A DNA stretch of 64,000 bases from positions 52,457 through 116,456 of the IMG/VR virus record IMGVR_UViG_3300028591_000122, one strand, 5' to 3'. Made by a program: the position numbers and the translations under genes. Positions 1 to 64,000 of this stretch are shown here, piece by piece; the stretch's first letter is position 1, and every line of letters begins with the position of its first letter. Source of the DNA: a virus (lineage: Duplodnaviria > Caudoviricetes). The notes below the pieces were generated by a model. It had not been told where the DNA came from. It was given only the letters and a program-made list of their open reading frames with translations, and did not search any database.

Positions 1-984
1 AATGGTGACTATGGAATTATGACTTGTGAAGGACGTAATTATGACAATTCTGACGGCTGGACAGTAGAAGAAGCACAAGACGCTTGTGTAAAGCACGGCT
101 TTAAATTTGCTTATCTGCTTGATGGTGGTGGTTCAACAGAAAGTATGATGCACCAAAGACATATCAACACTATTTACGAAAGTACAACAGGACGAAAAGT
201 TCCTACGTTTATAGTGTTCAATGGAAGCACTACAATAGAGCCAAAAAAAATAATTATACCACAAGGCAACCTAATGAAATGCATTGATGAAAATGTTACC
301 GTTGGAGTGCTTGGATTGAAATTCAATTATGTTCCCAATCCTGAAGATTTGGAAATTATAGGCAACTGGTCAAATCAAGTTGAAAATATTATTATAGACG
401 GTTCTTATTGGGACACTCAACATACGGTTTATTTGATGTTTTCAAATTTCTTATCTGCCGGAGAATGTTATATTACAATTCGTGATAAGCGTTATGATGT
501 GGTTTCTACTCCTATTCACGTTGTGGTTGATAAGATTGACAAGAGCAATATCATGCAAGTAAATCAAGTTACTGATGTGTATAAAGATGGAGACGCATTT
601 GTTACTTTAAACGATAAACAGCGAGCCATATTATACGCAAATGCTTCTGATATAAGGTCTATATATTTACAGAACACTACAACAGAATCTGGCTATTATG
701 CAATTCCATTGCGAGCAGATGTTAATTCTATTATGTTTATTGGTAGTATTGGAAATGTTAATGTAACACATTCCATGCAACTTTATATATTTGAAGACAA
801 TAAACACAATAGAATTGTCGACCCCGGTTGGACCAATGGAGGAAGTAAGACATATGACTTAACCTCATATAGACAAAGTTATCCCGATACACAATTATAC
901 GTTACCTTCAAAATGAGAAGGACGGATTGGGGAAATATTTCCGATTGGGACGAAGTTAATATGGGAATCACGTTCTATTCATAG
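1..984 (+). CDS. Phosphodiester glycosidase (NAGPA/DUF2233-like) protein with C-terminal beta domains; 5'-truncated by window
   Basis: Frame open from base 1; family motifs EGR...G and AYLLDGGGSTESM. Confidence 0.75.
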   Translation, partial: NGDYGIMTCEGRNYDNSDGWTVEEAQDACVKHGFKFAYLLDGGGSTESMMHQRHINTIYESTTGRKVPTFIVFNGSTTIEPKKIIIPQGNLMKCIDENVTVGVLGLKFNYVPNPEDLEIIGNWSNQVENIIIDGSYWDTQHTVYLMFSNFLSAGECYITIRDKRYDVVSTPIHVVVDKIDKSNIMQVNQVTDVYKDGDAFVTLNDKQRAILYANASDIRSIYLQNTTTESGYYAIPLRADVNSIMFIGSIGNVNVTHSMQLYIFEDNKHNRIVDPGWTNGGSKTYDLTSYRQSYPDTQLYVTFKMRRTDWGNISDWDEVNMGITFYS

Positions 985-996
985 GAGAAAAAGGAT

Positions 997-1167
997 ATGC
1001 AATATTTCATAAAGACTTCTGATGAAGAAGTTGCTAAAGAACTTCGAGAGAGTGGATATCAAGAATTATCCAAAAGCGGTAAGTTCTTTGTATTTATTAA
1101 CGATACATCAAAGGTAAAAACTTTTGATAAAGAGAAAGTAATATACACGAATAATCTTTGTGTATAG
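997..1167 (+). CDS. Small hypothetical protein, 56 aa (MQYFIKTSDEEVAKELRESGY...)
   Basis: Translated by hand; AGGAG/AAGGA RBS; fills the gap before the protease; not in ORF track. Confidence 0.7.
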   Translation: MQYFIKTSDEEVAKELRESGYQELSKSGKFFVFINDTSKVKTFDKEKVIYTNNLCV

Positions 1168-1181
1168 GAAAGGAATTAACA

Positions 1182-2873
1182 ATGCCTAAAACAATTTTGA
1201 CGATGGATGAATTGGTTAAGTTTTGTGTAGAACACAACTTCCAACATTTTTCTTCATCCGAATCGGGATATGAATTAGCCGTTAAAATTCCTGCTACATT
1301 TGAAATTGATGAAACTGATGATTCTAACCAGAGAGGAATGTTAAGACTTAAATATAAGTTATTCCATTTGGGTAGGAACCGTAATGGCAGCAATGTATCA
1401 AGAGAATCTGGCGAAGAGTCTTTACCGACAATCGCAAGCAGACCCGTTCTTGCCGCCATCCATCAGTTAGATAATGGAGAATGGGATTTTCACTCTCACG
1501 ATATGGAAGTTGTGAAGAATGAAAATGGAGAAGAGGAACTTCAATATATCGAAAAGCAAGTAGGTTCGTTTTCGGGATTCCCCGATGAACAACCCTATAT
1601 TGAATACGACGAGGAGACAGGCAAAGATTTCGTGTTTGCGTATGCTTATATTCCAAGAGAATATACTAAAACAGCAGAGATTATTGAACGCAAAGGTGGA
1701 AGTAAGAACTCTGTCGAATTGCATATTGAAGAAATGGCTTATAATGCAAAAGAAAAATATCTTGACCTTAAAAAGTTCTATGTAAGCGGTTCTACACTGT
1801 TAGGTAGCGAACCAGACGGAACCGAAATTGAAGAGGGTATGTTGGGAAGTAGAGCAGATATTGCAGACTTCAAAGCAGAACCTCAGACATTCGAAGCGAA
1901 TGCCGAATTGATTAAAGTGCTTGAGAATCTTAATAATACTCTCTCTCGCTTTAATATAAACGACTCTTTAGGAAAGGAGGAAGGAGAAGTGAAGAAGAAA
2001 GAAATTGAAGGTGCAGTTCAAGAGACTTTTGATTTAAGTGGCTCTAGTGAACCTGAAGGAGACGCAACTGTTGACGGTGGTGAAGCTGATAACGAATCTG
2101 GTGGTGAGCCTAGCGGTGAACCTCAAGGGGCAGAACCCGGTGCTCTTTTATCTGGAGCAAATGAAGGAGATTCTAGCGACGGAGAGGCTCCTCAAATCAT
2201 TGATGATGGTTCGGATGCAGAAGCACTTAAGAAAATCACATATTCCATTACTACCGTTGATGGAGTAAATAGAGAATTTGGTCTCTCCGTTTCTGAAAAG
2301 ATGAATGCCGTATATCATATGATTTCCGCAACTTATGGTGCTGAAGACAATGAATGGTATGACGTAGATTTGTTTGAAGAAGACGGCTATGTTGAGATGT
2401 ACGGTTGGTTCACTGGAAAGAACTACAGACAGAATTGCCATTTTGACAATGACGAGTTTATTCTTGATGGAGAAAGAGTTGAAATCTTCCGTCAGTATGT
2501 AACACAAGAAGAACGCGACGCTCTTGATAGTATGCGTGCTAATTATGCACAAATGGCAGAAGAACTCAAGAACTATAAAGAAGAACCCGACAAGATGGAG
2601 ATTCTTAATTCTGATGACTATTCCAAAATTGAGAATACTAAAGAGTTTGAAGAATTAAAGAAACAGGAATCTCACTTTACTTTATCTATCGAGGAAGTAA
2701 GAGCAAAAGCAGACGAGATTCTTCTCGACTATGCAAAACATGGTCAGTTTAGTGTCCAGACAGAAGAGGCACGTACAGAGACCAAAGCAAACTTTGTTTC
2801 TATTCCCGTTCAAAAGGCAAAACCCAACAGATACGGAAATTTGTTCTCTGGAACAAACAGTATTGAAAAATAG
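1182..2873 (+). CDS. Prohead protease with C-terminal acidic scaffold domain
   Basis: Position before capsid genes; HLGRNRNGS and SVEL motifs; acidic/coiled-coil C-half; start after AGGAAAGGA. Confidence 0.7.
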   Translation: MPKTILTMDELVKFCVEHNFQHFSSSESGYELAVKIPATFEIDETDDSNQRGMLRLKYKLFHLGRNRNGSNVSRESGEESLPTIASRPVLAAIHQLDNGEWDFHSHDMEVVKNENGEEELQYIEKQVGSFSGFPDEQPYIEYDEETGKDFVFAYAYIPREYTKTAEIIERKGGSKNSVELHIEEMAYNAKEKYLDLKKFYVSGSTLLGSEPDGTEIEEGMLGSRADIADFKAEPQTFEANAELIKVLENLNNTLSRFNINDSLGKEEGEVKKKEIEGAVQETFDLSGSSEPEGDATVDGGEADNESGGEPSGEPQGAEPGALLSGANEGDSSDGEAPQIIDDGSDAEALKKITYSITTVDGVNREFGLSVSEKMNAVYHMISATYGAEDNEWYDVDLFEEDGYVEMYGWFTGKNYRQNCHFDNDEFILDGERVEIFRQYVTQEERDALDSMRANYAQMAEELKNYKEEPDKMEILNSDDYSKIENTKEFEELKKQESHFTLSIEEVRAKADEILLDYAKHGQFSVQTEEARTETKANFVSIPVQKAKPNRYGNLFSGTNSIEK

Positions 2874-2892
2874 AGCTTCGATGCTCTTTTTT
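2872..2892 (+). terminator. Weak intrinsic terminator
   Basis: AGAGC-ttcgat-GCTCT followed by T-run. Confidence 0.5.
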
Positions 2893-2924
2893 AATTAAAC
2901 TAAATTTTATAGGAGGAAAAAAAG

Positions 2925-3401
2925 ATGGCAGTAGATTTTACTACTAATCATGCAGATGCCAACGTATCGAAGCTTTTGGCTACGAACTACGGTGGACACA
3001 TCTACAACGTAACTCTCTCTTCAGCCGCAGATAATGGCAATATTGTCAAGAGAGGTAATTACAATAGTTTTGACAACTATGACGAAGCAGCCGCTAACTC
3101 TTTCAACGGTATTGTTAGAGGACAGGCAGCAGATGGTAACTGGTATGTTGAAGTTCTTGCAGACCTCGGTTTCGATGCTCTGCTTGTTTACAATGTACCC
3201 GACAATGGATATGACTCACCTTTATCAATCGCAGGCGAGAAGAGATTCTATCTTGAAGCAGGCGAAGTAGCAAGAGCGCATCAGCTCTATGCTGGTGATA
3301 TCTTTGAGGTATCCAAGGAAGCATTTGGCGGTAACTTAAATAACCTCAATGCTGGCGTAGCAATCACAACAATCACAAATAAGAAACTCGTGATTGCATA
3401 A
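2925..3401 (+). CDS. Putative capsid decoration/cement protein
   Basis: 158 aa, beta-rich, between scaffold and major capsid gene; strong RBS. Confidence 0.55.
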   Translation: MAVDFTTNHADANVSKLLATNYGGHIYNVTLSSAADNGNIVKRGNYNSFDNYDEAAANSFNGIVRGQAADGNWYVEVLADLGFDALLVYNVPDNGYDSPLSIAGEKRFYLEAGEVARAHQLYAGDIFEVSKEAFGGNLNNLNAGVAITTITNKKLVIA

Positions 3402-3425
3402 TAGGGGAAAGGAGGTAAACAGACA

Positions 3426-4511
3426 ATGTTAGACGTAGCAGTTAGAAATCTTTTATTTGATGCCGCTAATGGCATTGAAATTTTCGATGAAGACCTTGGA
3501 CGTGTTATGAACAAATCAGAAGTTGATGAGAAAATCAAAGAACTTTGCTTTGAGTACACAGGTCTTAATGAGAAATCTACAGATAAGCAGATTAAGAGAG
3601 CACTCAAATCAGAGGGCGCTCGTGAATTCTTCGCAGTAATCGAAGAGATTATTGAAGTAAAGGTACAGCAGGGTCTCGAAGGTCTTGATATCTTCAACAA
3701 GTATGTTGATGAAATCAACCTTGCAGACGGTGATGTAAACGAGTTCTGGGTAGAGAAGGAAACATACCTTCAGGTTGAGAAAGTTTCTGGTTCTCATCAT
3801 GACTTAATTCAGCAGAAGCTCGCTCCCGGCGAACCTTTTGTTGTTCCTACAGCATACTATGGTGTTAAAGTTGGACAGGACATTAGACTTTTCCTTACAG
3901 GAAAGAAGTCTTGGGCTGCTTTCATTGATGCCGCAGTAAAGGCATTCGCTAATTTAATTATCGAACTTATTTACTCCAAGTTCGCTAATGCCGCTTCAAC
4001 GCTTCCTCTTCCTTCTGGACTTACAGGTTCAGGTGCGTTAGTTGCCGCTAACAAGGACGACTTTGACCATATCATCGAAGTTGTTGAATCTCTTAACGGT
4101 GGTGTTCCCGTAGTTATTATGGGTACAAAGACTGCTCTTAAGAAGATGAACAACCTTGTTAACAATAGCACAGCAGTTACTTGGATGGCTGCTTCACAGA
4201 AAGAGTCTATCGCTCACACAGGTATTCTTGGTGACTATGAAGGTACAGACCTTCTTGAAATGCCCCAGAGATACAACCTTGGTGACCTTAGTGCTGCAAC
4301 AGGCGGTCTTGTTGATAATACTAAATTATTCATCATGCCCGTTGGTGAAGACAACAAGTTCATCAAATACATTAACGGTGGCGAGACAATTCTCGAAGTT
4401 AATGAGATTGGCGAAACTTTGAATGACCAGCAGACATACGAAATCCAGAGAAAGATTGGTGTAGGTACTACACTTACAAAATACTTTGGTGTATGGACAA
4501 TTACTGCGTAA
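3426..4511 (+). CDS. Major capsid protein
   Basis: 361 aa, synteny after protease and decoration gene, strong RBS. Confidence 0.75.
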   Translation: MLDVAVRNLLFDAANGIEIFDEDLGRVMNKSEVDEKIKELCFEYTGLNEKSTDKQIKRALKSEGAREFFAVIEEIIEVKVQQGLEGLDIFNKYVDEINLADGDVNEFWVEKETYLQVEKVSGSHHDLIQQKLAPGEPFVVPTAYYGVKVGQDIRLFLTGKKSWAAFIDAAVKAFANLIIELIYSKFANAASTLPLPSGLTGSGALVAANKDDFDHIIEVVESLNGGVPVVIMGTKTALKKMNNLVNNSTAVTWMAASQKESIAHTGILGDYEGTDLLEMPQRYNLGDLSAATGGLVDNTKLFIMPVGEDNKFIKYINGGETILEVNEIGETLNDQQTYEIQRKIGVGTTLTKYFGVWTITA

Positions 4512-4534
4512 TTTTTACATAGGAGAAAAAGGAA

Positions 4535-5137
4535 ATGGCAAAATCTAAAAAAGAAGAAGTAATGCTTGATTTTGACGAGACACCCAAGAAGAGTGTTTCT
4601 AAAAAGACAGAAGAGCCTGTCAAGGAAGAAAAGAAGGAAGTAAAGCCTAAAACAATCAAAAACGTTAAGGAATCCAAATTCAATGATAAAGACTTAATTC
4701 CCTGCAAGTCTGTGACAAGTGGGGGATTAAGTTTTATCGGAGCAAGTGGAAATAAAGTTCGCTTTGAAGATTATGGTATGGTTGAATACGTAGAGTACGG
4801 TGATTTAAGAAGAGAAGCACAAAGTGCTAATCCTACAAATTACTTATTCTATCCGAGATTCATCGTACTTGATTCTGACTTTATTGAAGAGTTTCCCAAA
4901 TTGGAAGAGTTTTATAATAAGTTCTACACAGACGAAGGAGACTTTGAAGCCATTCTTGAAATGGACAACGACCAGATGATTGAAGCGATAGAGAAACTTC
5001 CCAAAGGCTGTAAAGAATGTCTCAAGGGAATTGTGTCTACCAAAATAGACGCAGGAGAATTGGACAGCGTACAGAAGATTAAAGTCCTTGATGGAATCTT
5101 TAAAACAAATATGCTTCTTACATTAGCAAATAATTAA
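4535..5137 (+). CDS. Hypothetical head-region protein
   Basis: RBS AGGAG; K/E-rich N-terminus; directly follows the capsid gene. Confidence 0.55.
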   Translation: MAKSKKEEVMLDFDETPKKSVSKKTEEPVKEEKKEVKPKTIKNVKESKFNDKDLIPCKSVTSGGLSFIGASGNKVRFEDYGMVEYVEYGDLRREAQSANPTNYLFYPRFIVLDSDFIEEFPKLEEFYNKFYTDEGDFEAILEMDNDQMIEAIEKLPKGCKECLKGIVSTKIDAGELDSVQKIKVLDGIFKTNMLLTLANN

Positions 5138-5156
5138 AGAAACGGAGGTGTTTAAT

Positions 5157-5627
5157 ATGGCATCTCTGCTTTATGAGAAAATCAACGAGACTCTTTTAAG
5201 AAAAATTACTGATTGTGATATTTTACATATTCCCGAAGAAGACGGTAACAAGCAATTGGCTGGTTACTTACATTCAACCGTATCTAAACCCTATTGTCGC
5301 AGACTCTTTTCGTCTCTTTTATTAGACGACGAATTAGAAGAGGTTACTTATGACCTCAATGTTACAACCGACGAAAGTCAAGATGAGGACTTTGTTACGG
5401 AAATGCTCGCATTAGGTATGTTAATTGAATGGACAGAGCCTATGGTTAATTCCAGACTCAATCAAAAACAATTGATTACGAGTAGTAAAGAATCAAAGTT
5501 TTATTCTCAACAAGCCCATATGGACACGTTGCAAACGATGTACGATGCGGCTGTTAAGAAACAAAGAGACTTAATAAGGGACAGAGGGTACATTTATAAT
5601 CCATTTAATGGAGGTACCAATGGTTAA
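5157..5627 (+). CDS. Putative head-tail adaptor
   Basis: Synteny, size, helical composition; GGAGGTG RBS. Confidence 0.5.
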   Translation: MASLLYEKINETLLRKITDCDILHIPEEDGNKQLAGYLHSTVSKPYCRRLFSSLLLDDELEEVTYDLNVTTDESQDEDFVTEMLALGMLIEWTEPMVNSRLNQKQLITSSKESKFYSQQAHMDTLQTMYDAAVKKQRDLIRDRGYIYNPFNGGTNG

Positions 5628-5952
5628 ATACAAATACGGGAAACTTAAATCACAACAAATTAAAGACATAAAAGAGACTATGAGAAAGCAAATATTCTTT
5701 TTGCTTTTATTGGCTGACCCTGCCACAAAAGGGCAATATCCCGACGTGGATATACAACGCGCATTTGATAATCTTATGTATAAAATCAATGGGTTTAATA
5801 GTCTTCTCTCTTATCCTTGCGAGGTAATGGATGTTCTCATCATACTTCAAGAAGCGAGAGAAGAACTCAATAAGCCCGAATTAGATTTTGAGACATATAG
5901 AAAACTTGTATTAGATGCAGGAGCAAGTGTTCAAAAGATAAAGGAGGTGTGA
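5620..5952 (+). CDS. Hypothetical protein
   Basis: GGAGGT RBS; overlaps both neighbours. Confidence 0.55.
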   Translation: MVKYKYGKLKSQQIKDIKETMRKQIFFLLLLADPATKGQYPDVDIQRAFDNLMYKINGFNSLLSYPCEVMDVLIILQEAREELNKPELDFETYRKLVLDAGASVQKIKEV

Positions 5953-5954
5953 TA

Positions 5955-7169
5955 ATGTCTGCTTTATCGGATTACAAAAAACGAATGGAGAGAGAGGGAT
6001 TGTATAACGGAGAAATCCGCAAGACCTATGCAGACCAAATTGTCGAAGCCACTTGGTTTAACGATTTGGCAACTAGAAAATGCTATCTCTTCGACTTTAA
6101 ACATGACCCTCAACCGTTTCGTTTAAATGACCTTACTCCCGACGAATCACTACAGATACCGGTTTGGTTAAAGTATATAGTATACAGTTCACAAACATAT
6201 GCCAAAGATGCGATTACTTATCATATCCAGTTTAAGCCAAGTCAGGACGGCAAGGACGATATTGTGCCATATTATGAAGAACTCTTCAAGAATAGGTATG
6301 ACGCATCATTCCCTTGCGGTCTTTATGTGCTTATTCCAGATAATCACGGTAAGTATAACAAATGGCTTGTGGTTGATACTGCAAACTATAATGACCCGCA
6401 ATTCTCTACCTATGAGGTATTGAGATGTGACAAGGTATTTCAGTGGATATATCAAAACAAGAAATATCAGATGTGTGGAGTATTACGTAGCCAAAATTCG
6501 TACAATAGCGGTATATGGATAAAATACAACATCGAGAAAGTAGAAGACCAACAGCAGTTCTTGTTACCTCTTACTCGTGATACTGAAAACTTATTCTATA
6601 ATCTGCGAATGATTATAGATAATAAAGTTTTGTCCGAACCTCGTGCTTGGCATATCACAAAAGTAAATAGGTTAGATGCAAATGGTCTTACGAAAGTCAC
6701 TTTGGCACAAGATAGATATGACCAGCATAAAGATTACATTGAGTTAGATGATGACGGAAATGTAATTGGAATGTGGGCAGACTATTACACCGAGGGACAA
6801 GCAGAACCTACAGATTCGTATGAAGAATTACCGTCCTTGCGTTCCGAAATTGTGTATAGCGGATTAAAACCCGAGATTAAAGTCGGAGGTGGCTACAAGA
6901 AATTCCTAACGGAATATTATCGTGATGACGAAAAGATTACGCCGTACGGTTGCGTATGGACATTTGCCATTAAAGATGGGGATACGGTTACTCCGATTGA
7001 TGAGTCGAGCGGCTTAATAGATGTCGTTACTCTCAGTTTGACCGAAATGAAGGTTAAGTTTATGGGTGATGGTTCTTATATTGGCAAGGCATTAGTCATA
7101 ACAAGTACGGCAGAAACGCATTGGACACCAGTGCAGTCGAGTGTTGAATTTGATATTAAAGGACTTTAA
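5955..7169 (+). CDS. Putative head-closure/neck protein with C-terminal Ig-like extension
   Basis: Synteny; beta-rich; WHITKVNR...TKVTLAQD motif. Confidence 0.5.
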   Translation: MSALSDYKKRMEREGLYNGEIRKTYADQIVEATWFNDLATRKCYLFDFKHDPQPFRLNDLTPDESLQIPVWLKYIVYSSQTYAKDAITYHIQFKPSQDGKDDIVPYYEELFKNRYDASFPCGLYVLIPDNHGKYNKWLVVDTANYNDPQFSTYEVLRCDKVFQWIYQNKKYQMCGVLRSQNSYNSGIWIKYNIEKVEDQQQFLLPLTRDTENLFYNLRMIIDNKVLSEPRAWHITKVNRLDANGLTKVTLAQDRYDQHKDYIELDDDGNVIGMWADYYTEGQAEPTDSYEELPSLRSEIVYSGLKPEIKVGGGYKKFLTEYYRDDEKITPYGCVWTFAIKDGDTVTPIDESSGLIDVVTLSLTEMKVKFMGDGSYIGKALVITSTAETHWTPVQSSVEFDIKGL

Positions 7170-7180
7170 GGAGGAGTGTT

Positions 7181-7747
7181 ATGGAATGGACTGATGAAGA
7201 CGAACAGAGACTCCGAGCTTGGAGGGAAAATATTGATAACGAAGACATTCGAATCAAAGAAAAAATAAAAGAGTTGTTGCTTAACAACAAAACTCTAATT
7301 CACGTATTGAATAATGAGGAGTTGGAGAAAGCAGATGCTGAACCCGACGAATATTATTACGTGAACATTTTACCATATTACATTATTTATCCCACTCAAA
7401 CAAACGTACAGAATTATGTATGTTATGAGACGAACTTTGAAAGAGTTTCGAGATACAATAATGTGATGAAATATAATCAAATAGTGTTTACTATCTTGTG
7501 CGAACAAAAAAACATTGTTGAAGAAAGCACCGGATTGGCGAGACACGACTTGATAGCATCCTTGATATTAGACCAATTTAACTGGAGCAATTACTTCGGA
7601 CAACAGATTGTGTGTGTTTCGGATAAAACTTCAGTATCAGATAACTCCTATGCTTGTAGGACTTTAATCTTCCAGAGTGAAACTCCTCTCAATATCATAA
7701 GAACCGATAATATAACTCGCGTCATTAACAACGAGGTGAGAGAATGA
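7181..7747 (+). CDS. Putative tail terminator/completion protein
   Basis: Synteny upstream of tail tube; size. Confidence 0.45.
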   Translation: MEWTDEDEQRLRAWRENIDNEDIRIKEKIKELLLNNKTLIHVLNNEELEKADAEPDEYYYVNILPYYIIYPTQTNVQNYVCYETNFERVSRYNNVMKYNQIVFTILCEQKNIVEESTGLARHDLIASLILDQFNWSNYFGQQIVCVSDKTSVSDNSYACRTLIFQSETPLNIIRTDNITRVINNEVRE

Positions 7748-8475
7748 TTGACGAATTAAAGATGTACTTCAGTGGCTATGAGTATCAAGTTAATGAGGGC
7801 ATCACAATGATTTCGCCTACTATCGGAGATATTATTGAGTTTGGAGAAAACGAATACTTTTCCGCAGTTCATTATATTACTTGTATACCGAGTGATATGA
7901 TTAGCACCCTGTGGGATATGGGTATTGATTGGGAGACATTGGACGATTTTGAACTGTTTATAATGCTTACTCGAAGTTTAACAAAGGACGATTTGAAACT
8001 CATATTCAAAGACTTAAGTCTTGCGGATATGGAAGTGCAAGTTAACCCAGAGAACAACGAGATTTGTCTGCATAACAGCGAAACAAATCAGACAATAGAT
8101 AAGTTAGCCTATTTAAAGATTGTCGAATATCTTCGTAAGATACACGGTCTTGAGCCGAAAATCAAACGAGCCAAAAATAAAGACACGAAAGATGTTCTTA
8201 TTATGGTTGATAGAGACGATAAGAAAAAGGCGGCGAAAGAAGCCCAAAAGCAAGCGAGTCAGTTAATTCCCCTTATATCTGCAATGATGCGATATCCGGG
8301 GTTCAAATATAAGTCTAATGAATTAAAGGAATGCACTCTTTATGAGTTTATGGACACCGTTAAGGGCGCTAGTATTTATATTAGTTCCACATCACTTCTT
8401 CAAGGAAGTTATAGCGGTTTCTGTGACACTAGTAAAATTGACAAAAAGAACTTTGATTGGATGAGACGGTCATAG
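7744..8475 (+). CDS. Hypothetical tail-region protein (possible assembly chaperone)
   Basis: ATGA overlap; synteny. Confidence 0.4.
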   Translation: MIDELKMYFSGYEYQVNEGITMISPTIGDIIEFGENEYFSAVHYITCIPSDMISTLWDMGIDWETLDDFELFIMLTRSLTKDDLKLIFKDLSLADMEVQVNPENNEICLHNSETNQTIDKLAYLKIVEYLRKIHGLEPKIKRAKNKDTKDVLIMVDRDDKKKAAKEAQKQASQLIPLISAMMRYPGFKYKSNELKECTLYEFMDTVKGASIYISSTSLLQGSYSGFCDTSKIDKKNFDWMRRS

Positions 8476-8509
8476 TTCTTTAAAGAAAAACTATAAAGGA
8501 GAAAAACAA

Positions 8510-9301
8510 ATGAAAGTTAATAACTTTGCGATTGATAGAGTTATTCGTGGTATGATGTTCTCTACCGCAGATGGCTCTTATATGTGGTCTATCAACCAGA
8601 TTACAGACCCTTCGTTGAATATTACTTCCGAAACAGCAGAAGCAGTTGATGCTCTTGGCTCAAGAATCGCAGTATTCAACAGAGGTAAGTCCGCAGAATT
8701 TTCTGCACAGAACTCTTTATTTGACCTTGGCTTGTTCGCTGCACAGAACGGTGTAGAAGTTCAGGAAGCAAGCGTAAGCGCTCCCATCAAAACACCTATG
8801 TTTGATGAGATTAAACTCAACTCTACAAGTGTAACATATCCTTTGACAGAGACTCCTCTCGAAGCACCTTCAACAATTTACAAGTTGAATGGTGATGGAA
8901 CACTTGGTACAGCATATACAAAGGACACTACTGCAAGTGCTACTACTTTCGTATATGATACTGCAACTCATGCAATTACACCTCCTACTGGTCTTTCCGC
9001 AGGAGATATCTTATTCGTAATGTATGATTACAACCTTGCTGGTGGTACAGCAGTTCAGGGCGATGCGGTTAACTTCCCTAAGGCTGGTAAGTTCATTATG
9101 GAAGTTCTTGGTGTAGACGTTTGTGACCCCACAACTCTTATCCATGCTTACCTCGTATTCCCTAATGCTAAACTCGACGCTAACGTTGACCTTAGCTTTA
9201 CAACTGATGGTAATCATCCTTTCACAATTCAGTGCCAGCAGTCCTACTGCGATACTGAGAAGATTCTTTATCAGCTCATCATTCCCGAAGTGTCTGATTA
9301 A
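8510..9301 (+). CDS. Major tail tube protein
   Basis: 263 aa, Thr/Ala-rich beta protein; FPNAKL motif; followed by terminator. Confidence 0.65.
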   Translation: MKVNNFAIDRVIRGMMFSTADGSYMWSINQITDPSLNITSETAEAVDALGSRIAVFNRGKSAEFSAQNSLFDLGLFAAQNGVEVQEASVSAPIKTPMFDEIKLNSTSVTYPLTETPLEAPSTIYKLNGDGTLGTAYTKDTTASATTFVYDTATHAITPPTGLSAGDILFVMYDYNLAGGTAVQGDAVNFPKAGKFIMEVLGVDVCDPTTLIHAYLVFPNAKLDANVDLSFTTDGNHPFTIQCQQSYCDTEKILYQLIIPEVSD

Positions 9302-9308
9302 TTTTTAT

Positions 9309-9331
9309 AAGGGGGCTTTAATGCCCCCTTT
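9309..9331 (+). terminator. Intrinsic terminator
   Basis: AAGGGGGC-tttaat-GCCCCCTT hairpin. Confidence 0.6.
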
Positions 9332-9352
9332 ATTGATTGAAAGGAGAAAACA

Positions 9353-9694
9353 ATGCAGAAAAATAATCGTAAATGCTTGGCTTGTGGCGAAGAATATTTC
9401 TTCTGCTTCAAGTGCAGTCATCGTAGCTCTAATCCTCAACCTGCTTGGCGTATTGATTTCTGTGACGAGACTTGCAAAAAAGTATTTGAGACGGTATCTA
9501 GTTATAACTGCGGAAGTCTTACAAAGGAACAGGCTCTTGAAGCAATCGGAACCATTGACTCTGTAAAATTCGCTAAATTAAAAGATTCTCTCAAACAAAA
9601 AATCAAGGAACTCCAGAAAGCAGACAAGCCTGCAAAGTTCTCTGAATCTTTCAAGTCGGAGAAGAACACATCTAAAAAAGATGCCGAGGAATAA
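9353..9694 (+). CDS. Zn-finger-like hypothetical protein
   Basis: CLAC, CFKC, CDETC cysteine clusters. Confidence 0.55.
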   Translation: MQKNNRKCLACGEEYFFCFKCSHRSSNPQPAWRIDFCDETCKKVFETVSSYNCGSLTKEQALEAIGTIDSVKFAKLKDSLKQKIKELQKADKPAKFSESFKSEKNTSKKDAEE

Positions 9695-9702
9695 TTTACT
9701 AT

Positions 9703-9736
9703 AGGGTGTGCGACAAAAGACGTATGCCCTTTTTTT
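9703..9736 (+). terminator. Intrinsic terminator
   Basis: AGGGTGTGCG/CGTATGCCCT stem plus T-run. Confidence 0.65.
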
Positions 9737-9755
9737 ACTTTTGGAGAAAATGGAT

Positions 9756-9989
9756 ATGAATGAAGTAACGTCAGAGTACAGAAACAAGAAGTATCAAACG
9801 ACAGGCGCAGTGCGTATTCTTGACCAACGACAAGCGGCTTTTTATTGGGCAGAGGGAATAGAACCATTAGACATCTATCTAACTAGGGATTTTCAAACCC
9901 ACAAACCTAAAATAGTTTATGTGTTTAGTCGTGAAGATACAAAAGAATTATATGAAAGATGGATTAAATTAAAGGAGGAACAACAATGA
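9756..9989 (+). CDS. Hypothetical protein
   Basis: GGAG RBS; ORF track frame; start uncertain (9750 or 9756). Confidence 0.5.
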   Translation: MNEVTSEYRNKKYQTTGAVRILDQRQAAFYWAEGIEPLDIYLTRDFQTHKPKIVYVFSREDTKELYERWIKLKEEQQ

Positions 9990-10288
9990 CAACAGAGATT
10001 TTCTTAACCGGTCTTTTAGCAGTATCTTTATTCACTACTCTTGGAACTCAAGCAGTTAAAAAGTTGCTTGGAGATTTCAAGAAAAAAATTGGTTCCAATA
10101 TTTTATCCAGTATTGTTTCTATCGTAGCATCAGCATTACTTTGTGTATGCTATGCGATAATTATGAAAGTTAACGTAGATGCAGTTTATGTTACAGAATC
10201 AATTGTATTAACAATATTGGGTTGGCTTGTTGCTATGTGTGGTTATGATAAGGTTAAACAGGCAATAGCACAAATTATTAAGAAGTAA
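9986..10288 (+). CDS. Holin-like membrane protein
   Basis: 100 aa, three hydrophobic segments, basic tail, directly upstream of a lysin. Confidence 0.7.
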   Translation: MTTEIFLTGLLAVSLFTTLGTQAVKKLLGDFKKKIGSNILSSIVSIVASALLCVCYAIIMKVNVDAVYVTESIVLTILGWLVAMCGYDKVKQAIAQIIKK

Positions 10289-10308
10289 TTATTTAGGAGT
10301 AAAAGGAT

Positions 10309-11124
10309 ATGGACTTAAAAGGAATTGACGTAAGCAGTTACCACGGGGTCATCAAATGGGATAAGGTCAAAGAGTCTGGCATCCAATTTGTGCTTATTCG
10401 TGCAGGCTGGGGAAAGGATATTGTTGACCCAAGATTCCGAAAAAATATTGAAGGTGCGGCAAGTGTCGGATTAAAAGTTGGAGTGTATTGGTATTTGTAT
10501 GGCAAAACCGAAAAGGATATTGTAGCCAATGCAAAGAAATGTCACGAAATGATTTATCCATACAAAAACGTTATTACCTGTGGAGTATGGGGAGTTTGGG
10601 GAAATGATTCCGAAACTTATCATAAGTGTAGAACAAAGAAAGACCGTACAGAATTAGTTCGGTTATTCTTAAATACATTGGCAGAGCAAGGATATAAAGT
10701 AGGATATTATGCAGACCGAGATTACTACCGCAGTAAATTTAACGGAATAGAATACCCTTTGTGGTTTTCACATTTAGCAACTTCGAATGATGTGTGTGAG
10801 CCGTTAATTTGGCAATATGATATTCGTGGAAGAGTTGATGGCATTGTGCCAAGAGTCAACTTAAATATTTGCTATGGAGACATAAAAGATTTTGTGGTTG
10901 TAAAACGAACAATGTACCCGTCCTTAAAAAAAGGTTCGGACGCACCTAGAGTCTCTATGCTCCAATCTATTTTAGCCGAATTGGGTTATGAAGTAGATAT
11001 GACAGGGAGGTTTGACCCTAAAACGTACATTGCCGTTAAGAAATATCAACTCGACAATAACATTAAAGACACGGGAGAAGTTGACGACAAAATGTGGGAA
11101 ATGCTTGTAAGTCGAAAGGACTAA
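10309..11124 (+). CDS. GH25 muramidase-family protein with C-terminal PG-binding domain (catalytic DxE apparently lost)
   Basis: GIDVSSYHG, FVLIRAGWG, VGVYWY, IWQY motifs; LKKGS...LQSIL...AVKKYQ PG_binding_1 pattern. Confidence 0.85.
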   Translation: MDLKGIDVSSYHGVIKWDKVKESGIQFVLIRAGWGKDIVDPRFRKNIEGAASVGLKVGVYWYLYGKTEKDIVANAKKCHEMIYPYKNVITCGVWGVWGNDSETYHKCRTKKDRTELVRLFLNTLAEQGYKVGYYADRDYYRSKFNGIEYPLWFSHLATSNDVCEPLIWQYDIRGRVDGIVPRVNLNICYGDIKDFVVVKRTMYPSLKKGSDAPRVSMLQSILAELGYEVDMTGRFDPKTYIAVKKYQLDNNIKDTGEVDDKMWEMLVSRKD

Positions 11125-11125
11125 T

Positions 11126-11557
11126 ATGAAGTTAGTATTAGATAACAAAACACTTGAAAAATACAATGAATACTACTTTGCTTTACACCCGAAGGCAAAG
11201 AAAGTTCCTATTGAAAAACCGTATCACCCATCAATCAATGTGTGGTTTACTAAAAAGAGAATTGAGATGAATGCTCTTAAACAAAAGTGGAAAGACTTCA
11301 CTGTATGGTGGGTTAACGATTTAGGGTGTCAAGGGAAATTACTTGACAGGTTCACTATGACCATAACTATTTATTTCCCTACTAAAGCGAGACATGATTT
11401 AGATAACCAAACACCTAAATTCATTTTAGATGGATTTACCGAAGCTGGATTTATAGTCGATGATGACGAGAAACACTTGACATCATTGACTTTTAAATCT
11501 GGCTATGACAAAGAAAACCCTCGAACAGAAATTGAAATCGAGGAAATTAAGGAATAA
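11126..11557 (+). CDS. rusA: RusA-like Holliday junction resolvase
   Basis: RHDLDN...ILDG...IVDDD and PRTEIEI motifs. Confidence 0.75.
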   Translation: MKLVLDNKTLEKYNEYYFALHPKAKKVPIEKPYHPSINVWFTKKRIEMNALKQKWKDFTVWWVNDLGCQGKLLDRFTMTITIYFPTKARHDLDNQTPKFILDGFTEAGFIVDDDEKHLTSLTFKSGYDKENPRTEIEIEEIKE

Positions 11558-11569
11558 AAGGAGAACAAT

Positions 11570-12667
11570 ATGGAAAAATGGTTAACAGTAGGTATACCAG
11601 CCTACAAAGCAGAAGACCATATCTGTGATTGTCTAGCATCAATACAGATACAAACAATAAGAGACGAAGTATCAATTATTATTGCAAAAGACAATCCAGA
11701 TGATGATTATGAATTTGTGAAAGAGAGATTCCCTGACCTTGATATTACAATCTTGGATTGTGAAAAGAACACAGGACCGGGATTGGCAAGACAGAGATGT
11801 GCAGATGCTTGTAAGACCGAGTGGATTACTTGGATAGACGCAGATGATGTGTTCTTTACTACGTTCTCTCTTGAATATTTAAAAGGTGGAATTAACAAAG
11901 ATGTGGTTGAAGTTCAAGGTATATTTTACCAAGAGATTACTAATCACCCTAAAGGTGTGAGAACAGTACCCCGTAATGACCTGTTTCATCCATGGGTATT
12001 TGCGAGAATGTACCGTATGGAGTTTCTTAAACAGATGGACATTAAATTCTCTGAATTAAGAGCAATGGAAGACGGAGAGTTTAACTGGAAGATTAGGATG
12101 TCTATTGATGGAAGTCCGTTAAAGATTAACGTAATAGACGCGCCTATTTATTTATGGAGAACTGGTTCAGAACATTCAATTACTCGAATTGGAATAGATG
12201 ATAAAGGTATTGCTCAATATAATTTTGACTTATGTCAATGGGGAGCAACCGTTGCGGCTATCAATGCAGTTAAGTTCTGTCGAAAGAAGAATCCGTTTAA
12301 CGGAGCATTAATCCGTTTTGTTACCGAGATTATGATTGGACAATACTTTACTTATGTAGAATGTCTTGCAAAGAAGCCCGTGTTCGCAGAGCAGAACTTC
12401 TTTAATGCAAAGAGATTTTATCACGAATGCTATCAACAGATAGAGTCGCAGATTGAAGACGAAGTATTAAAGAAGATGTATACTGTTCAGTTGACGGGTA
12501 AAGCGCAGGACCTTATTGATATCATTCCAGAAATTACATTCTTTGATTTTATGGACAGAGTAAGAACTGAAGAATATGGTGGCGATGAAGAGTTCAAGAA
12601 GATACGTGCTTCGTTGCCCGAAGAAGTAGTTGAGAATGATAAAAAGACTGGTGTCGCCATTTATTAA
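11570..12667 (+). CDS. Glycosyltransferase family 2 (GT-A)
   Basis: TVGIPAYK, NTGPGLARQ, WIDADD, MEDGEF motifs. Confidence 0.85.
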   Translation: MEKWLTVGIPAYKAEDHICDCLASIQIQTIRDEVSIIIAKDNPDDDYEFVKERFPDLDITILDCEKNTGPGLARQRCADACKTEWITWIDADDVFFTTFSLEYLKGGINKDVVEVQGIFYQEITNHPKGVRTVPRNDLFHPWVFARMYRMEFLKQMDIKFSELRAMEDGEFNWKIRMSIDGSPLKINVIDAPIYLWRTGSEHSITRIGIDDKGIAQYNFDLCQWGATVAAINAVKFCRKKNPFNGALIRFVTEIMIGQYFTYVECLAKKPVFAEQNFFNAKRFYHECYQQIESQIEDEVLKKMYTVQLTGKAQDLIDIIPEITFFDFMDRVRTEEYGGDEEFKKIRASLPEEVVENDKKTGVAIY

Positions 12668-12715
12668 AGGAGTTTTGTACGAATCTATCTTTGGTGATAG
12701 CAAAGGAGTAAACGG

Positions 12716-13156
12716 ATGATAGAAATTATCAGAGAAAGGGGTATGGGCAAAACCCGTACCCTTATTGATTTAAGTGAACAATCTGGTCTAACTATGATTG
12801 TGCCTGACCATTGTAGAGCAAATCATATAGTCAAAGAAGCACACGCATTGGGAAAGAAAATTCCTGAACCTATTGTGTGTTCACCCGATGGTCTGCGTGG
12901 TAAATCAAAACAACGATATCTTGTAGATGATTTGGATGCGTGTGATTATCTCTCTAAAATGATTCCGTATGCAGAAGATATATATGCTTATGCTATCAGT
13001 ACGGAAAATATTATGCAGATGAGAGTCCGCATTGACAAATTATTACAACAGTTACAACAGGACCAGACTTGCATCTGTATGCAAGAGATGGAAATCAAGG
13101 AACTTAAAAACGAAATACGATTACTTAAAAAGGAGAAAGAGGATGTTAGTGAGTGA
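12716..13156 (+). CDS. Hypothetical protein with truncated P-loop-like motif and coiled coil
   Basis: RERGMGKT and YLVDD motifs. Confidence 0.5.
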   Translation: MIEIIRERGMGKTRTLIDLSEQSGLTMIVPDHCRANHIVKEAHALGKKIPEPIVCSPDGLRGKSKQRYLVDDLDACDYLSKMIPYAEDIYAYAISTENIMQMRVRIDKLLQQLQQDQTCICMQEMEIKELKNEIRLLKKEKEDVSE

Positions 13157-13688
13157 ATTTATAGAGGGTTATAAAAATTTACATAAGACAGAAGCACAAG
13201 TCGATTTCTGTCACAAACATTTGCGTAGGACATATGCTCCTATTGCGGAGAAGAATGGCGTACTTAAGAGGTTAGTAAAGGCTTGTGAAACGACTAACGC
13301 AAATGGTATTAAGTATATTGATATGGTGTGTAATAAAATGAATTTCACACACGCAATTATTACTCTTTATACGGATTTAGAGTTGACGGACACTAGCGCA
13401 ACTCAAATCATTGATAACTACGATGCGTTTCAGGAACTTGAGATTATAGATGTGTTCTGTGACCTTATTGGAGAAAGAGAGGTTAACGAACTTATCTTAA
13501 TCAATAAGAACGCGATAGATACTTGGCACGAAGAAAATTCTTCTACTCGTGCTTTTGTTTCTGATTTAACAGACAAAGCCGTAAGGACTATTGTAGAAAT
13601 GTCGGCTTTGATGAAAGAAACCATAACTTCCGAAGACCAAGAAAAATTCAGTGAAACGCTCAAGAGTTTTATTGGCATACAGGAATAA
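13143..13688 (+). CDS. Hypothetical tail-region protein
   Basis: AGGAG/GAGG RBS before ATG 13143. Confidence 0.55.
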   Translation: MLVSEFIEGYKNLHKTEAQVDFCHKHLRRTYAPIAEKNGVLKRLVKACETTNANGIKYIDMVCNKMNFTHAIITLYTDLELTDTSATQIIDNYDAFQELEIIDVFCDLIGEREVNELILINKNAIDTWHEENSSTRAFVSDLTDKAVRTIVEMSALMKETITSEDQEKFSETLKSFIGIQE

Positions 13689-13746
13689 CTCTCTCTACCA
13701 AGTGTAGAGCTGAACCCTGTCTTTGGCATAGCCATTGACAGTTTTT

Positions 13747-13850
13747 GTGTGATGGCGGAATAGATTGTAGACGCTAGGTTGTATATCAACACCGAGGTTA
13801 GTAGAGTTGATGCTACGGGACTATGTGGGGTGCGAATCCCCACTCACACT
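13747..13850 (+). ncRNA. tRNA-like RNA with non-canonical central arm
   Basis: GTGTGA/TCACAC acceptor stem, Leu-like D-arm TGGCGGAAT..GTAGACGC, T-arm GTGGGG-TGCGAAT-CCCCAC. Confidence 0.6.
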
Positions 13851-13878
13851 ATAAGTTTTAAAGAAAGGAGAAATAATT

Positions 13879-14469
13879 ATGCAGAGCCAAATTGATTATG
13901 TTGCCAAAAGGCATACACAAGATGTTTCTGATATCATTGACAAAGATGTAGATAAAATTATTCGCAAAGTCAATAACGATATGTATAAGGAAGCAGTAAC
14001 GATGTATGATAGTTTTGTTCAACAATTTTATTTATATGAAACCACTTCATACGTCAGGCACTGGGAAGGAAGACCGGGAACTGAACAAGGTCAAAATCTT
14101 TATTTCGGAAAAGACATTCGTAAAGTTTCCCAAAAACCTAAACTGATAATTTATCTCCCGAAAGATTCAGGATATGTACCAAACGGTGGAGGTCAAATGA
14201 GTGGACCGATGGAAGATGATTATCGGTTCAACACTGCGGAAGAGGTATTGAATTATGTTTTTGGAGGAATTAGATTCCCTAAAAATATAAAACAAGGCAA
14301 AAAATCGTGGACTCTTAAAAGCAATTTAATGTGGTCTGGCAGTTACAATGGCGAATATTTTTCTTGCCAAAATGTAACTATGAGACAAGCATTTGAAATA
14401 TTTAATAAAAATTTTGATACAATAGCGGCGAAATCTGCTAAATATCATTTAAAACAAATGGGATATTAG
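13879..14469 (+). CDS. Hypothetical protein upstream of TMP (possible neck/tail component)
   Basis: Strong RBS; FY.YE.TSYVR motif; synteny. Confidence 0.5.
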   Translation: MQSQIDYVAKRHTQDVSDIIDKDVDKIIRKVNNDMYKEAVTMYDSFVQQFYLYETTSYVRHWEGRPGTEQGQNLYFGKDIRKVSQKPKLIIYLPKDSGYVPNGGGQMSGPMEDDYRFNTAEEVLNYVFGGIRFPKNIKQGKKSWTLKSNLMWSGSYNGEYFSCQNVTMRQAFEIFNKNFDTIAAKSAKYHLKQMGY

Positions 14470-14493
14470 AACATTTCCTTTGTGAATTCCCAC

Positions 14494-14536
14494 TCACGGC
14501 AACGTTCTAATACTCTTATTTTATATGTTGCTGTGA
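14494..14536 (+). promoter_or_regulatory. Stem-loop immediately 5' of the TMP RBS
   Basis: TCACGGCAACGT pairs with ATGTTGCTGTGA (G-U allowed). Confidence 0.45.
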
Positions 14537-14555
14537 CGAAAGGAGAACAATTTCA

Positions 14556-17500
14556 ATGAATAATATACATGATTACTCGGAATTACGTAAACAAATTAAA
14601 GCAGAAATAAGTGATGCGGTTTTTCAAGCATCAAGAGAAGGAATTTCCGATGGTTTATCTAAAGCGGTAGAAAAACAATTTAAAACCGAAGTAGGAGAAG
14701 TCAATATAGATTTAAAGGACTTGTCCAAAAAGGTTGCCGATTCAGTACAAAAAGCAGTCGTACAAGGAATCACTAAAGAAAAAGTAAAAGGCATAGATAT
14801 TTCAGATATCATCTCATTAAATTCTAAAGATATCCTTAAAGAAATTGAAAAGATGGTTGATGAAGAAGTAACTCTGACTGCAAAGGGAGCCAAAAAAATG
14901 CTTGCCGCAGTATCTTTGGCTCAATCCAAGGGTATAAGTAAGGCTCAAATTAATAATGCGTTGAGCCAGACAGGATATAAAGGGGCAGGTGGAAAAGCCA
15001 CTTCGATGTCCGATACTGCCTACGAAGAATATTTTAAGAATTTGAGGTCCACAGCTCGTTTGTCTAAAACTGATGCTGAAATATTTGGTAAGAACGTTAT
15101 TGATGTCGTAACCAAAATTAACTTTAAAATAGACCAATTAGTTGAAGATACCATTACGGACTACTCTAAAGTTACTTCTTCGTTGAAACAAAATATTAAA
15201 GCGGAAATGGACGCATTTAATAAAGAACTTGAATCTTTGAGTTCAAAAGATTTCGACAAAGTAATGGATAATCCCCGTTATTACGAGATAGAAGACAAGG
15301 TATCTGCGGGAATTTTGTCTGCTAAAAGAGCCATGGCTATGCTTTTAGAGGAAACCGACAGAACCATTGGACATGAAGTAGTGAAACTGGAACAATTGCA
15401 GGATTCCGTGGAAAATACATCTGGTGCTGTAAAAGAGCAAGAGCAAGCGTTTGAAAAAGAAAGCGAAGCAATTAACAAAGTAGCCGACAAGGTGGAAAAG
15501 CTGGAAAAGAAAACTAAAAAAGCCCAGAAAGAGATAGTCAAAGCCACGGAAAAAGTTTCGGAAGTTTCCATAAATGAAGCCGATGAAGTCGCTAAAGGAA
15601 GCAAATCTCGCAAAAATAAAAAAGACGTTGCAGAAGCCGTAGAGGAAATGAAGCAACAAACCGAAGAAACAAAAAAGACCGTAATTGATAAAGGTGTGAG
15701 CGGTATTCAAACCGAGGTCGAAAAAATTGTTGAAGCCGAAAAAGATTTTTCTAAAATAAATGAACAAATTGTTACATCTTCTAAAGCCGTGACTCAATCA
15801 CTGGAAGAAGAAACTGCTGTCATTAAAACAGCATCTAACGAATTTGAAAAATATGGAGATAAGTTAGATGAGTTTTGGAAAGAAAAGAGTCGTTTAAATT
15901 CGGCTGATTCTAAAGGCATCGAAGAGATGTATGACTATCAATGGAGAATAGAACAGGTTGCGAATGGTCAACTTTCTGGAAAAGATGCAATATCGTTGTT
16001 AATCGAAGATTTGCAATTGGCTCGTGAAGAAGCGATAAGAACGCAAAGAGAAGAAATAGAAAAAGAGAAAAAGGCTTTACAAACCGTTCTTGAAGATGAG
16101 GAGATGCTCGATGCATCATCTCTCTCTTACAGTGATGATGATGACTGGTTTTTCGGTGTTTCAACTCCAAAAGTAATTGAACAAATTACAGAGAAGACCA
16201 GTGAACTTAATACTGAATTAAAAGAGACTGATAATGTTGCGCAGGCAATTACCGACGATGTGCAAAAGACGGTCAAAGAAGTTAAGGCAATGTCGGGTCA
16301 AGAATGGCTTAAATTCAGTTCTCCATTTCAGGAAGCACAAAAGATTACGCAACAGTTTATGTCTCAATCCAAATTAAAATCCAAGCAGACTGCTCAAGAT
16401 TTGGCTTTAGAGATAGAATACCAGATTAAAAATATGCTTAAAGGGAGTGCCCCGGATTTTAGAGAATCTTCCATACTGCTTGCTAGTAATAAAGACAAAA
16501 AAATGGCTTGGGAAGATTTCGGCTCCCCTGAACATAGAGCTGTAAGAGACTATATCAAGAGTTCTTCTGGGGTGTATATTAATGAGCAGATTAAAGGAGA
16601 CCTTGGAGATAATCTGAAACGCTTGAGAGAACTTATGGGATTTGGTAAGGTTAATACTAAAAATAGTTCTCTTATGGGTGTTGATGTTTTCTTGAGAGAT
16701 TTGAATAGTGTTGCTCAAACTAGTTTCCAGTCTATCCGAGAATTATTGGATTTTTTGGAAAACAGTCCTACGGATTATGATGTGCTTAAGCAATTGTCGG
16801 AGAGTGGTTATTTTACCGACGTTGAAGAGAAACTTAAAAATAGAATTGACGATTATATAAAGAATTATTCTAGACTTAATGATGAGCAAAAGCGAACATT
16901 GAAAAATCGTGATGAGAACATTCACAGGCAACAGGATAATAGAAAGACTCTTTATCAAGAAGAAAAGGAAAGAGAGAAGAAATTACAAGAAACTCTCAAT
17001 ACTCAACAAGAAGAAACTGTTCAGACTGTTGATAAACAAAAAATCTTCGAAGAGCGCATGAATGATATTTACGAACATCGTATCTCTTTAAAGAAAGAAG
17101 ATTTGGCTCTTCAACAGAGGTATAATGATTTAGTAAAGAGAGAAGAAGAGCTTCGAGCTACGCAGGCTGTGTATGAACAACAGATAGGAAACAGCCTTAG
17201 CGTAGACGCGCAACAGGAAGCTATAGAAAAGTATAACGACACATTAACCGAAGCAAGGAATAATTATACTACAATTGAGCAGATAGTAGGAAGAATTAAT
17301 AAAAAATCCGAAAAGCCTTTGGAGTCTTTTGGGTTAACAGATAAGGTGCGTTTAAGCGCTACAATGATGGCGTTGGTAGAACGTTATAAAGAAATAGCGG
17401 GTGACAATTACGATGTTAATCAGATAGGTGGACAAAAGACAATTAATGCTTATTCCACTTACTATGGAATGACTCAAGACAAAATCGCCGATGTTGCTAA

Positions 17501-20500
17501 ACAATTAGGAGAAGTTAACAAGCAGTTACTCGAAATTGATAAAAACAAAAAAGAAATCGAGAACACGCGGTCGCTCTCAAAGGTAGAATCTGATATTACT
17601 AAAATTGTCAATAAAGCAAAAGAAGCAGGCAAATTCACTTCGTATCAAAAGAAAAGATTAACCTCATATATTGACGAGTATGAAAATCTCGGAGGAAATC
17701 CTTTTGTATCTCAAACGTTTTCCGAGGGCAAAATTCTGTCTACCAACTTAGAAGAAATGTTTGCGAAAGAATATACCGCACAAGACGTTGCGGATTCATT
17801 CAAGAGAAAACAAGAAGCAGAAGCCTTAGCAAAAAGAAAAATGTCTACAAAAGATGTTATTTCGTTATTGAAACAAGAGAAAAAAGCCCAAAACGAAATA
17901 ACGGAGGAGATTCAAAAAACCGAAGAAGCCACTGGTCAATTAAATCAAGAGATTAAAACCACCCAGCAGGAGACAGAGTTTACTCAAAAAGAACTCGCAG
18001 AATTGGTAGAAGAATATTTCCCCGACAATAAAGTCTCAAACAAAACTGGACAACTTTCGTTAGATGATTTAATGAGTGCGCATTTTGCAACACCGAAAAA
18101 TGCACCACAAATAGAATCTCCGAATATAGCGGATAACAATCAAATCGTACAGCAAATCAATGTGGTTGATACAGACATTAAAGCAATAGGAAGTGATGTA
18201 TCAAAAATTGTAAGCAGTACCGAATCAGACACTCCTTCTCCCATATCTGATGATGTGTCTCGAATGATAAAAGGTTGGGTTGAAGCAGAGAATATAATGC
18301 TTAAATCCGCAGAATCTGTAGACGGTGTTACGAGAGAAAGAGGGGCATTCGGAAGTCGAAAGAATGGGGCGGTCACAAACCCGTATATTTTCGGACAAGA
18401 AGAAGAAGTATCTGCTGAGTTAATTGCCGAACTGCAAAAATTATCAAATGTTCTTGAAGATAAATTCTCCATTCACTCACACCCCATGGATTATGTCGTT
18501 CCTTCAGGAGCAGGTGGAGATTTAGAGGAATATCAAACATCTGGACCGGGATTAATTGTCGGAAGAAAGCAGATGGCATTTGTCAATCCTCTCGCAGTAG
18601 GGGAAAAAGTATATCAAAAGATTATTGATGATTTCTCAAAAATGACAAAGGAGAACCTTGGTAAAGAATTTAAGAATGAAATCAATGCAATTGTTGACAG
18701 AGTTAAAGCCGAGCTTGGACATTACGATGAAAATGACCCCGATTATGATAAAAAAGAGGAACTGTACGAAGATAACGTATATACTCTTCTCAATCAATTA
18801 GCCTTAAAGAAAGCCTTTGACAAAAATGCTCCCGAAGGTGTTGAGTTTTCGGATTTCTTTAAGACATTAGATTATAAAAATCCTGAAGACTTATCTCTTG
18901 CTGATATTAACAACTTCTTGGGAATACAGAATACGGATAATACCTATTTACAAGATATCGCTGATGCAGTAAGAAAAATCCTTTCAATCATAAGTTCTGG
19001 AAAAATATCATTAACTCCAGAGAATGAAATGATTGGTGAGGGAACGGGCTTTAAATCTTTAGTTCCTATTGACCGTGTTTCTACTTCCGAGACTACACCT
19101 ACTTGGGCTACTGGATGGCAGAAGCAAAACGCGGCTAATAAAATATCTCACGCATCAAAATTCAACGATGATTTCGCTAAATACAAAGTATCGGAAGAAC
19201 AAGGGGATATGTCTGACCTTGAATATGCTCAAAAGTTCTATACGGAGTATCTTGAATGGTTGGAAGAAGATTTAGCGAACGCCGCCAAAGAAGACAAACG
19301 AGGTAAGAGAAATTATATCAAGTTTGTTAAGGAGCAACAGAAACTTAATAACCAAAGAATTAAAGAAGCAGAAGAACTAAACAAAAATCAAATTGAGTTA
19401 GAAGAGCAGAAGAATGATTTAGTTGATAAAGAGATTAATGCCGAAAAACAAGCAGAGCGCTTAATGCAAAGAAGAGATGACCAGATAGATGAACTTGCTA
19501 AAAGATATGCTAATAAGCAGGCATCAGAATATGGCTTGGAACAGAAAAGGGCAGCCGAGGAAGAATATAAAGCCAGAGCGAAAGGCAGACAGCAAGAAGA
19601 AAAGGAATACATAACGAACCAAAACAGACAAGCAACAGCTACAAATCTTTGGTCTCGAATGAATAATTTTCTTCTTAACGATAATCTTGTTGATGATTCT
19701 GTTCGTCAAAGAGTTGAAGATATGGCTAAACGCCTTGAACAAGTCAAAGACTCTGCTCGCATTACCAATAAAGAATTTGCGGAAATCAAAAATGAATGTA
19801 CCGAAATTTCTATTGAAGCACAGAAGAACATTAATGATACTGCAAAAGTAAATGGACAACTCAAAGAACAGCAGAAGATTCATCAGCAATCAGTTGAACA
19901 ACAGAGAAAAGAAAATCAACTTCAAACAGAACGCAGTAACGAAATCAATAAAATGGTTGCGCAGACCAAAGTTCTCAGAAGTCAACAAGGAGTTTCTTCT
20001 CTCACCCAAAACGTTTTAAATGATTTTGTTCATAAACTCAGGGCTATTCAACAACAGGGCAATATTACCAAAGACGTTATAGATGGCTTAAATCAAGAAT
20101 TTAGACAGTTATCTAAACAGGCAACCGCAGACATTAATACCGAGAAGCGACAAAGCACGAGTGAAAACAAAACTCGTATGAAGCAAGTTAATTCTATGGT
20201 TGCTTCCCTTGAAAAGTTGCTTGATAATCAAGATTTTACGCAACAGTTCCGAGGACCTGCCGATGATTTACTTAATAGATTAAAACAGATTCAAACTCAA
20301 GGACAGATAACTGTTGATAATTTTGATGATATTGAAACCGAATTTAAACAAATCAATGTTCAGGCTGAAGATGTTGTAACCAAACAGCAACAGATGAATA
20401 ATCTTGCTCTTGAGTTACAGAAGATACAGAGTAGCAAGACACAAGGTAGAAATACATACGCGTCCGCTTTTCTTGAAGAGATTTCAAAAGCAGAGCAGTT

Positions 20501-23500
20501 ATTAAATGCCCGTAGACAGAATGGGTTATTATTAAACAATTCTGAAATGGCACAAATTCAAGCATTGATAGAACAGACCAAAAATCCTGATTTGTCAATT
20601 CTTACTGCTAATAAATCCGTTCTTCAAAAGAATATTACAAAACTCGAAAAGACATTAAGAGATGGCGCACTTCCTACTGGACTTCAGGAAAAACTTAAAG
20701 AGGTTATTCTTCAAATGAAGACCCTCGAAGGTCAATCTGAAGTAACCAAAGAACAGGTGGAGAATGTATTAGATGCTGGTCGTCGTGTCGAAATGGAAGC
20801 TGGCAACATTGGTAAAACTCTCATTGGACAAACCGCACAAAGATTGCAAGATATGAATGCTAAATTCATTGCGCAGTATTTGAGCATTCATGACATTATC
20901 CGTTATTTAAGAACAATGTTTGAAGAAATCAAGAATATTGACTCTGCTCTCATTGAACTTAAAAAAGTAACAGATGGTCTTACGGTAGAGAGATTAAATA
21001 TAAGCCTTGAACACTCTTTTGAAACTGCAAGAGAATTAGGTTCAGCCGTTACGGAAGTTATCAATACAACAGCCGACTGGGCGAGACTTGGATATGGTAT
21101 TGAAGATGCCGAAGAGTTAGCAAAAATCACTACACTCTTTAAGAATGTCGGTGATAATATGACAACAGATACGGCAAGTGAATACCTCATCTCAACCCTT
21201 AAAGGTTTTGAGATGCTTCCCGAAGAAGCATTGTCTATCGTAGATAGATTCAATGAAGTTGCCAACAACTTTGCTATTGATACTGCTGGTATTGGCGAAG
21301 CATTAGAGAGGTCATCGGCTTCATTTAATGCGGCTAATACAAGTCTGTCGGAATCAATTGCTCTTGTAACAACTGCAAACGCAGTAGTTCAGAATCCTGA
21401 AAGTGTAGGTACAACATTCAAAACTTTATCTGCTCGTATTCGTGGTGCTAAAACAGAACTTGAAGAATTAGGCGAAGAACAGGATATCTATACAGAGTCT
21501 ACATCAAAACTCCGTGACCTTGTAAAAGGACTGACGGGATTTGATATTATGGCTGATGAAGATACCTTTAAATCTATTTACGATATCTTATTGGGTATCG
21601 GACAAGAATGGGATAAACTTACCGACGTTGAAAGAGCATCTCTCGGAGAAGCATTGGCAGGTAAGAGAAACTCTAATGTTCTTTTCGCTATTATGAACAA
21701 CATCGAAGAACTTGAGAAAGCATATGAGACAGCAGAGAATGCCGCTGGTTCAGCAACGAAAGAACAAGAAAATTATCAGAAGTCAATTCAATATTCGGTT
21801 GATGTATTCAAATCTCAATTATCTGAATTATATACAAAAATATTAAATTCTGATGATGTAAAGAAATTTGTAGATTTTCTTGCTCAGGCACTTAGTTATG
21901 TTGTTCAAATTGCCGACAAGGTTCCTACCATTCTCGCACTTGGCACTGTATTCGGAACAAGTTTGTTCTTGGGTAATTCCAGACGAATGGGTGACTTATC
22001 TTTGTTCTTTGAAGGACTTGTTAAAGCGACTGGAGTTCTCGTTTCAAGTGGTGGAAAAGAAGCTTGGAATTCGTTAATGAATACCATTCTTTTAATCTCG
22101 AAGACATCTCACCGAGAGGGAGAAGTAACCATATTTGAAATGATTGCTCAAAGTTTTGTAAAGGGCAAAGATTCCATAGAAGAAGCAACCGAAGATATGG
22201 CAGACTCATTAGGTGAAGTAAGAGATGCGGCTGAAGATGTTTCAGAAAACATAGACGAAATTAAGAGCAGTGCTATATCTCTTAAGAGCATAGGCTTTGT
22301 TGCGATTCTTGTAGCAGTAACTGCTGCCGCTTATGGAGTAAGTAAGGCTTTGGATTCCTTTGTAGAATCTTTTGATGAAGTCGAAGACAGAATACAAAAG
22401 GCAGAAGCAAAGGTTACAGAGTATGATTCAAAACTTCAAGAGTTACAGAGCAGACTTGAAGAGATTAAGAATATTGACACATCTGATTATAGTTATAACC
22501 AACAGCAGAATTTGCAGAAAGAAGCAGAATATGTTGAGAATTTAACGGAACAGTATAAAGCATTAAAAGAAGCACAAGAAGAGATTATCTCGCTTAATCA
22601 AAAGAAGTCGTGGACGGGCGAACTTAAATATAATCCGTTCTCAACAGAAATGGAACAACTTCTTAAGGGAGACTTTGCAGGTGCTTTCAAGACTCAAATG
22701 GCTTCGGGAGTAATCCGTGGCGATTGGGGAGAGAATGAGAAATATAGATACGCATTGAATACTTTACTCGGTTCATTCCCGGGAGTAAACACAGTAGCTT
22801 CATTTGTTTCTAATTCAGATAAAAACAAGACACAACTCTTAAATGATGAGATTGAAAGATATAAGGAACTCCGAGAGGAACTTAATAATCTTCAAGAATC
22901 TCAAATGAAGTTTGGTGATGATTCACGATTCCAAGATGAAATAGATGAGGTTAATGGTAAATTGGCTGAATCTACAGAACAAATTCGTGAATATGAAAAC
23001 GAACTTATGGAGATGAAGAAATCTATCATCGACGAGTACGAGTCTGGTTTCGAGGAAATGAAGAAACTCCAAGAAGGTGGGTCTGTAGATTTATTTAATA
23101 GACCTTCTGTTCAAGTAGTTGATGAGAACGGCAATACCGCATGGGAGACCGTATTCTCTCATACATTCTCTGATGAAAAGGGCGAGAGATGGTTGAACTT
23201 CACACCTATTATGGTTGACGAAAATGGAAACTATATCGGAAGTTTGACATCAGAAGACTTACAGAAGTATGCGGAAGAGGTAATCAGTGGTGCCAGAACA
23301 GATGACCTTCATTTGCAGATAGGCGCTGAATTTACTTCTGAAGAAGATGCAGTTGAAGCCGCAATTAAAATCCACGAAGAACAGGAAAGATATTATGAAG
23401 GTCTTAAGAAACTAGATTTAGACTATATTGACTCGAATCTTCAATCTATTAGCGATACTTTTGATATGTTTGACCAAGAGGGATATGCTTCTGAAAGCAC

Positions 23501-26500
23501 AGTGTTAGAGAAATGGCTTAATACAATCAACTCGACTGTAGATAAGAACGAACAACTTCTTGAAACGACAAAAGATTTAGGAAAAGAAAGAGCGCAATTA
23601 ACTGATAATGCGTTAGAGTATAATCGCCTTGTAAGCCAAGGAACCGATGCGGAATTATATGACGAGTACGAAGCTAGACAACTTCTTGATGTTTTATATT
23701 CAATTAGAGATGTTTTACAGTTCATTCAAGATATCGAAGATGTTGGGCTTGAAGATGCTTTCAAAAACCTCATTACACAATGGGATTCAAGAAATACTTT
23801 CTTACAAGCGGCTGGATTTGATGGTAGTGTTTTTGAAGAAGTTCAACAATCTTTAGACTCCATCAAACGTTCATGGGATTCTATCACGGAAACGTTGAGT
23901 CCGTTTAGGGAAACTATTATTGATATATTGGAAGAGGTTTCTCCTTTGCTTGCTGAAATATTTAAGTCATTTGATTTATTAGATTTCGCTACTGCCGCCA
24001 TTACTCCTTTGAAGTTAGTTGAACTTGCATTTCAAAAGATATCGCAAGTTGTGGCAGAAACAGCAAGGGGTCTTGATGTAATATTCGGATATCTCAACCA
24101 ATTTGTATCTGCTCTTGATGAAATAACTAACCGTCTTCTTACGGCTCTTGCCGATAGGTTAGAATCAATGCCAGAACCTCCTCAATGGATTTTGGATTTC
24201 ATCGAGATATACCAGAACAATAGGAATAAGAGAATCAATACAAAGGATTCCAATAATGGTAAGGCACAATTGCCAGCAGATAATACTCTTGAATATTATG
24301 TTTCTCTTCCCGAACACGAGACTAAACAAACAACGGTTCAGTTCTCTGATACGCATGACGCTACACGACTTGGTGAACTTCTTTCTTCTGGAGGAAATTT
24401 AACCAATTCAACTTCTTGGGCTAAAATCAGAGATGAACTTGTGGGCATGGCTCAAGTAGGTAAACTCGACGAAACAACACTCAAGAGTTATGAACATTAT
24501 AAAGATATCCTTGACGCATTGGGTATATCAGCAGAAGACGCAGATAAGAATATCTCCGACATGATAGACACCATTAACCAAATGGCACAACAAAACGCTG
24601 TTGATGTATTGAATAAATATAAGACGGGTATTGATAGCCTTGATGATGCTTATCAGAAATTCAAGAAGGGTAAATTTATTGATGCGAGTACACTTGCTGG
24701 AATACAAGATACATTCGGCAACCTAGAATCCTATCAAGCATTTGAAGAAGCCGTAATGAGTGGCGAGAAGAATCTTCAAGAATACTTTGATGCTATTGTT
24801 ACAGAATATGCTATTCAAGAAAGTGCATTAGGAGAATTAACAGAAGCCAATAAAGATTGGGTTAAACAGCAACTCGTTGCATCTGGTATTACAGAAGCAA
24901 GTGCAGATAAAGCCATTAAACAATCTCTTGAAAGAAAGGCTTCTCTTGAAAACGAAATCCGTGCAACTCTTGAGTTGATGAACGCAGAAGTAGCAGAGAA
25001 GAAAGGTAGAGATGACCTTGTTGTGTCTACTGAAAATCTTGATAAATTAACCACAGAAGAAATTGTATTGTTGATGCAAGAAGCAAATATGTCGGGCGAA
25101 GCCGCACAAGCGGTTGCTTTGTTTGCTCTTAAGAAAGAATTAGCAAAAGATTCCGCATTAAGAAATCAAGACGACATTAACTATCTCTTGCAACTTATCA
25201 ATCTTGCAGACCTTGGTGGTAAGAAAGTCACTGAACTTAAGTATAAACTTGAGAATCAGCAGAAATATCAAGAGAGAGCCGATGCGCTCAGTAAGCGAGA
25301 AGAGGATTTCTACAAGAAACACGGAACGGATTCCTCGAAGTATTATAATGACCGAGGTGTTTACGAAGAATGGAAATCCATAACGGGAGAAAAACAATAT
25401 CTTGAGGATTGGCTAGGCAGTATTGACACGCTTTCGCAAGATGTCTTGGACGAAATCTATGGTCAACATCCAGAGTTAGACTATACGGTTGATTTAAACC
25501 TTGATTATGGTGGAGCGGTTGATTCTGCAAGCAAGGCAGGTTCCGAAGCGGCGAAAGCCTTTAAAGAGACATTAGATAAGATACTTGCAATGTATGATGC
25601 GGAATTAGATGCAGGAGTTGAGACATTTAAGAATTACGTCAATAAATCTCGTGCTGTAATCGAGCAGTATTACCAAGAAGGAAAGATAACGGCATCAGAA
25701 TACTATGACTACATAGCAAATCTGTATGAGAAACAAGTAAGCGAGTATGATAAAGTTATAAGTGCCGTTCAGAGAAAGATTAAAGAACAGATAGACTCTT
25801 TAGATAAAGAGAAAGAGTCAATTGAAGAAAGTTACAATCTTCAGATTGAAGAAATTCAAAAGAAGATTGATGCACTTCAAGAAGAGAACGATGAAATTGA
25901 CAGGAATATGGCTTTGTCTCGTGCTCAATACCAGTTGGCTAGAGCGCAACATCAAAGAACAAGGCTTATGTATTCTGAATCAAGAGGTTTCTACTACGAA
26001 GCAGACTTGCAAGGTATTGCAGATGCTCAAGAAAATGTCCGTAAGGCGCAATTAGATAAGACCGTTTCTGATTTGCAGAGAAGAATTACCACTCTTCAAG
26101 ATTCAATGAAACGTGAAACTGATGCGATTGATGAACAGATTAAATCACTCAATGAATTATCAGAAGCGTGGGGAGAAGTATCTTCCGTGCTTCAACATTC
26201 TATTGAGGATATGAGAGCAGAAGAAATTCTCGGCAAAGATTGGGAGCAACAGATATTTGCAGACCGTCAAAAGATACTTGAAGATTTCACAAATCAATAT
26301 GTTGCTTTACAACAAGCCCAGAAAGACGCATATCTTGCGGCAAGACAAGCCGAATTAGATTATCAGCCTAATCCTACAGGTAATTCTGGTGGAGGCGGTG
26401 GCGGTAATCAGGGCGATGGTGGTGGAGGAGGAAGCGACTTCTCAGATACTGGTCACGCCCAAACTGGTGGCAACACTAAAGGTGGAGACATTTCTCGAAA

Positions 26501-27203
26501 TAAGACACCCCAATATGTGTATGTTTATAATGGCAAAGAGTATCCGACATCGGATGCCGCTAGCGCTCAGCAACAAGCCGACTATAATGGCGCTTATGAT
26601 AAGTTCTATAAACAAACATATAATAACCTTAAGGGCAGAGGAAAATCCAACAAAGAAGCAGATGAACTTGCAAAGCAAGCTGCCAAGAATCAAGCCAAAA
26701 ATATCCTCAGTCGAAAGATTGAAAAGAAAGTTAAGGCTAAATTCTCTGGTACGGATTCTGCTAAAGCAGGAGATACTCTTGTAGGTGAATTAGGAACAGA
26801 AATCGTTCTTGATAAAGACAAAGGCGAAGCCACAATCGTTGACTCTCCTACCTTGATGAAGATGAAGGGTGGAGAAAAGATATTTAACGCAGAAGAAACA
26901 GAAAAGATACTCAAATCCAAGTATGTTCCGTTAAAGAATCTTAATCCTAAAAAGTTTGCTATGCTCCATTCATTTGCTAACGGAACAAGTTCTCCGTTAC
27001 AGAATGCTATTGCCGCTCAAGCGGTTGGTATTGCGAGTGGGCTTAAGAGCGGATTAACCCCTGCTCTTTCAACGGGTGCGGGTCAAACGATTAATCAGAC
27101 ATTTAATGTTTCGTTGCCGAACATTACAGACTCAAGTAAAGCAAGTGATTTGTTTAGAGAGTTTGAACAATTACAGAGAAGGGCAACACAGTTTTTCAAT
27201 TAG
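14556..27203 (+). CDS. Tail tape measure protein, 4215 aa, with embedded cargo domains
   Basis: TP901-type core ~20.9-21.9 kb (DSALIELKKVT, ADWARLGY, LSARIRGA, LAGKRN); hydrophobic segments; C-terminal GELGTE/GEKIFNAEET motif. Confidence 0.92.
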   Translation: MNNIHDYSELRKQIKAEISDAVFQASREGISDGLSKAVEKQFKTEVGEVNIDLKDLSKKVADSVQKAVVQGITKEKVKGIDISDIISLNSKDILKEIEKMVDEEVTLTAKGAKKMLAAVSLAQSKGISKAQINNALSQTGYKGAGGKATSMSDTAYEEYFKNLRSTARLSKTDAEIFGKNVIDVVTKINFKIDQLVEDTITDYSKVTSSLKQNIKAEMDAFNKELESLSSKDFDKVMDNPRYYEIEDKVSAGILSAKRAMAMLLEETDRTIGHEVVKLEQLQDSVENTSGAVKEQEQAFEKESEAINKVADKVEKLEKKTKKAQKEIVKATEKVSEVSINEADEVAKGSKSRKNKKDVAEAVEEMKQQTEETKKTVIDKGVSGIQTEVEKIVEAEKDFSKINEQIVTSSKAVTQSLEEETAVIKTASNEFEKYGDKLDEFWKEKSRLNSADSKGIEEMYDYQWRIEQVANGQLSGKDAISLLIEDLQLAREEAIRTQREEIEKEKKALQTVLEDEEMLDASSLSYSDDDDWFFGVSTPKVIEQITEKTSELNTELKETDNVAQAITDDVQKTVKEVKAMSGQEWLKFSSPFQEAQKITQQFMSQSKLKSKQTAQDLALEIEYQIKNMLKGSAPDFRESSILLASNKDKKMAWEDFGSPEHRAVRDYIKSSSGVYINEQIKGDLGDNLKRLRELMGFGKVNTKNSSLMGVDVFLRDLNSVAQTSFQSIRELLDFLENSPTDYDVLKQLSESGYFTDVEEKLKNRIDDYIKNYSRLNDEQKRTLKNRDENIHRQQDNRKTLYQEEKEREKKLQETLNTQQEETVQTVDKQKIFEERMNDIYEHRISLKKEDLALQQRYNDLVKREEELRATQAVYEQQIGNSLSVDAQQEAIEKYNDTLTEARNNYTTIEQIVGRINKKSEKPLESFGLTDKVRLSATMMALVERYKEIAGDNYDVNQIGGQKTINAYSTYYGMTQDKIADVAKQLGEVNKQLLEIDKNKKEIENTRSLSKVESDITKIVNKAKEAGKFTSYQKKRLTSYIDEYENLGGNPFVSQTFSEGKILSTNLEEMFAKEYTAQDVADSFKRKQEAEALAKRKMSTKDVISLLKQEKKAQNEITEEIQKTEEATGQLNQEIKTTQQETEFTQKELAELVEEYFPDNKVSNKTGQLSLDDLMSAHFATPKNAPQIESPNIADNNQIVQQINVVDTDIKAIGSDVSKIVSSTESDTPSPISDDVSRMIKGWVEAENIMLKSAESVDGVTRERGAFGSRKNGAVTNPYIFGQEEEVSAELIAELQKLSNVLEDKFSIHSHPMDYVVPSGAGGDLEEYQTSGPGLIVGRKQMAFVNPLAVGEKVYQKIIDDFSKMTKENLGKEFKNEINAIVDRVKAELGHYDENDPDYDKKEELYEDNVYTLLNQLALKKAFDKNAPEGVEFSDFFKTLDYKNPEDLSLADINNFLGIQNTDNTYLQDIADAVRKILSIISSGKISLTPENEMIGEGTGFKSLVPIDRVSTSETTPTWATGWQKQNAANKISHASKFNDDFAKYKVSEEQGDMSDLEYAQKFYTEYLEWLEEDLANAAKEDKRGKRNYIKFVKEQQKLNNQRIKEAEELNKNQIELEEQKNDLVDKEINAEKQAERLMQRRDDQIDELAKRYANKQASEYGLEQKRAAEEEYKARAKGRQQEEKEYITNQNRQATATNLWSRMNNFLLNDNLVDDSVRQRVEDMAKRLEQVKDSARITNKEFAEIKNECTEISIEAQKNINDTAKVNGQLKEQQKIHQQSVEQQRKENQLQTERSNEINKMVAQTKVLRSQQGVSSLTQNVLNDFVHKLRAIQQQGNITKDVIDGLNQEFRQLSKQATADINTEKRQSTSENKTRMKQVNSMVASLEKLLDNQDFTQQFRGPADDLLNRLKQIQTQGQITVDNFDDIETEFKQINVQAEDVVTKQQQMNNLALELQKIQSSKTQGRNTYASAFLEEISKAEQLLNARRQNGLLLNNSEMAQIQALIEQTKNPDLSILTANKSVLQKNITKLEKTLRDGALPTGLQEKLKEVILQMKTLEGQSEVTKEQVENVLDAGRRVEMEAGNIGKTLIGQTAQRLQDMNAKFIAQYLSIHDIIRYLRTMFEEIKNIDSALIELKKVTDGLTVERLNISLEHSFETARELGSAVTEVINTTADWARLGYGIEDAEELAKITTLFKNVGDNMTTDTASEYLISTLKGFEMLPEEALSIVDRFNEVANNFAIDTAGIGEALERSSASFNAANTSLSESIALVTTANAVVQNPESVGTTFKTLSARIRGAKTELEELGEEQDIYTESTSKLRDLVKGLTGFDIMADEDTFKSIYDILLGIGQEWDKLTDVERASLGEALAGKRNSNVLFAIMNNIEELEKAYETAENAAGSATKEQENYQKSIQYSVDVFKSQLSELYTKILNSDDVKKFVDFLAQALSYVVQIADKVPTILALGTVFGTSLFLGNSRRMGDLSLFFEGLVKATGVLVSSGGKEAWNSLMNTILLISKTSHREGEVTIFEMIAQSFVKGKDSIEEATEDMADSLGEVRDAAEDVSENIDEIKSSAISLKSIGFVAILVAVTAAAYGVSKALDSFVESFDEVEDRIQKAEAKVTEYDSKLQELQSRLEEIKNIDTSDYSYNQQQNLQKEAEYVENLTEQYKALKEAQEEIISLNQKKSWTGELKYNPFSTEMEQLLKGDFAGAFKTQMASGVIRGDWGENEKYRYALNTLLGSFPGVNTVASFVSNSDKNKTQLLNDEIERYKELREELNNLQESQMKFGDDSRFQDEIDEVNGKLAESTEQIREYENELMEMKKSIIDEYESGFEEMKKLQEGGSVDLFNRPSVQVVDENGNTAWETVFSHTFSDEKGERWLNFTPIMVDENGNYIGSLTSEDLQKYAEEVISGARTDDLHLQIGAEFTSEEDAVEAAIKIHEEQERYYEGLKKLDLDYIDSNLQSISDTFDMFDQEGYASESTVLEKWLNTINSTVDKNEQLLETTKDLGKERAQLTDNALEYNRLVSQGTDAELYDEYEARQLLDVLYSIRDVLQFIQDIEDVGLEDAFKNLITQWDSRNTFLQAAGFDGSVFEEVQQSLDSIKRSWDSITETLSPFRETIIDILEEVSPLLAEIFKSFDLLDFATAAITPLKLVELAFQKISQVVAETARGLDVIFGYLNQFVSALDEITNRLLTALADRLESMPEPPQWILDFIEIYQNNRNKRINTKDSNNGKAQLPADNTLEYYVSLPEHETKQTTVQFSDTHDATRLGELLSSGGNLTNSTSWAKIRDELVGMAQVGKLDETTLKSYEHYKDILDALGISAEDADKNISDMIDTINQMAQQNAVDVLNKYKTGIDSLDDAYQKFKKGKFIDASTLAGIQDTFGNLESYQAFEEAVMSGEKNLQEYFDAIVTEYAIQESALGELTEANKDWVKQQLVASGITEASADKAIKQSLERKASLENEIRATLELMNAEVAEKKGRDDLVVSTENLDKLTTEEIVLLMQEANMSGEAAQAVALFALKKELAKDSALRNQDDINYLLQLINLADLGGKKVTELKYKLENQQKYQERADALSKREEDFYKKHGTDSSKYYNDRGVYEEWKSITGEKQYLEDWLGSIDTLSQDVLDEIYGQHPELDYTVDLNLDYGGAVDSASKAGSEAAKAFKETLDKILAMYDAELDAGVETFKNYVNKSRAVIEQYYQEGKITASEYYDYIANLYEKQVSEYDKVISAVQRKIKEQIDSLDKEKESIEESYNLQIEEIQKKIDALQEENDEIDRNMALSRAQYQLARAQHQRTRLMYSESRGFYYEADLQGIADAQENVRKAQLDKTVSDLQRRITTLQDSMKRETDAIDEQIKSLNELSEAWGEVSSVLQHSIEDMRAEEILGKDWEQQIFADRQKILEDFTNQYVALQQAQKDAYLAARQAELDYQPNPTGNSGGGGGGNQGDGGGGGSDFSDTGHAQTGGNTKGGDISRNKTPQYVYVYNGKEYPTSDAASAQQQADYNGAYDKFYKQTYNNLKGRGKSNKEADELAKQAAKNQAKNILSRKIEKKVKAKFSGTDSAKAGDTLVGELGTEIVLDKDKGEATIVDSPTLMKMKGGEKIFNAEETEKILKSKYVPLKNLNPKKFAMLHSFANGTSSPLQNAIAAQAVGIASGLKSGLTPALSTGAGQTINQTFNVSLPNITDSSKASDLFREFEQLQRRATQFFN

Positions 27204-27209
27204 TTTAGG

Positions 27210-27235
27210 GAGGGAGACTTCGTGTCTCCCTCTTT
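27210..27235 (+). terminator. Intrinsic terminator
   Basis: GAGGGAGAC-ttcgt-GTCTCCCTC plus TTT. Confidence 0.65.
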
Positions 27236-27250
27236 ATTCAGGGAGGTAAT

Positions 27251-27616
27251 ATGGCAGTCACTGACAGTATATTGAAGACTATAGATTATGCTATAGGTAA
27301 ACGAACAGAACATTTAATGAATATGGATATATCGGGCATCATAGTCAGTATACCAGACAAAGATGACGCATATACCGTAAAAATAAGTAATCAAAATTAT
27401 AAAGTTCCAAACGGCTCCGGTCTTGGTTTTAAAGAGGGAGATACCGTATGGATACATTCTCCTAACGGAGATTTTAAAAGAAAATATATCATAGCAAAGA
27501 AAGTATCTAGCGCTAATCTATCACGTAATAGCGGTACGGGAGAGACAGGAGAAGGTGGTAGCATTGGTGATGATGATATAATCACGAATGAAGAAATAGA
27601 TGCTATGTTTGCATAA
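27251..27616 (+). CDS. Small baseplate/spike-like protein ending in ITNEEIDAMFA motif
   Basis: First gene after TMP; OB-like GDTVWI pattern. Confidence 0.45.
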   Translation: MAVTDSILKTIDYAIGKRTEHLMNMDISGIIVSIPDKDDAYTVKISNQNYKVPNGSGLGFKEGDTVWIHSPNGDFKRKYIIAKKVSSANLSRNSGTGETGEGGSIGDDDIITNEEIDAMFA

Positions 27617-27625
27617 GGAGGGAAT

Positions 27626-28417
27626 ATGGCGATAAACGTATCTTGTACTAATCACCCACATTACGGGTGCATTACGGTACAAACATCTCCCGGGAGTATA
27701 CCTTCGGGAGTTAATAAAGTTAGAATTAGTAAGAAAATATCATCAAAGTTTGTGTTTGTTTCCGTATACCTCAAAACAGTAAGTACGACGGCAGACTTAA
27801 CATTTACTTTTGACGATTATCTTTGTAGAAATAATGTTACTTATCAATACAAAGTTGACTATATACACGACATAGATTCGACGAGCTATAATATTATCGA
27901 ATCACAAACCTTTGAAATTAAATGTATGTTTGACTTATTGGTTATCAAGGATAGCGGAGAGACATATGCGACACCGTTAAATGCTTTTCCTATCAATACC
28001 AATACAATAAGACCATTTGTTTTAAACACACCTTTAATGACAAAGAAACCAAGTTACTATTCTATAGGCAATGCCCAATATAAAGAGGGTACTGCTCAAG
28101 GAGTATGGCTTAAAATGGTTGGAGAAGAAAACAATATTCAGTTTGAGACAGACCAAAACTGGGAATACAGAGAGAAGTTTGTTTCATTCCTTTGCAATGG
28201 ATTAGGTAAACTTCTCAAATCTGTTTCTGGAGAAATGTGGTTAGTCGGAATTAAATCTGATGGAATAAGTGATAGCAGTTTATTTTCTACTGCGGAAGTA
28301 GACGGTGCAAGACAAATTGAATTCGGTTGGATTGAAATCGGAGAAGTCGAATCGGAAAACGATTTGTACGAAAACGGTCTTATAAATGTTCCCAGTAAAT
28401 ATTGGAGTGGTACATGA
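27626..28417 (+). CDS. Putative distal tail/baseplate protein
   Basis: Synteny; FL.NG..KLLK..SGE.WLV and F.W.EIG motifs. Confidence 0.5.
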   Translation: MAINVSCTNHPHYGCITVQTSPGSIPSGVNKVRISKKISSKFVFVSVYLKTVSTTADLTFTFDDYLCRNNVTYQYKVDYIHDIDSTSYNIIESQTFEIKCMFDLLVIKDSGETYATPLNAFPINTNTIRPFVLNTPLMTKKPSYYSIGNAQYKEGTAQGVWLKMVGEENNIQFETDQNWEYREKFVSFLCNGLGKLLKSVSGEMWLVGIKSDGISDSSLFSTAEVDGARQIEFGWIEIGEVESENDLYENGLINVPSKYWSGT

Positions 28418-30531
28418 TAACGCCTGCACAATGGGAAGCTGTTAGGAAGCATATTATTCGTGCCAATATTACTTTAACGGTTAGTGAACAAGACGGAACA
28501 TATATTGATGAATTTAAAGGTATATGTAACGGGGGAAGTATTAACCTTGATGGTAATTCAGCAGTACGAAGAACTGCTTCTTTTAGCATAACTCCTACAG
28601 ACCAAATAACCAATATCTCCGAGCAATCACTTGTGTGGTTAAATAAAAATGTAACTGTAACATTGTATGTCAATGGTGTAACTTTCCATATGGGAGAATT
28701 TCTTTATACGAGCGCAAATGCAACTTATGATTCATCAACGAACTTGATGACAATTGAATTGTCGGATTGGATGGCAAAGTTAGACGGAACTATCAATGGA
28801 CAAATTGGTGGCGCTCCTACTATTGTCTGTCCTGCGTATAAAGAAGACCCCGAAACTGGAGAACCATTGGAATATAGTACAATTAAAGGTTATATAACAA
28901 AACAATTGGAAGCTTGCGGAATTACAGAATATGTGCCGGGTGGTCCTAGAATGAATAGATATGTGGTTGACGACATAGGCGAATATTATTGTATGCCACA
29001 CCCAGACCATCCAGAATGGAATTGGCAAGAATATAGAGCAAGATATCCTTTGTGGAATACAGTTCCTTATGACCTTGAATTTTCTATTGGTTGTACGAAC
29101 TGGGACATTATATCCGAACTCGTAAACCTTTATCCTAACTATGAAGCATACTTCGATGAGTACGGAACTTTTAGAGTAAATATGATACCGAGCGAATATA
29201 CCGAAGACTATGATTTTCAGTATGAAGATTATATAGATATGGTTATATCCGAGAATGTATCTACAGACCTTACTACTGTTCGTAATGTATGCGAAGTATG
29301 GGGAGCAACTCTTGATGCCGATTGGTATGCCAATAGTGTAGTACACGCGGACAGAGTTGATTTTTCATATCAAGTTTGGTTTGGAACACCTTCTCAAGAA
29401 TCTTCTACTTATAGTGTTCGATTGGTTCGAACTATAATGGGTGCTGGTGTTCCGGGTTCTGGTACATATAGCAAAGAGAAGACTTATACGTTTGGAGAAT
29501 ATACAAATACAAACGAAGACTGGTATGACATACATATTTCCTTTAGCAATCATACATTAATTTTGTCTTCTGCTTATGATTATTTATCTTCTTGGAGTTT
29601 AGGCGGGCAATATTATTCGGGGCAAGCGTTCTATACTTGCAATTATGATAATTGGGGACGATTGCCAGATTCTTATGCTGCTATTTTCTTAAACAAAGCC
29701 AATATTGCAAGCAGTGATTACGTAGTTATATTAGACGGATATTCTGACGATTACAGAACATCTACTAGGTTTGGTGTTAAGTTCGTAGAGAACAGTAATA
29801 CGGCTCAAATGATGCGTATCAATGATTTGTCTCCGTTGCCTATAATTGATTTTTCTACCAAACAGCCTATAGGTGCAAACTATTTTGATTTGAATGAGAT
29901 ACACGTATTCCAAATTGCAAAGATAAGAATCAGCGATGATAATTATACTCACCAAATTTATTATGTAGGTGTGGCACAAGCGCACGCTCTCAATGTTTTG
30001 ACCAATGGGGAAGTAGGTCCACAAGTTCCGTATATAGATGATATGGGTGTTCAGCGATATGTTATGAAGTATTCGGAAGATTATTATAAAATCTTTTTGA
30101 ATTGCCGACACGTTACATTTACACTTCAACCCGATTCTCCTTTTGTTGTACAGAAATTAGGAGATAGACTTGATGTTAAAGCCGACGGAGAGTTTTCAAA
30201 TATCCGTTCGGACGAATTGGCTATTGAGCGTGCCGAATACGAGAACTGGAAGAACGCAAGATTGTCTGATACAGTTTCTATCACAACTAAATTAATGCCA
30301 TTTGTAGAACCTAATATGAAGATTAGTTATAAGAAAAGCGGTTATAATTTTGTTGACGATTTTATTGTTCAATCAGTGTCTCACGATTTTGACCAAGGCA
30401 CAACGACAATTAATATGTCTACATTCTATCCGTTGTACAGAAGAGAACCGGGCAATTTGTATCTTATGACCTACAAGTATATGAGTGGCTTTAGAAACTC
30501 TGAATTATACGGTAATCAGGATTTAATGTAA
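28414..30531 (+). CDS. Baseplate hub/tail-associated protein
   Basis: Synteny; GSINLDGNSAVRRTAS N-terminus and VRNVCEVWG motif. Confidence 0.6.
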   Translation: MITPAQWEAVRKHIIRANITLTVSEQDGTYIDEFKGICNGGSINLDGNSAVRRTASFSITPTDQITNISEQSLVWLNKNVTVTLYVNGVTFHMGEFLYTSANATYDSSTNLMTIELSDWMAKLDGTINGQIGGAPTIVCPAYKEDPETGEPLEYSTIKGYITKQLEACGITEYVPGGPRMNRYVVDDIGEYYCMPHPDHPEWNWQEYRARYPLWNTVPYDLEFSIGCTNWDIISELVNLYPNYEAYFDEYGTFRVNMIPSEYTEDYDFQYEDYIDMVISENVSTDLTTVRNVCEVWGATLDADWYANSVVHADRVDFSYQVWFGTPSQESSTYSVRLVRTIMGAGVPGSGTYSKEKTYTFGEYTNTNEDWYDIHISFSNHTLILSSAYDYLSSWSLGGQYYSGQAFYTCNYDNWGRLPDSYAAIFLNKANIASSDYVVILDGYSDDYRTSTRFGVKFVENSNTAQMMRINDLSPLPIIDFSTKQPIGANYFDLNEIHVFQIAKIRISDDNYTHQIYYVGVAQAHALNVLTNGEVGPQVPYIDDMGVQRYVMKYSEDYYKIFLNCRHVTFTLQPDSPFVVQKLGDRLDVKADGEFSNIRSDELAIERAEYENWKNARLSDTVSITTKLMPFVEPNMKISYKKSGYNFVDDFIVQSVSHDFDQGTTTINMSTFYPLYRREPGNLYLMTYKYMSGFRNSELYGNQDLM

Positions 30532-30541
30532 GGGAGGATTT

Positions 30542-31087
30542 ATGGGAAAAGGATTAGTCGATAAACCTCACTTGCAGAGGTTCAAAACACATCTTGATAA
30601 TACGTTTGTCAAGAAAACAGAAAAAGCAACATTAGAAAGTTTTGGTATTGTTAAACCAGATGGTATATCAGTAACGGTGGCTGACGGAGTTCTGTCGGCT
30701 TCCGCTTCTGGTGTTAATTATTCCGAGATAGAACAACTATTAGGAATCACTTGGATTAACAATGAAAGACTTTATCAATCCACTATTGTTATGCGTAACC
30801 CCGTGTCTTGTACGGCAGGACAATGGAATGAAGTATGCGATGCTCCCAATGAGATAGATATGCTTATTAAGGGAGAATATACAGACGGAGCAATAAGTGG
30901 TGGAACACAAATCAAGCAAGAGAATGGTAAAATTTATGTATGTCCGAGTATTAACTGTAATGTAAAATACTTAACCATCTCTTATACAAAGGACATCGAA
31001 GAATTTATGTACGATTATACTTGGACAGAAGCCAGTGCTAAAACTTGGGACGACTTCATTGATACCAAGTGGAAAGGAGTATCGTGA
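30542..31087 (+). CDS. Fibre adaptor protein
   Basis: KAT...GIVKPDG fibre repeat; N-terminal LQRFKTHL and C-terminal TW..TW motifs. Confidence 0.5.
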   Translation: MGKGLVDKPHLQRFKTHLDNTFVKKTEKATLESFGIVKPDGISVTVADGVLSASASGVNYSEIEQLLGITWINNERLYQSTIVMRNPVSCTAGQWNEVCDAPNEIDMLIKGEYTDGAISGGTQIKQENGKIYVCPSINCNVKYLTISYTKDIEEFMYDYTWTEASAKTWDDFIDTKWKGVS

Positions 31088-33963
31088 GTACAACTACAAC
31101 AAATTTGGAATTAGTTAAGCCCGCGGGTAATGAGCGAGTTGATGTTGATGTTATCAATAGTAACTATGATAAGATAGACGAATTCGCTGGATTAGCCATT
31201 ACGGATGCTAACTATGTCCATACAGATAATAACTACACGACAACTGAAAAGAATAAATTATCTGCTATTCAACCTAATGCGACGGCAACATCGTTTACTC
31301 AAACATTAGTTTCTGGAACTGCTGTTGGTACTATCACTATCAATGGAACGCCCTATACTATTTATGCGCCTGCTTCTTCTGGAGGAGCTTCGGCACTAAA
31401 TGATTTAACTGATGTCACATTGGCAAATCCGTCAAACGGACAAGTGCTTAAATATAACGCAACGACTGGCAAATGGGAGAACGCAGACGAATCCGGGGGT
31501 GGCGGTGGCTATATACCAACAGGAGAAGTGTATACATTCTTTACTGATGGTTCTTCGGCAGCAGCCAACTATACTTTATATGTTCAATGGACGGACGGAG
31601 AAACAGTTACAACCGCTGTGATTGTTGAGTATGCCCAAATTATTGCCGGTTGGACAACAGGTGATTATCAGAACGTAACTATCAATTGGGATAGAAACAA
31701 TGCTTGTTTTAATTTCGTTGCAAAGACAGGTTCCTTTGAAAATGGTGGTACTTACTACGATGAAGGTGACACCATGGGAACTCTTACAAGTGGTAATATT
31801 ACATTTAATGCAGTCGAAAAAGAAGCCACAGGTGTTGAATGGACACAGATACAATCAAGCGGAACGAAGATTGCCGAAATTGAAATAGACGGAGTTCCTC
31901 AGAATGTATATGCTCCCACTCCACCTACAAAAACATCTGATTTGACCAACGACTCTAACTTTGTAGCAGATGCAAGTTATGTTCACACAGACAACAACTA
32001 TACTACTACAGAAAAAAACAAACTTTCAGGACTTGTTGGAGTTGAAGCAAACCCGTCTGGAACTGCAAGTACAGATTTGACAAAGATTGCCATAGGTGGA
32101 ACTAATTACAATATTCCATCTGGAGGTAGCGGAACTACAGTTATACCTAATCCCCAAGGAACTCCTACAGGTGAATTAAATACCATCCAAATTGGAAATG
32201 ATATTTATGAGATTCCTACAAGTTCTGATGAAGGTGGATATCTTACGGCAGATGGAAATTGTTATTCTACTCTACCTGTTTATTCGGACGAAAATGATAT
32301 TCTTAAGATTCAATTTAAGTTTTGGAGCAGTGATGCTGCCGCTGATAATCAAACGATAATTGGTAGTTCTTTTGCTGGTAATAGCGATTATCTGTTGTAT
32401 ATGACTGTTGAAAACGGGGAACCGATTTATAGTTATGCTGTAGCAAACGATTATACATACATTAAAGCGCCGAGAAGCACTGAGGACTATGACTACATTG
32501 AGCTTGGATATGATTACATGATTGTCAATGGAACGACTTATACATCACAAACACCAGCAAAACATTCTGTTCATAGACCTATATGCGTATTTGGTTCTAA
32601 CTATAGGGGTTCTGGTACCATTGGAGAAATCAAAATATATAAAAATGATGTTTTAACATATGATTTGGTTCCGTCACAGTGGAAGGGAAACGTTGGTAGA
32701 TTTATTGATGTATTAAATGATGATACTCCATATCCTAGTGAGGGTACGTCTGATTATGGTTATATAGGTACGAGCAGTGGAACAACTGTTATCGCTAACC
32801 CCGAAGGTGAAGCAACAGATACTTTAACCAAAATTCAAATTGGAAATGATATTTATGAGATTGTTGGAGGTGGTTCTGGAGATAGCGGATTCGAAAGAAC
32901 GCAATTATATGTCGCATCTGAAACAGAAACAGTTGTATCATTAAGCCAAAGCATTGCAGATTTTGATATGGTTGAGCTTGTTTCTTGGTACACTTACAAT
33001 GGAGTAGATTACACGGAAAATGCAATTTACTCGGCGAGAGACATGGAGAACGCAATAGGAACAGCAAAAGCATTCGGTGTTTATAATGATGCTTGGTTCA
33101 CCTATTACAGAGTAAATGATGTTGATGAATTAGAATGCATAGCCAATAATAATAGTTGGTATGTAAAAGAAATCTACGGCTTGAAGTTTAATGGCGGTGG
33201 CTCAGCAGAATGGACAGATGTTGTCGGAACTCTTGAAGCAGGACAAACACAAATTGTTTTAACAAGTAGTAAGATTAAGGCAAACTCTGTTGTTAATCCT
33301 TATGCGAGCAAAGTGGGAGTTAAGGCTACTAATATGGTTATTGCCAAGGGTAGTGTTACTTTGACATTCCCCGTACAGACAGAGAATTTAGATGTTATGG
33401 TTAGAGTGACTAAGGTTAATACAAATCATACTTATGACATTGATTTAAGTCATTTGCAGACAGATAAATCTTGGTTCTATTATGATGATGCAGTATCTTC
33501 TGTAAATGATACAGGCGATGGCTTACAGATTTCAGGAAATGATACTCGAATCGATTGGACAACTTTAGGTGCAATTGGTATCAATATAAGCAACATGGTA
33601 GGGGCTATTCCGTCTACTCTGTCGGCACTTAAATTACACTTTAATACCTTTAGGATGAGCGGATATACTGGTGTAAGATTCATAAATAGCGATACTTTAT
33701 ATTCTGGTTCAACTGGTGGCGGTGATGGATTTTTAAGGATACCGGGATTCTATCAATTTGAGAACAATAATTCTACCGTCGAAGAAGAAGATTACACTCT
33801 TGAAATCCCTTGTACTCCTTCGAATCTAACGAATACTTATCTGTACATTATGTTCTTTGATGGAATGATTACGGGAAATATGAGTTATTATGATAATGGT
33901 CTTAATGGCTCCTATAATGTTGCCATAGATGGAATAGACTTTGTGACAGGAGGTGATTCATAA
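31084..33963 (+). CDS. Modular tail fibre/adhesin (internal repeats, ConA/LamG-like domain)
   Basis: TTNLELVKP attachment motif; YVHTDNNYTTTEKNKLS twice; IQIGNDIYEI twice; GQVLKYN..TGKWEN. Confidence 0.75.
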   Translation: MSTTTTNLELVKPAGNERVDVDVINSNYDKIDEFAGLAITDANYVHTDNNYTTTEKNKLSAIQPNATATSFTQTLVSGTAVGTITINGTPYTIYAPASSGGASALNDLTDVTLANPSNGQVLKYNATTGKWENADESGGGGGYIPTGEVYTFFTDGSSAAANYTLYVQWTDGETVTTAVIVEYAQIIAGWTTGDYQNVTINWDRNNACFNFVAKTGSFENGGTYYDEGDTMGTLTSGNITFNAVEKEATGVEWTQIQSSGTKIAEIEIDGVPQNVYAPTPPTKTSDLTNDSNFVADASYVHTDNNYTTTEKNKLSGLVGVEANPSGTASTDLTKIAIGGTNYNIPSGGSGTTVIPNPQGTPTGELNTIQIGNDIYEIPTSSDEGGYLTADGNCYSTLPVYSDENDILKIQFKFWSSDAAADNQTIIGSSFAGNSDYLLYMTVENGEPIYSYAVANDYTYIKAPRSTEDYDYIELGYDYMIVNGTTYTSQTPAKHSVHRPICVFGSNYRGSGTIGEIKIYKNDVLTYDLVPSQWKGNVGRFIDVLNDDTPYPSEGTSDYGYIGTSSGTTVIANPEGEATDTLTKIQIGNDIYEIVGGGSGDSGFERTQLYVASETETVVSLSQSIADFDMVELVSWYTYNGVDYTENAIYSARDMENAIGTAKAFGVYNDAWFTYYRVNDVDELECIANNNSWYVKEIYGLKFNGGGSAEWTDVVGTLEAGQTQIVLTSSKIKANSVVNPYASKVGVKATNMVIAKGSVTLTFPVQTENLDVMVRVTKVNTNHTYDIDLSHLQTDKSWFYYDDAVSSVNDTGDGLQISGNDTRIDWTTLGAIGINISNMVGAIPSTLSALKLHFNTFRMSGYTGVRFINSDTLYSGSTGGGDGFLRIPGFYQFENNNSTVEEEDYTLEIPCTPSNLTNTYLYIMFFDGMITGNMSYYDNGLNGSYNVAIDGIDFVTGGDS

Positions 33964-34898
33964 TGGCTTTTTATCCAATAAATGTAGGCGAAAGTAGCGG
34001 TGGTGGTGGTCATACTATTTTAGACGATAATGGAACATCTCTTGCTCAAGAAAGTAATTTACAATTCAGAGGAGCATATTCACGTGATGATTCTACAAAT
34101 GGAAAAACAGTTGTTGAAGTTTCTCGTTCTATGACTAAAGCAGAATTTGACCAATTAACAGAAGCAGAAAAGGTAGGAATTATTAATGTTACTGACGAAG
34201 AGGAACTTCCTTGGAAAGATATAACGGGAGTCTTACCCGCGGGAGAAACAGAAATAATTTTGAGCGATGATGCCATAACGGACAATTCAACTTTTGAGGC
34301 TTTCACAGACCCTATTGAAGTCAGCCATACGGATATGGTACTTGCTAATGAACCGTCATTGATAAACGATATTTTATCAAGTGCTGATGATACCAAAGTT
34401 ACGGCTTCTTCTAATGATACGGCAGAGGTGGTACCTTGGAAAGCATTCGATGGAATAAAGGGCGTGTCAAGTGGCACTTATGCGAGCCCGTATTATGCTT
34501 GGCTTCCGGGAAACGGAGATGCCCCTTGTTGGTTACAATATCATTTTGCTACTGCAAAGTACATAGACGAAGTTAAAGTATATGTGTACTGTAATAATGG
34601 AGCCTATACAGGCTCTGCAAAGATTCAAGGTTCGAATGATGGAACAAGCTGGACAGATATATCTTCTGCTGTTTCTATTAGCGCACCTTATGGCGAAGAA
34701 ATAGAACTTGATTTCACTTGTGATAGTAATCAGTATTCCTATGTCAGACTTTATAGTGAAACCGCGTTTACTGTTTATGGTGGCGCAAGTATCTTTGTTG
34801 GAGAGATGGAAATTTACGGAAGAAATAGCGCTTATGGAGTGAAAGTTACCTTCCCTGCTCAAGCAGAAAATCTTAATGTGAAAGTGAGGATATCATAA
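33963..34898 (+). CDS. Fibre protein with inserted discoidin (F5/8 type C) domain
   Basis: PWKAFDG, WLQYHF, IQGSNDGTSWTD, YSYVRL motifs. Confidence 0.7.
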   Translation: MAFYPINVGESSGGGGHTILDDNGTSLAQESNLQFRGAYSRDDSTNGKTVVEVSRSMTKAEFDQLTEAEKVGIINVTDEEELPWKDITGVLPAGETEIILSDDAITDNSTFEAFTDPIEVSHTDMVLANEPSLINDILSSADDTKVTASSNDTAEVVPWKAFDGIKGVSSGTYASPYYAWLPGNGDAPCWLQYHFATAKYIDEVKVYVYCNNGAYTGSAKIQGSNDGTSWTDISSAVSISAPYGEEIELDFTCDSNQYSYVRLYSETAFTVYGGASIFVGEMEIYGRNSAYGVKVTFPAQAENLNVKVRIS

Positions 34899-36601
34899 TG
34901 GCTTATTTTAAAAGTAATAAAGTAGAAACAAGAATAGCAAATATCCTCAAAGGAACTTCTGACCCCGCTTCTTCTATTGGCGATAATGGACAGTTGTATT
35001 TGAAGTATGCGGACCTTTCATTAAGAGAATACATTGAAGTTGGAAGTACGGCTGGACCATATATTAATACTGGATTTTATTGGAGTTCAGATTGTGAATT
35101 TGAAATAAAAGCCAAATGGACAGGCACCCCTGCAAACAACACCGCTTTTTTTGGAGCTTATTCTCCAAATCAAGACACAGATGTTCAAGTGTATAATGGC
35201 AATACTTTATTTTATGTTGGAGGAGGAGGCACTGCAAGTCTGTCGATAGATACTGATGACCATATATATAAAGCAACTCAATCTGAATTGCTATTAGATG
35301 GAACTAGTGTTGCAACCCCCAATTGGAGCAGAGTTCCTGCGAGCTTGGAAGTATCTATATTTACTATGCAACAGCATTCTCCGGCAATTAATGCGAGAAT
35401 ATATTATATAAAAATATGGAAAAGCGGAGAATTGCACAAATACTTTATTCCTGCTGTAAATAACGCAACTAACGAAATAGGAATGTTTGAAGCAGTTAGT
35501 GGTGAATTTTATTCTAACGACGGAACTGGTAATTTTGATATTAGTTCATCTGTCATATTGGATATGCCAAGTCGCCCTATTTTGTCTTCCTTTGCCAAAG
35601 TTAACGACCAATGGCAAAGCCTTATAGGTACTAACGTTGATGAAATCACTTATGCTAGTAATCCACCTAAGACTGTTTCTTATCTTAAATGGCAAATTAC
35701 AAAGTCAAGAAGTGTTCCTGCTGGTGGATGTATACAAATCGCTGAATTTAGATTATATCAAAATGCAGAGAAATATGTTTGGAACAGTAATGTTTCTATT
35801 TCAAGCGATATGACAGGCGTTTCGGGAGAAACTATTGATAAGTTAATTGATGATAACACTAACACAAAATTTAACACACAAGATTGGGGAAGCGTCCAAG
35901 AGAATGAGTGTAATATTATTATCAATTTAGGTGAAACAATCACATTGACAAACACTTCGTCATATTGTTTTGTAACTGCTAATGATGAAATCAGTCGTGA
36001 CCCTGTTTCGTGGAAATTATATAGCAGTGTTGACGGAACGAATTGGGATTTGTTAGACGAAAGAACAGATGCGGATGTACCTACGGATAGAGAGAGACAA
36101 ACCTTTAATTACCCTTGTAAAATAAGTGGCGGAAGTCCACAGCCAGATGATAGGACATATCTGTTTAAAGATGGTGAATGGAAAAATCAAGATATTTTAA
36201 GTTTATATGGATATAAAACATCCGTAGAAAACGGAAGTTTAAAGTGCACAGGAACTCATGCTGGTGTAGTAGTTGATGATGTGAGTGGCTTGGATAGCAG
36301 TGTAACACAGTATAGCGTTTATCTAAAAGTCAGAGCAGGAAATATAAATAGTTACCCATTACAAACAGGAAGAAATGTTCCCACTCAAAATTTATATGAC
36401 ATTATTCAGTATGGAACAGATAGATATTCGTATAATACTGATTATATAAGCAGTGGAACGGATTATTTATTTATATTAATTGCATTATATAATACAGACG
36501 GAATATTTTTAGGGGCAGAAAATTATACAGATGAGAATGCTTATTATTACATTGATGAAATATGGCTTGAAGCTTCAGCACAAGTAATTGTTCATTCTTA
36601 A
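34898..36601 (+). CDS. Fibre/adhesin with ConA-like and discoidin-like domains
   Basis: YINTG...ARIYYIKIW...FIPA; RDPVSWKLYSSVDGTNW. Confidence 0.65.
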   Translation: MAYFKSNKVETRIANILKGTSDPASSIGDNGQLYLKYADLSLREYIEVGSTAGPYINTGFYWSSDCEFEIKAKWTGTPANNTAFFGAYSPNQDTDVQVYNGNTLFYVGGGGTASLSIDTDDHIYKATQSELLLDGTSVATPNWSRVPASLEVSIFTMQQHSPAINARIYYIKIWKSGELHKYFIPAVNNATNEIGMFEAVSGEFYSNDGTGNFDISSSVILDMPSRPILSSFAKVNDQWQSLIGTNVDEITYASNPPKTVSYLKWQITKSRSVPAGGCIQIAEFRLYQNAEKYVWNSNVSISSDMTGVSGETIDKLIDDNTNTKFNTQDWGSVQENECNIIINLGETITLTNTSSYCFVTANDEISRDPVSWKLYSSVDGTNWDLLDERTDADVPTDRERQTFNYPCKISGGSPQPDDRTYLFKDGEWKNQDILSLYGYKTSVENGSLKCTGTHAGVVVDDVSGLDSSVTQYSVYLKVRAGNINSYPLQTGRNVPTQNLYDIIQYGTDRYSYNTDYISSGTDYLFILIALYNTDGIFLGAENYTDENAYYYIDEIWLEASAQVIVHS

Positions 36602-36628
36602 AGAAAATTACAAACATTAAACAAACTT

Positions 36629-36663
36629 AAGATAGTGGGAGTGAAATACCTCTCACTATCTTT
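36629..36663 (+). terminator. Stem-loop/terminator between fibre genes
   Basis: AAGATAGTGGGAG/CTCTCACTATCTT 13-bp stem. Confidence 0.55.
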
Positions 36664-36678
36664 GCGAAAGGAGATTTT

Positions 36679-38283
36679 ATGGCTACAATTTATATAGACG
36701 GAGTGAAGTCTAAACGCATGGCTATTGGAACTACCGAAATAGCCAATATCCTTAAAGGTACTTCTGACCCTTCTTCTAGTATTGGCGGTGATGGACAATT
36801 ATATTTGAAATATGGTAGTTATGAAAAGCATTATTTTATGGATAATAAGATAGTTGTTGTTGAAAACAAAAATGATGCTACTGATTTAAAATTATATATT
36901 GTCGGACTTACGAAAGATTCAAGCGGTATTGCTATAACGGACACTGATTTGCTTGCTTATTTAAGCGATATAACAAGTGGATATTTAAAGGCTTGTTGCA
37001 CTTATGACACGGCAGATTCAACAACACAAACAGGATTACTTGCAATAGGAGATTGGGGAGATGGTATGACATTACATACCTATATTCCCGGTTGGACACA
37101 ATATAAAGCAGGAACATTTTACGGAGTTCTTGATTTAACAGAATCTCCCGTTTCAACACAAGGCTTTCCTGTTTATCAAGAAAATCCGTTTGTTAACCCT
37201 GACGCATTTACTGATGGTGGGATTCTTGATTCCTTTGCTAAAGTTAATAACTTATGGCAAAACCTCATGGGTACTAACATTGATGATATTTTAGCTGGTG
37301 GTAGTAAATACATCAAGGCAACAGGCTCATTTACATCAGGTACTGCATCTCAGCAAAAAGTAGAAGTAGACTGTGGATTTAAACCAGACCTTGTTATGGT
37401 TGATATGGAATTTGGTAATGGATTCACAAGAGCAACATATTTAAGCACTGCTTGGTATGAAGAAACAGACCATCCAGCTTCCGTATGGGATTTAAGACCG
37501 ATGGAATCTGTTATTTATGCAATTACTCCAGAAAGTGTAGAAGGAGAAACTGGTATAACGGATTTAACAGATACTGGATTTAAGTATCGAGTAAATGGTG
37601 GAAATACGCAAGGAAAAGCTTGTACTTACACAGCTATTAAGTTTGATGTAAAAGAAGCTCCAGAACCAATTGTTCCTTTCGAAAAAGAGATTTTACATTC
37701 AATAGTGCAAGACCAAAGCGGAAGGTCAGTTCCTGTTTCTGTAACATTTACAAACGATTATCAAATAGCATTTATTTGTGGATTGATTGCAGATAATGTA
37801 TATACAGGTGCTATTTCTGTAAACGCTCTCGGCGGTGCAAGTGAAATATATGGATTATCAGGCAATAGATATGCTTCAGCAGGAATTGCTATTCGACTTC
37901 CAAGCAATAAGACTTTGATAGGATATTTCCCTTACTCAGATGGCGGTGCTTATTATGATATGTTCGGTGCTATTGGAATGAGCAGACTTCCGTCAGAATA
38001 TGAAATCGGAGCAACTATTGATGTATCAAACATTAGCATAGAATTAAGTAAAGTTTATGACCATATTGTTGTATTTGTTGGTATGGATTCGACCGATTCC
38101 AACAGCATAACGCTTGCCATGAACGGAACAAGTATTCCATTAACAGTAGAAAGCGACAAGTTTAGCCGATACAGTTATCACGCATCTCAAGAACTTACAA
38201 GCGATTCAACAACTTTAAACTTTACATATTCAGGAGGTACAGTTGCTGATAATACAATAGTAGTATTTGCATACAATGAATAA
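36679..38283 (+). CDS. Fibre/adhesin sharing a scaffold with 34898..36601
   Basis: Shared IANILKGTSDP..GQLYLKY and SFAKVN..WQ.L.GTN.D.I blocks; VDCGFKPDLV motif. Confidence 0.65.
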   Translation: MATIYIDGVKSKRMAIGTTEIANILKGTSDPSSSIGGDGQLYLKYGSYEKHYFMDNKIVVVENKNDATDLKLYIVGLTKDSSGIAITDTDLLAYLSDITSGYLKACCTYDTADSTTQTGLLAIGDWGDGMTLHTYIPGWTQYKAGTFYGVLDLTESPVSTQGFPVYQENPFVNPDAFTDGGILDSFAKVNNLWQNLMGTNIDDILAGGSKYIKATGSFTSGTASQQKVEVDCGFKPDLVMVDMEFGNGFTRATYLSTAWYEETDHPASVWDLRPMESVIYAITPESVEGETGITDLTDTGFKYRVNGGNTQGKACTYTAIKFDVKEAPEPIVPFEKEILHSIVQDQSGRSVPVSVTFTNDYQIAFICGLIADNVYTGAISVNALGGASEIYGLSGNRYASAGIAIRLPSNKTLIGYFPYSDGGAYYDMFGAIGMSRLPSEYEIGATIDVSNISIELSKVYDHIVVFVGMDSTDSNSITLAMNGTSIPLTVESDKFSRYSYHASQELTSDSTTLNFTYSGGTVADNTIVVFAYNE

Positions 38284-38307
38284 ATTAATGATTGAAAGGA
38301 GAAGTAT

Positions 38308-39171
38308 ATGGCAAAAGTAATTATGACAAGTGATGAATTAGTCGCAAGACTTGAAACACTTGCTAATAAAAAAACATTTTATAAAAATAAATATCCGTAT
38401 AATTTAGGTTTGGTTGCACCGCCTAAAAGTCAAAAAGAATTTTCAGATATTGTAAGTAAAAAGACTAGATGGAACTATAATCCTTATAACGAACTTGCAA
38501 GGTCTTTTGATTGCAATAATCTCTTAAAGGCTTTATTGAACGGCTACGACATTAATAACAACACCGTTGGTTATTATCAAGCAAACTTAAGTAACACGGG
38601 TGATTGTTCGGAGTATAGGCTTTTACAGCAATGCTCTAATATTTCTAAAGACTTTACCAAACTTAATGCCGTTTCTTTACTGTATATGTCTGGACACGTT
38701 GGCACGTATATAGCCAAAGAAGTTGTTCGTAATGGCAAAACCTATAATGTAATCGAATGTACACCTGCATTTGGTAACGGTGTAGTTTATTCTTGGGTTG
38801 ATACCAACGGAACAAGACGCGAATGCAAAGGCGGTGAAGCGAGAGGAGTATGGACACAACACGGATTATTTACTCCTTGGGTTTCGTACTCTGGTACAAC
38901 GCAACCTTCTCAACCTACCAAAGTAGATGTGAGCAAATATCCCTTATTGCGTATGGTATATAATGCAAAAACAAAAACGTATACCACGAGGGGTTCTTAT
39001 GTTCTTAAACTTCAACGGATTCTTGTAAGCAAAGGATATGACCCTAAAGGTTGTGACTCAGTTTTTGGTCCCGGTTGCGACAAGGCGGTTCGACAATTCC
39101 AGAAAGATTCTGGGCTTGTGGTAGACGGTAAAGTTGGTCCGAAGACTTGGGACAAACTTATAAACGGATAA
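38308..39171 (+). CDS. Endolysin: NlpC/P60-like Cys-His peptidase with PG-binding domain
   Basis: SFDCNNLLK, GHVGTY, IECTP; C-terminal LQRIL...FG...AVRQFQ..GLVVDGKVGPKTW. Confidence 0.75.
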   Translation: MAKVIMTSDELVARLETLANKKTFYKNKYPYNLGLVAPPKSQKEFSDIVSKKTRWNYNPYNELARSFDCNNLLKALLNGYDINNNTVGYYQANLSNTGDCSEYRLLQQCSNISKDFTKLNAVSLLYMSGHVGTYIAKEVVRNGKTYNVIECTPAFGNGVVYSWVDTNGTRRECKGGEARGVWTQHGLFTPWVSYSGTTQPSQPTKVDVSKYPLLRMVYNAKTKTYTTRGSYVLKLQRILVSKGYDPKGCDSVFGPGCDKAVRQFQKDSGLVVDGKVGPKTWDKLING

Positions 39172-39184
39172 GGAGGGACTATAA

Positions 39185-39532
39185 GTGATTCCTACTTGTG
39201 AAATTATCCCCACAAAAGTGGAGATATATAGGGGAACTACCCCTACTATTATGGTTCATCTTCGTAATATTGACTTTGAAATGAGCGATATAGCAAAAGC
39301 ACAAGTTACTCTCGAAGATGACAGAGGACGCAATCAAAAGGTATTTAATGACCCAACGATTGACCAAGAAAACAAAACTATTTCTATCGAACTTTCGCAA
39401 GCTGATACACTCTCATATGACTATGGTATGCTCAACTTACAAATCCGTATTAAACTTAATAGCGGACGAGTTGCTCCTACGAAAATCTACTCAATAAAAA
39501 TGGGTAGAACTCTTAATGAGGAAATCTTATGA
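39185..39532 (+). CDS. BppU-N-like baseplate/fibre anchor protein
   Basis: IYRGTTPT...LSQADTL...QIR pattern. Confidence 0.55.
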   Translation: MIPTCEIIPTKVEIYRGTTPTIMVHLRNIDFEMSDIAKAQVTLEDDRGRNQKVFNDPTIDQENKTISIELSQADTLSYDYGMLNLQIRIKLNSGRVAPTKIYSIKMGRTLNEEIL

Positions 39533-39960
39533 TAGACGGTACTATAAATACTACTCTGCATATTGATGCGGATTTAATAGATAGTAAACCTCTTGAAGCG
39601 GATATTACAACTACTTCTAACATTGACGGAGAAATACAAACACCTGATTTGTTAGAAGCAGATGTAGCACCGCAGAACTCGGAAATAGGAGCAACATTAG
39701 AAACAGGAACTTTAATTGGTAACGGAGAGGGTTCAACGGTTATAGTTAACCCTCCCGATGAACCAAGTGGTCATATGAGAACTATTAAGGTTAATACGGA
39801 AACCTATGATTTAGACGAAGTAGACCCTACTGTTCCGCAATGGGCAAAGACACCCAGTAAGCCTAATTACACGGCAGAAGAAGTTGGAGCAGTAGACGCA
39901 GACAACGAATTAGCATACGCAGAAATAGATAGAATGTTTAACGCAGTATTTGGCATTTAA
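39529..39960 (+). CDS. Fibre anchor protein ending in EIDRMF motif
   Basis: EVDPTVPQWAK...YTAEEVGA fibre repeat. Confidence 0.6.
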   Translation: MIDGTINTTLHIDADLIDSKPLEADITTTSNIDGEIQTPDLLEADVAPQNSEIGATLETGTLIGNGEGSTVIVNPPDEPSGHMRTIKVNTETYDLDEVDPTVPQWAKTPSKPNYTAEEVGAVDADNELAYAEIDRMFNAVFGI

Positions 39961-39973
39961 GAGGAGGAATGTA

Positions 39974-40594
39974 ATGTCACAGACAATAAACTATATCGGC
40001 TCTGTCGATACTTTATACATATTAACAAAACTCAAAGCCGTTTTACAGGCTGGATGGGTTGCTAAGGACGGAACAAAACAGTTATCAGATGAGAACTTTA
40101 CTTCCGCTCTTAAAACTAAACTTGAAGGAATTTCTGCTGGTGCTACAGCTACTTCTTTTACCCAGACTTTAGCACAGGGAACAAAGATAGGTGAGATTAC
40201 TATTGATGGAACTACTATCAATGTATACGCTCCTGAACCTCAAGGAATAACAATTGATACACAGATGTCAGATGTATCGGAAAATGCTGTTCAAAATAAG
40301 GTAATTAAGCAGTATGTTGATGATGCAGTAGGCTCTGTTGTCGGTGTTGAATTTAGAAAAGTACAGGCTCTCCCTCAAACTGGTGAGAATGGTGTTATAT
40401 ATTTGTTACCGAAGTCAGGAACTCCACCTACAGGCAACGTCTATGAAGAGTATATTTGGATATCTTCAGACTCTGCTTATGAGAAGATTGGTGAGACTTC
40501 TATTGACTTAAGCGGTTATGTACAGAGTAGTGACCTTGTTGAGATAACCACAAGCGATATTGATACGATGTTTGCTACTGTATTCGGTAGTTAA
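39974..40594 (+). CDS. Fibre subunit (head-fibre-like) with both terminal docking-like motifs
   Basis: KQLSDENFT..LKTKLEGI, SENAVQNKVI, LPQTGENGVIYL, YEEYIW..YEKIG repeats. Confidence 0.65.
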   Translation: MSQTINYIGSVDTLYILTKLKAVLQAGWVAKDGTKQLSDENFTSALKTKLEGISAGATATSFTQTLAQGTKIGEITIDGTTINVYAPEPQGITIDTQMSDVSENAVQNKVIKQYVDDAVGSVVGVEFRKVQALPQTGENGVIYLLPKSGTPPTGNVYEEYIWISSDSAYEKIGETSIDLSGYVQSSDLVEITTSDIDTMFATVFGS

Positions 40595-40618
40595 GAATGG
40601 TAAGGACGGTGATTGCTT

Positions 40619-42718
40619 ATGTCATGGGATATTTTACCTAAGAACGTCCTGCAATATTTTCTTACAAAACTAAAAGGTTTGATGTACACCAAAACTGAAG
40701 TTGATAGTTTGATTCCAGATTCCCTTTCGGATTTATCAGATGATTCAACTCATAGACTTGTAACTGATACCGAGAAAACGGCTTGGAGTGGCAAGAGCGT
40801 TGTTTCAGCCAATCCACAGAGCACCACAGAAACTTTAAGCGGAATTGAAATTGATGGAACTGGATATACATTTCCCGGTTCGAGTTCAGTAACTGGCGTA
40901 AAAGGTTCTGCGGAACAGAATTATCGGACTGGAGATGTTAGTATCAGTGCTAATAATGTTGGAGCACTAGGAGTTGTTGGTAATGTTACGGTGTCATCTT
41001 TGGATGATTTAGTCGCATTATGTTTAAATAGTGGTAATAATAAAGCATTTGAAGGACCAATAAATATTTCTACGGATATTGGTGTTGGAATGACTGGATG
41101 GTGTAATACTATTGGTGCTTGTTTAAATGCACCTAATAACGGAAATAGTAATATTGGACTATTTTGTTTATTTATGTCCACAAGAACTTCTGTGAATCCT
41201 AGATACGCAATAATCGACGGAAAAACAACCGGGAATTATTCGGTAACTGCTACTGGCATATTTACAAAAAGTTCGGATATACCAGATATTTCTACAAAAG
41301 TGTCTAAGTCTGGCGATACTATGACAGGAGCATTATCATTTAATGCTGATATGGTTCAAATAGTACATAGAAACAATTCATCGTGGTATTGTTATGAAGC
41401 ATATGAAACAGCTGGAAACGAAGCAATGGTTTATGCAACTCAACAAGGTAAGTCTAGTTTCATATGGGTAAATGGTGAAGATAGAGCAAATGTTGCTAAT
41501 AATAGATGGCAATCATTAATCCCAGGATTACAAATTAAAAATAATTGTGTATCTATTGGAAAATTAATAGAAAATGATGTAATGCCATCATATAAGTTAG
41601 AAGTAAATGGTGTAACAAAATCTACTGCATTTGATGGTAATTTGAAATATACTCATACTAACGAAATTAATTTCGGTGGTGGTAATCAATCTATTTGTTA
41701 TTTCAATTATAGAAATGCTGATACTGAACAAGCAGCTGCTGTTAGTAGTATGGCGTATAAATTTTGTAATTATAGTAACGATACATCAAAGAGTAATATC
41801 CTTGCTGGATATTTTAATGGCTATACAATAGGAAAATCAGTACCATCGAATGCCGTTTTTTCAGATGCCAATGTAGCACAGACTAACACCACAGGCAATG
41901 CAGCATATAGAGTTTTATATTCTGTAAATGCTGATGATGCAGATAGAGTAGAGGGGGCAAGAAAAGGTCGAATATATTTTAATCCGAGCAATGGAATGTT
42001 TTGGGCAAGTAATGGTACTAACCAATTTCAAATAGGTAATAATTATTTGTATTTGAATGGAAAAATAACTTTAATACAAGCTGGTAATCAACAATTAACA
42101 ATATCAGCAACTACTTCTGCTAGTGGTGAAACAAATTATAGAGTAGCATTAGGCGTTTACAATAATGCTTGGACTTTTAAGCCATTTACTGATAAATCTT
42201 TGACTCTTGGTCAAAGTAGTGAAAGATGGGGACAAATATATTCATCAAATTCTGCAATTTCAACATCTGATAGGAAAGAAAAGAAAGATATTGTTTCGCT
42301 TGATGAATTTGCTAGAACTTTAATAATGTCACTTAACCCAGTTTCATACAAATTTAAAGATGGAGACTCTGGACGAACCCATTATGGCATGATAGCTCAA
42401 GATGTCGAAGATTCACTAGAAGAACTTGGAATAACGGCTATAGACATTGCTGCTTTTTGCAAAGATAAAAAATTAAAAGATATTCCAGTATTCTCAGGGC
42501 AAAGAGATTCTAAAGGAAATCCTATATATGATAAAAAGCAAGTGCCAATACCGGGTGAATACGTCTACGGTCTTCGTTATGAAGAGTTCATAGCACCTAT
42601 AATTAAGACGGAACAACTTCAACAAGAAGATATTAACTCTCTTAAAGAAGAGATTTCTTTGCTTAAAGAAGAAATTGCATTACTTAAACAAAGATTAAAA
42701 ATATTGGAGGACAAATAA
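40619..42718 (+). CDS. Tail fibre with C-terminal intramolecular chaperone (peptidase S74)
   Basis: TSDRKEKKDI, LNPVSYKF, HYGMIAQDV, LRYEEFIAP followed by coiled coil. Confidence 0.85.
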   Translation: MSWDILPKNVLQYFLTKLKGLMYTKTEVDSLIPDSLSDLSDDSTHRLVTDTEKTAWSGKSVVSANPQSTTETLSGIEIDGTGYTFPGSSSVTGVKGSAEQNYRTGDVSISANNVGALGVVGNVTVSSLDDLVALCLNSGNNKAFEGPINISTDIGVGMTGWCNTIGACLNAPNNGNSNIGLFCLFMSTRTSVNPRYAIIDGKTTGNYSVTATGIFTKSSDIPDISTKVSKSGDTMTGALSFNADMVQIVHRNNSSWYCYEAYETAGNEAMVYATQQGKSSFIWVNGEDRANVANNRWQSLIPGLQIKNNCVSIGKLIENDVMPSYKLEVNGVTKSTAFDGNLKYTHTNEINFGGGNQSICYFNYRNADTEQAAAVSSMAYKFCNYSNDTSKSNILAGYFNGYTIGKSVPSNAVFSDANVAQTNTTGNAAYRVLYSVNADDADRVEGARKGRIYFNPSNGMFWASNGTNQFQIGNNYLYLNGKITLIQAGNQQLTISATTSASGETNYRVALGVYNNAWTFKPFTDKSLTLGQSSERWGQIYSSNSAISTSDRKEKKDIVSLDEFARTLIMSLNPVSYKFKDGDSGRTHYGMIAQDVEDSLEELGITAIDIAAFCKDKKLKDIPVFSGQRDSKGNPIYDKKQVPIPGEYVYGLRYEEFIAPIIKTEQLQQEDINSLKEEISLLKEEIALLKQRLKILEDK

Positions 42719-42946
42719 ATGGACGAAAAATACGTAGTAATTGAAATGCAGACTAATGCTGATGGTACGGTGGCAACGTTGACTGATAGTTTTCCGACTA
42801 TCGAAGCGGCTTACAACAAGTATTACACTATATTGGCTTATGCCGCAGTATCAACATTGCCTTGTCATTCAGCAGCTTTAATGACAAACAAAGGTATGCT
42901 TTGGGAAAGCAAATACTTTGAACATCCTTTATTGGAAGAAGAATAA
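42719..42946 (+). CDS. Small hypothetical protein following fibre gene
   Basis: GGAGG RBS; YVVIEMQT..AAVS.LP.HSA.L pattern. Confidence 0.6.
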   Translation: MDEKYVVIEMQTNADGTVATLTDSFPTIEAAYNKYYTILAYAAVSTLPCHSAALMTNKGMLWESKYFEHPLLEEE

Positions 42947-43038
42947 TCGATGTAATTATATTTATTACATTGATTTTGTGATGTGTTGTAAAAACTATAT
43001 TGTATTCTAAAAAAACATGGAAAGAATAGGGAGGTACC

Positions 43039-43788
43039 ATGCAGCTTAATTTATTTTTAGAAGAAGACTTAGATTTATTCAGAATGGAGTGTAATTTTTC
43101 CGATACGGAAAGTCAAATCTTTGAATTAAAAGCCAAAGGCAAAACAGACGTTTATGTGTCTGACGTATTAGGAATGTCCGCTTCCAATGTTGCCGTCTAT
43201 ATGCGTAAGATACGAGCAAAGATAGACGAAGTATTGCGACGAAATGTAAGACATATAAACACACAAGAATCTACCACTTGTAGTAGGTGTGTTGTTTGTC
43301 ATTCTATGGGAGAATGGGCAAAGATACCAGACTTCTTATCTGGTAAGGGAGTGCTTTATATTTATTCCGATTATCGTACAGAGAATGGAATAGATATACC
43401 TCGTATCAAAATAGGCGATGGAGTACGTTCTTTATCAGACATTCCTTTTGCAACCATGTCTATTACAGATGACGATATAGCATATTGGGATGATAAACCT
43501 GATATTGACAGTAATGGGTTTGGACAAATAACAGAGATAGACGAGACGCATACAAAAGATAATAAGTATGTGTTCCCATCCGCTGGATATGTTATGCTCG
43601 AATTTGAGAGCGATGAGGAGTTTGCTCAAGTTAATATCTACGGAGCAAGCGGACAGGCAGGATTTACTTTTGAAAAACGTCCATCTATTCCCATTCTCTC
43701 TAAAGAAGTATTCGTCCGTAAGGGTATGCAATGCGAATTTGTAATGGCTTCTTGCGGGGCAAGGATAAAATTTATACCTTTAATCTAA
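43039..43788 (+). CDS. LuxR/sigma4-like HTH fused to fibre-type modules
   Basis: CNFSDTE..IFELKAKG...LGMS..V..MRKIRAKI, then W..P..KG.YIYSDY..IKIGDG..L.DIPF. Confidence 0.6.
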   Translation: MQLNLFLEEDLDLFRMECNFSDTESQIFELKAKGKTDVYVSDVLGMSASNVAVYMRKIRAKIDEVLRRNVRHINTQESTTCSRCVVCHSMGEWAKIPDFLSGKGVLYIYSDYRTENGIDIPRIKIGDGVRSLSDIPFATMSITDDDIAYWDDKPDIDSNGFGQITEIDETHTKDNKYVFPSAGYVMLEFESDEEFAQVNIYGASGQAGFTFEKRPSIPILSKEVFVRKGMQCEFVMASCGARIKFIPLI

Positions 43789-43875
43789 AAAACTTATAAA
43801 AAATTAGTTGCATATTTTCGATAAAAAGTCGAACAAAAGATTGTAAATCATACTCCGAAATTTGTTGTATTATTA

Positions 43876-43954
43876 TCTCACACCGAGCGAGACAAGTGGT
43901 CTTACCCGAGAAAGTCCTTATGCAAACAAGGCAAAAACTCGCTCGGTTGAGGTG
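43876..43954 (+). promoter_or_regulatory. Structured leader RNA sequestering the RBS
   Basis: ACCGAGCGAG/CTCGCTCGGT 10-bp stem extended by CTCA/TGAG into GAGGTG. Confidence 0.55.
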
Positions 43955-43958
43955 TGAT

Positions 43959-44333
43959 ATGTATGTTTATAAAAATCTTAATCCTTATAATAAGCACGTT
44001 GGAGATTGCGTAGTAAGAGCAATAGCACATTCAACTGAGTCCGATTGGGTAGATGTATACGATGGCATCACCCGTTTAGGAAGAATATTGAAAGATATGC
44101 CCTCAAGCAATTCTGTATGGGGTGCTTATCTTAAGGAGCAAGGTTTTAAAAAACATATCATACCTAACACTTGTCCTAACTGTTATTCAGTGAAAGACTT
44201 TTGTAGAGATAACCCAAAAGGTAATTTCATTCTAATATTAGATGGTCACGCAGTTTCTGTTGTTGATGGAAACTATTATGACATCTACGATTGTGGAGAT
44301 GAAGTACCGTTATATTATTTTTCGGAGGTGTGA
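43959..44333 (+). CDS. Putative papain/C39-like cysteine peptidase
   Basis: GDCVVRAI ... GHAVSV ... YYD give a Cys-His-Asp order. Confidence 0.45.
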   Translation: MYVYKNLNPYNKHVGDCVVRAIAHSTESDWVDVYDGITRLGRILKDMPSSNSVWGAYLKEQGFKKHIIPNTCPNCYSVKDFCRDNPKGNFILILDGHAVSVVDGNYYDIYDCGDEVPLYYFSEV

Positions 44334-44665
44334 GTATGTACAACTATTATCCCCAAAACGATATGAATTGGTGTCAAGGAGAAGTAGGAGCGAAATCGTT
44401 TCCTGTTGCTCCCGGTCATACAGTTCCTATTTTTGATTCGGAAGACCCTTGCTTGTATATCAAATCAGTTGATATTATGGGCAGACCGCTTCCTCTTAAG
44501 ATTCTTGATTACATAGAAAGAGATAATACTCCGAAAATCGAAGCGAAGAATTATGTTGAGAAAGATACATTTGATGCAGCAATGAATTCTCTTAATGATA
44601 AATTCGATGACTTAATGGAATTGATAACAAAGCCAGAGAAGAAGGAGAAAACAAATGCCAAATAA
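44330..44665 (+). CDS. Cassette hypothetical protein
   Basis: W.QGE.GAKS..VAPG..DSE..YIKS.D pattern; coupled overlap. Confidence 0.6.
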   Translation: MSMYNYYPQNDMNWCQGEVGAKSFPVAPGHTVPIFDSEDPCLYIKSVDIMGRPLPLKILDYIERDNTPKIEAKNYVEKDTFDAAMNSLNDKFDDLMELITKPEKKEKTNAK

Positions 44666-44885
44666 TCTTTTTAATTCAACGCAAGGAAACAATATAATGA
44701 GTGAGTTTAACAGATTCCAAAACAATCCTATGCAATGGTTAGTGAATAGAAATGTAAACATACCTCAAGAATATGCTAATAATCCCGAGCAGGCAGTCCA
44801 ATATTTACTCAATAATGGAAAGATGTCTCAAAATACATTAAACCAAATTATTCAACAAGCCAAAATGTTTGGGTTTAAAATTTGA
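44655..44885 (+). CDS. Asn/Gln-rich cassette protein
   Basis: NPMQ..NP..AVQYLLN.GKMSQ pattern. Confidence 0.6.
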   Translation: MPNNLFNSTQGNNIMSEFNRFQNNPMQWLVNRNVNIPQEYANNPEQAVQYLLNNGKMSQNTLNQIIQQAKMFGFKI

Positions 44886-44977
44886 TACAACTACTTTGCG
44901 CAAAAGTTGTAAATAAACCGACTCATCAAAAGTGATGAGCCGCTAACCAAAAAAGTTATTGGTAGAAAGGAGAAACT

Positions 44978-45781
44978 ATGTTATCAGACAATGGTAATAT
45001 CGTAATGCCCGTATCTCCTATGTGTAATGGTGGAGACGGCTTCGGTGGAGGCTTTGGTGGCTGGTGGGTTATATTATTCCTTTTCGCTCTTATGGGCGGT
45101 TGGGGTAATGGCTTCGGCGGCTTTGGCGGCAACGAAGGTGTACTTCCTTATATGTGGAATACGGCAACACAGAATGATGTTAATCGTGGCTTTGACACTT
45201 CAGGTCTTTCAAGCCAGCTTAGCGGAATTCAATCATCAATTTCTAACGGATTTGCTTCTTCTGAAGTAGCAGATTGTAATCGTGCTATGGACGCTATGCA
45301 GACCGCATACTCTAACCAGATTGCTTCAATGAATCAGAGATTTGCAGACAACCAGAATCTTTCTGGTCAGTTAAATAATCTCGCTATGAGCCTTCAGAAT
45401 TGTTGCTGTTCTAACAGAGAGTCTATTGCAGACCTCAAGTATACTGTAGCAACAGAAGCGTGCTCAGACAGACAGACCGTAAACAACGGTGTTAGAGATA
45501 TCATCGCTTCAAATACGGCTCAGACCCAAGCAATATTGGATAAAATCTGTGCATTGGAGTTAGACAATTTCAAACGAGAAAATGAAAATCTCCGCACACA
45601 ACTTAATATGGCAACACTTAATGCTTCTCAAACTGCACAGACCGCACAGCTCCTTCAAGGACAGAATTCGGCTGTAGATAATTTGTATACAAGATTAAGC
45701 AATTGCCCCGTACCGGCTGTTCCGGTTTACGGAAAAACAAATATCTTCTCTTGCACCAACGGATGTAGCTGTGGCATGTAG
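44978..45781 (+). CDS. Gly-rich hydrophobic N-terminus plus long coiled-coil, Cys-rich protein
   Basis: GFGGWWVILFLFALMGGWG; QNCCC; C-terminal CTNGCSCG. Confidence 0.65.
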   Translation: MLSDNGNIVMPVSPMCNGGDGFGGGFGGWWVILFLFALMGGWGNGFGGFGGNEGVLPYMWNTATQNDVNRGFDTSGLSSQLSGIQSSISNGFASSEVADCNRAMDAMQTAYSNQIASMNQRFADNQNLSGQLNNLAMSLQNCCCSNRESIADLKYTVATEACSDRQTVNNGVRDIIASNTAQTQAILDKICALELDNFKRENENLRTQLNMATLNASQTAQTAQLLQGQNSAVDNLYTRLSNCPVPAVPVYGKTNIFSCTNGCSCGM

Positions 45782-45792
45782 GAGGTGATTCA

Positions 45793-46233
45793 ATGGCTGA
45801 ATATATTGCAGATAGCCCTGTTACAGTATCATTGAACAATGCTATCCCATTCAATGCTTCTATTCCTTGCCCTAATGGTGGAATTTACCACGATGACGGC
45901 TCTGGAATTTTTATTCTCCGGGGAATCACACATAACTGTTTCGCAAGATATATCGTTACCTTTAATGGCAACATTTCCATTCCCGAAGACGGAGAAGCCG
46001 TAGTGCCCATCTCTATCGGAATCACAGAGAATGGGGAAGTAAAGGAAGAAAGTATTGCTACTTATTCTCCTACTGATGTTGACACATTAGGTAATATAAC
46101 CAGTACGACTTCAATCACTGTACCACGCGGTTGTTGCTTTACTGTCGCAGTAAGATATATTTCTACAGAAGCAGACCCTGCACCCTCAATTAACGTCTCA
46201 AATGGTTCGGTTCGTATTACGAGAACCGCATAA
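45793..46233 (+). CDS. Beta-sandwich protein (C1q/BclA-CTD-like by pattern)
   Basis: IPF, SGIFILRG, RYIVTFNGNI, CCFTVAVRY strands. Confidence 0.5.
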   Translation: MAEYIADSPVTVSLNNAIPFNASIPCPNGGIYHDDGSGIFILRGITHNCFARYIVTFNGNISIPEDGEAVVPISIGITENGEVKEESIATYSPTDVDTLGNITSTTSITVPRGCCFTVAVRYISTEADPAPSINVSNGSVRITRTA

Positions 46234-46247
46234 GAAAGGAGTAAGAT

Positions 46248-46586
46248 ATGCACGTATTAAACGACTTATGCTATCTGCTCGAAGACGAAATCGGTCAGGT
46301 AGTTAAAAAGGGAGAATTAACTCCCACAGAACTTGACAATGTTTATAAAGCCGTTAAGACAGAATATTACATCGAAACCATCGACGCAATGCGTAACCGT
46401 GGTGACGAAGAATATTCAAGAGGAAGAAATATGTATAACAGAGATTATGCATATGGAAGTTCAAGAAATTATGCAAGACATACTCGTGAAGAGAAAATTG
46501 CAGACCTTGAAAGAATGATGGCTAACGCTTCAACTGAAGCAGAAAGAAGAGCTTTTATGGAAGCCATTCGCTCAATTGAAAAGTGA
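46248..46586 (+). CDS. Helical cassette protein with R/Y/G-rich tract
   Basis: AAGGAG RBS; last gene before terminator. Confidence 0.6.
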   Translation: MHVLNDLCYLLEDEIGQVVKKGELTPTELDNVYKAVKTEYYIETIDAMRNRGDEEYSRGRNMYNRDYAYGSSRNYARHTREEKIADLERMMANASTEAERRAFMEAIRSIEK

Positions 46587-46599
46587 AAACATTACAGAG

Positions 46600-46623
46600 A
46601 GAGAGTCTAACGACTCTCTTTTT
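46600..46623 (+). terminator. Intrinsic terminator
   Basis: AGAGAGTC-taac-GACTCTCT plus T-run. Confidence 0.7.
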
Positions 46624-46659
46624 GTTTTATATAGATGATAAATTGAAAGGAGAAAATAA

Positions 46660-47118
46660 ATGGCAAGATATACCGAGAACCTAAATTTAGAATTACCATC
46701 GGAGATGGAGTATTTTACTATTAACACGTGGAACTATAACATGAGAATTTTAGACGAAGCCTATGCCCTATTAAGCGGAAAGACATCGAAAGTAACCGCA
46801 GACCTTGTGTCTTATGATAATTCACAAAGCGGATTAGATGCTCATAATGTTCAAACCGCGCTTGATAAATTAGCATCGACTTCGCAAATCGACAACTTAT
46901 ATATTATGACAGTAACCGAAGATGTAAACCTAACAGTTGCAACTTACGCACACATTTATTTCGTTCTATCTTTTGGAGCAACTGTACCTCAAGTAACTTT
47001 TAGCGCATCTATACCTGAAAAAGATTTTGTATGGGAAGGAGGAGAACCAGTTTTTCAACCCAATTCAACTTATGAACTTTCATTCTTGCATTTGGATTGT
47101 AAATGGTTTAAGAGATAA
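46660..47118 (+). CDS. Fibre adaptor (paralog of 47221..47823)
   Basis: YTENLNLELP N-terminus; VSYDNSQSGLDAHNVQTALDKL repeat; FQPNSTYELSFL. Confidence 0.6.
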   Translation: MARYTENLNLELPSEMEYFTINTWNYNMRILDEAYALLSGKTSKVTADLVSYDNSQSGLDAHNVQTALDKLASTSQIDNLYIMTVTEDVNLTVATYAHIYFVLSFGATVPQVTFSASIPEKDFVWEGGEPVFQPNSTYELSFLHLDCKWFKR

Positions 47119-47228
47119 TGGATAATTCTTCATATGCACAAGAGATGATGTTATTAAGACGTAGGCTTATGGAAGAAGTAGTTGACCATACGCCACCGGA
47201 AGAAAACGAGGAGGAAGACGATGGCTGA
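47118..47228 (+). CDS. 36-aa peptide MDNSSYAQEMMLLRRRLMEEVV...
   Basis: Translated by hand; TAATG coupling upstream and overlap with next start. Confidence 0.45.
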   Translation: MDNSSYAQEMMLLRRRLMEEVVDHTPPEENEEEDDG

Positions 47229-47823
47229 TTCCACAAGATATTTACACTTAACACTTCCTCTTGGGAGTAGATATTGGAATCTCGATACTTGGGTTAAGAA
47301 TATGGAGATTCTGGACAAGGCTTACAAAGATATTGAAAAAATAATTATAGACAGATTACAAGCCAACAATGTGGATTGTAAGCCCAGCGGTAATGTTCAA
47401 GATAGAATTGATGAGTTAAGTACATTGGGTTCGTGGACAAAATTTATAGATGTTACATCAAACATGAACATCGTCATAAACCCTAGTTCTCATTGTTACT
47501 TGACTCTTGCTTTTGGTCCTACTGTCTATAATGTGACTTTCTCAAACAGAGTAGGAAGAAGTTTTGAATGGATAAATGATTACCCAAACTTTGAACCCAA
47601 CTCTGTTTATGAATTATCGTTTCTTGATTTGGCTTGTATTTGGGCAAAGAGAAATGATTTTGATTGGAGCAGATTCTTTGGCTATCATATTGACAATGGT
47701 ATCTGCTATGTTAATTATGTTAAAATTGATGATTGGGTAGGATATTTTCATAATGGAGATGTCACTGTTCCTAACTATATCGAAGGCTGTCCTGTCCAAA
47801 TAGAATTGATAACTGGTTGGTAG
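47221..47823 (+). CDS. Fibre adaptor paralog
   Basis: TRYLHLTLP...NMEILDKAY; FEPNSVYELSFL; GAGGAGG RBS. Confidence 0.6.
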   Translation: MADSTRYLHLTLPLGSRYWNLDTWVKNMEILDKAYKDIEKIIIDRLQANNVDCKPSGNVQDRIDELSTLGSWTKFIDVTSNMNIVINPSSHCYLTLAFGPTVYNVTFSNRVGRSFEWINDYPNFEPNSVYELSFLDLACIWAKRNDFDWSRFFGYHIDNGICYVNYVKIDDWVGYFHNGDVTVPNYIEGCPVQIELITGW

Positions 47824-47836
47824 AAAGGAGGAGATT

Positions 47837-49879
47837 ATGGCTTATTTCTTTAATGGTAATAATCAAGGAATGGTTAATTCTCTAACTTGGGGAGATAATG
47901 TAATATTCACAAATAATACGATGTACTATTTATTTGGTGGTTGCAGAAACTATAATTCCCCCGTAGATATTCCGAGTTATATTACAAACGCAGGCAGTTT
48001 AATTTATGCTGACAATTATAATCACCCCATAAATATTGACCCTTATGGCAACTTAATAGATATGCAATATCTTGTAGCAAGCAATGATTTCAATTGCGAC
48101 TTGAATATTCCTGTTAATGCCAAAAAGTGGAGATACTGCGTGAATGTATACGGATATAATAATAAGTTTTATAATGCGAATATAGAGTTGTATGCCAAAT
48201 GCCTTGATGAATACAATAACAATGTTCCTGACGGATATTATCAATACGCATTTGCATATATGTCTGGCTTTAATGGAAATGTCCATTTTCACCAAATGCC
48301 AACAGATATGAGTATGATGTTTTATTCGTGTTATAATTTCAATCGCAACATCAACATTCCTCAAGGAGTGAATCAAAACTGTTATGATATGTTCTATTAT
48401 TGTGGCAATCTGAATCAAAACATAAGACTGCCAGATGATAGTCATTCGGAATACGCTTTTGCATATTGTAGCAATTTAGATAAAAATATTAGAGTGCCGA
48501 GAAACTCTGATATACATTGTCTTTTCTATAATTGTACTAATTTAAACAAACCCATTTATGTGCCAACCTTCCCCTCAAATGGACCGCAAGGCTCTGGAGA
48601 CAATGTATATTATGATGCACAACAAGGTGGTTATATTTTTAGCGGCTGCACCAATTTAAACTCGGCAGTGACATTTAGCAGTAGTATAACCAATCTTTAT
48701 GGTACCTTTTACAATTGCAAAAGTCTCGATAGAGCAATTGCTCTTCCCTCTGGATTAAAAGATATGCAAAGCACGTTCTCTGATTGCTCTAATTTAAGAA
48801 CAGGACAATCAATCCCCGGTGGAGTAGTTCGAATGGATAGTACATTTAGCAGTTGTTTTAATTTCAATGCAAACCAAGGCATACCAGATAGTGTCATTCA
48901 TATGGGAGGCACATTCTCCTCTTGTTCGAATCTCAATCAGAATATCAAAATGCCGTCATCCGGCAAGTATTTTTATGGTACATTTAGTGGCTGTACTAAT
49001 TTTGACCAAGACATACAATTCCCTTCTGGAACATTAGATTTATCTAGTTGTTTTTCACGCACGAATATGACTCACAACATACAGATTCCTACGGGTACAG
49101 AAAAGACATCGGGTATGTTTGGTAGTTGTCCTTATTTCAATCAAAACATATCTATTCCGAGTACAGTAAAAGACATGAGCAGTATGTTCGGTGGTTGTAA
49201 TAATTTTAATCAAAATATATATATACCATTAGGTGTAGAATATATGGCTGGTGCATTCGCTGGTTGCCCAAATTTTAAACAACACGTTACAATTCCATCA
49301 TCAGTCAAAATTTTCAATGGAGCATTTACTAGAACTAAAGTAACCGACGTAGATATACACAGTTCTTATATAACAAATATGTTTAACGGAAATGGATTTA
49401 TTTCTCTTGTCAATGCTATTGATGTAAGTGGACATACGGCATTTGAATATGATTGCCACGGAGATTTACCGAGATATTTCGATAGCTACACCTTCTCGGA
49501 CCCTGTTGCTACCATTACATTTAATCGTAGCGCTGTAGTTAATACGGTGTATTACAACAACAATATGTATAATCATAATAATCGTTACCTATATGCAAAT
49601 AATTATTTATACAATTGTTGGAATGGATACGAAGGATATAATTGTTTCTGGTATAATACTTTCGGTGGAGGAGTACCTTTGAGAATCTTTAATCCTAACT
49701 CACTATATTATAACCACGGAGACTTGTATATTTATGCTTATGATTATTACGATGGAGGAATCTCTGCTGAAAATATGAGAGTATGGAGAGAATGTTTCTA
49801 TTGCGATTATCCTAACGGATATTGGAACGATGGAGAATTTTATTACAACTTATATTGGATACAAGTTAGATTTGTTTAA
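47837..49879 (+). CDS. BspA/DUF285-like leucine-rich-repeat protein (probable adhesin)
   Basis: Tandem ~22-aa repeats MF..C.NFNQNI.IP..V..M. Confidence 0.75.
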   Translation: MAYFFNGNNQGMVNSLTWGDNVIFTNNTMYYLFGGCRNYNSPVDIPSYITNAGSLIYADNYNHPINIDPYGNLIDMQYLVASNDFNCDLNIPVNAKKWRYCVNVYGYNNKFYNANIELYAKCLDEYNNNVPDGYYQYAFAYMSGFNGNVHFHQMPTDMSMMFYSCYNFNRNINIPQGVNQNCYDMFYYCGNLNQNIRLPDDSHSEYAFAYCSNLDKNIRVPRNSDIHCLFYNCTNLNKPIYVPTFPSNGPQGSGDNVYYDAQQGGYIFSGCTNLNSAVTFSSSITNLYGTFYNCKSLDRAIALPSGLKDMQSTFSDCSNLRTGQSIPGGVVRMDSTFSSCFNFNANQGIPDSVIHMGGTFSSCSNLNQNIKMPSSGKYFYGTFSGCTNFDQDIQFPSGTLDLSSCFSRTNMTHNIQIPTGTEKTSGMFGSCPYFNQNISIPSTVKDMSSMFGGCNNFNQNIYIPLGVEYMAGAFAGCPNFKQHVTIPSSVKIFNGAFTRTKVTDVDIHSSYITNMFNGNGFISLVNAIDVSGHTAFEYDCHGDLPRYFDSYTFSDPVATITFNRSAVVNTVYYNNNMYNHNNRYLYANNYLYNCWNGYEGYNCFWYNTFGGGVPLRIFNPNSLYYNHGDLYIYAYDYYDGGISAENMRVWRECFYCDYPNGYWNDGEFYYNLYWIQVRFV

Positions 49880-49883
49880 TGAT

Positions 49884-49912
49884 AATCCCCGACTAACCCT
49901 CGGGGATTTTTT
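49884..49912 (+). terminator. Terminator ending the + strand arm
   Basis: AATCCCCGA-ctaaccc-TCGGGGATT plus T-run. Confidence 0.8.
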
Positions 49913-49918
49913 GCAAAC

Positions 49919-49944
49919 AAAAAGGACCGCCTTTATAGCAGTCC
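49919..49944 (-). terminator. Terminator ending the - strand arm
   Basis: GGACTGC-tataaag-GCGGTCC-TTTTT on minus strand. Confidence 0.75.
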
Positions 49945-49982
49945 GATTTGTCACTATTGGAAACCTTTAGCGCGGATGGTTT
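49919..49982 (-). ncRNA. Candidate ~64-nt small RNA
   Basis: Lies between a sigmaA-type promoter and a terminator; no ORF. Confidence 0.4.
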
Positions 49983-49988
49983 GATATT

Positions 49989-50017
49989 ATATTACAACAA
50001 AGTTATGCGGGTGTCAA
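49989..50017 (-). promoter_or_regulatory. sigmaA-type promoter
   Basis: TTGACA-17 nt-TAATAT (overlapping TATAAT). Confidence 0.65.
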
Positions 50018-50193
50018 ATCTTTTTAGACTGATTTTCGCACCATTGGACAAACTCTGCTTTAGGTATTCTATAAGCCGAACCAATCTTCATAACAGGGAA
50101 ATCTCCTCGTTGGCATAAATTATATGCTTGATTGATACCGATTTTTAGAATCCTTTGAATGTCTTTTACCGTTAAGAATTCCAAATCATTCAT
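50014..50193 (-). CDS. Excisionase-like HTH (HTH_17), 59 aa
   Basis: Hand translation MNDLEFLTVKDIQRILKIGINQAYNLCQRGDFPVMKIGSAYRIPKAEF... Confidence 0.75.
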   Translation of the reverse strand: MNDLEFLTVKDIQRILKIGINQAYNLCQRGDFPVMKIGSAYRIPKAEFVQWCENQSKKI

Positions 50194-50590
50194 TCCTTTT
50201 TTTCTCCTTTACAAATTCTTTAAATTTTTGACAACCTTGTGCAAATTCTAATGTTCCATCACAAAGTTGAGAGCCACATAATTCACAATTCCCCTGTTCT
50301 TTAAACTCTTTTAATGCTTGTAAGAGTTCAATTTTTTTGTTGCTCTCTTTAATTTTTTCTTTTAATCCTTCAACACATGAAGAACACAAATTACGATATG
50401 TTCTTGCCACGGCAGGCTTACCACAGATTTTGCACACGTACTTGTCAGTGATTGTTTTAGACAATTTCTTTTCTTCTTTCAAATCTCTTATTTGTTTAAG
50501 TGCCAATGTCAACATTAAGAACGCAAATGATATCGTACCTAAACATAAACACCCAAACAATATATACTCCATAACTGTCAACTTAATCAT
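50186..50590 (-). CDS. Membrane-anchored Cys-cluster hypothetical protein
   Basis: N-terminal TM segment; CKIC, CSSC, CELC. Confidence 0.5.
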   Translation of the reverse strand: MIKLTVMEYILFGCLCLGTISFAFLMLTLALKQIRDLKEEKKLSKTITDKYVCKICGKPAVARTYRNLCSSCVEGLKEKIKESNKKIELLQALKEFKEQGNCELCGSQLCDGTLEFAQGCQKFKEFVKEKKRNE

Positions 50591-50591
50591 A

Positions 50592-51203
50592 TTAAATACC
50601 CGTAGAACCGAAACCACCGCGTCCTCTTCGGGTTTCATTCAAATCATCTACTTCAATTGCTTTCATACGACACACAGGCTGAATTAACAATTGAGCAATC
50701 CTATCTCCCGAACGGATTAATTGAGGTTGACTTGACTGATTATGAAGAGGAATAAACCATTCACCACGATAGTCTGAATCTATAACTGCCGTGCCTTGAC
50801 GCACAACGAGTCCATTCTTTAATGCTAATCCACTTCTCGAATAGATTAAAGCAACATAATCTTTGCGAAAACTCGTTGAGAAACCAGTAGGGATTTTAAC
50901 TACCTCATCTGGCAGTATTGTAATGTCTTCTTCAAGGTTAGCACAAATATCATATCCCGCACTGCCATCGGTTGCACGAAGCGGCAACTCGACATCATCT
51001 CTTAATTTTTTAAATTTTACAATAGCAATTGACTTATCTAAAGACCTATCCATCTCTTCTCTCCTTATAATTTCAAATGATTGCGGTTTCTGAATTGCAT
51101 CAGGGGTTTGAATCGCATCTTTGAGTTGTTCTAATGTTTCATCGTTTATTTTCTTTTTGTTTACCATTACAAAATCACTTTTCTTCCAATTTCTTCTCAT
51201 CAT
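50592..51203 (-). CDS. dut: Trimeric dUTPase
   Basis: SAGYD, RSGLA, VIDSDYRGE, RIAQL, RGRGGFGSTG. Confidence 0.95.
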   Translation of the reverse strand: MMRRNWKKSDFVMVNKKKINDETLEQLKDAIQTPDAIQKPQSFEIIRREEMDRSLDKSIAIVKFKKLRDDVELPLRATDGSAGYDICANLEEDITILPDEVVKIPTGFSTSFRKDYVALIYSRSGLALKNGLVVRQGTAVIDSDYRGEWFIPLHNQSSQPQLIRSGDRIAQLLIQPVCRMKAIEVDDLNETRRGRGGFGSTGI

Positions 51204-51549
51204 TAATCTCCTTAATTCCGTATTTTTTCATTTCATCAATATACCATTTGTTTATTTTGAAAATATAACTATCGGTATTGTGGTTGTGGTTAAAGAACGC
51301 GGGATATAACTCTCCGGTTTGACCATACAAATAACACTTAACTTCACCATTGATAGTGCTGACGATTATCTTCCCCACTAATAATGGCTTTCCTGTTGCT
51401 CCTTTGATTAACGGAAACTTCAGATAGAACAATTCTGGGGCTTCAAGCACTCTGTGGAACTTCATGCTCTTTAATCGTTCTTCTGTATGGTTTTTCATTT
51501 TAAAGTTAAGTTCTGGAAGTCTGTCTCCTATTTTCATCTCTGACCTCAT
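51175..51549 (-). CDS. Hypothetical protein
   Basis: ORF in tightly packed operon. Confidence 0.5.
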   Translation of the reverse strand: MRSEMKIGDRLPELNFKMKNHTEERLKSMKFHRVLEAPELFYLKFPLIKGATGKPLLVGKIIVSTINGEVKCYLYGQTGELYPAFFNHNHNTDSYIFKINKWYIDEMKKYGIKEINDEKKLEEK

Positions 51550-51937
51550 TCACTAATTTTTTTAACCTATCTTTGACATATTCTATGTCTCTTATCTTTC
51601 CCGTTTTAGGGATAGGGGATAACCTTTGCATATTCAAGAAAGTAAGCACCATCGCTTTGTCTCCCCAAATTTCTTTTACTCTATCGGTGTCTGGCTTTAT
51701 CCCTTGCTCGTCGCATATAAAACCTAACCAAAAATGACCGTCATTCTTTGGAGTAGTTCTTCCCGCTGATGCTATCTTAATGGACAATGCTCGTTTATCA
51801 TTGATATAATACCAACTTTTATTATAGAATACATCATCTTCGTGTAAGGCTATATATCCTTCGTAGTAACCTATTTCGTTAAAGGTTACAACGCAACGAT
51901 AACCGTTATAATCAAATTCTTCTTCTATCCTATACAC
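51506..51937 (-). CDS. Hypothetical phage protein
   Basis: GYRCVV..GY..GYI and WLGF pattern. Confidence 0.5.
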   Translation of the reverse strand: MYRIEEEFDYNGYRCVVTFNEIGYYEGYIALHEDDVFYNKSWYYINDKRALSIKIASAGRTTPKNDGHFWLGFICDEQGIKPDTDRVKEIWGDKAMVLTFLNMQRLSPIPKTGKIRDIEYVKDRLKKLVNEVRDENRRQTSRT

Positions 51938-52133
51938 GATTCAGTCCTCTTATGTATTCCATAGCACAACAATAATTAAGCAATCTACCATTGACTTCCA
52001 GACAAGGCAAGGCAATAATACCTTTGTCTTTCATTTCTTCTAAATTCTGATTAACCGTAAATTCGATTTTGTTTTGTAATAAAACAAGTTCTAAATCGTT
52101 ACAATCTTTCGTTCCATTAGTGTACAGTGTCAT
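51930..52133 (-). CDS. Glutaredoxin/NrdH-like protein with degenerate CxxC (TKDC)
   Basis: TLYT..C..L..L..I.F and LP.LEVNG pattern. Confidence 0.5.
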   Translation of the reverse strand: MTLYTNGTKDCNDLELVLLQNKIEFTVNQNLEEMKDKGIIALPCLEVNGRLLNYCCAMEYIRGLNRV

Positions 52134-52148
52134 ATCCTTTTTCTCCTT

Positions 52149-52478
52149 TCAATCAATGTAATCTATTACATCGTCTATATGTAATATCACATCACAAATC
52201 GCTGAATATCTCGTATTTTGTGGTTCTTCCTCGTGGTAATATCCGATGATTTCTAAATTGTGTTCTTCTGCAAGAGCAAACAAGATTGCAGTTGTCGTGT
52301 CTATAAAATCCAAATCAACAATCAATGTGTCGTTTCGACTTATTGCTCTTATCAATTTCTTGATGCTAATCTCTGTATTTGAATTTTCAATAAACTCACC
52401 GCCGTAATAATGTCTTTCTCCTATTTCTTTCGACAGTATTTGCACATCGTCTCGGATTCCACAAAATATAATATTCAT
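52149..52478 (-). CDS. Hypothetical protein, weak nucleoside deoxyribosyltransferase-like pattern
   Basis: DTLIVDL..T..A..A....IIG alpha/beta pattern. Confidence 0.3.
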   Translation of the reverse strand: MNIIFCGIRDDVQILSKEIGERHYYGGEFIENSNTEISIKKLIRAISRNDTLIVDLDFIDTTTAILFALAEEHNLEIIGYYHEEEPQNTRYSAICDVILHIDDVIDYID

Positions 52479-52564
52479 TTTCTACTTCTCCAATCATCAA
52501 TTATCAGTATAACCGCTATCAAAAACAAAGCGATTAAAATAACTAATGTCCCTAAACTTTTCAT
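52475..52564 (-). CDS. 29-aa single-TM peptide MKSLGTLVILIALFLIAVILIIDDWRSRK
   Basis: Hand translation; GAGGTG RBS; ATGA overlap with next gene. Confidence 0.6.
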   Translation of the reverse strand: MKSLGTLVILIALFLIAVILIIDDWRSRK

Positions 52565-52571
52565 ATTCACC

Positions 52572-53258
52572 TCAATAAAAGGAATGCCCGACTTCATCTG
52601 TAAAGATTAATTCTCTGCCATTCCAAGAATCCATTGGAGCCATACTGTTAAAATATAAAGCACCATTAGTTGTATCTTCTATCTCTTCTGCGTATTCCAA
52701 AGCGAGTTTGGTATCTTCGGAGATTTGCTTACGGCTATAAACGAACTGACCGGGAGCAGTGCAAACGGTTGTAGCATCGTTGGGGAATTTATTATCTCCC
52801 TCGATTCTGTTTAAAATAACACTTGCTACGTGAGTCTTGGCTTCAAAGTCGCAACCATATACTTCAGTTTCGATTACTCTCTGCATAAGGTATATCTCAT
52901 CTTCGTTGTACTTTTCATAGATAGATTGAGGTCTGTCATATTCGGGATATTTTTCAATAAACTCTTTGTATGCCAAGAACCATTCTTTCTTATCTTCGAT
53001 TTGAGAGAGAGCATTAAATTCTTCAAACATTAAGGCTTCTCTTGTTAATGGCTCTTCAACCTCTTCGACAGCTTGTTCAATAACCTCTTCAACTATCTCT
53101 GTCTCTTCGGGTGCTTTTGCCTCATCTAAATGCTTGGATAATTTAATTGTATATATTATTGCGAATATACAGAGAGCAATACCGCATAATGCAAGGGCAA
53201 TACAAATAATAACTAAAATCCTACTGATGATTTCATCTAATTTCTCATACTTGTTCAT
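52572..53258 (-). CDS. Membrane-anchored SleB-like cell wall hydrolase (Hydrolase_2)
   Basis: IETEV, VASVILNR, FP..VC.APGQF, GALYF, GHSFY; N-terminal TM. Confidence 0.85.
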   Translation of the reverse strand: MNKYEKLDEIISRILVIICIALALCGIALCIFAIIYTIKLSKHLDEAKAPEETEIVEEVIEQAVEEVEEPLTREALMFEEFNALSQIEDKKEWFLAYKEFIEKYPEYDRPQSIYEKYNEDEIYLMQRVIETEVYGCDFEAKTHVASVILNRIEGDNKFPNDATTVCTAPGQFVYSRKQISEDTKLALEYAEEIEDTTNGALYFNSMAPMDSWNGRELIFTDEVGHSFY

Positions 53259-54357
53259 GTGCGTCTCCAAACTGTTTAATTAAATTTAATGTCTTGTCTA
53301 TGTCTTGAGTAGTAATCCTCGAAGAAAGAGAAAATCTTAACGTACCATGTATGTATTCTTTAGGGAGTTTGATGGCAGTTAAAACGTGGGACGGTTCTTT
53401 ATGGTCCGTCTCACAAGCACTGCCTGCTGAAACATAAATTTCAAATCCACTTAAGAATATCATTAAGGCTTCGGAATCTAAATCTTTAAACGATACAGAG
53501 AGAATATTTGATGTGCTTTCTATTGGTGTGTTGATAATGCAATCAAAATCTGCAAGTTTCTCTCTTAAATATGCAACCATTTCTCTTGTGTGGTCTGCTT
53601 TCTTTTTATCTTTGAGTTTGCTACGAAGAGCATAAGACATAGCAATAACTGATTTGGGATTTGATGTTCCACCTCTTAAGCCTTGTTCTTGCGAACCGCC
53701 AAAGATGAGAGGTTCTAATGGTATTCTGGAATATAAAAATCCCACGCCATTATCGTAACCGAATTTGTGTCCAGAAGCAGAAAACATATCTAGACACTCG
53801 TAAGGAATGTCTACATTTCCTACTGCTTGTACACAATCCGAATGAAAATAAATAGGTTCGCAGAAAGAAGTGGAAGTTTCCACACTGGCTTTTTCTCTTA
53901 TCTCGTTATGGAAGTCAATTATTTTTCTTATTCCTTTAATGTCTTGAACAGTTCCTAATTCATTATTTACTGCGATTATCGAAACAAGAAGAGGAGCACC
54001 GATAGGTTGCTTGCTAATGGCTGTATATAAATCATCTAAATCAACGCGTCCGTTTTTGTCAACGTCCAGATAAGTTACGACATATCCGTGGTTCTCTAAC
54101 CATTTGCAACAGTTCATTATTGACGGGTGTTCGATTTTGGTAGTGATGATATATTTACAACCGCATCTTTGTAATGCCCAAGAGTTTGATTCGCAACCGC
54201 CAGAAGTAAAGAATATATCACTAGGAGATACTTTAAGACATTCGCCTATTCTATCTCTGGCTTTTTCAAAATCTTCGTTGTCTGCATAAGGACTATTGAT
54301 ATTAAATGAACCAACATTCCCCATATTTGTTGCCGCATTATCCATGTAAATCATCAT
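53245..54357 (-). CDS. iscS: Cysteine desulfurase (IscS/NifS family)
   Basis: IYMDNAAT, FTSGGCESN, HSDCVQA, SGHKF, GSAC. Confidence 0.92.
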   Translation of the reverse strand: MMIYMDNAATNMGNVGSFNINSPYADNEDFEKARDRIGECLKVSPSDIFFTSGGCESNSWALQRCGCKYIITTKIEHPSIMNCCKWLENHGYVVTYLDVDKNGRVDLDDLYTAISKQPIGAPLLVSIIAVNNELGTVQDIKGIRKIIDFHNEIREKASVETSTSFCEPIYFHSDCVQAVGNVDIPYECLDMFSASGHKFGYDNGVGFLYSRIPLEPLIFGGSQEQGLRGGTSNPKSVIAMSYALRSKLKDKKKADHTREMVAYLREKLADFDCIINTPIESTSNILSVSFKDLDSEALMIFLSGFEIYVSAGSACETDHKEPSHVLTAIKLPKEYIHGTLRFSLSSRITTQDIDKTLNLIKQFGDAHEQV

Positions 54358-54514
54358 GCAGAGATTCCTCCAATCCGTACTTGTCAAATAAAATTGATAA
54401 AATGTCACACACTACAGAACATTCAATGGTCTTAATTGAATTACCGCTACTGTTTGTTGCTTCGTATGTGGGAACTTTGTTCATCTCATTCATAAAATCT
54501 TCAATAAAGCTCAT
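54338..54514 (-). CDS. 58-aa hypothetical protein
   Basis: Hand translation MSFIEDFMNEMNKVPTYE...; AGGAG RBS. Confidence 0.45.
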   Translation of the reverse strand: MSFIEDFMNEMNKVPTYEATNSSGNSIKTIECSVVCDILSILFDKYGLEESLHDDLHG

Positions 54515-54762
54515 AGGTTCTCCTTTTTAATTATTCTTGATGGTGGAATTTTGCCCGATTCTATTACTTCACTTTCGAATACAAGATAATAATAATGAGC
54601 ATCTTGATAAGTGAAGAATACAGTATCTTCGTTGATTTGATACTTCGGGTGTAAAAATTTAGAAATATAATTGAATTTTTTTACTCGGTCATATCTGATA
54701 CGTTCCAGATAATCATATTGGTTTTGCGTGATTTTAACTTCGTGCATATTCATATTATCCAC
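54511..54762 (-). CDS. Hypothetical protein
   Basis: ORF downstream of promoter. Confidence 0.5.
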   Translation of the reverse strand: MDNMNMHEVKITQNQYDYLERIRYDRVKKFNYISKFLHPKYQINEDTVFFTYQDAHYYYLVFESEVIESGKIPPSRIIKKENL

Positions 54763-54783
54763 CTTTTGTTCACTTATGATGTT

Positions 54784-54812
54784 ATAATATCACTTAATTT
54801 TATCAAAGTCAA
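54784..54812 (-). promoter_or_regulatory. sigmaA-type promoter with extended -10
   Basis: TTGACT-17 nt-TATTAT with TGn immediately upstream of -10. Confidence 0.55.
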
Positions 54813-55116
54813 CCATACAATCTCCAATTCCTGAAACGATTTCCAATATTTGATTACGAGCAATCATTGATAATATCTGTCCGTTTCTTTTAAAACAAAG
54901 ATAACCGCCCATCATATAGGCTTGAATATCACATACTGGCATATAAAAAGCAATGGGTCTGGTGACACTTCGGTCCATGTATTTAAGTTCATCTTTCTCC
55001 CATAACTTAATTAGCTTTGTTTCGTATCCTATTTCCCCGTGGATGGGGAGTCCGAAGAAATATCGCTTTTCTCCGTCCTCTGTCCTAACCATTATTTCTG
55101 CTAAATTGCTCATCAT
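54790..55116 (-). CDS. Hypothetical protein
   Basis: ATGA coupling to dnaE. Confidence 0.5.
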   Translation of the reverse strand: MMSNLAEIMVRTEDGEKRYFFGLPIHGEIGYETKLIKLWEKDELKYMDRSVTRPIAFYMPVCDIQAYMMGGYLCFKRNGQILSMIARNQILEIVSGIGDCMVDFDKIK

Positions 55117-58100
55117 ACGCGCTCCTTTTTGTAGTCTCCAATATACCAATAACCTTTTTTGTTCTTAAATACTCTGCCTACATCAATTATATCCATAGGT
55201 GTCAACTCCCCAAACGCATTCCACGTTTTTGCGTCAATGTTAAGAGAAGCGGTTCTTCCAGTTCCTATGGAGCGAGTCTCTACTTTATAACACCAAGGGT
55301 CATCTGAATACTGTCCGATTAACGGCTTCACTTCAAGAATTAAAATTCTTTTAGTATCTTCGGGTTTACAAGTGGTTAGTTCAATGTAACCAAGAATCTC
55401 TTGTTGCCACGCCATTTTTTCTTTGTATGTAGGTGGTTCTAACTTTTGACATTCAAATAAAATGTCTTTCAATAAATCATACATATGATGACTGTTTAAC
55501 TTCCAAGATTTAGATTCGCTACCATCTTTATTTTTGTCATTAGCATAGTACGGAACTAATCTTGTCAATAAATCATCTGTTTTATCTTTCGATAATTGCT
55601 TTGCCATTCCCTGCTTGAGAATATCCCAATATTCTATAAATTTAAGTAAAGCATTTTCATTGCCGAACTCGCTAAAATATCCAATTTTAATCAAAGGAAT
55701 AATCTTGGCAGATTTAATTGAAAGGTCATCGAGATATTTAAGAGCATGAATGAAATCTTTCGTCTTAAGACCACATTCGTATAATGCTTCTGCAATTGAA
55801 TCACTATAACCCTTGATTGAAGATAAAGCATTGTTAATCGCATTCTTTTCTTTATCAATTGTTATTGCTCGGTTATCCTGCCTAAATCTATAAGGTGGAA
55901 AGACAATATTAAAATAATGCTCTGCTTCGTCTTTGAATCTGTTTAATCTGTCTTTAGCCTTTTTACGATTAAGGATATTCATATAAGTCTCATAAAACTC
56001 CAATGGATAATGAGTCTTAAGCCATGCTTGATACAGAGAATCGAGAGCGACAGAATATGCGTGCGCACTATTGAAGGAATATTTTGAACTATCTTCAATA
56101 ATCTGCCATACTCTATGTGCTATTTCTTCTGCTTTGTATTCGGGAATGCCTTCATCTTCTTTAATCTTCTTTGTAAAACCATCAATGAATATAGGTTTAT
56201 TCTTTGTGATTTCATCAACTCTCTTTTTAGATATAGCCTTAATAACTGCATAACACTCACTCATAGGAATACCTGCATAGTTAAGTGTTAACATAGCCTG
56301 TTCCTGATATAGCACGAATGAATTGGGCATTTCTTCTGTCTGTAAAAGATTATCAAAAGTAGGAATATTGTAATCAAAATGTTCTCTTGATTCGAATATA
56401 TCATACATTGATTTGAATCCCGGACGAACCGCCGCAACAAATGCAGTCAACTCGGATATATTTGTAGGAGCATAAGCGCCAACTTTAGTTGATGATGACG
56501 GTTGTTCTACTTGATTTAAGCCTTTAGTACATTGTTGCTTATACAACTTCCAAGGGGCTAAATCGGTTTTACATTTCTCAATCAATTCAGTAGACGAGAA
56601 AGGAGTCATACCGATTCTCTCAAAGATTTTATATATGACTTCTACTACATTAACCTTGAGCCAGTCATTCTTTAAGAAGCCATATTTCTCTGCCCATTTG
56701 CCGTCCATACAACAACATAAACGTCCTTCTCCTTGACTTGATTTAACAAATATATATCCGATTTCTTTTCTTATATTCCCCTCATAAACCAAACTTGCAC
56801 AGGCGTGAGGAGTTACGGCAGAAACAACACCGAGATAATCTGTACTCTTTAAATAAATATCCTTATATTGTTCTTCAATATAATCAAGGATATCAATGTC
56901 GATTTCTTCATCGTCATCTGCTTCTTCTTTAGCCTTTGCATAATCCTTAAGGTACTTCGCTATCTGTTTTGAGATTTCATTAGATGTATCATAATCTACA
57001 TTTTGTGCTTTTGCATACATCTTCCAAGCGGCAGCAGGCTTTAATTGTTGGTAAGCAATCATTTGTTTTGAATGTTCAAACCCCAACAATTCCTCTTGTG
57101 CTTCCCAAAATGGCTCTTGAACCGCAACATTCATATCAATATCTGCTAAAGAGTGTGTTTCCAAAATACGAGTAGGACTCATAAATCTTTCAGGGTACAT
57201 CTTTACATTTGCGGATATTCTATCTACAGAAGTAAAGCCTAATAACTTATTTAAGAAGAAAGATACACCCGAACCTCTTCCTGTTAGTGTTAACTGTCCA
57301 CCCTTTTCTTTTCCTAATTGAGTAATTGCATAGTCAAGTAAGAAGTAATCGGAGTGGAATGTCTTCTTAACAATATCAAGTTCGTATCGTATTTGCTCTT
57401 CATATTCACTGTGGCGCTCTACAGGAACTTCTTTCTTGTAGTCTGACCATTTATCCCAGATTAACTTTTCGAGCTTATCATCGCGCTCCTGTTGCGTCAG
57501 AGAGGGATATAAAGTAGGCATCTTAATATCGTGGTTAAAGATAGGACAATCATATTCTTCTACATTGAGGAATATATTAGTATTGTTCATGGCTTCCATT
57601 ATCTCGTTATGAGAAAGAACGCACTGTTCTACAAATCTCTTGTATGCGGTTTCTCCGTCTGGGTAGTCCATATACCAACCTTCTTCATCAGGATATTCCA
57701 TACCTTTAGACTTTATGTATTCATCTCTGTCCAATGCGCCTTTTTCATCTATGTAATGAGAGTCACAACCCATTATGATTTGGAAACCATATTCTCTTTT
57801 CAGTTTAAGGATATGCTTGTTAAGACGTTTCTGTGGCTCTGTATTGTGATATTGTACTTCAAGGTAGAAATTATTACCGAAGTGTTCTTTCATACGTAAG
57901 AAGATAGAATCTGCGTCTTCATAATGCCATCCAGCAATACAAGCGGAAGTCACAACAACATCGTCTGCCGGAAGTGACATAATCAGTTCTAAATCAATAC
58001 GTGATTGTCTGTAATATCCGTCAATCGCCGCTTGAGAAAGTATATCGTTAATTGCTTGTCTGCCGTTTTCATTCATAGCAATCAGCACGATGTGGCAGTT

Positions 58101-58373
58101 TTTACCATCTTTATGACCATTCTCATCAATGGCAAGTCTGTCTTTAACCCAATATGCTTCTGTGCCAAACACAAATTTAAGACCATACTTTTCTGCTAAT
58201 TGATGACATTCAATGTAATGACCTTGCCAACCGTGTTCTACCGAAGAGATAATTCCGTGTCCTAATTCGACGGCTCTCTTACAATACTCTTCAAGAGATG
58301 TTGCGGAATCTGCAACCTTAATGTTTGACCAATATGTGTGTTTATGGTAATTCTGGAAGATTAAATTGTCCAT
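55113..58373 (-). CDS. dnaE: DNA polymerase III alpha subunit (family C)
   Basis: PHP domain (YHKHT, DSHY); GRGSG, ADID, HAC, LKND, YSFNSAHA. Confidence 0.95.
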   Translation of the reverse strand: MDNLIFQNYHKHTYWSNIKVADSATSLEEYCKRAVELGHGIISSVEHGWQGHYIECHQLAEKYGLKFVFGTEAYWVKDRLAIDENGHKDGKNCHIVLIAMNENGRQAINDILSQAAIDGYYRQSRIDLELIMSLPADDVVVTSACIAGWHYEDADSIFLRMKEHFGNNFYLEVQYHNTEPQKRLNKHILKLKREYGFQIIMGCDSHYIDEKGALDRDEYIKSKGMEYPDEEGWYMDYPDGETAYKRFVEQCVLSHNEIMEAMNNTNIFLNVEEYDCPIFNHDIKMPTLYPSLTQQERDDKLEKLIWDKWSDYKKEVPVERHSEYEEQIRYELDIVKKTFHSDYFLLDYAITQLGKEKGGQLTLTGRGSGVSFFLNKLLGFTSVDRISANVKMYPERFMSPTRILETHSLADIDMNVAVQEPFWEAQEELLGFEHSKQMIAYQQLKPAAAWKMYAKAQNVDYDTSNEISKQIAKYLKDYAKAKEEADDDEEIDIDILDYIEEQYKDIYLKSTDYLGVVSAVTPHACASLVYEGNIRKEIGYIFVKSSQGEGRLCCCMDGKWAEKYGFLKNDWLKVNVVEVIYKIFERIGMTPFSSTELIEKCKTDLAPWKLYKQQCTKGLNQVEQPSSSTKVGAYAPTNISELTAFVAAVRPGFKSMYDIFESREHFDYNIPTFDNLLQTEEMPNSFVLYQEQAMLTLNYAGIPMSECYAVIKAISKKRVDEITKNKPIFIDGFTKKIKEDEGIPEYKAEEIAHRVWQIIEDSSKYSFNSAHAYSVALDSLYQAWLKTHYPLEFYETYMNILNRKKAKDRLNRFKDEAEHYFNIVFPPYRFRQDNRAITIDKEKNAINNALSSIKGYSDSIAEALYECGLKTKDFIHALKYLDDLSIKSAKIIPLIKIGYFSEFGNENALLKFIEYWDILKQGMAKQLSKDKTDDLLTRLVPYYANDKNKDGSESKSWKLNSHHMYDLLKDILFECQKLEPPTYKEKMAWQQEILGYIELTTCKPEDTKRILILEVKPLIGQYSDDPWCYKVETRSIGTGRTASLNIDAKTWNAFGELTPMDIIDVGRVFKNKKGYWYIGDYKKERV

Positions 58374-59715
58374 ATAGATACCCCTTATAATTTAAAAAAT
58401 TCTTCTAATCTTTTTTCAAAGTCGAGAGTATTAGGCTTGAACACCTTATATTTTACAAGCCAATTATAAAGCCTTGTATTTATCATATATCTTTTATGAT
58501 AGAAGATGTGGTAATAATCAGTTTTCATTTGTTCTCCATCATCTGCACAAGTTCGTCGAATATGTACTTATAAGGATTGTCATCTTTATAAGCGGTGTAA
58601 ATCCAATCTTTCATATAGTCTGGAATATCAGACACTTTAATGTTTCCAAGCATTAAATTTGTTCTGACCATTTCCGGTGTAACCTTTAAAGGATTACCAA
58701 ATATCTTTCGAACGTAATACCAATGAATGAAATTGGTATCTATCATTGCTCTTCTGTGTAAATCATTCATTACTTAACTTCGCCTCCGATTGTTTCTTTA
58801 ATTCGTCAAGCATTGTTTTGGATGTGTAAATTACTCCGTTAATTCCCCATGCTTTATGCAAGTCATATATGGGTTCACACGTAAATCCGTATCTCTTCTT
58901 CCACTTTTTGTTTATTCTTTTCTTATGGTGACAACGGCGTTGTTTAATGTCATATCTTACAATAAAATACTTATCATCAAGCACTTGTATTGGCACACCC
59001 GAAAACATATCATAATCCAATAACATATCATTCTCCTCATAGTGTCATATTGTTTTCTATGAATTTGCAAGCATCCTCTAAACTTAAATAGACATATGGT
59101 TTACCATTATGAATGACCTCGTATCTCCAATACCGATTGTCAGTGATTATTTCCTTAAATGTCACATCATTGTAGATGTACCAATTAACACGTTCGCCTG
59201 TGTCTATATAGCATTTACTTTCAATGAAGTGACACCTGTCCATATTAGGCTCTATTTCCGTTCGGGCTTTTTCTTCATTAACTTTTTCTTCTGCGGAACA
59301 GTCTATACATACGACATTATTGAGATTAGAGGTATCAACATCTATTGCTTTTGACATAATCGTTTCTTTAGTTATGACAAGTGTATCATAACCAGAGTAA
59401 GCGCTGCCTATAACTTGCCCTGCTGTTTGAAAATCGTTTTCATCAACAATATATACTTTCATATTATTCTCCTTATATGTATGCATTAAATTCAAATTCA
59501 TAATACAAATAAACGTTTGTATCATCTGCAACATCGTAACAAATACCGTCAAGTAAGCCCACACAATTGCCGTCATCATTAGAATTGCAAGGATTTAATT
59601 TAATTCTTGGGAATTCCGGGGTGTTTTTTAAATAAAAAATATCGCCCTGTTTCAAATCTTTAAAAGTTTTTTCATTGTTGATAATATTAATTGATGTTTT
59701 CATATTATTTACTCC

Positions 59716-60126
59716 TTAATTATACACACTATTAGGTTGAACTGAACCTAATAAATAAGTTGCTCCACAATACTTACAACAGAAAATTGACTTATGTTCA
59801 TCAACTTCCAGAGATGCACCACATCTTTGACAGTTATGAACTAGTGCAACAGTTCTGTTTACTCTTGCTTTCAGTTCTTTAAGTTCTGCTACTAGGCTAT
59901 TTATGTCGGTTGTCCTATAGTCTACTATCGGTTCTGTCGATTTGAATGTCACTTCGGGAGAACATTCGAATAACTTCTTATCTATAGTCGCATTATCTAT
60001 TGTAAAAGAGAATTTTCTTTCGGGGTCAAATCTTGTTACGTAGTCTTCCATTTTTTCTTTTGTCTCAACTTGATTAGATAAAAACCATAAATCACCATAT
60101 CGAGTTTTCTTTTTTTCTAAAGCCAT
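59716..60126 (-). CDS. Zn-ribbon hypothetical protein
   Basis: CQRCGA...CKYCGA. Confidence 0.55.
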   Translation of the reverse strand: MALEKKKTRYGDLWFLSNQVETKEKMEDYVTRFDPERKFSFTIDNATIDKKLFECSPEVTFKSTEPIVDYRTTDINSLVAELKELKARVNRTVALVHNCQRCGASLEVDEHKSIFCCKYCGATYLLGSVQPNSVYN

Positions 60127-60127
60127 A

Positions 60128-60475
60128 TCACTCACTCCTTATCTCAACCATATGTTTATCCTCTCCAAGTTCTGGTAGAATTTGAAATTCCATATTGCAA
60201 GTCATATTTGTGCCTACTTGAAATCTGCCAATGTTGAAATTGCCAAGACCATAAGCATCTTGATATTCGGGTTCGCAGTTCAAACTCACATTCGTCGGAT
60301 AACCTTTCATAATAACTTCATAGCCGTTTACTCGAATCTTAAACAACACTATGTCTCTGTTATCCATATTAATTTTCATTCCTGTTAGGTCATATACTTT
60401 TGATTTGCAGTACATACACCTACCTTCATCATCAAGTATACCACCGCAATTAGGACAATTCTTTAATCTTTCCAT
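60128..60475 (-). CDS. Zn-ribbon hypothetical protein (N-terminus similar to 60811..61170)
   Basis: CPNCGGILDDEGRCMYC vs CPNCKGVLDENGKCLGC. Confidence 0.55.
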   Translation of the reverse strand: MERLKNCPNCGGILDDEGRCMYCKSKVYDLTGMKINMDNRDIVLFKIRVNGYEVIMKGYPTNVSLNCEPEYQDAYGLGNFNIGRFQVGTNMTCNMEFQILPELGEDKHMVEIRSE

Positions 60476-60558
60476 AACCGCTCCTTAAATAACTATAGGT
60501 TTTATTAGAGGTGATTCCCCTACACAAACGGTAGAGGAATCCAACCTCGTAATGATTA

Positions 60559-60798
60559 TTACTTCTTGTGTCCTTTCTTAATCTTTTCAATTGTTGAAAG
60601 TCTGTATGCAACAAAGCGACAAGTATCTCCGTATCTGTTCTCTCCAACCATCGGAATAGAATCAATAACCATTCCGCTCTGTCTTAAGTTGAAAATCTTC
60701 GCAGATAATCTTGTACAACCGTATAGTTTAAATGCTTCCATACTTGTAATTGTCTTGCCTGATTCCAAATGTTCTTTAATTGCTGTTGTCTGATTCAT
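60559..60798 (-). CDS. Phage winged-helix DNA-binding protein (HTH_39-like)
   Basis: HL..GKTITSMEAF.LYG.TRLSA.I..LR..G. Confidence 0.7.
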   Translation of the reverse strand: MNQTTAIKEHLESGKTITSMEAFKLYGCTRLSAKIFNLRQSGMVIDSIPMVGENRYGDTCRFVAYRLSTIEKIKKGHKK

Positions 60799-61708
60799 AA
60801 TTTTTTCTCCTTATCTGTGTTCTTTCTCGCTACAATATCTACACACAATGCTAAATCTTTCAGTATTGACACCGTTTTTATTACAAATAACTTTGTTACC
60901 ATTAGCGTCTACGCAATGAGCGCAACCGTCAATTAGTAATTGTTCGCTCGGTAATTTTTTCGCATCATTGATTTTCTGAATGGCTTCTTTTATTTCTTCG
61001 ATTGGCGAAGCATTAATATTGCCAACTTCTACGAGTTTGTTAATGATTAACTCATCAGGAATCTCATTTGCTATTACACCCCCTTCCTCTAATTTCATCT
61101 TGGTTACCGTACCGCAACCGAGACACTTACCGTTTTCATCAAGTACACCTTTACAGTTTGGACAAATCATTGTTGTTCTCCTTTCTTTTAAAATATTCAC
61201 AACAATTATCTAATCTAACGTAAGTAGTAATTTTTGCACGCATACACTCATAAGCGCATTGTCGATTCCCATAATAATCAAATGAATGTTTACTACGTTT
61301 ATGAGAATATTCACAATTTTTGCACCAGAGTTTATCTTCATTCATTCTTTATTCTCCATAGCATTGATTAATTTTTCATATTCATGGTATCCTGCACGAA
61401 CATCTATATAGCCACCGCCATCAAGAAAAACTCTGTATTCATTTCCTATTCGGTCAAAACCAATAATTGAATCCTTTTTAATGGCGACATTATGCCAACT
61501 ATCTCTTTTAACAAATTGAATAATATCACTCATTTATTGTCTCCTTTTAATTCAGATAACTTTACATATATTTCTGTTTGCATGTCAACAACACCTCTAA
61601 CATAATTTGCAAATTCCCAATCACTTGTATCTCTATCAAATCTTCTTGCTTCAATCCTAATAAGTCTATATGCCATTAGTTCAATTTCTTCTTCAGTTAA
61701 ATTCATTT

Positions 61709-62086
61709 CTATTCTCCTTTCAGTTCTCTTTGTTCTTCTTGCATTTTATACTTTAAATTATCAATAGATACACCGGTATAATAATAATCAGAACAAGTAG
61801 TTTCGAGTAAATATGTCGGATTGTTCCACTCATTATCATCAATATCGACATCTGTTAAGTTGATAACAACTCTCCATAACCGATTACAGTAAAGGTAATT
61901 ATGAGTAAAATGTGTTACATCTTCTATGCTATCTGCTTTAAACCAAATTTGGCAAGGTCCCGTTCCGTGTCCACAACAACATGAAGTTGTTTCTATCCCG
62001 TCTATTGCATTGATACACTTAATCAATTCTACTAATTCCCAATCAATATCCTCATAAGGAATAATTGTTTTACTATTTCTTTTCAT
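61709..62086 (-). CDS. Hypothetical protein with TTSCCCGH motif
   Basis: IN.I.GI.T.SC.GH pattern, reminiscent of TYW3-like folds. Confidence 0.4.
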   Translation of the reverse strand: MKRNSKTIIPYEDIDWELVELIKCINAIDGIETTSCCCGHGTGPCQIWFKADSIEDVTHFTHNYLYCNRLWRVVINLTDVDIDDNEWNNPTYLLETTCSDYYYTGVSIDNLKYKMQEEQRELKGE

Positions 62087-62348
62087 CTATTTTTCTCCTT
62101 TCAGTTCTCCTCTTCTCCAATACTTTATATACGTATCTCTGTCTACAACGTATAATGTATCTGTTTCTATAAATGGCAAATAGAAAAAAGCAATTATTCT
62201 CTCATTGTCTTTGAATGTCTCTTTTGCTTTTGCTATTGTTACAAAATCGCCTATCATTACATACTCGCCATCAACTAAAACATCAAGTGCGTGTTTATCG
62301 TTTACCATATCTTGACCAATTCTTAACATTCCTGTTCTCCTTTCAGTT
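61712..62348. repeat. RBS-containing junction repeats
   Basis: TTCTCCTTTCAGTTCTC exact at 61712 and 62093; 14-bp match at 62335. Confidence 0.75.
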
Positions 62349-63075
62349 TCTTACTTCTGCTTTTCGTATATGGCTTACTCTGAATGATATATTGTTAATA
62401 TAAAAATCGTTTGGTTTGCGATAATCGTGCTTTGCTGAAAACTCGTCAGCATATCCAAGTGTTCCGTATGTACTTGTTCCGTCTTTGAAATATACAAAAA
62501 CATTTTTGCCGACTAATTTCATTAAATCTGCCTTAGTCATTTTTTATTCTCCTTTGAATCTTATGTCATTAAACATTAACAGAGTTACAATATTATTTTT
62601 ATTTTTTATTCCTTGAATATGAAACATAGCATATTCCCTATCCTCAAAAGGACCATCTGTAGTGGCAAGTGCCACTTCATTGTCAAGATTTATGTCTTCA
62701 TTATTCAACAATTCAATAATCAATTCTCTGCCTGTCATTTGTTATCTCCTCTATATACCCACTCGCCCTCTTTGCTCTTTACTATTCCTAACTGATAAAG
62801 TTTTCTGCACGCTAATTCTGCAAAAGCATCTTTATTAAATTCCCAATATTCATCAAAGATTTCATCAGCCACGAATTTAGCGAATTCTTTGTATTTTTTC
62901 TTTGCTTGTCTCTTATTCATTTATTTATCCTCTTCTTCCTGTGTCTCTACATACTTCTTTCCAATTTGTTCAAGATTATCAGCAAATTCATTAAAGGCTT
63001 GTGCAACCTCTCTTGATTCATCAATAATCTTTTTTAAATTCATTTCTGCTGTAATTTTATATGTTGCCATATCAC

Positions 63076-63565
63076 TCCTCACTTTCTGTCTTGTACCATT
63101 CTTCCACCTCCTACATCTTCGCTCCGCATTGTGGACAGTATTTATACAATGGAATATCACCTTCTGCCTCTTTATCGACACATTCAAGGACAACGCAATG
63201 ACACTCTGAACAATGCCAATTTCCAAGTTTGGGGTTATAGTCATATTGTACCCATTCCCAATGTCCCATCTTTGATTGTGGTGTAACAGGTGGTAACTGA
63301 CATATTATTCTTGAATATTCCTCAAAATCCTCTGCACTAACGGCATAACCACTTGCGACATAATCAGCCATCTTTTCAAGTGCCATATCACGGCTTATAC
63401 AATCATCGCAAGGCTCTTGCTCTAATGCTTTAATTCCCATTTGTAAAGCCGTATCATAATCGGAATTGTGATTATCTTCTACCATTCCGATAAGATTATC
63501 TAACAAATCTATTGCTTCTTCTCTTGTCATTCCTTATCCTCACTTTCTGCCTTGTACCATTCTTC
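63076..63565. repeat. 29-bp direct repeat pair (63076-63104 and 63537-63565)
   Basis: TCCTCACTTTCTG(T/C)CTTGTACCATTCTTC, 28/29 identical. Confidence 0.85.
63111..63530 (-). CDS. Zn-ribbon phage protein flanked by 29-bp direct repeats
   Basis: ALEQEPCDDCISR, CSEC, YCPQCGAKM. Confidence 0.6.
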   Translation of the reverse strand: MTREEAIDLLDNLIGMVEDNHNSDYDTALQMGIKALEQEPCDDCISRDMALEKMADYVASGYAVSAEDFEEYSRIICQLPPVTPQSKMGHWEWVQYDYNPKLGNWHCSECHCVVLECVDKEAEGDIPLYKYCPQCGAKM

Positions 63566-64000
63566 TCTTGTGCCATATCTATAATGGTCTTGATAATATT
63601 CAGCAGTTAAGATATTGATTTCGTGTATATTATCTATTCCCCAACTCCAAGCCATAAATGGTTCTCTCTTGTATTTAAAGTTAATAAGAATTTTAATTAT
63701 CTTGTCTATTAGTGTCATATTTTCTCACTTTCTGCCAATAAAAATACTCGCAGTGACTGTCGGTGCTTCACATTCAGTATCAATCTCATAAGTTATGTTC
63801 TCTTTAATAGCCTCAAATAAATCTTTTGTTAATGATTGTTTGAATAATGCTATAAATCCTGCATCATATGGTCGGTATGGTGGCAAAAATCTTCTTGACC
63901 GATACTCTTGAAATTGCATTGTCGTATGTGTTACAAACTTTGGCTTATTATATAAGTCATATAATTCCTGCATAGTAGGACTGTCCGTAATAATTCTACG

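Follow-up and report, generated by a model that had tools for sequence, protein, structure and literature searches.

The window, that is, the whole 64,000-nt stretch of phage DNA that was analysed, contains two sets of genes that are of concern here, namely, 27251 and 30542, and the cassette that begins with 39185 (Table 1; each gene, together with its product, is designated by its first position). Protein 27251 comprises an N-terminal helix, an OB-like barrel, a Gly-rich disordered linker and a C-terminal peptide (the C peptide), the last being better conserved than the rest of the family alignment; in the loci examined, its gene invariably lies between those for the tape measure and a Dit-like protein. 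The AF2 model of 27251 has a helix at residues 3-23, strands across 26-84, pLDDT values below 50 at 87-103 and a further helix at 113-119. With VIA-align, it matches many phage spike and hub OB domains (best Z 8.5), albeit within the noise range of the tool, and nothing more specific than an OB-like barrel is claimed for the predicted fold.

Table 1. Genes considered in this study and the positions of the terminal peptides in their products
Gene	Coordinates	Strand	Length (aa)	N peptide	C peptide	Description
27251	27251..27616	+	121		27578-27610	Protein of tail-tip block; proposed anchor of system A
30542	30542..31087	+	181	30554-30601 (diverged)		Adaptor directly after Tal-like gene
39185	39185..39532	+	115			Beta-sandwich protein, phrog_15594 (PHROG E=8.6e-10); first in four-gene cassette
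39529	39529..39960	+	143		39907-39939	C-only linker protein
39974	39974..40594	+	206	39992-40039	40541-40573	Middle segment; phrog_24103 (PHROG E=1.8e-19, residues 31-200)
40619	40619..42718	+	699	40631-40678		Distal fibre; C-terminal Peptidase_S74 intramolecular chaperone

In the cassette, 39529 bears a six-residue tail beyond its C peptide, terminating in V-F-G-I. Protein 39974 opens with a second peptide (the N peptide), followed by a fibre repeat, a beta knob and a C peptide, and both of its ends are conserved in family alignments. Its AF2 model shows helices at residues 10-25 and 193-204 and a confident knob at 126-176; as monomers, both 39974 and 27251 were modelled with low overall confidence (pLDDT 59.8 and 65.9, respectively), and Foldseek found no match to the 39974 model in the PDB below E=0.5. 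The family phrog_24103 is without known function. An identity for 39974 as a phi29-type head fibre (PF11133) was rejected, there being no Pfam match at E<=1; the name 'head fibre' in a protein atlas stems from the common repeat segment, and the relative P0155 matches PF11133 over 52 residues only. The last protein, 40619, matches PHROG tail-fibre families and carries PF13884 (E=1.6e-14; 54.4 bits, cut-off 22), and is, therefore, taken to be a distal, self-folding trimeric fibre. Of 36 loci, 29 have a homolog of 39185 no more than 1.5 kb upstream of their 39974-like gene; profile searches of PDB sequences and Pfam gave no credible match for this family, nor did blastn of 39185-42718 against phage records give any.

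The C peptide has the core T-N-x-E-I-D-x-M-F and terminates 27251, 39529 and 39974. A regular expression for this motif, run on all six frames of the window, gave three matches (27581-27610, 39910-39939 and 40544-40573), each followed by a stop codon after 1 to 6 residues. The complete 116,456-bp genome yields these same three matches and no others, all of them protein-terminal, as the sequence-only reading had maintained for three proteins that it called unrelated. The latter term is inexact, as 39974, 31069 and 40619 have fibre repeat segments in common. When scored with C-peptide matrices derived from other phages only, 27251, 39974 and 39529 are the top three of 363 ORFs. Among HMM matches of at least 8 bits, the C peptide is within 10 residues of the stop codon in 79 of 81 cases, and neither it nor the N peptide matches on the non-coding strand; moreover, 88 terminal and 7 internal C matches are found in 144 representatives of the 39974 family clustered at 50% identity.

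The N peptide is a strand-plus-helix element for which no Pfam family was found. It opens 39974 and 40619, the ATG starts used in the earlier reading being backed by homolog alignments, and a diverged form opens 30542. Matrices from other phages only place 40619 (24.5) and 39974 (9.2) first and second of the 363 ORFs; the N end of 30542 scores 0.9 and ranks fifth, which by itself is not significant. The claim of a shared N-terminal helix stands for the first two proteins and, with divergence, for the third. Nonetheless, the 30542 sequence V-D-K-P-H-L-x-R-F-K-x-x-L-D is invariant in five further phages (L082, L084, L095, L096 and L097), in which the remainder of 30542 varies and other proteins have diverged, and it resembles the N-peptide subtype of L058 and L080. 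At the 8-bit threshold, all 108 N-peptide matches fall inside the first 25 residues, and among the 144 representatives 87 are terminal and 2 internal. Between the window and locus L005, the motif codons of each end differ by 10 synonymous and 2 non-synonymous substitutions; by this codon-level evidence, both peptides are maintained by selection on the protein.

Thus distributed, the C peptide is found without the N peptide in 27251 and 39529, both occur in 39974, and the N peptide is found without the C peptide in 40619 and, in diverged form, in 30542, just as had been proposed. Adjacency of the motifs in other phages, a check that the sequence-only reading had put forward, was assessed in 35 non-redundant loci containing a 39974 relative; most of these were found via the 39974 family, and the adjacency statistics are conditional on it. 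The cut-offs of hmmsearch proved too strict for diverged neighbours and were replaced by BLOSUM-smoothed matrices, trained solely on terminal sequences from the 39974 family, with an empirical background of 443 genes. In most of these diverse loci, the motifs lie at successive junctions: the preceding gene ends in a C peptide (flagged in 28 of 33 upstream neighbours; empirical p<=0.017) and the following gene opens with an N peptide (32 of 33 downstream neighbours; p<=0.009), and with leave-one-out matrices the exact order 'C, NC, N' is seen in 24 of the 35. The downstream proteins are alignable over their first ~25 residues only, indicating that unrelated tips have one common handle, and it is the last member of the chain that bears the tip domains. 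A sample that started from the N peptide instead gave the same chain in four of five new loci (a strict DNA pattern having returned eight loci). Like 39974, 79 of the 144 family representatives carry both peptides; the family ranges from 152 to 636 aa in length through internal insertions, and in L080 two different proteins with both peptides are encoded in tandem. One locus with five C ends (L047) was set aside because its assembly is fragmented and frameshift-ridden. At E<=1e-3, the knob family alone comprises 16,016 representatives of clusters.

Relatives in which the fibre is covalently continuous are instructive: those with the same knob have neither peptide. In 2,677 proteins and ORFs, a single fusion, P0319, retains the two; it is present in two independent assemblies, and its one chain runs from the knob through the C peptide, a Gly/Ser/Asp linker of 13 residues and the N peptide to the tip. 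A Sipho_Gp37 (Tal-like) protein, terminating in a variant of the C peptide, comes before the N end of P0319. The numbers of C and N ends also balance, at 3:3 in this genome, 2:2 in the complete Javan191 genome and two of each in 24 of the 35 partial loci (about 12 kb each), which leaves no end without a counterpart in a 1:1 chain. The C and N peptides covary once knob similarity is controlled for (r=0.42 and 0.46; p=0.0006), although this is confounded: at most about 100 bp separates the halves of a junction, which are, hence, co-inherited. Additionally, the two C peptides of one phage are more alike than those of different phages (25.9 versus 18.4; p<1e-4), as are the two N peptides (39.5 versus 26.5; p<1e-4).

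We consider it probable that the two peptides act as complementary parts of a non-covalent, head-to-tail joint, by which fibre segments from separate genes, probably trimeric, are connected, and that the window has two such systems. The virion-proximal protein would terminate with a capped amphipathic helix of two turns (T/S-N-x-E-I-D-x-hydrophobic-hydrophobic), and the next protein would open with a short strand and an amphipathic helix (Y-L-D-x-x-G-L-x-Y-F-W-x-K-I-K and variants); in direct contact, three C and three N peptides would pack as a small bundle that replaces the covalent link at the helical neck of the fibre. The trimeric state of the segments is assumed by analogy with fibre biology and from the S74 domain, and we infer the stoichiometry and geometry of the bundle, together with the site of the fibre on the virion. 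The observations beneath this reading are the positions of the motifs, the gene order, the conservation, the protein-level selection and one natural fusion; with the absence of the peptides from continuous relatives, they lend comparative support to the earlier suggestion of cognate docking halves. A covalent, SpyTag-like isopeptide pair was considered and dropped, as no reactive residue is invariant across loci: the Asp position may be D, N, E, Q, L, I or K, and the positions of Lys are not constant either.

In system A, the C peptide of the OB-fold protein 27251 would be offered, by way of the flexible Gly-rich linker, to the proposed partner of this protein, the adaptor 30542, which would bear the fibres that follow. 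System B would be a portable cassette of 39185, 39529 (C), 39974 (N and C) and 40619 (N, with a self-chaperoning S74 tip), giving a single fibre in which the order is fixed and the composition is 1:1:1, with 39185 as a possible piece for attachment to the virion. The sequence-only reading had all three C peptides feeding one fibre. However, 27251 and 30542, which are non-adjacent (two genes lie between them), co-occur in six of six related phages, and they are retained in L082, where the block corresponding to 36679-42718 is absent from the 20 kb examined of a 42-kb contig. Two separate systems, 27251 to 30542 and 39529 to 39974 to 40619, are, thus, more likely on comparative grounds than one. 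Given the score of the 30542 N end under the general matrix, system A rests on co-occurrence in the six related phages. Nor is 39529 supported as the baseplate anchor that had been suggested: it is a small linker, usually encoded after a conserved gene for a beta-sandwich protein of the 39185 family.

The peptides might, alternatively, never meet: the N peptide could be a common handle by which each fibre is fixed, separately, to a shared site on the virion, and the C peptide a trimerization or capping tag, their adjacency reflecting gene clustering. N-terminal attachment handles common to different fibres are, indeed, established elsewhere, e.g. the conserved LtfA/Ltf N-terminus of T5-like phages (PMC10713586). 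Nevertheless, we regard this as fairly unlikely, for it leaves unexplained why the first protein of the chain has no N peptide and the last no C peptide, why the two are balanced in number, why they are lost where the fibre is one polypeptide and why the sole fusion spaces them by 13 residues.

Quite unlikely, in our estimation, is a general and partly promiscuous connector, by which alternative tips would be mounted on several anchors, or 39974 would add to itself, such that one fixed gene set would give fibres that vary in length or composition; here, some pairs would become orthogonal through small differences, e.g. between the short C end of 27251 and the extended V-F-G tail that 39529 and 39974 have in common. 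In the sequence-only reading, 39974 could self-polymerize; with a promiscuous joint, this would give a long, head-to-tail fibre, variable in length, begun on 27251 or 39529 and with 40619 or 30542 as its cap. The presence of both peptides on 39974 would permit this, as would the resemblance of the peptides within a phage, in which no obvious discrimination is seen. It is, however, distinctly improbable: the ends balance 1:1 in two whole genomes and in 24 of the 35 loci, making self-association unnecessary; the length of the 39974 family is set genetically, through the internal insertions; some loci, such as L080, encode two different doubly tagged proteins rather than one; and 27251 and 30542 are paired in a relative that has no 39974 homolog in the 20 kb examined. 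Finally, that the junctions are DNA-level recombination linkers for the exchange of fibre modules, with the peptides as by-products, is highly improbable, even though the tips show no relationship past the N peptide, as exchange at the junction would predict, and the two junctions of the window are partly similar in DNA around the stop codon and ribosome-binding site, since synonymous changes saturate the motif codons while the residues are retained, the window junctions have no extended run of high identity (matches are scattered over about 180 nt) and the 27251/30542 pair is conserved despite its two intervening genes.

Returning to the non-covalent joint, a comparable arrangement in a Gram-positive siphophage is the BppU-BppL assembly of TP901-1, in which the C-terminal part of the adaptor holds the N-terminal helices of a distal trimer. 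By contrast, both halves of the present joint are short terminal peptides and not domains, and no protein of the window matches the BppU or BppL families in Pfam or PHROG. A model of the TP901-1 phage is available (PMC10747895). The long tail fibre of T4 is built from the products of side-by-side genes (gp34-gp35-gp36-gp37) joined end to end from the virion-proximal to the receptor-binding part (PMC5537660). The likeness is one of architecture, in adjacent genes for fibre segments in assembly order; the proteins described here are far smaller, their phages have Firmicutes-type or rumen organisms as hosts, and the joint recurs as a portable cassette. In the T5-like phage DT57C (LtfA/LtfB with the collar LtfC), one fibre protein is attached via another, and a small beta-sandwich protein of the tail-tip block is the docking site for the N-terminal strands of T5-like fibres, which lie ahead of a helical part (PMC10713586). 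Protein 39185, as a beta-sandwich, and 27251, as a small protein encoded between the tape measure and Dit genes, are reminiscent of that collar. Yet no clear sequence relationship was found: one of 21 members of the 39185 family matched PF23926 (T5 LtfC-like collar), weakly (E=0.068), and 27251 models as an OB barrel as opposed to an Ig-like collar. With Peptidase_S74 tail fibres, 40619 has the domain in common, but the family definition is silent on an N-terminal handle. The literature searched gave no account of this peptide pair, and a lead on a 'six-helix bundle' (PMC13232314) concerns the tape measure and not fibres. The joint is best read as serial, non-covalent fibre assembly of the sort known from T4, with a peptide pair that is most likely new.

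Were the joint to be confirmed, the wiring and order of fibres would become readable from sequence for very many unannotated phage proteins. It would also provide a compact natural connector, of about 12 + 16 residues, for swapping receptor-binding tips between phages that infect Gram-positive and gut bacteria, for which standard parts for the engineering of host range are scarce. The same joint would account for many of the tiny 'hypothetical' genes that lie between the tail and lysis genes of streptococcal and gut prophages.

The C peptide, a C-terminal motif with the core T-N-x-E-I-D-x-M-F, occurs three times in the six frames of the window, each time 1 to 6 residues ahead of a stop, and no further copy is present elsewhere in the 116,456-bp phage contig of which the window forms the right-hand 64 kb. 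When the 363 ORFs of this genome were scored with matrices derived from other phages only, 27251, 39974 and 39529 (genes are named by their start coordinates) ranked first, second and third for the C peptide, which bears out the sequence-only reading that all three motifs lie at protein ends. It had also proposed three copies of the N peptide, an N-terminal strand plus helix: those of 40619 and 39974 hold, ranking first and second of the 363, whereas the N end of 30542 has a score near zero (rank 5) and is not established as an N peptide by the matrix test alone. The same matrix also scores a segment of the knob, the β domain of 39974, reaching up to 16 bits in relatives (P0249, P0276 and P0318); this may reflect chance, or a distant kinship of knob and handle.

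Tail and fibre genes, with other segments and repeats of the window
Feature	Window position	Strand	Description
Tape measure	14556–27203	+	4,215 aa
27251	27251	+	121-aa protein
27626	27626	+	Dit-like protein, phrog_27355
28402	28402	+	Tal-like protein, DUF5048, phrog_1887
30542	30542	+	181-aa protein
Trp-rich C end, 30542 family	31040–31190		T-W-x-E-A...T-W-x-D...W; the interval also takes in the start of 31069
Fibre/lectin-like proteins	31069, 33963, 34898, 36679	+	Four proteins; F5/8 type C domains in two
Repeat in 31069	32128–32214, 32776–32862		87 nt, 75% identity
Module of 34898 and 36679	34933–35009, 36738–36814		84% DNA identity
38308	38308–39171	+	287-aa protein with PG_binding_1 domain
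39185	39185	+	115-aa β-sandwich protein, phrog_15594
39529	39529	+	143-aa protein
39974	39974	+	206-aa protein, phrog_24103
Knob segment of 39974	40400–40500		Y-D-E-Y-I-W...W-E-K-I-G
40619	40619	+	699-aa fibre, Peptidase_S74 chaperone
Contig-end repeats	62899–64000		94–98% identity to genome 1240–1969

Judged from sequence, the C/N junction pattern is general among phages. Searching with a 39974-family profile brought up 79 viral loci together with streptococcal Javan prophages, and the neighbours at 35 non-redundant loci were scored with matrices trained solely on the family's own termini, against a background of 443 genes: for the C end of the upstream neighbour, 28 of 33 values were at an empirical p ≤ 0.017, and for the N end of the downstream neighbour, 32 of 33 were at p ≤ 0.009, the exceptions being mostly mis-called starts or split genes. 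With leave-one-out scoring, the order is exactly C → N+C → N in 24 of the 35 loci, such that the adjacency first noticed in this window recurs across phage genomes; a sample drawn by an N-peptide DNA pattern added five new loci, four of which have this chain as well. The downstream proteins, whose lengths span 51 to 1,441 aa, are alignable over their first ~25 residues only. Of 36 loci, 29 have a homologue of the 39185 β-sandwich protein shortly upstream, which makes the unit a cassette of four genes. At two loci (L009, 5427–5690; L011, 4408–4671), the C-only linker protein carries a C-like motif at its N-terminal end as well.

Among HMM matches of at least 8 bits, 79 of 81 for C are no more than ten residues from the stop, and all 108 for N are inside the first 25 residues, with none of either on the opposite strand. 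An exhaustive profile search returned 16,016 cluster representatives (E ≤ 1e-3); 144 of the best have 88 terminal versus seven internal C matches, and 87 versus two for N. Where the knob is embedded in longer fibres, as in Methanobrevibacter smithii tailed virus 1, the chain continues without either peptide; the peptides, absent from such continuous fibres, appear to replace a covalent link between fibre segments. A natural fusion, P0319 (573 aa; seen in two independent assemblies), carries knob, C peptide, a 13-residue Gly/Ser/Asp linker, N peptide and tip domain in a single chain, and upstream of its N end lies a Sipho_Gp37 (Tal-like) protein, the last residues of which are a C-peptide variant. 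This is the best available sign that C and N peptides would be neighbours once the fibre has folded, and that a genuine tail-tip protein can serve as the starting point of a chain. C–N binding, with its stoichiometry and geometry, is inferred.

One fibre fed by all three C peptides, as proposed, is less likely than two separate systems. L082, a relative locus, has the 27251/30542 pair without any homologue of the 36679–42718 block in the 20 kb read of its 42-kb contig, and the genes that border this block in the window adjoin each other there. Moreover, 27251 ends one residue past the C core, whereas 39529 and 39974 carry a six-residue tail with V-F-G. Because the pair is kept without the block and the C ends differ, we infer two separate joints, namely 27251 → 30542 and 39529 → 39974 → 40619. 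In the 27251 family, the C peptide is invariant and is preceded by a Gly-rich linker; the model of 27251 begins with a helix and an OB-like barrel and ends, past a disordered linker, in a second helix, while its structural resemblance to OB domains of phage spikes is within noise. The gene after Tal opens with an invariant 30542-type N peptide in six of six phages, the remainder of the protein being variable. Members of the 30542 family mostly have a Trp-rich C end, and 31069, which overlaps 30542, has a start conserved in L082, L084, L096 and L097 (T-T-N-L-x-L-x-K-P...N-Y-D-K-I-D), although in L095 the gene after the 30542 homologue starts differently; these two ends may constitute another type of junction.

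Self-binding of 39974, from which a polymerised fibre had been envisaged, is compatible with the sequences, as the two C peptides of one phage are more alike than those of different phages, and likewise the two N peptides (p < 1e-4). No result favours a polymer, however, and the need for one is countered by the balance of ends (three C and three N here, two of each in the complete genome of Javan191), by internal insertions that tune the length of the family, and by the occurrence at some loci of two different N+C proteins in tandem. The C and N peptides also covary beyond knob similarity, albeit this is weak evidence because the junction halves are physically linked in the DNA. Conservation of the junctions as a DNA recombination signal is not the main explanation, since the motif codons of the window and L005 (family protein 52% identical) differ at each end by 10 synonymous and two non-synonymous changes, and the window's two junctions, when aligned, match at scattered positions and share no long stretch of high DNA identity. 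On this codon comparison, selection on the motifs is at the protein level; the downstream protein diverges completely past codon 20.

For T4 it is textbook knowledge that fibre segments from separate genes assemble end to end (PMC5537660), and in T5-like phages the fibre is attached through another fibre or a small tail-tip protein (PMC10713586). The present case is set apart by the peptide pair itself, which is strictly terminal, by the portability of the cassette of four genes and by the broad spread. The N peptide has no Pfam model, and no account of the pair turned up in literature searches.

The 34898 and 36679 proteins have a common N-terminal module of ~25 residues before they diverge, which looks like a second, different handle common to two distal proteins. 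The internal repeat of 31069 encodes a fibre segment also present in 39974 and 40619. The tape measure is very long (3,298 to >5,377 aa in relatives), implying an unusually long tail. The 38308 product, with its PG_binding_1 domain C-terminal and endolysin-type PHROG matches, is encoded within the fibre gene block, not a lysis cassette, and could be a virion-associated lysin or an endolysin. Near both contig ends lie rearranged repeats, and two ORFs have identical first 40 residues; this could represent terminal redundancy or an assembly overlap.
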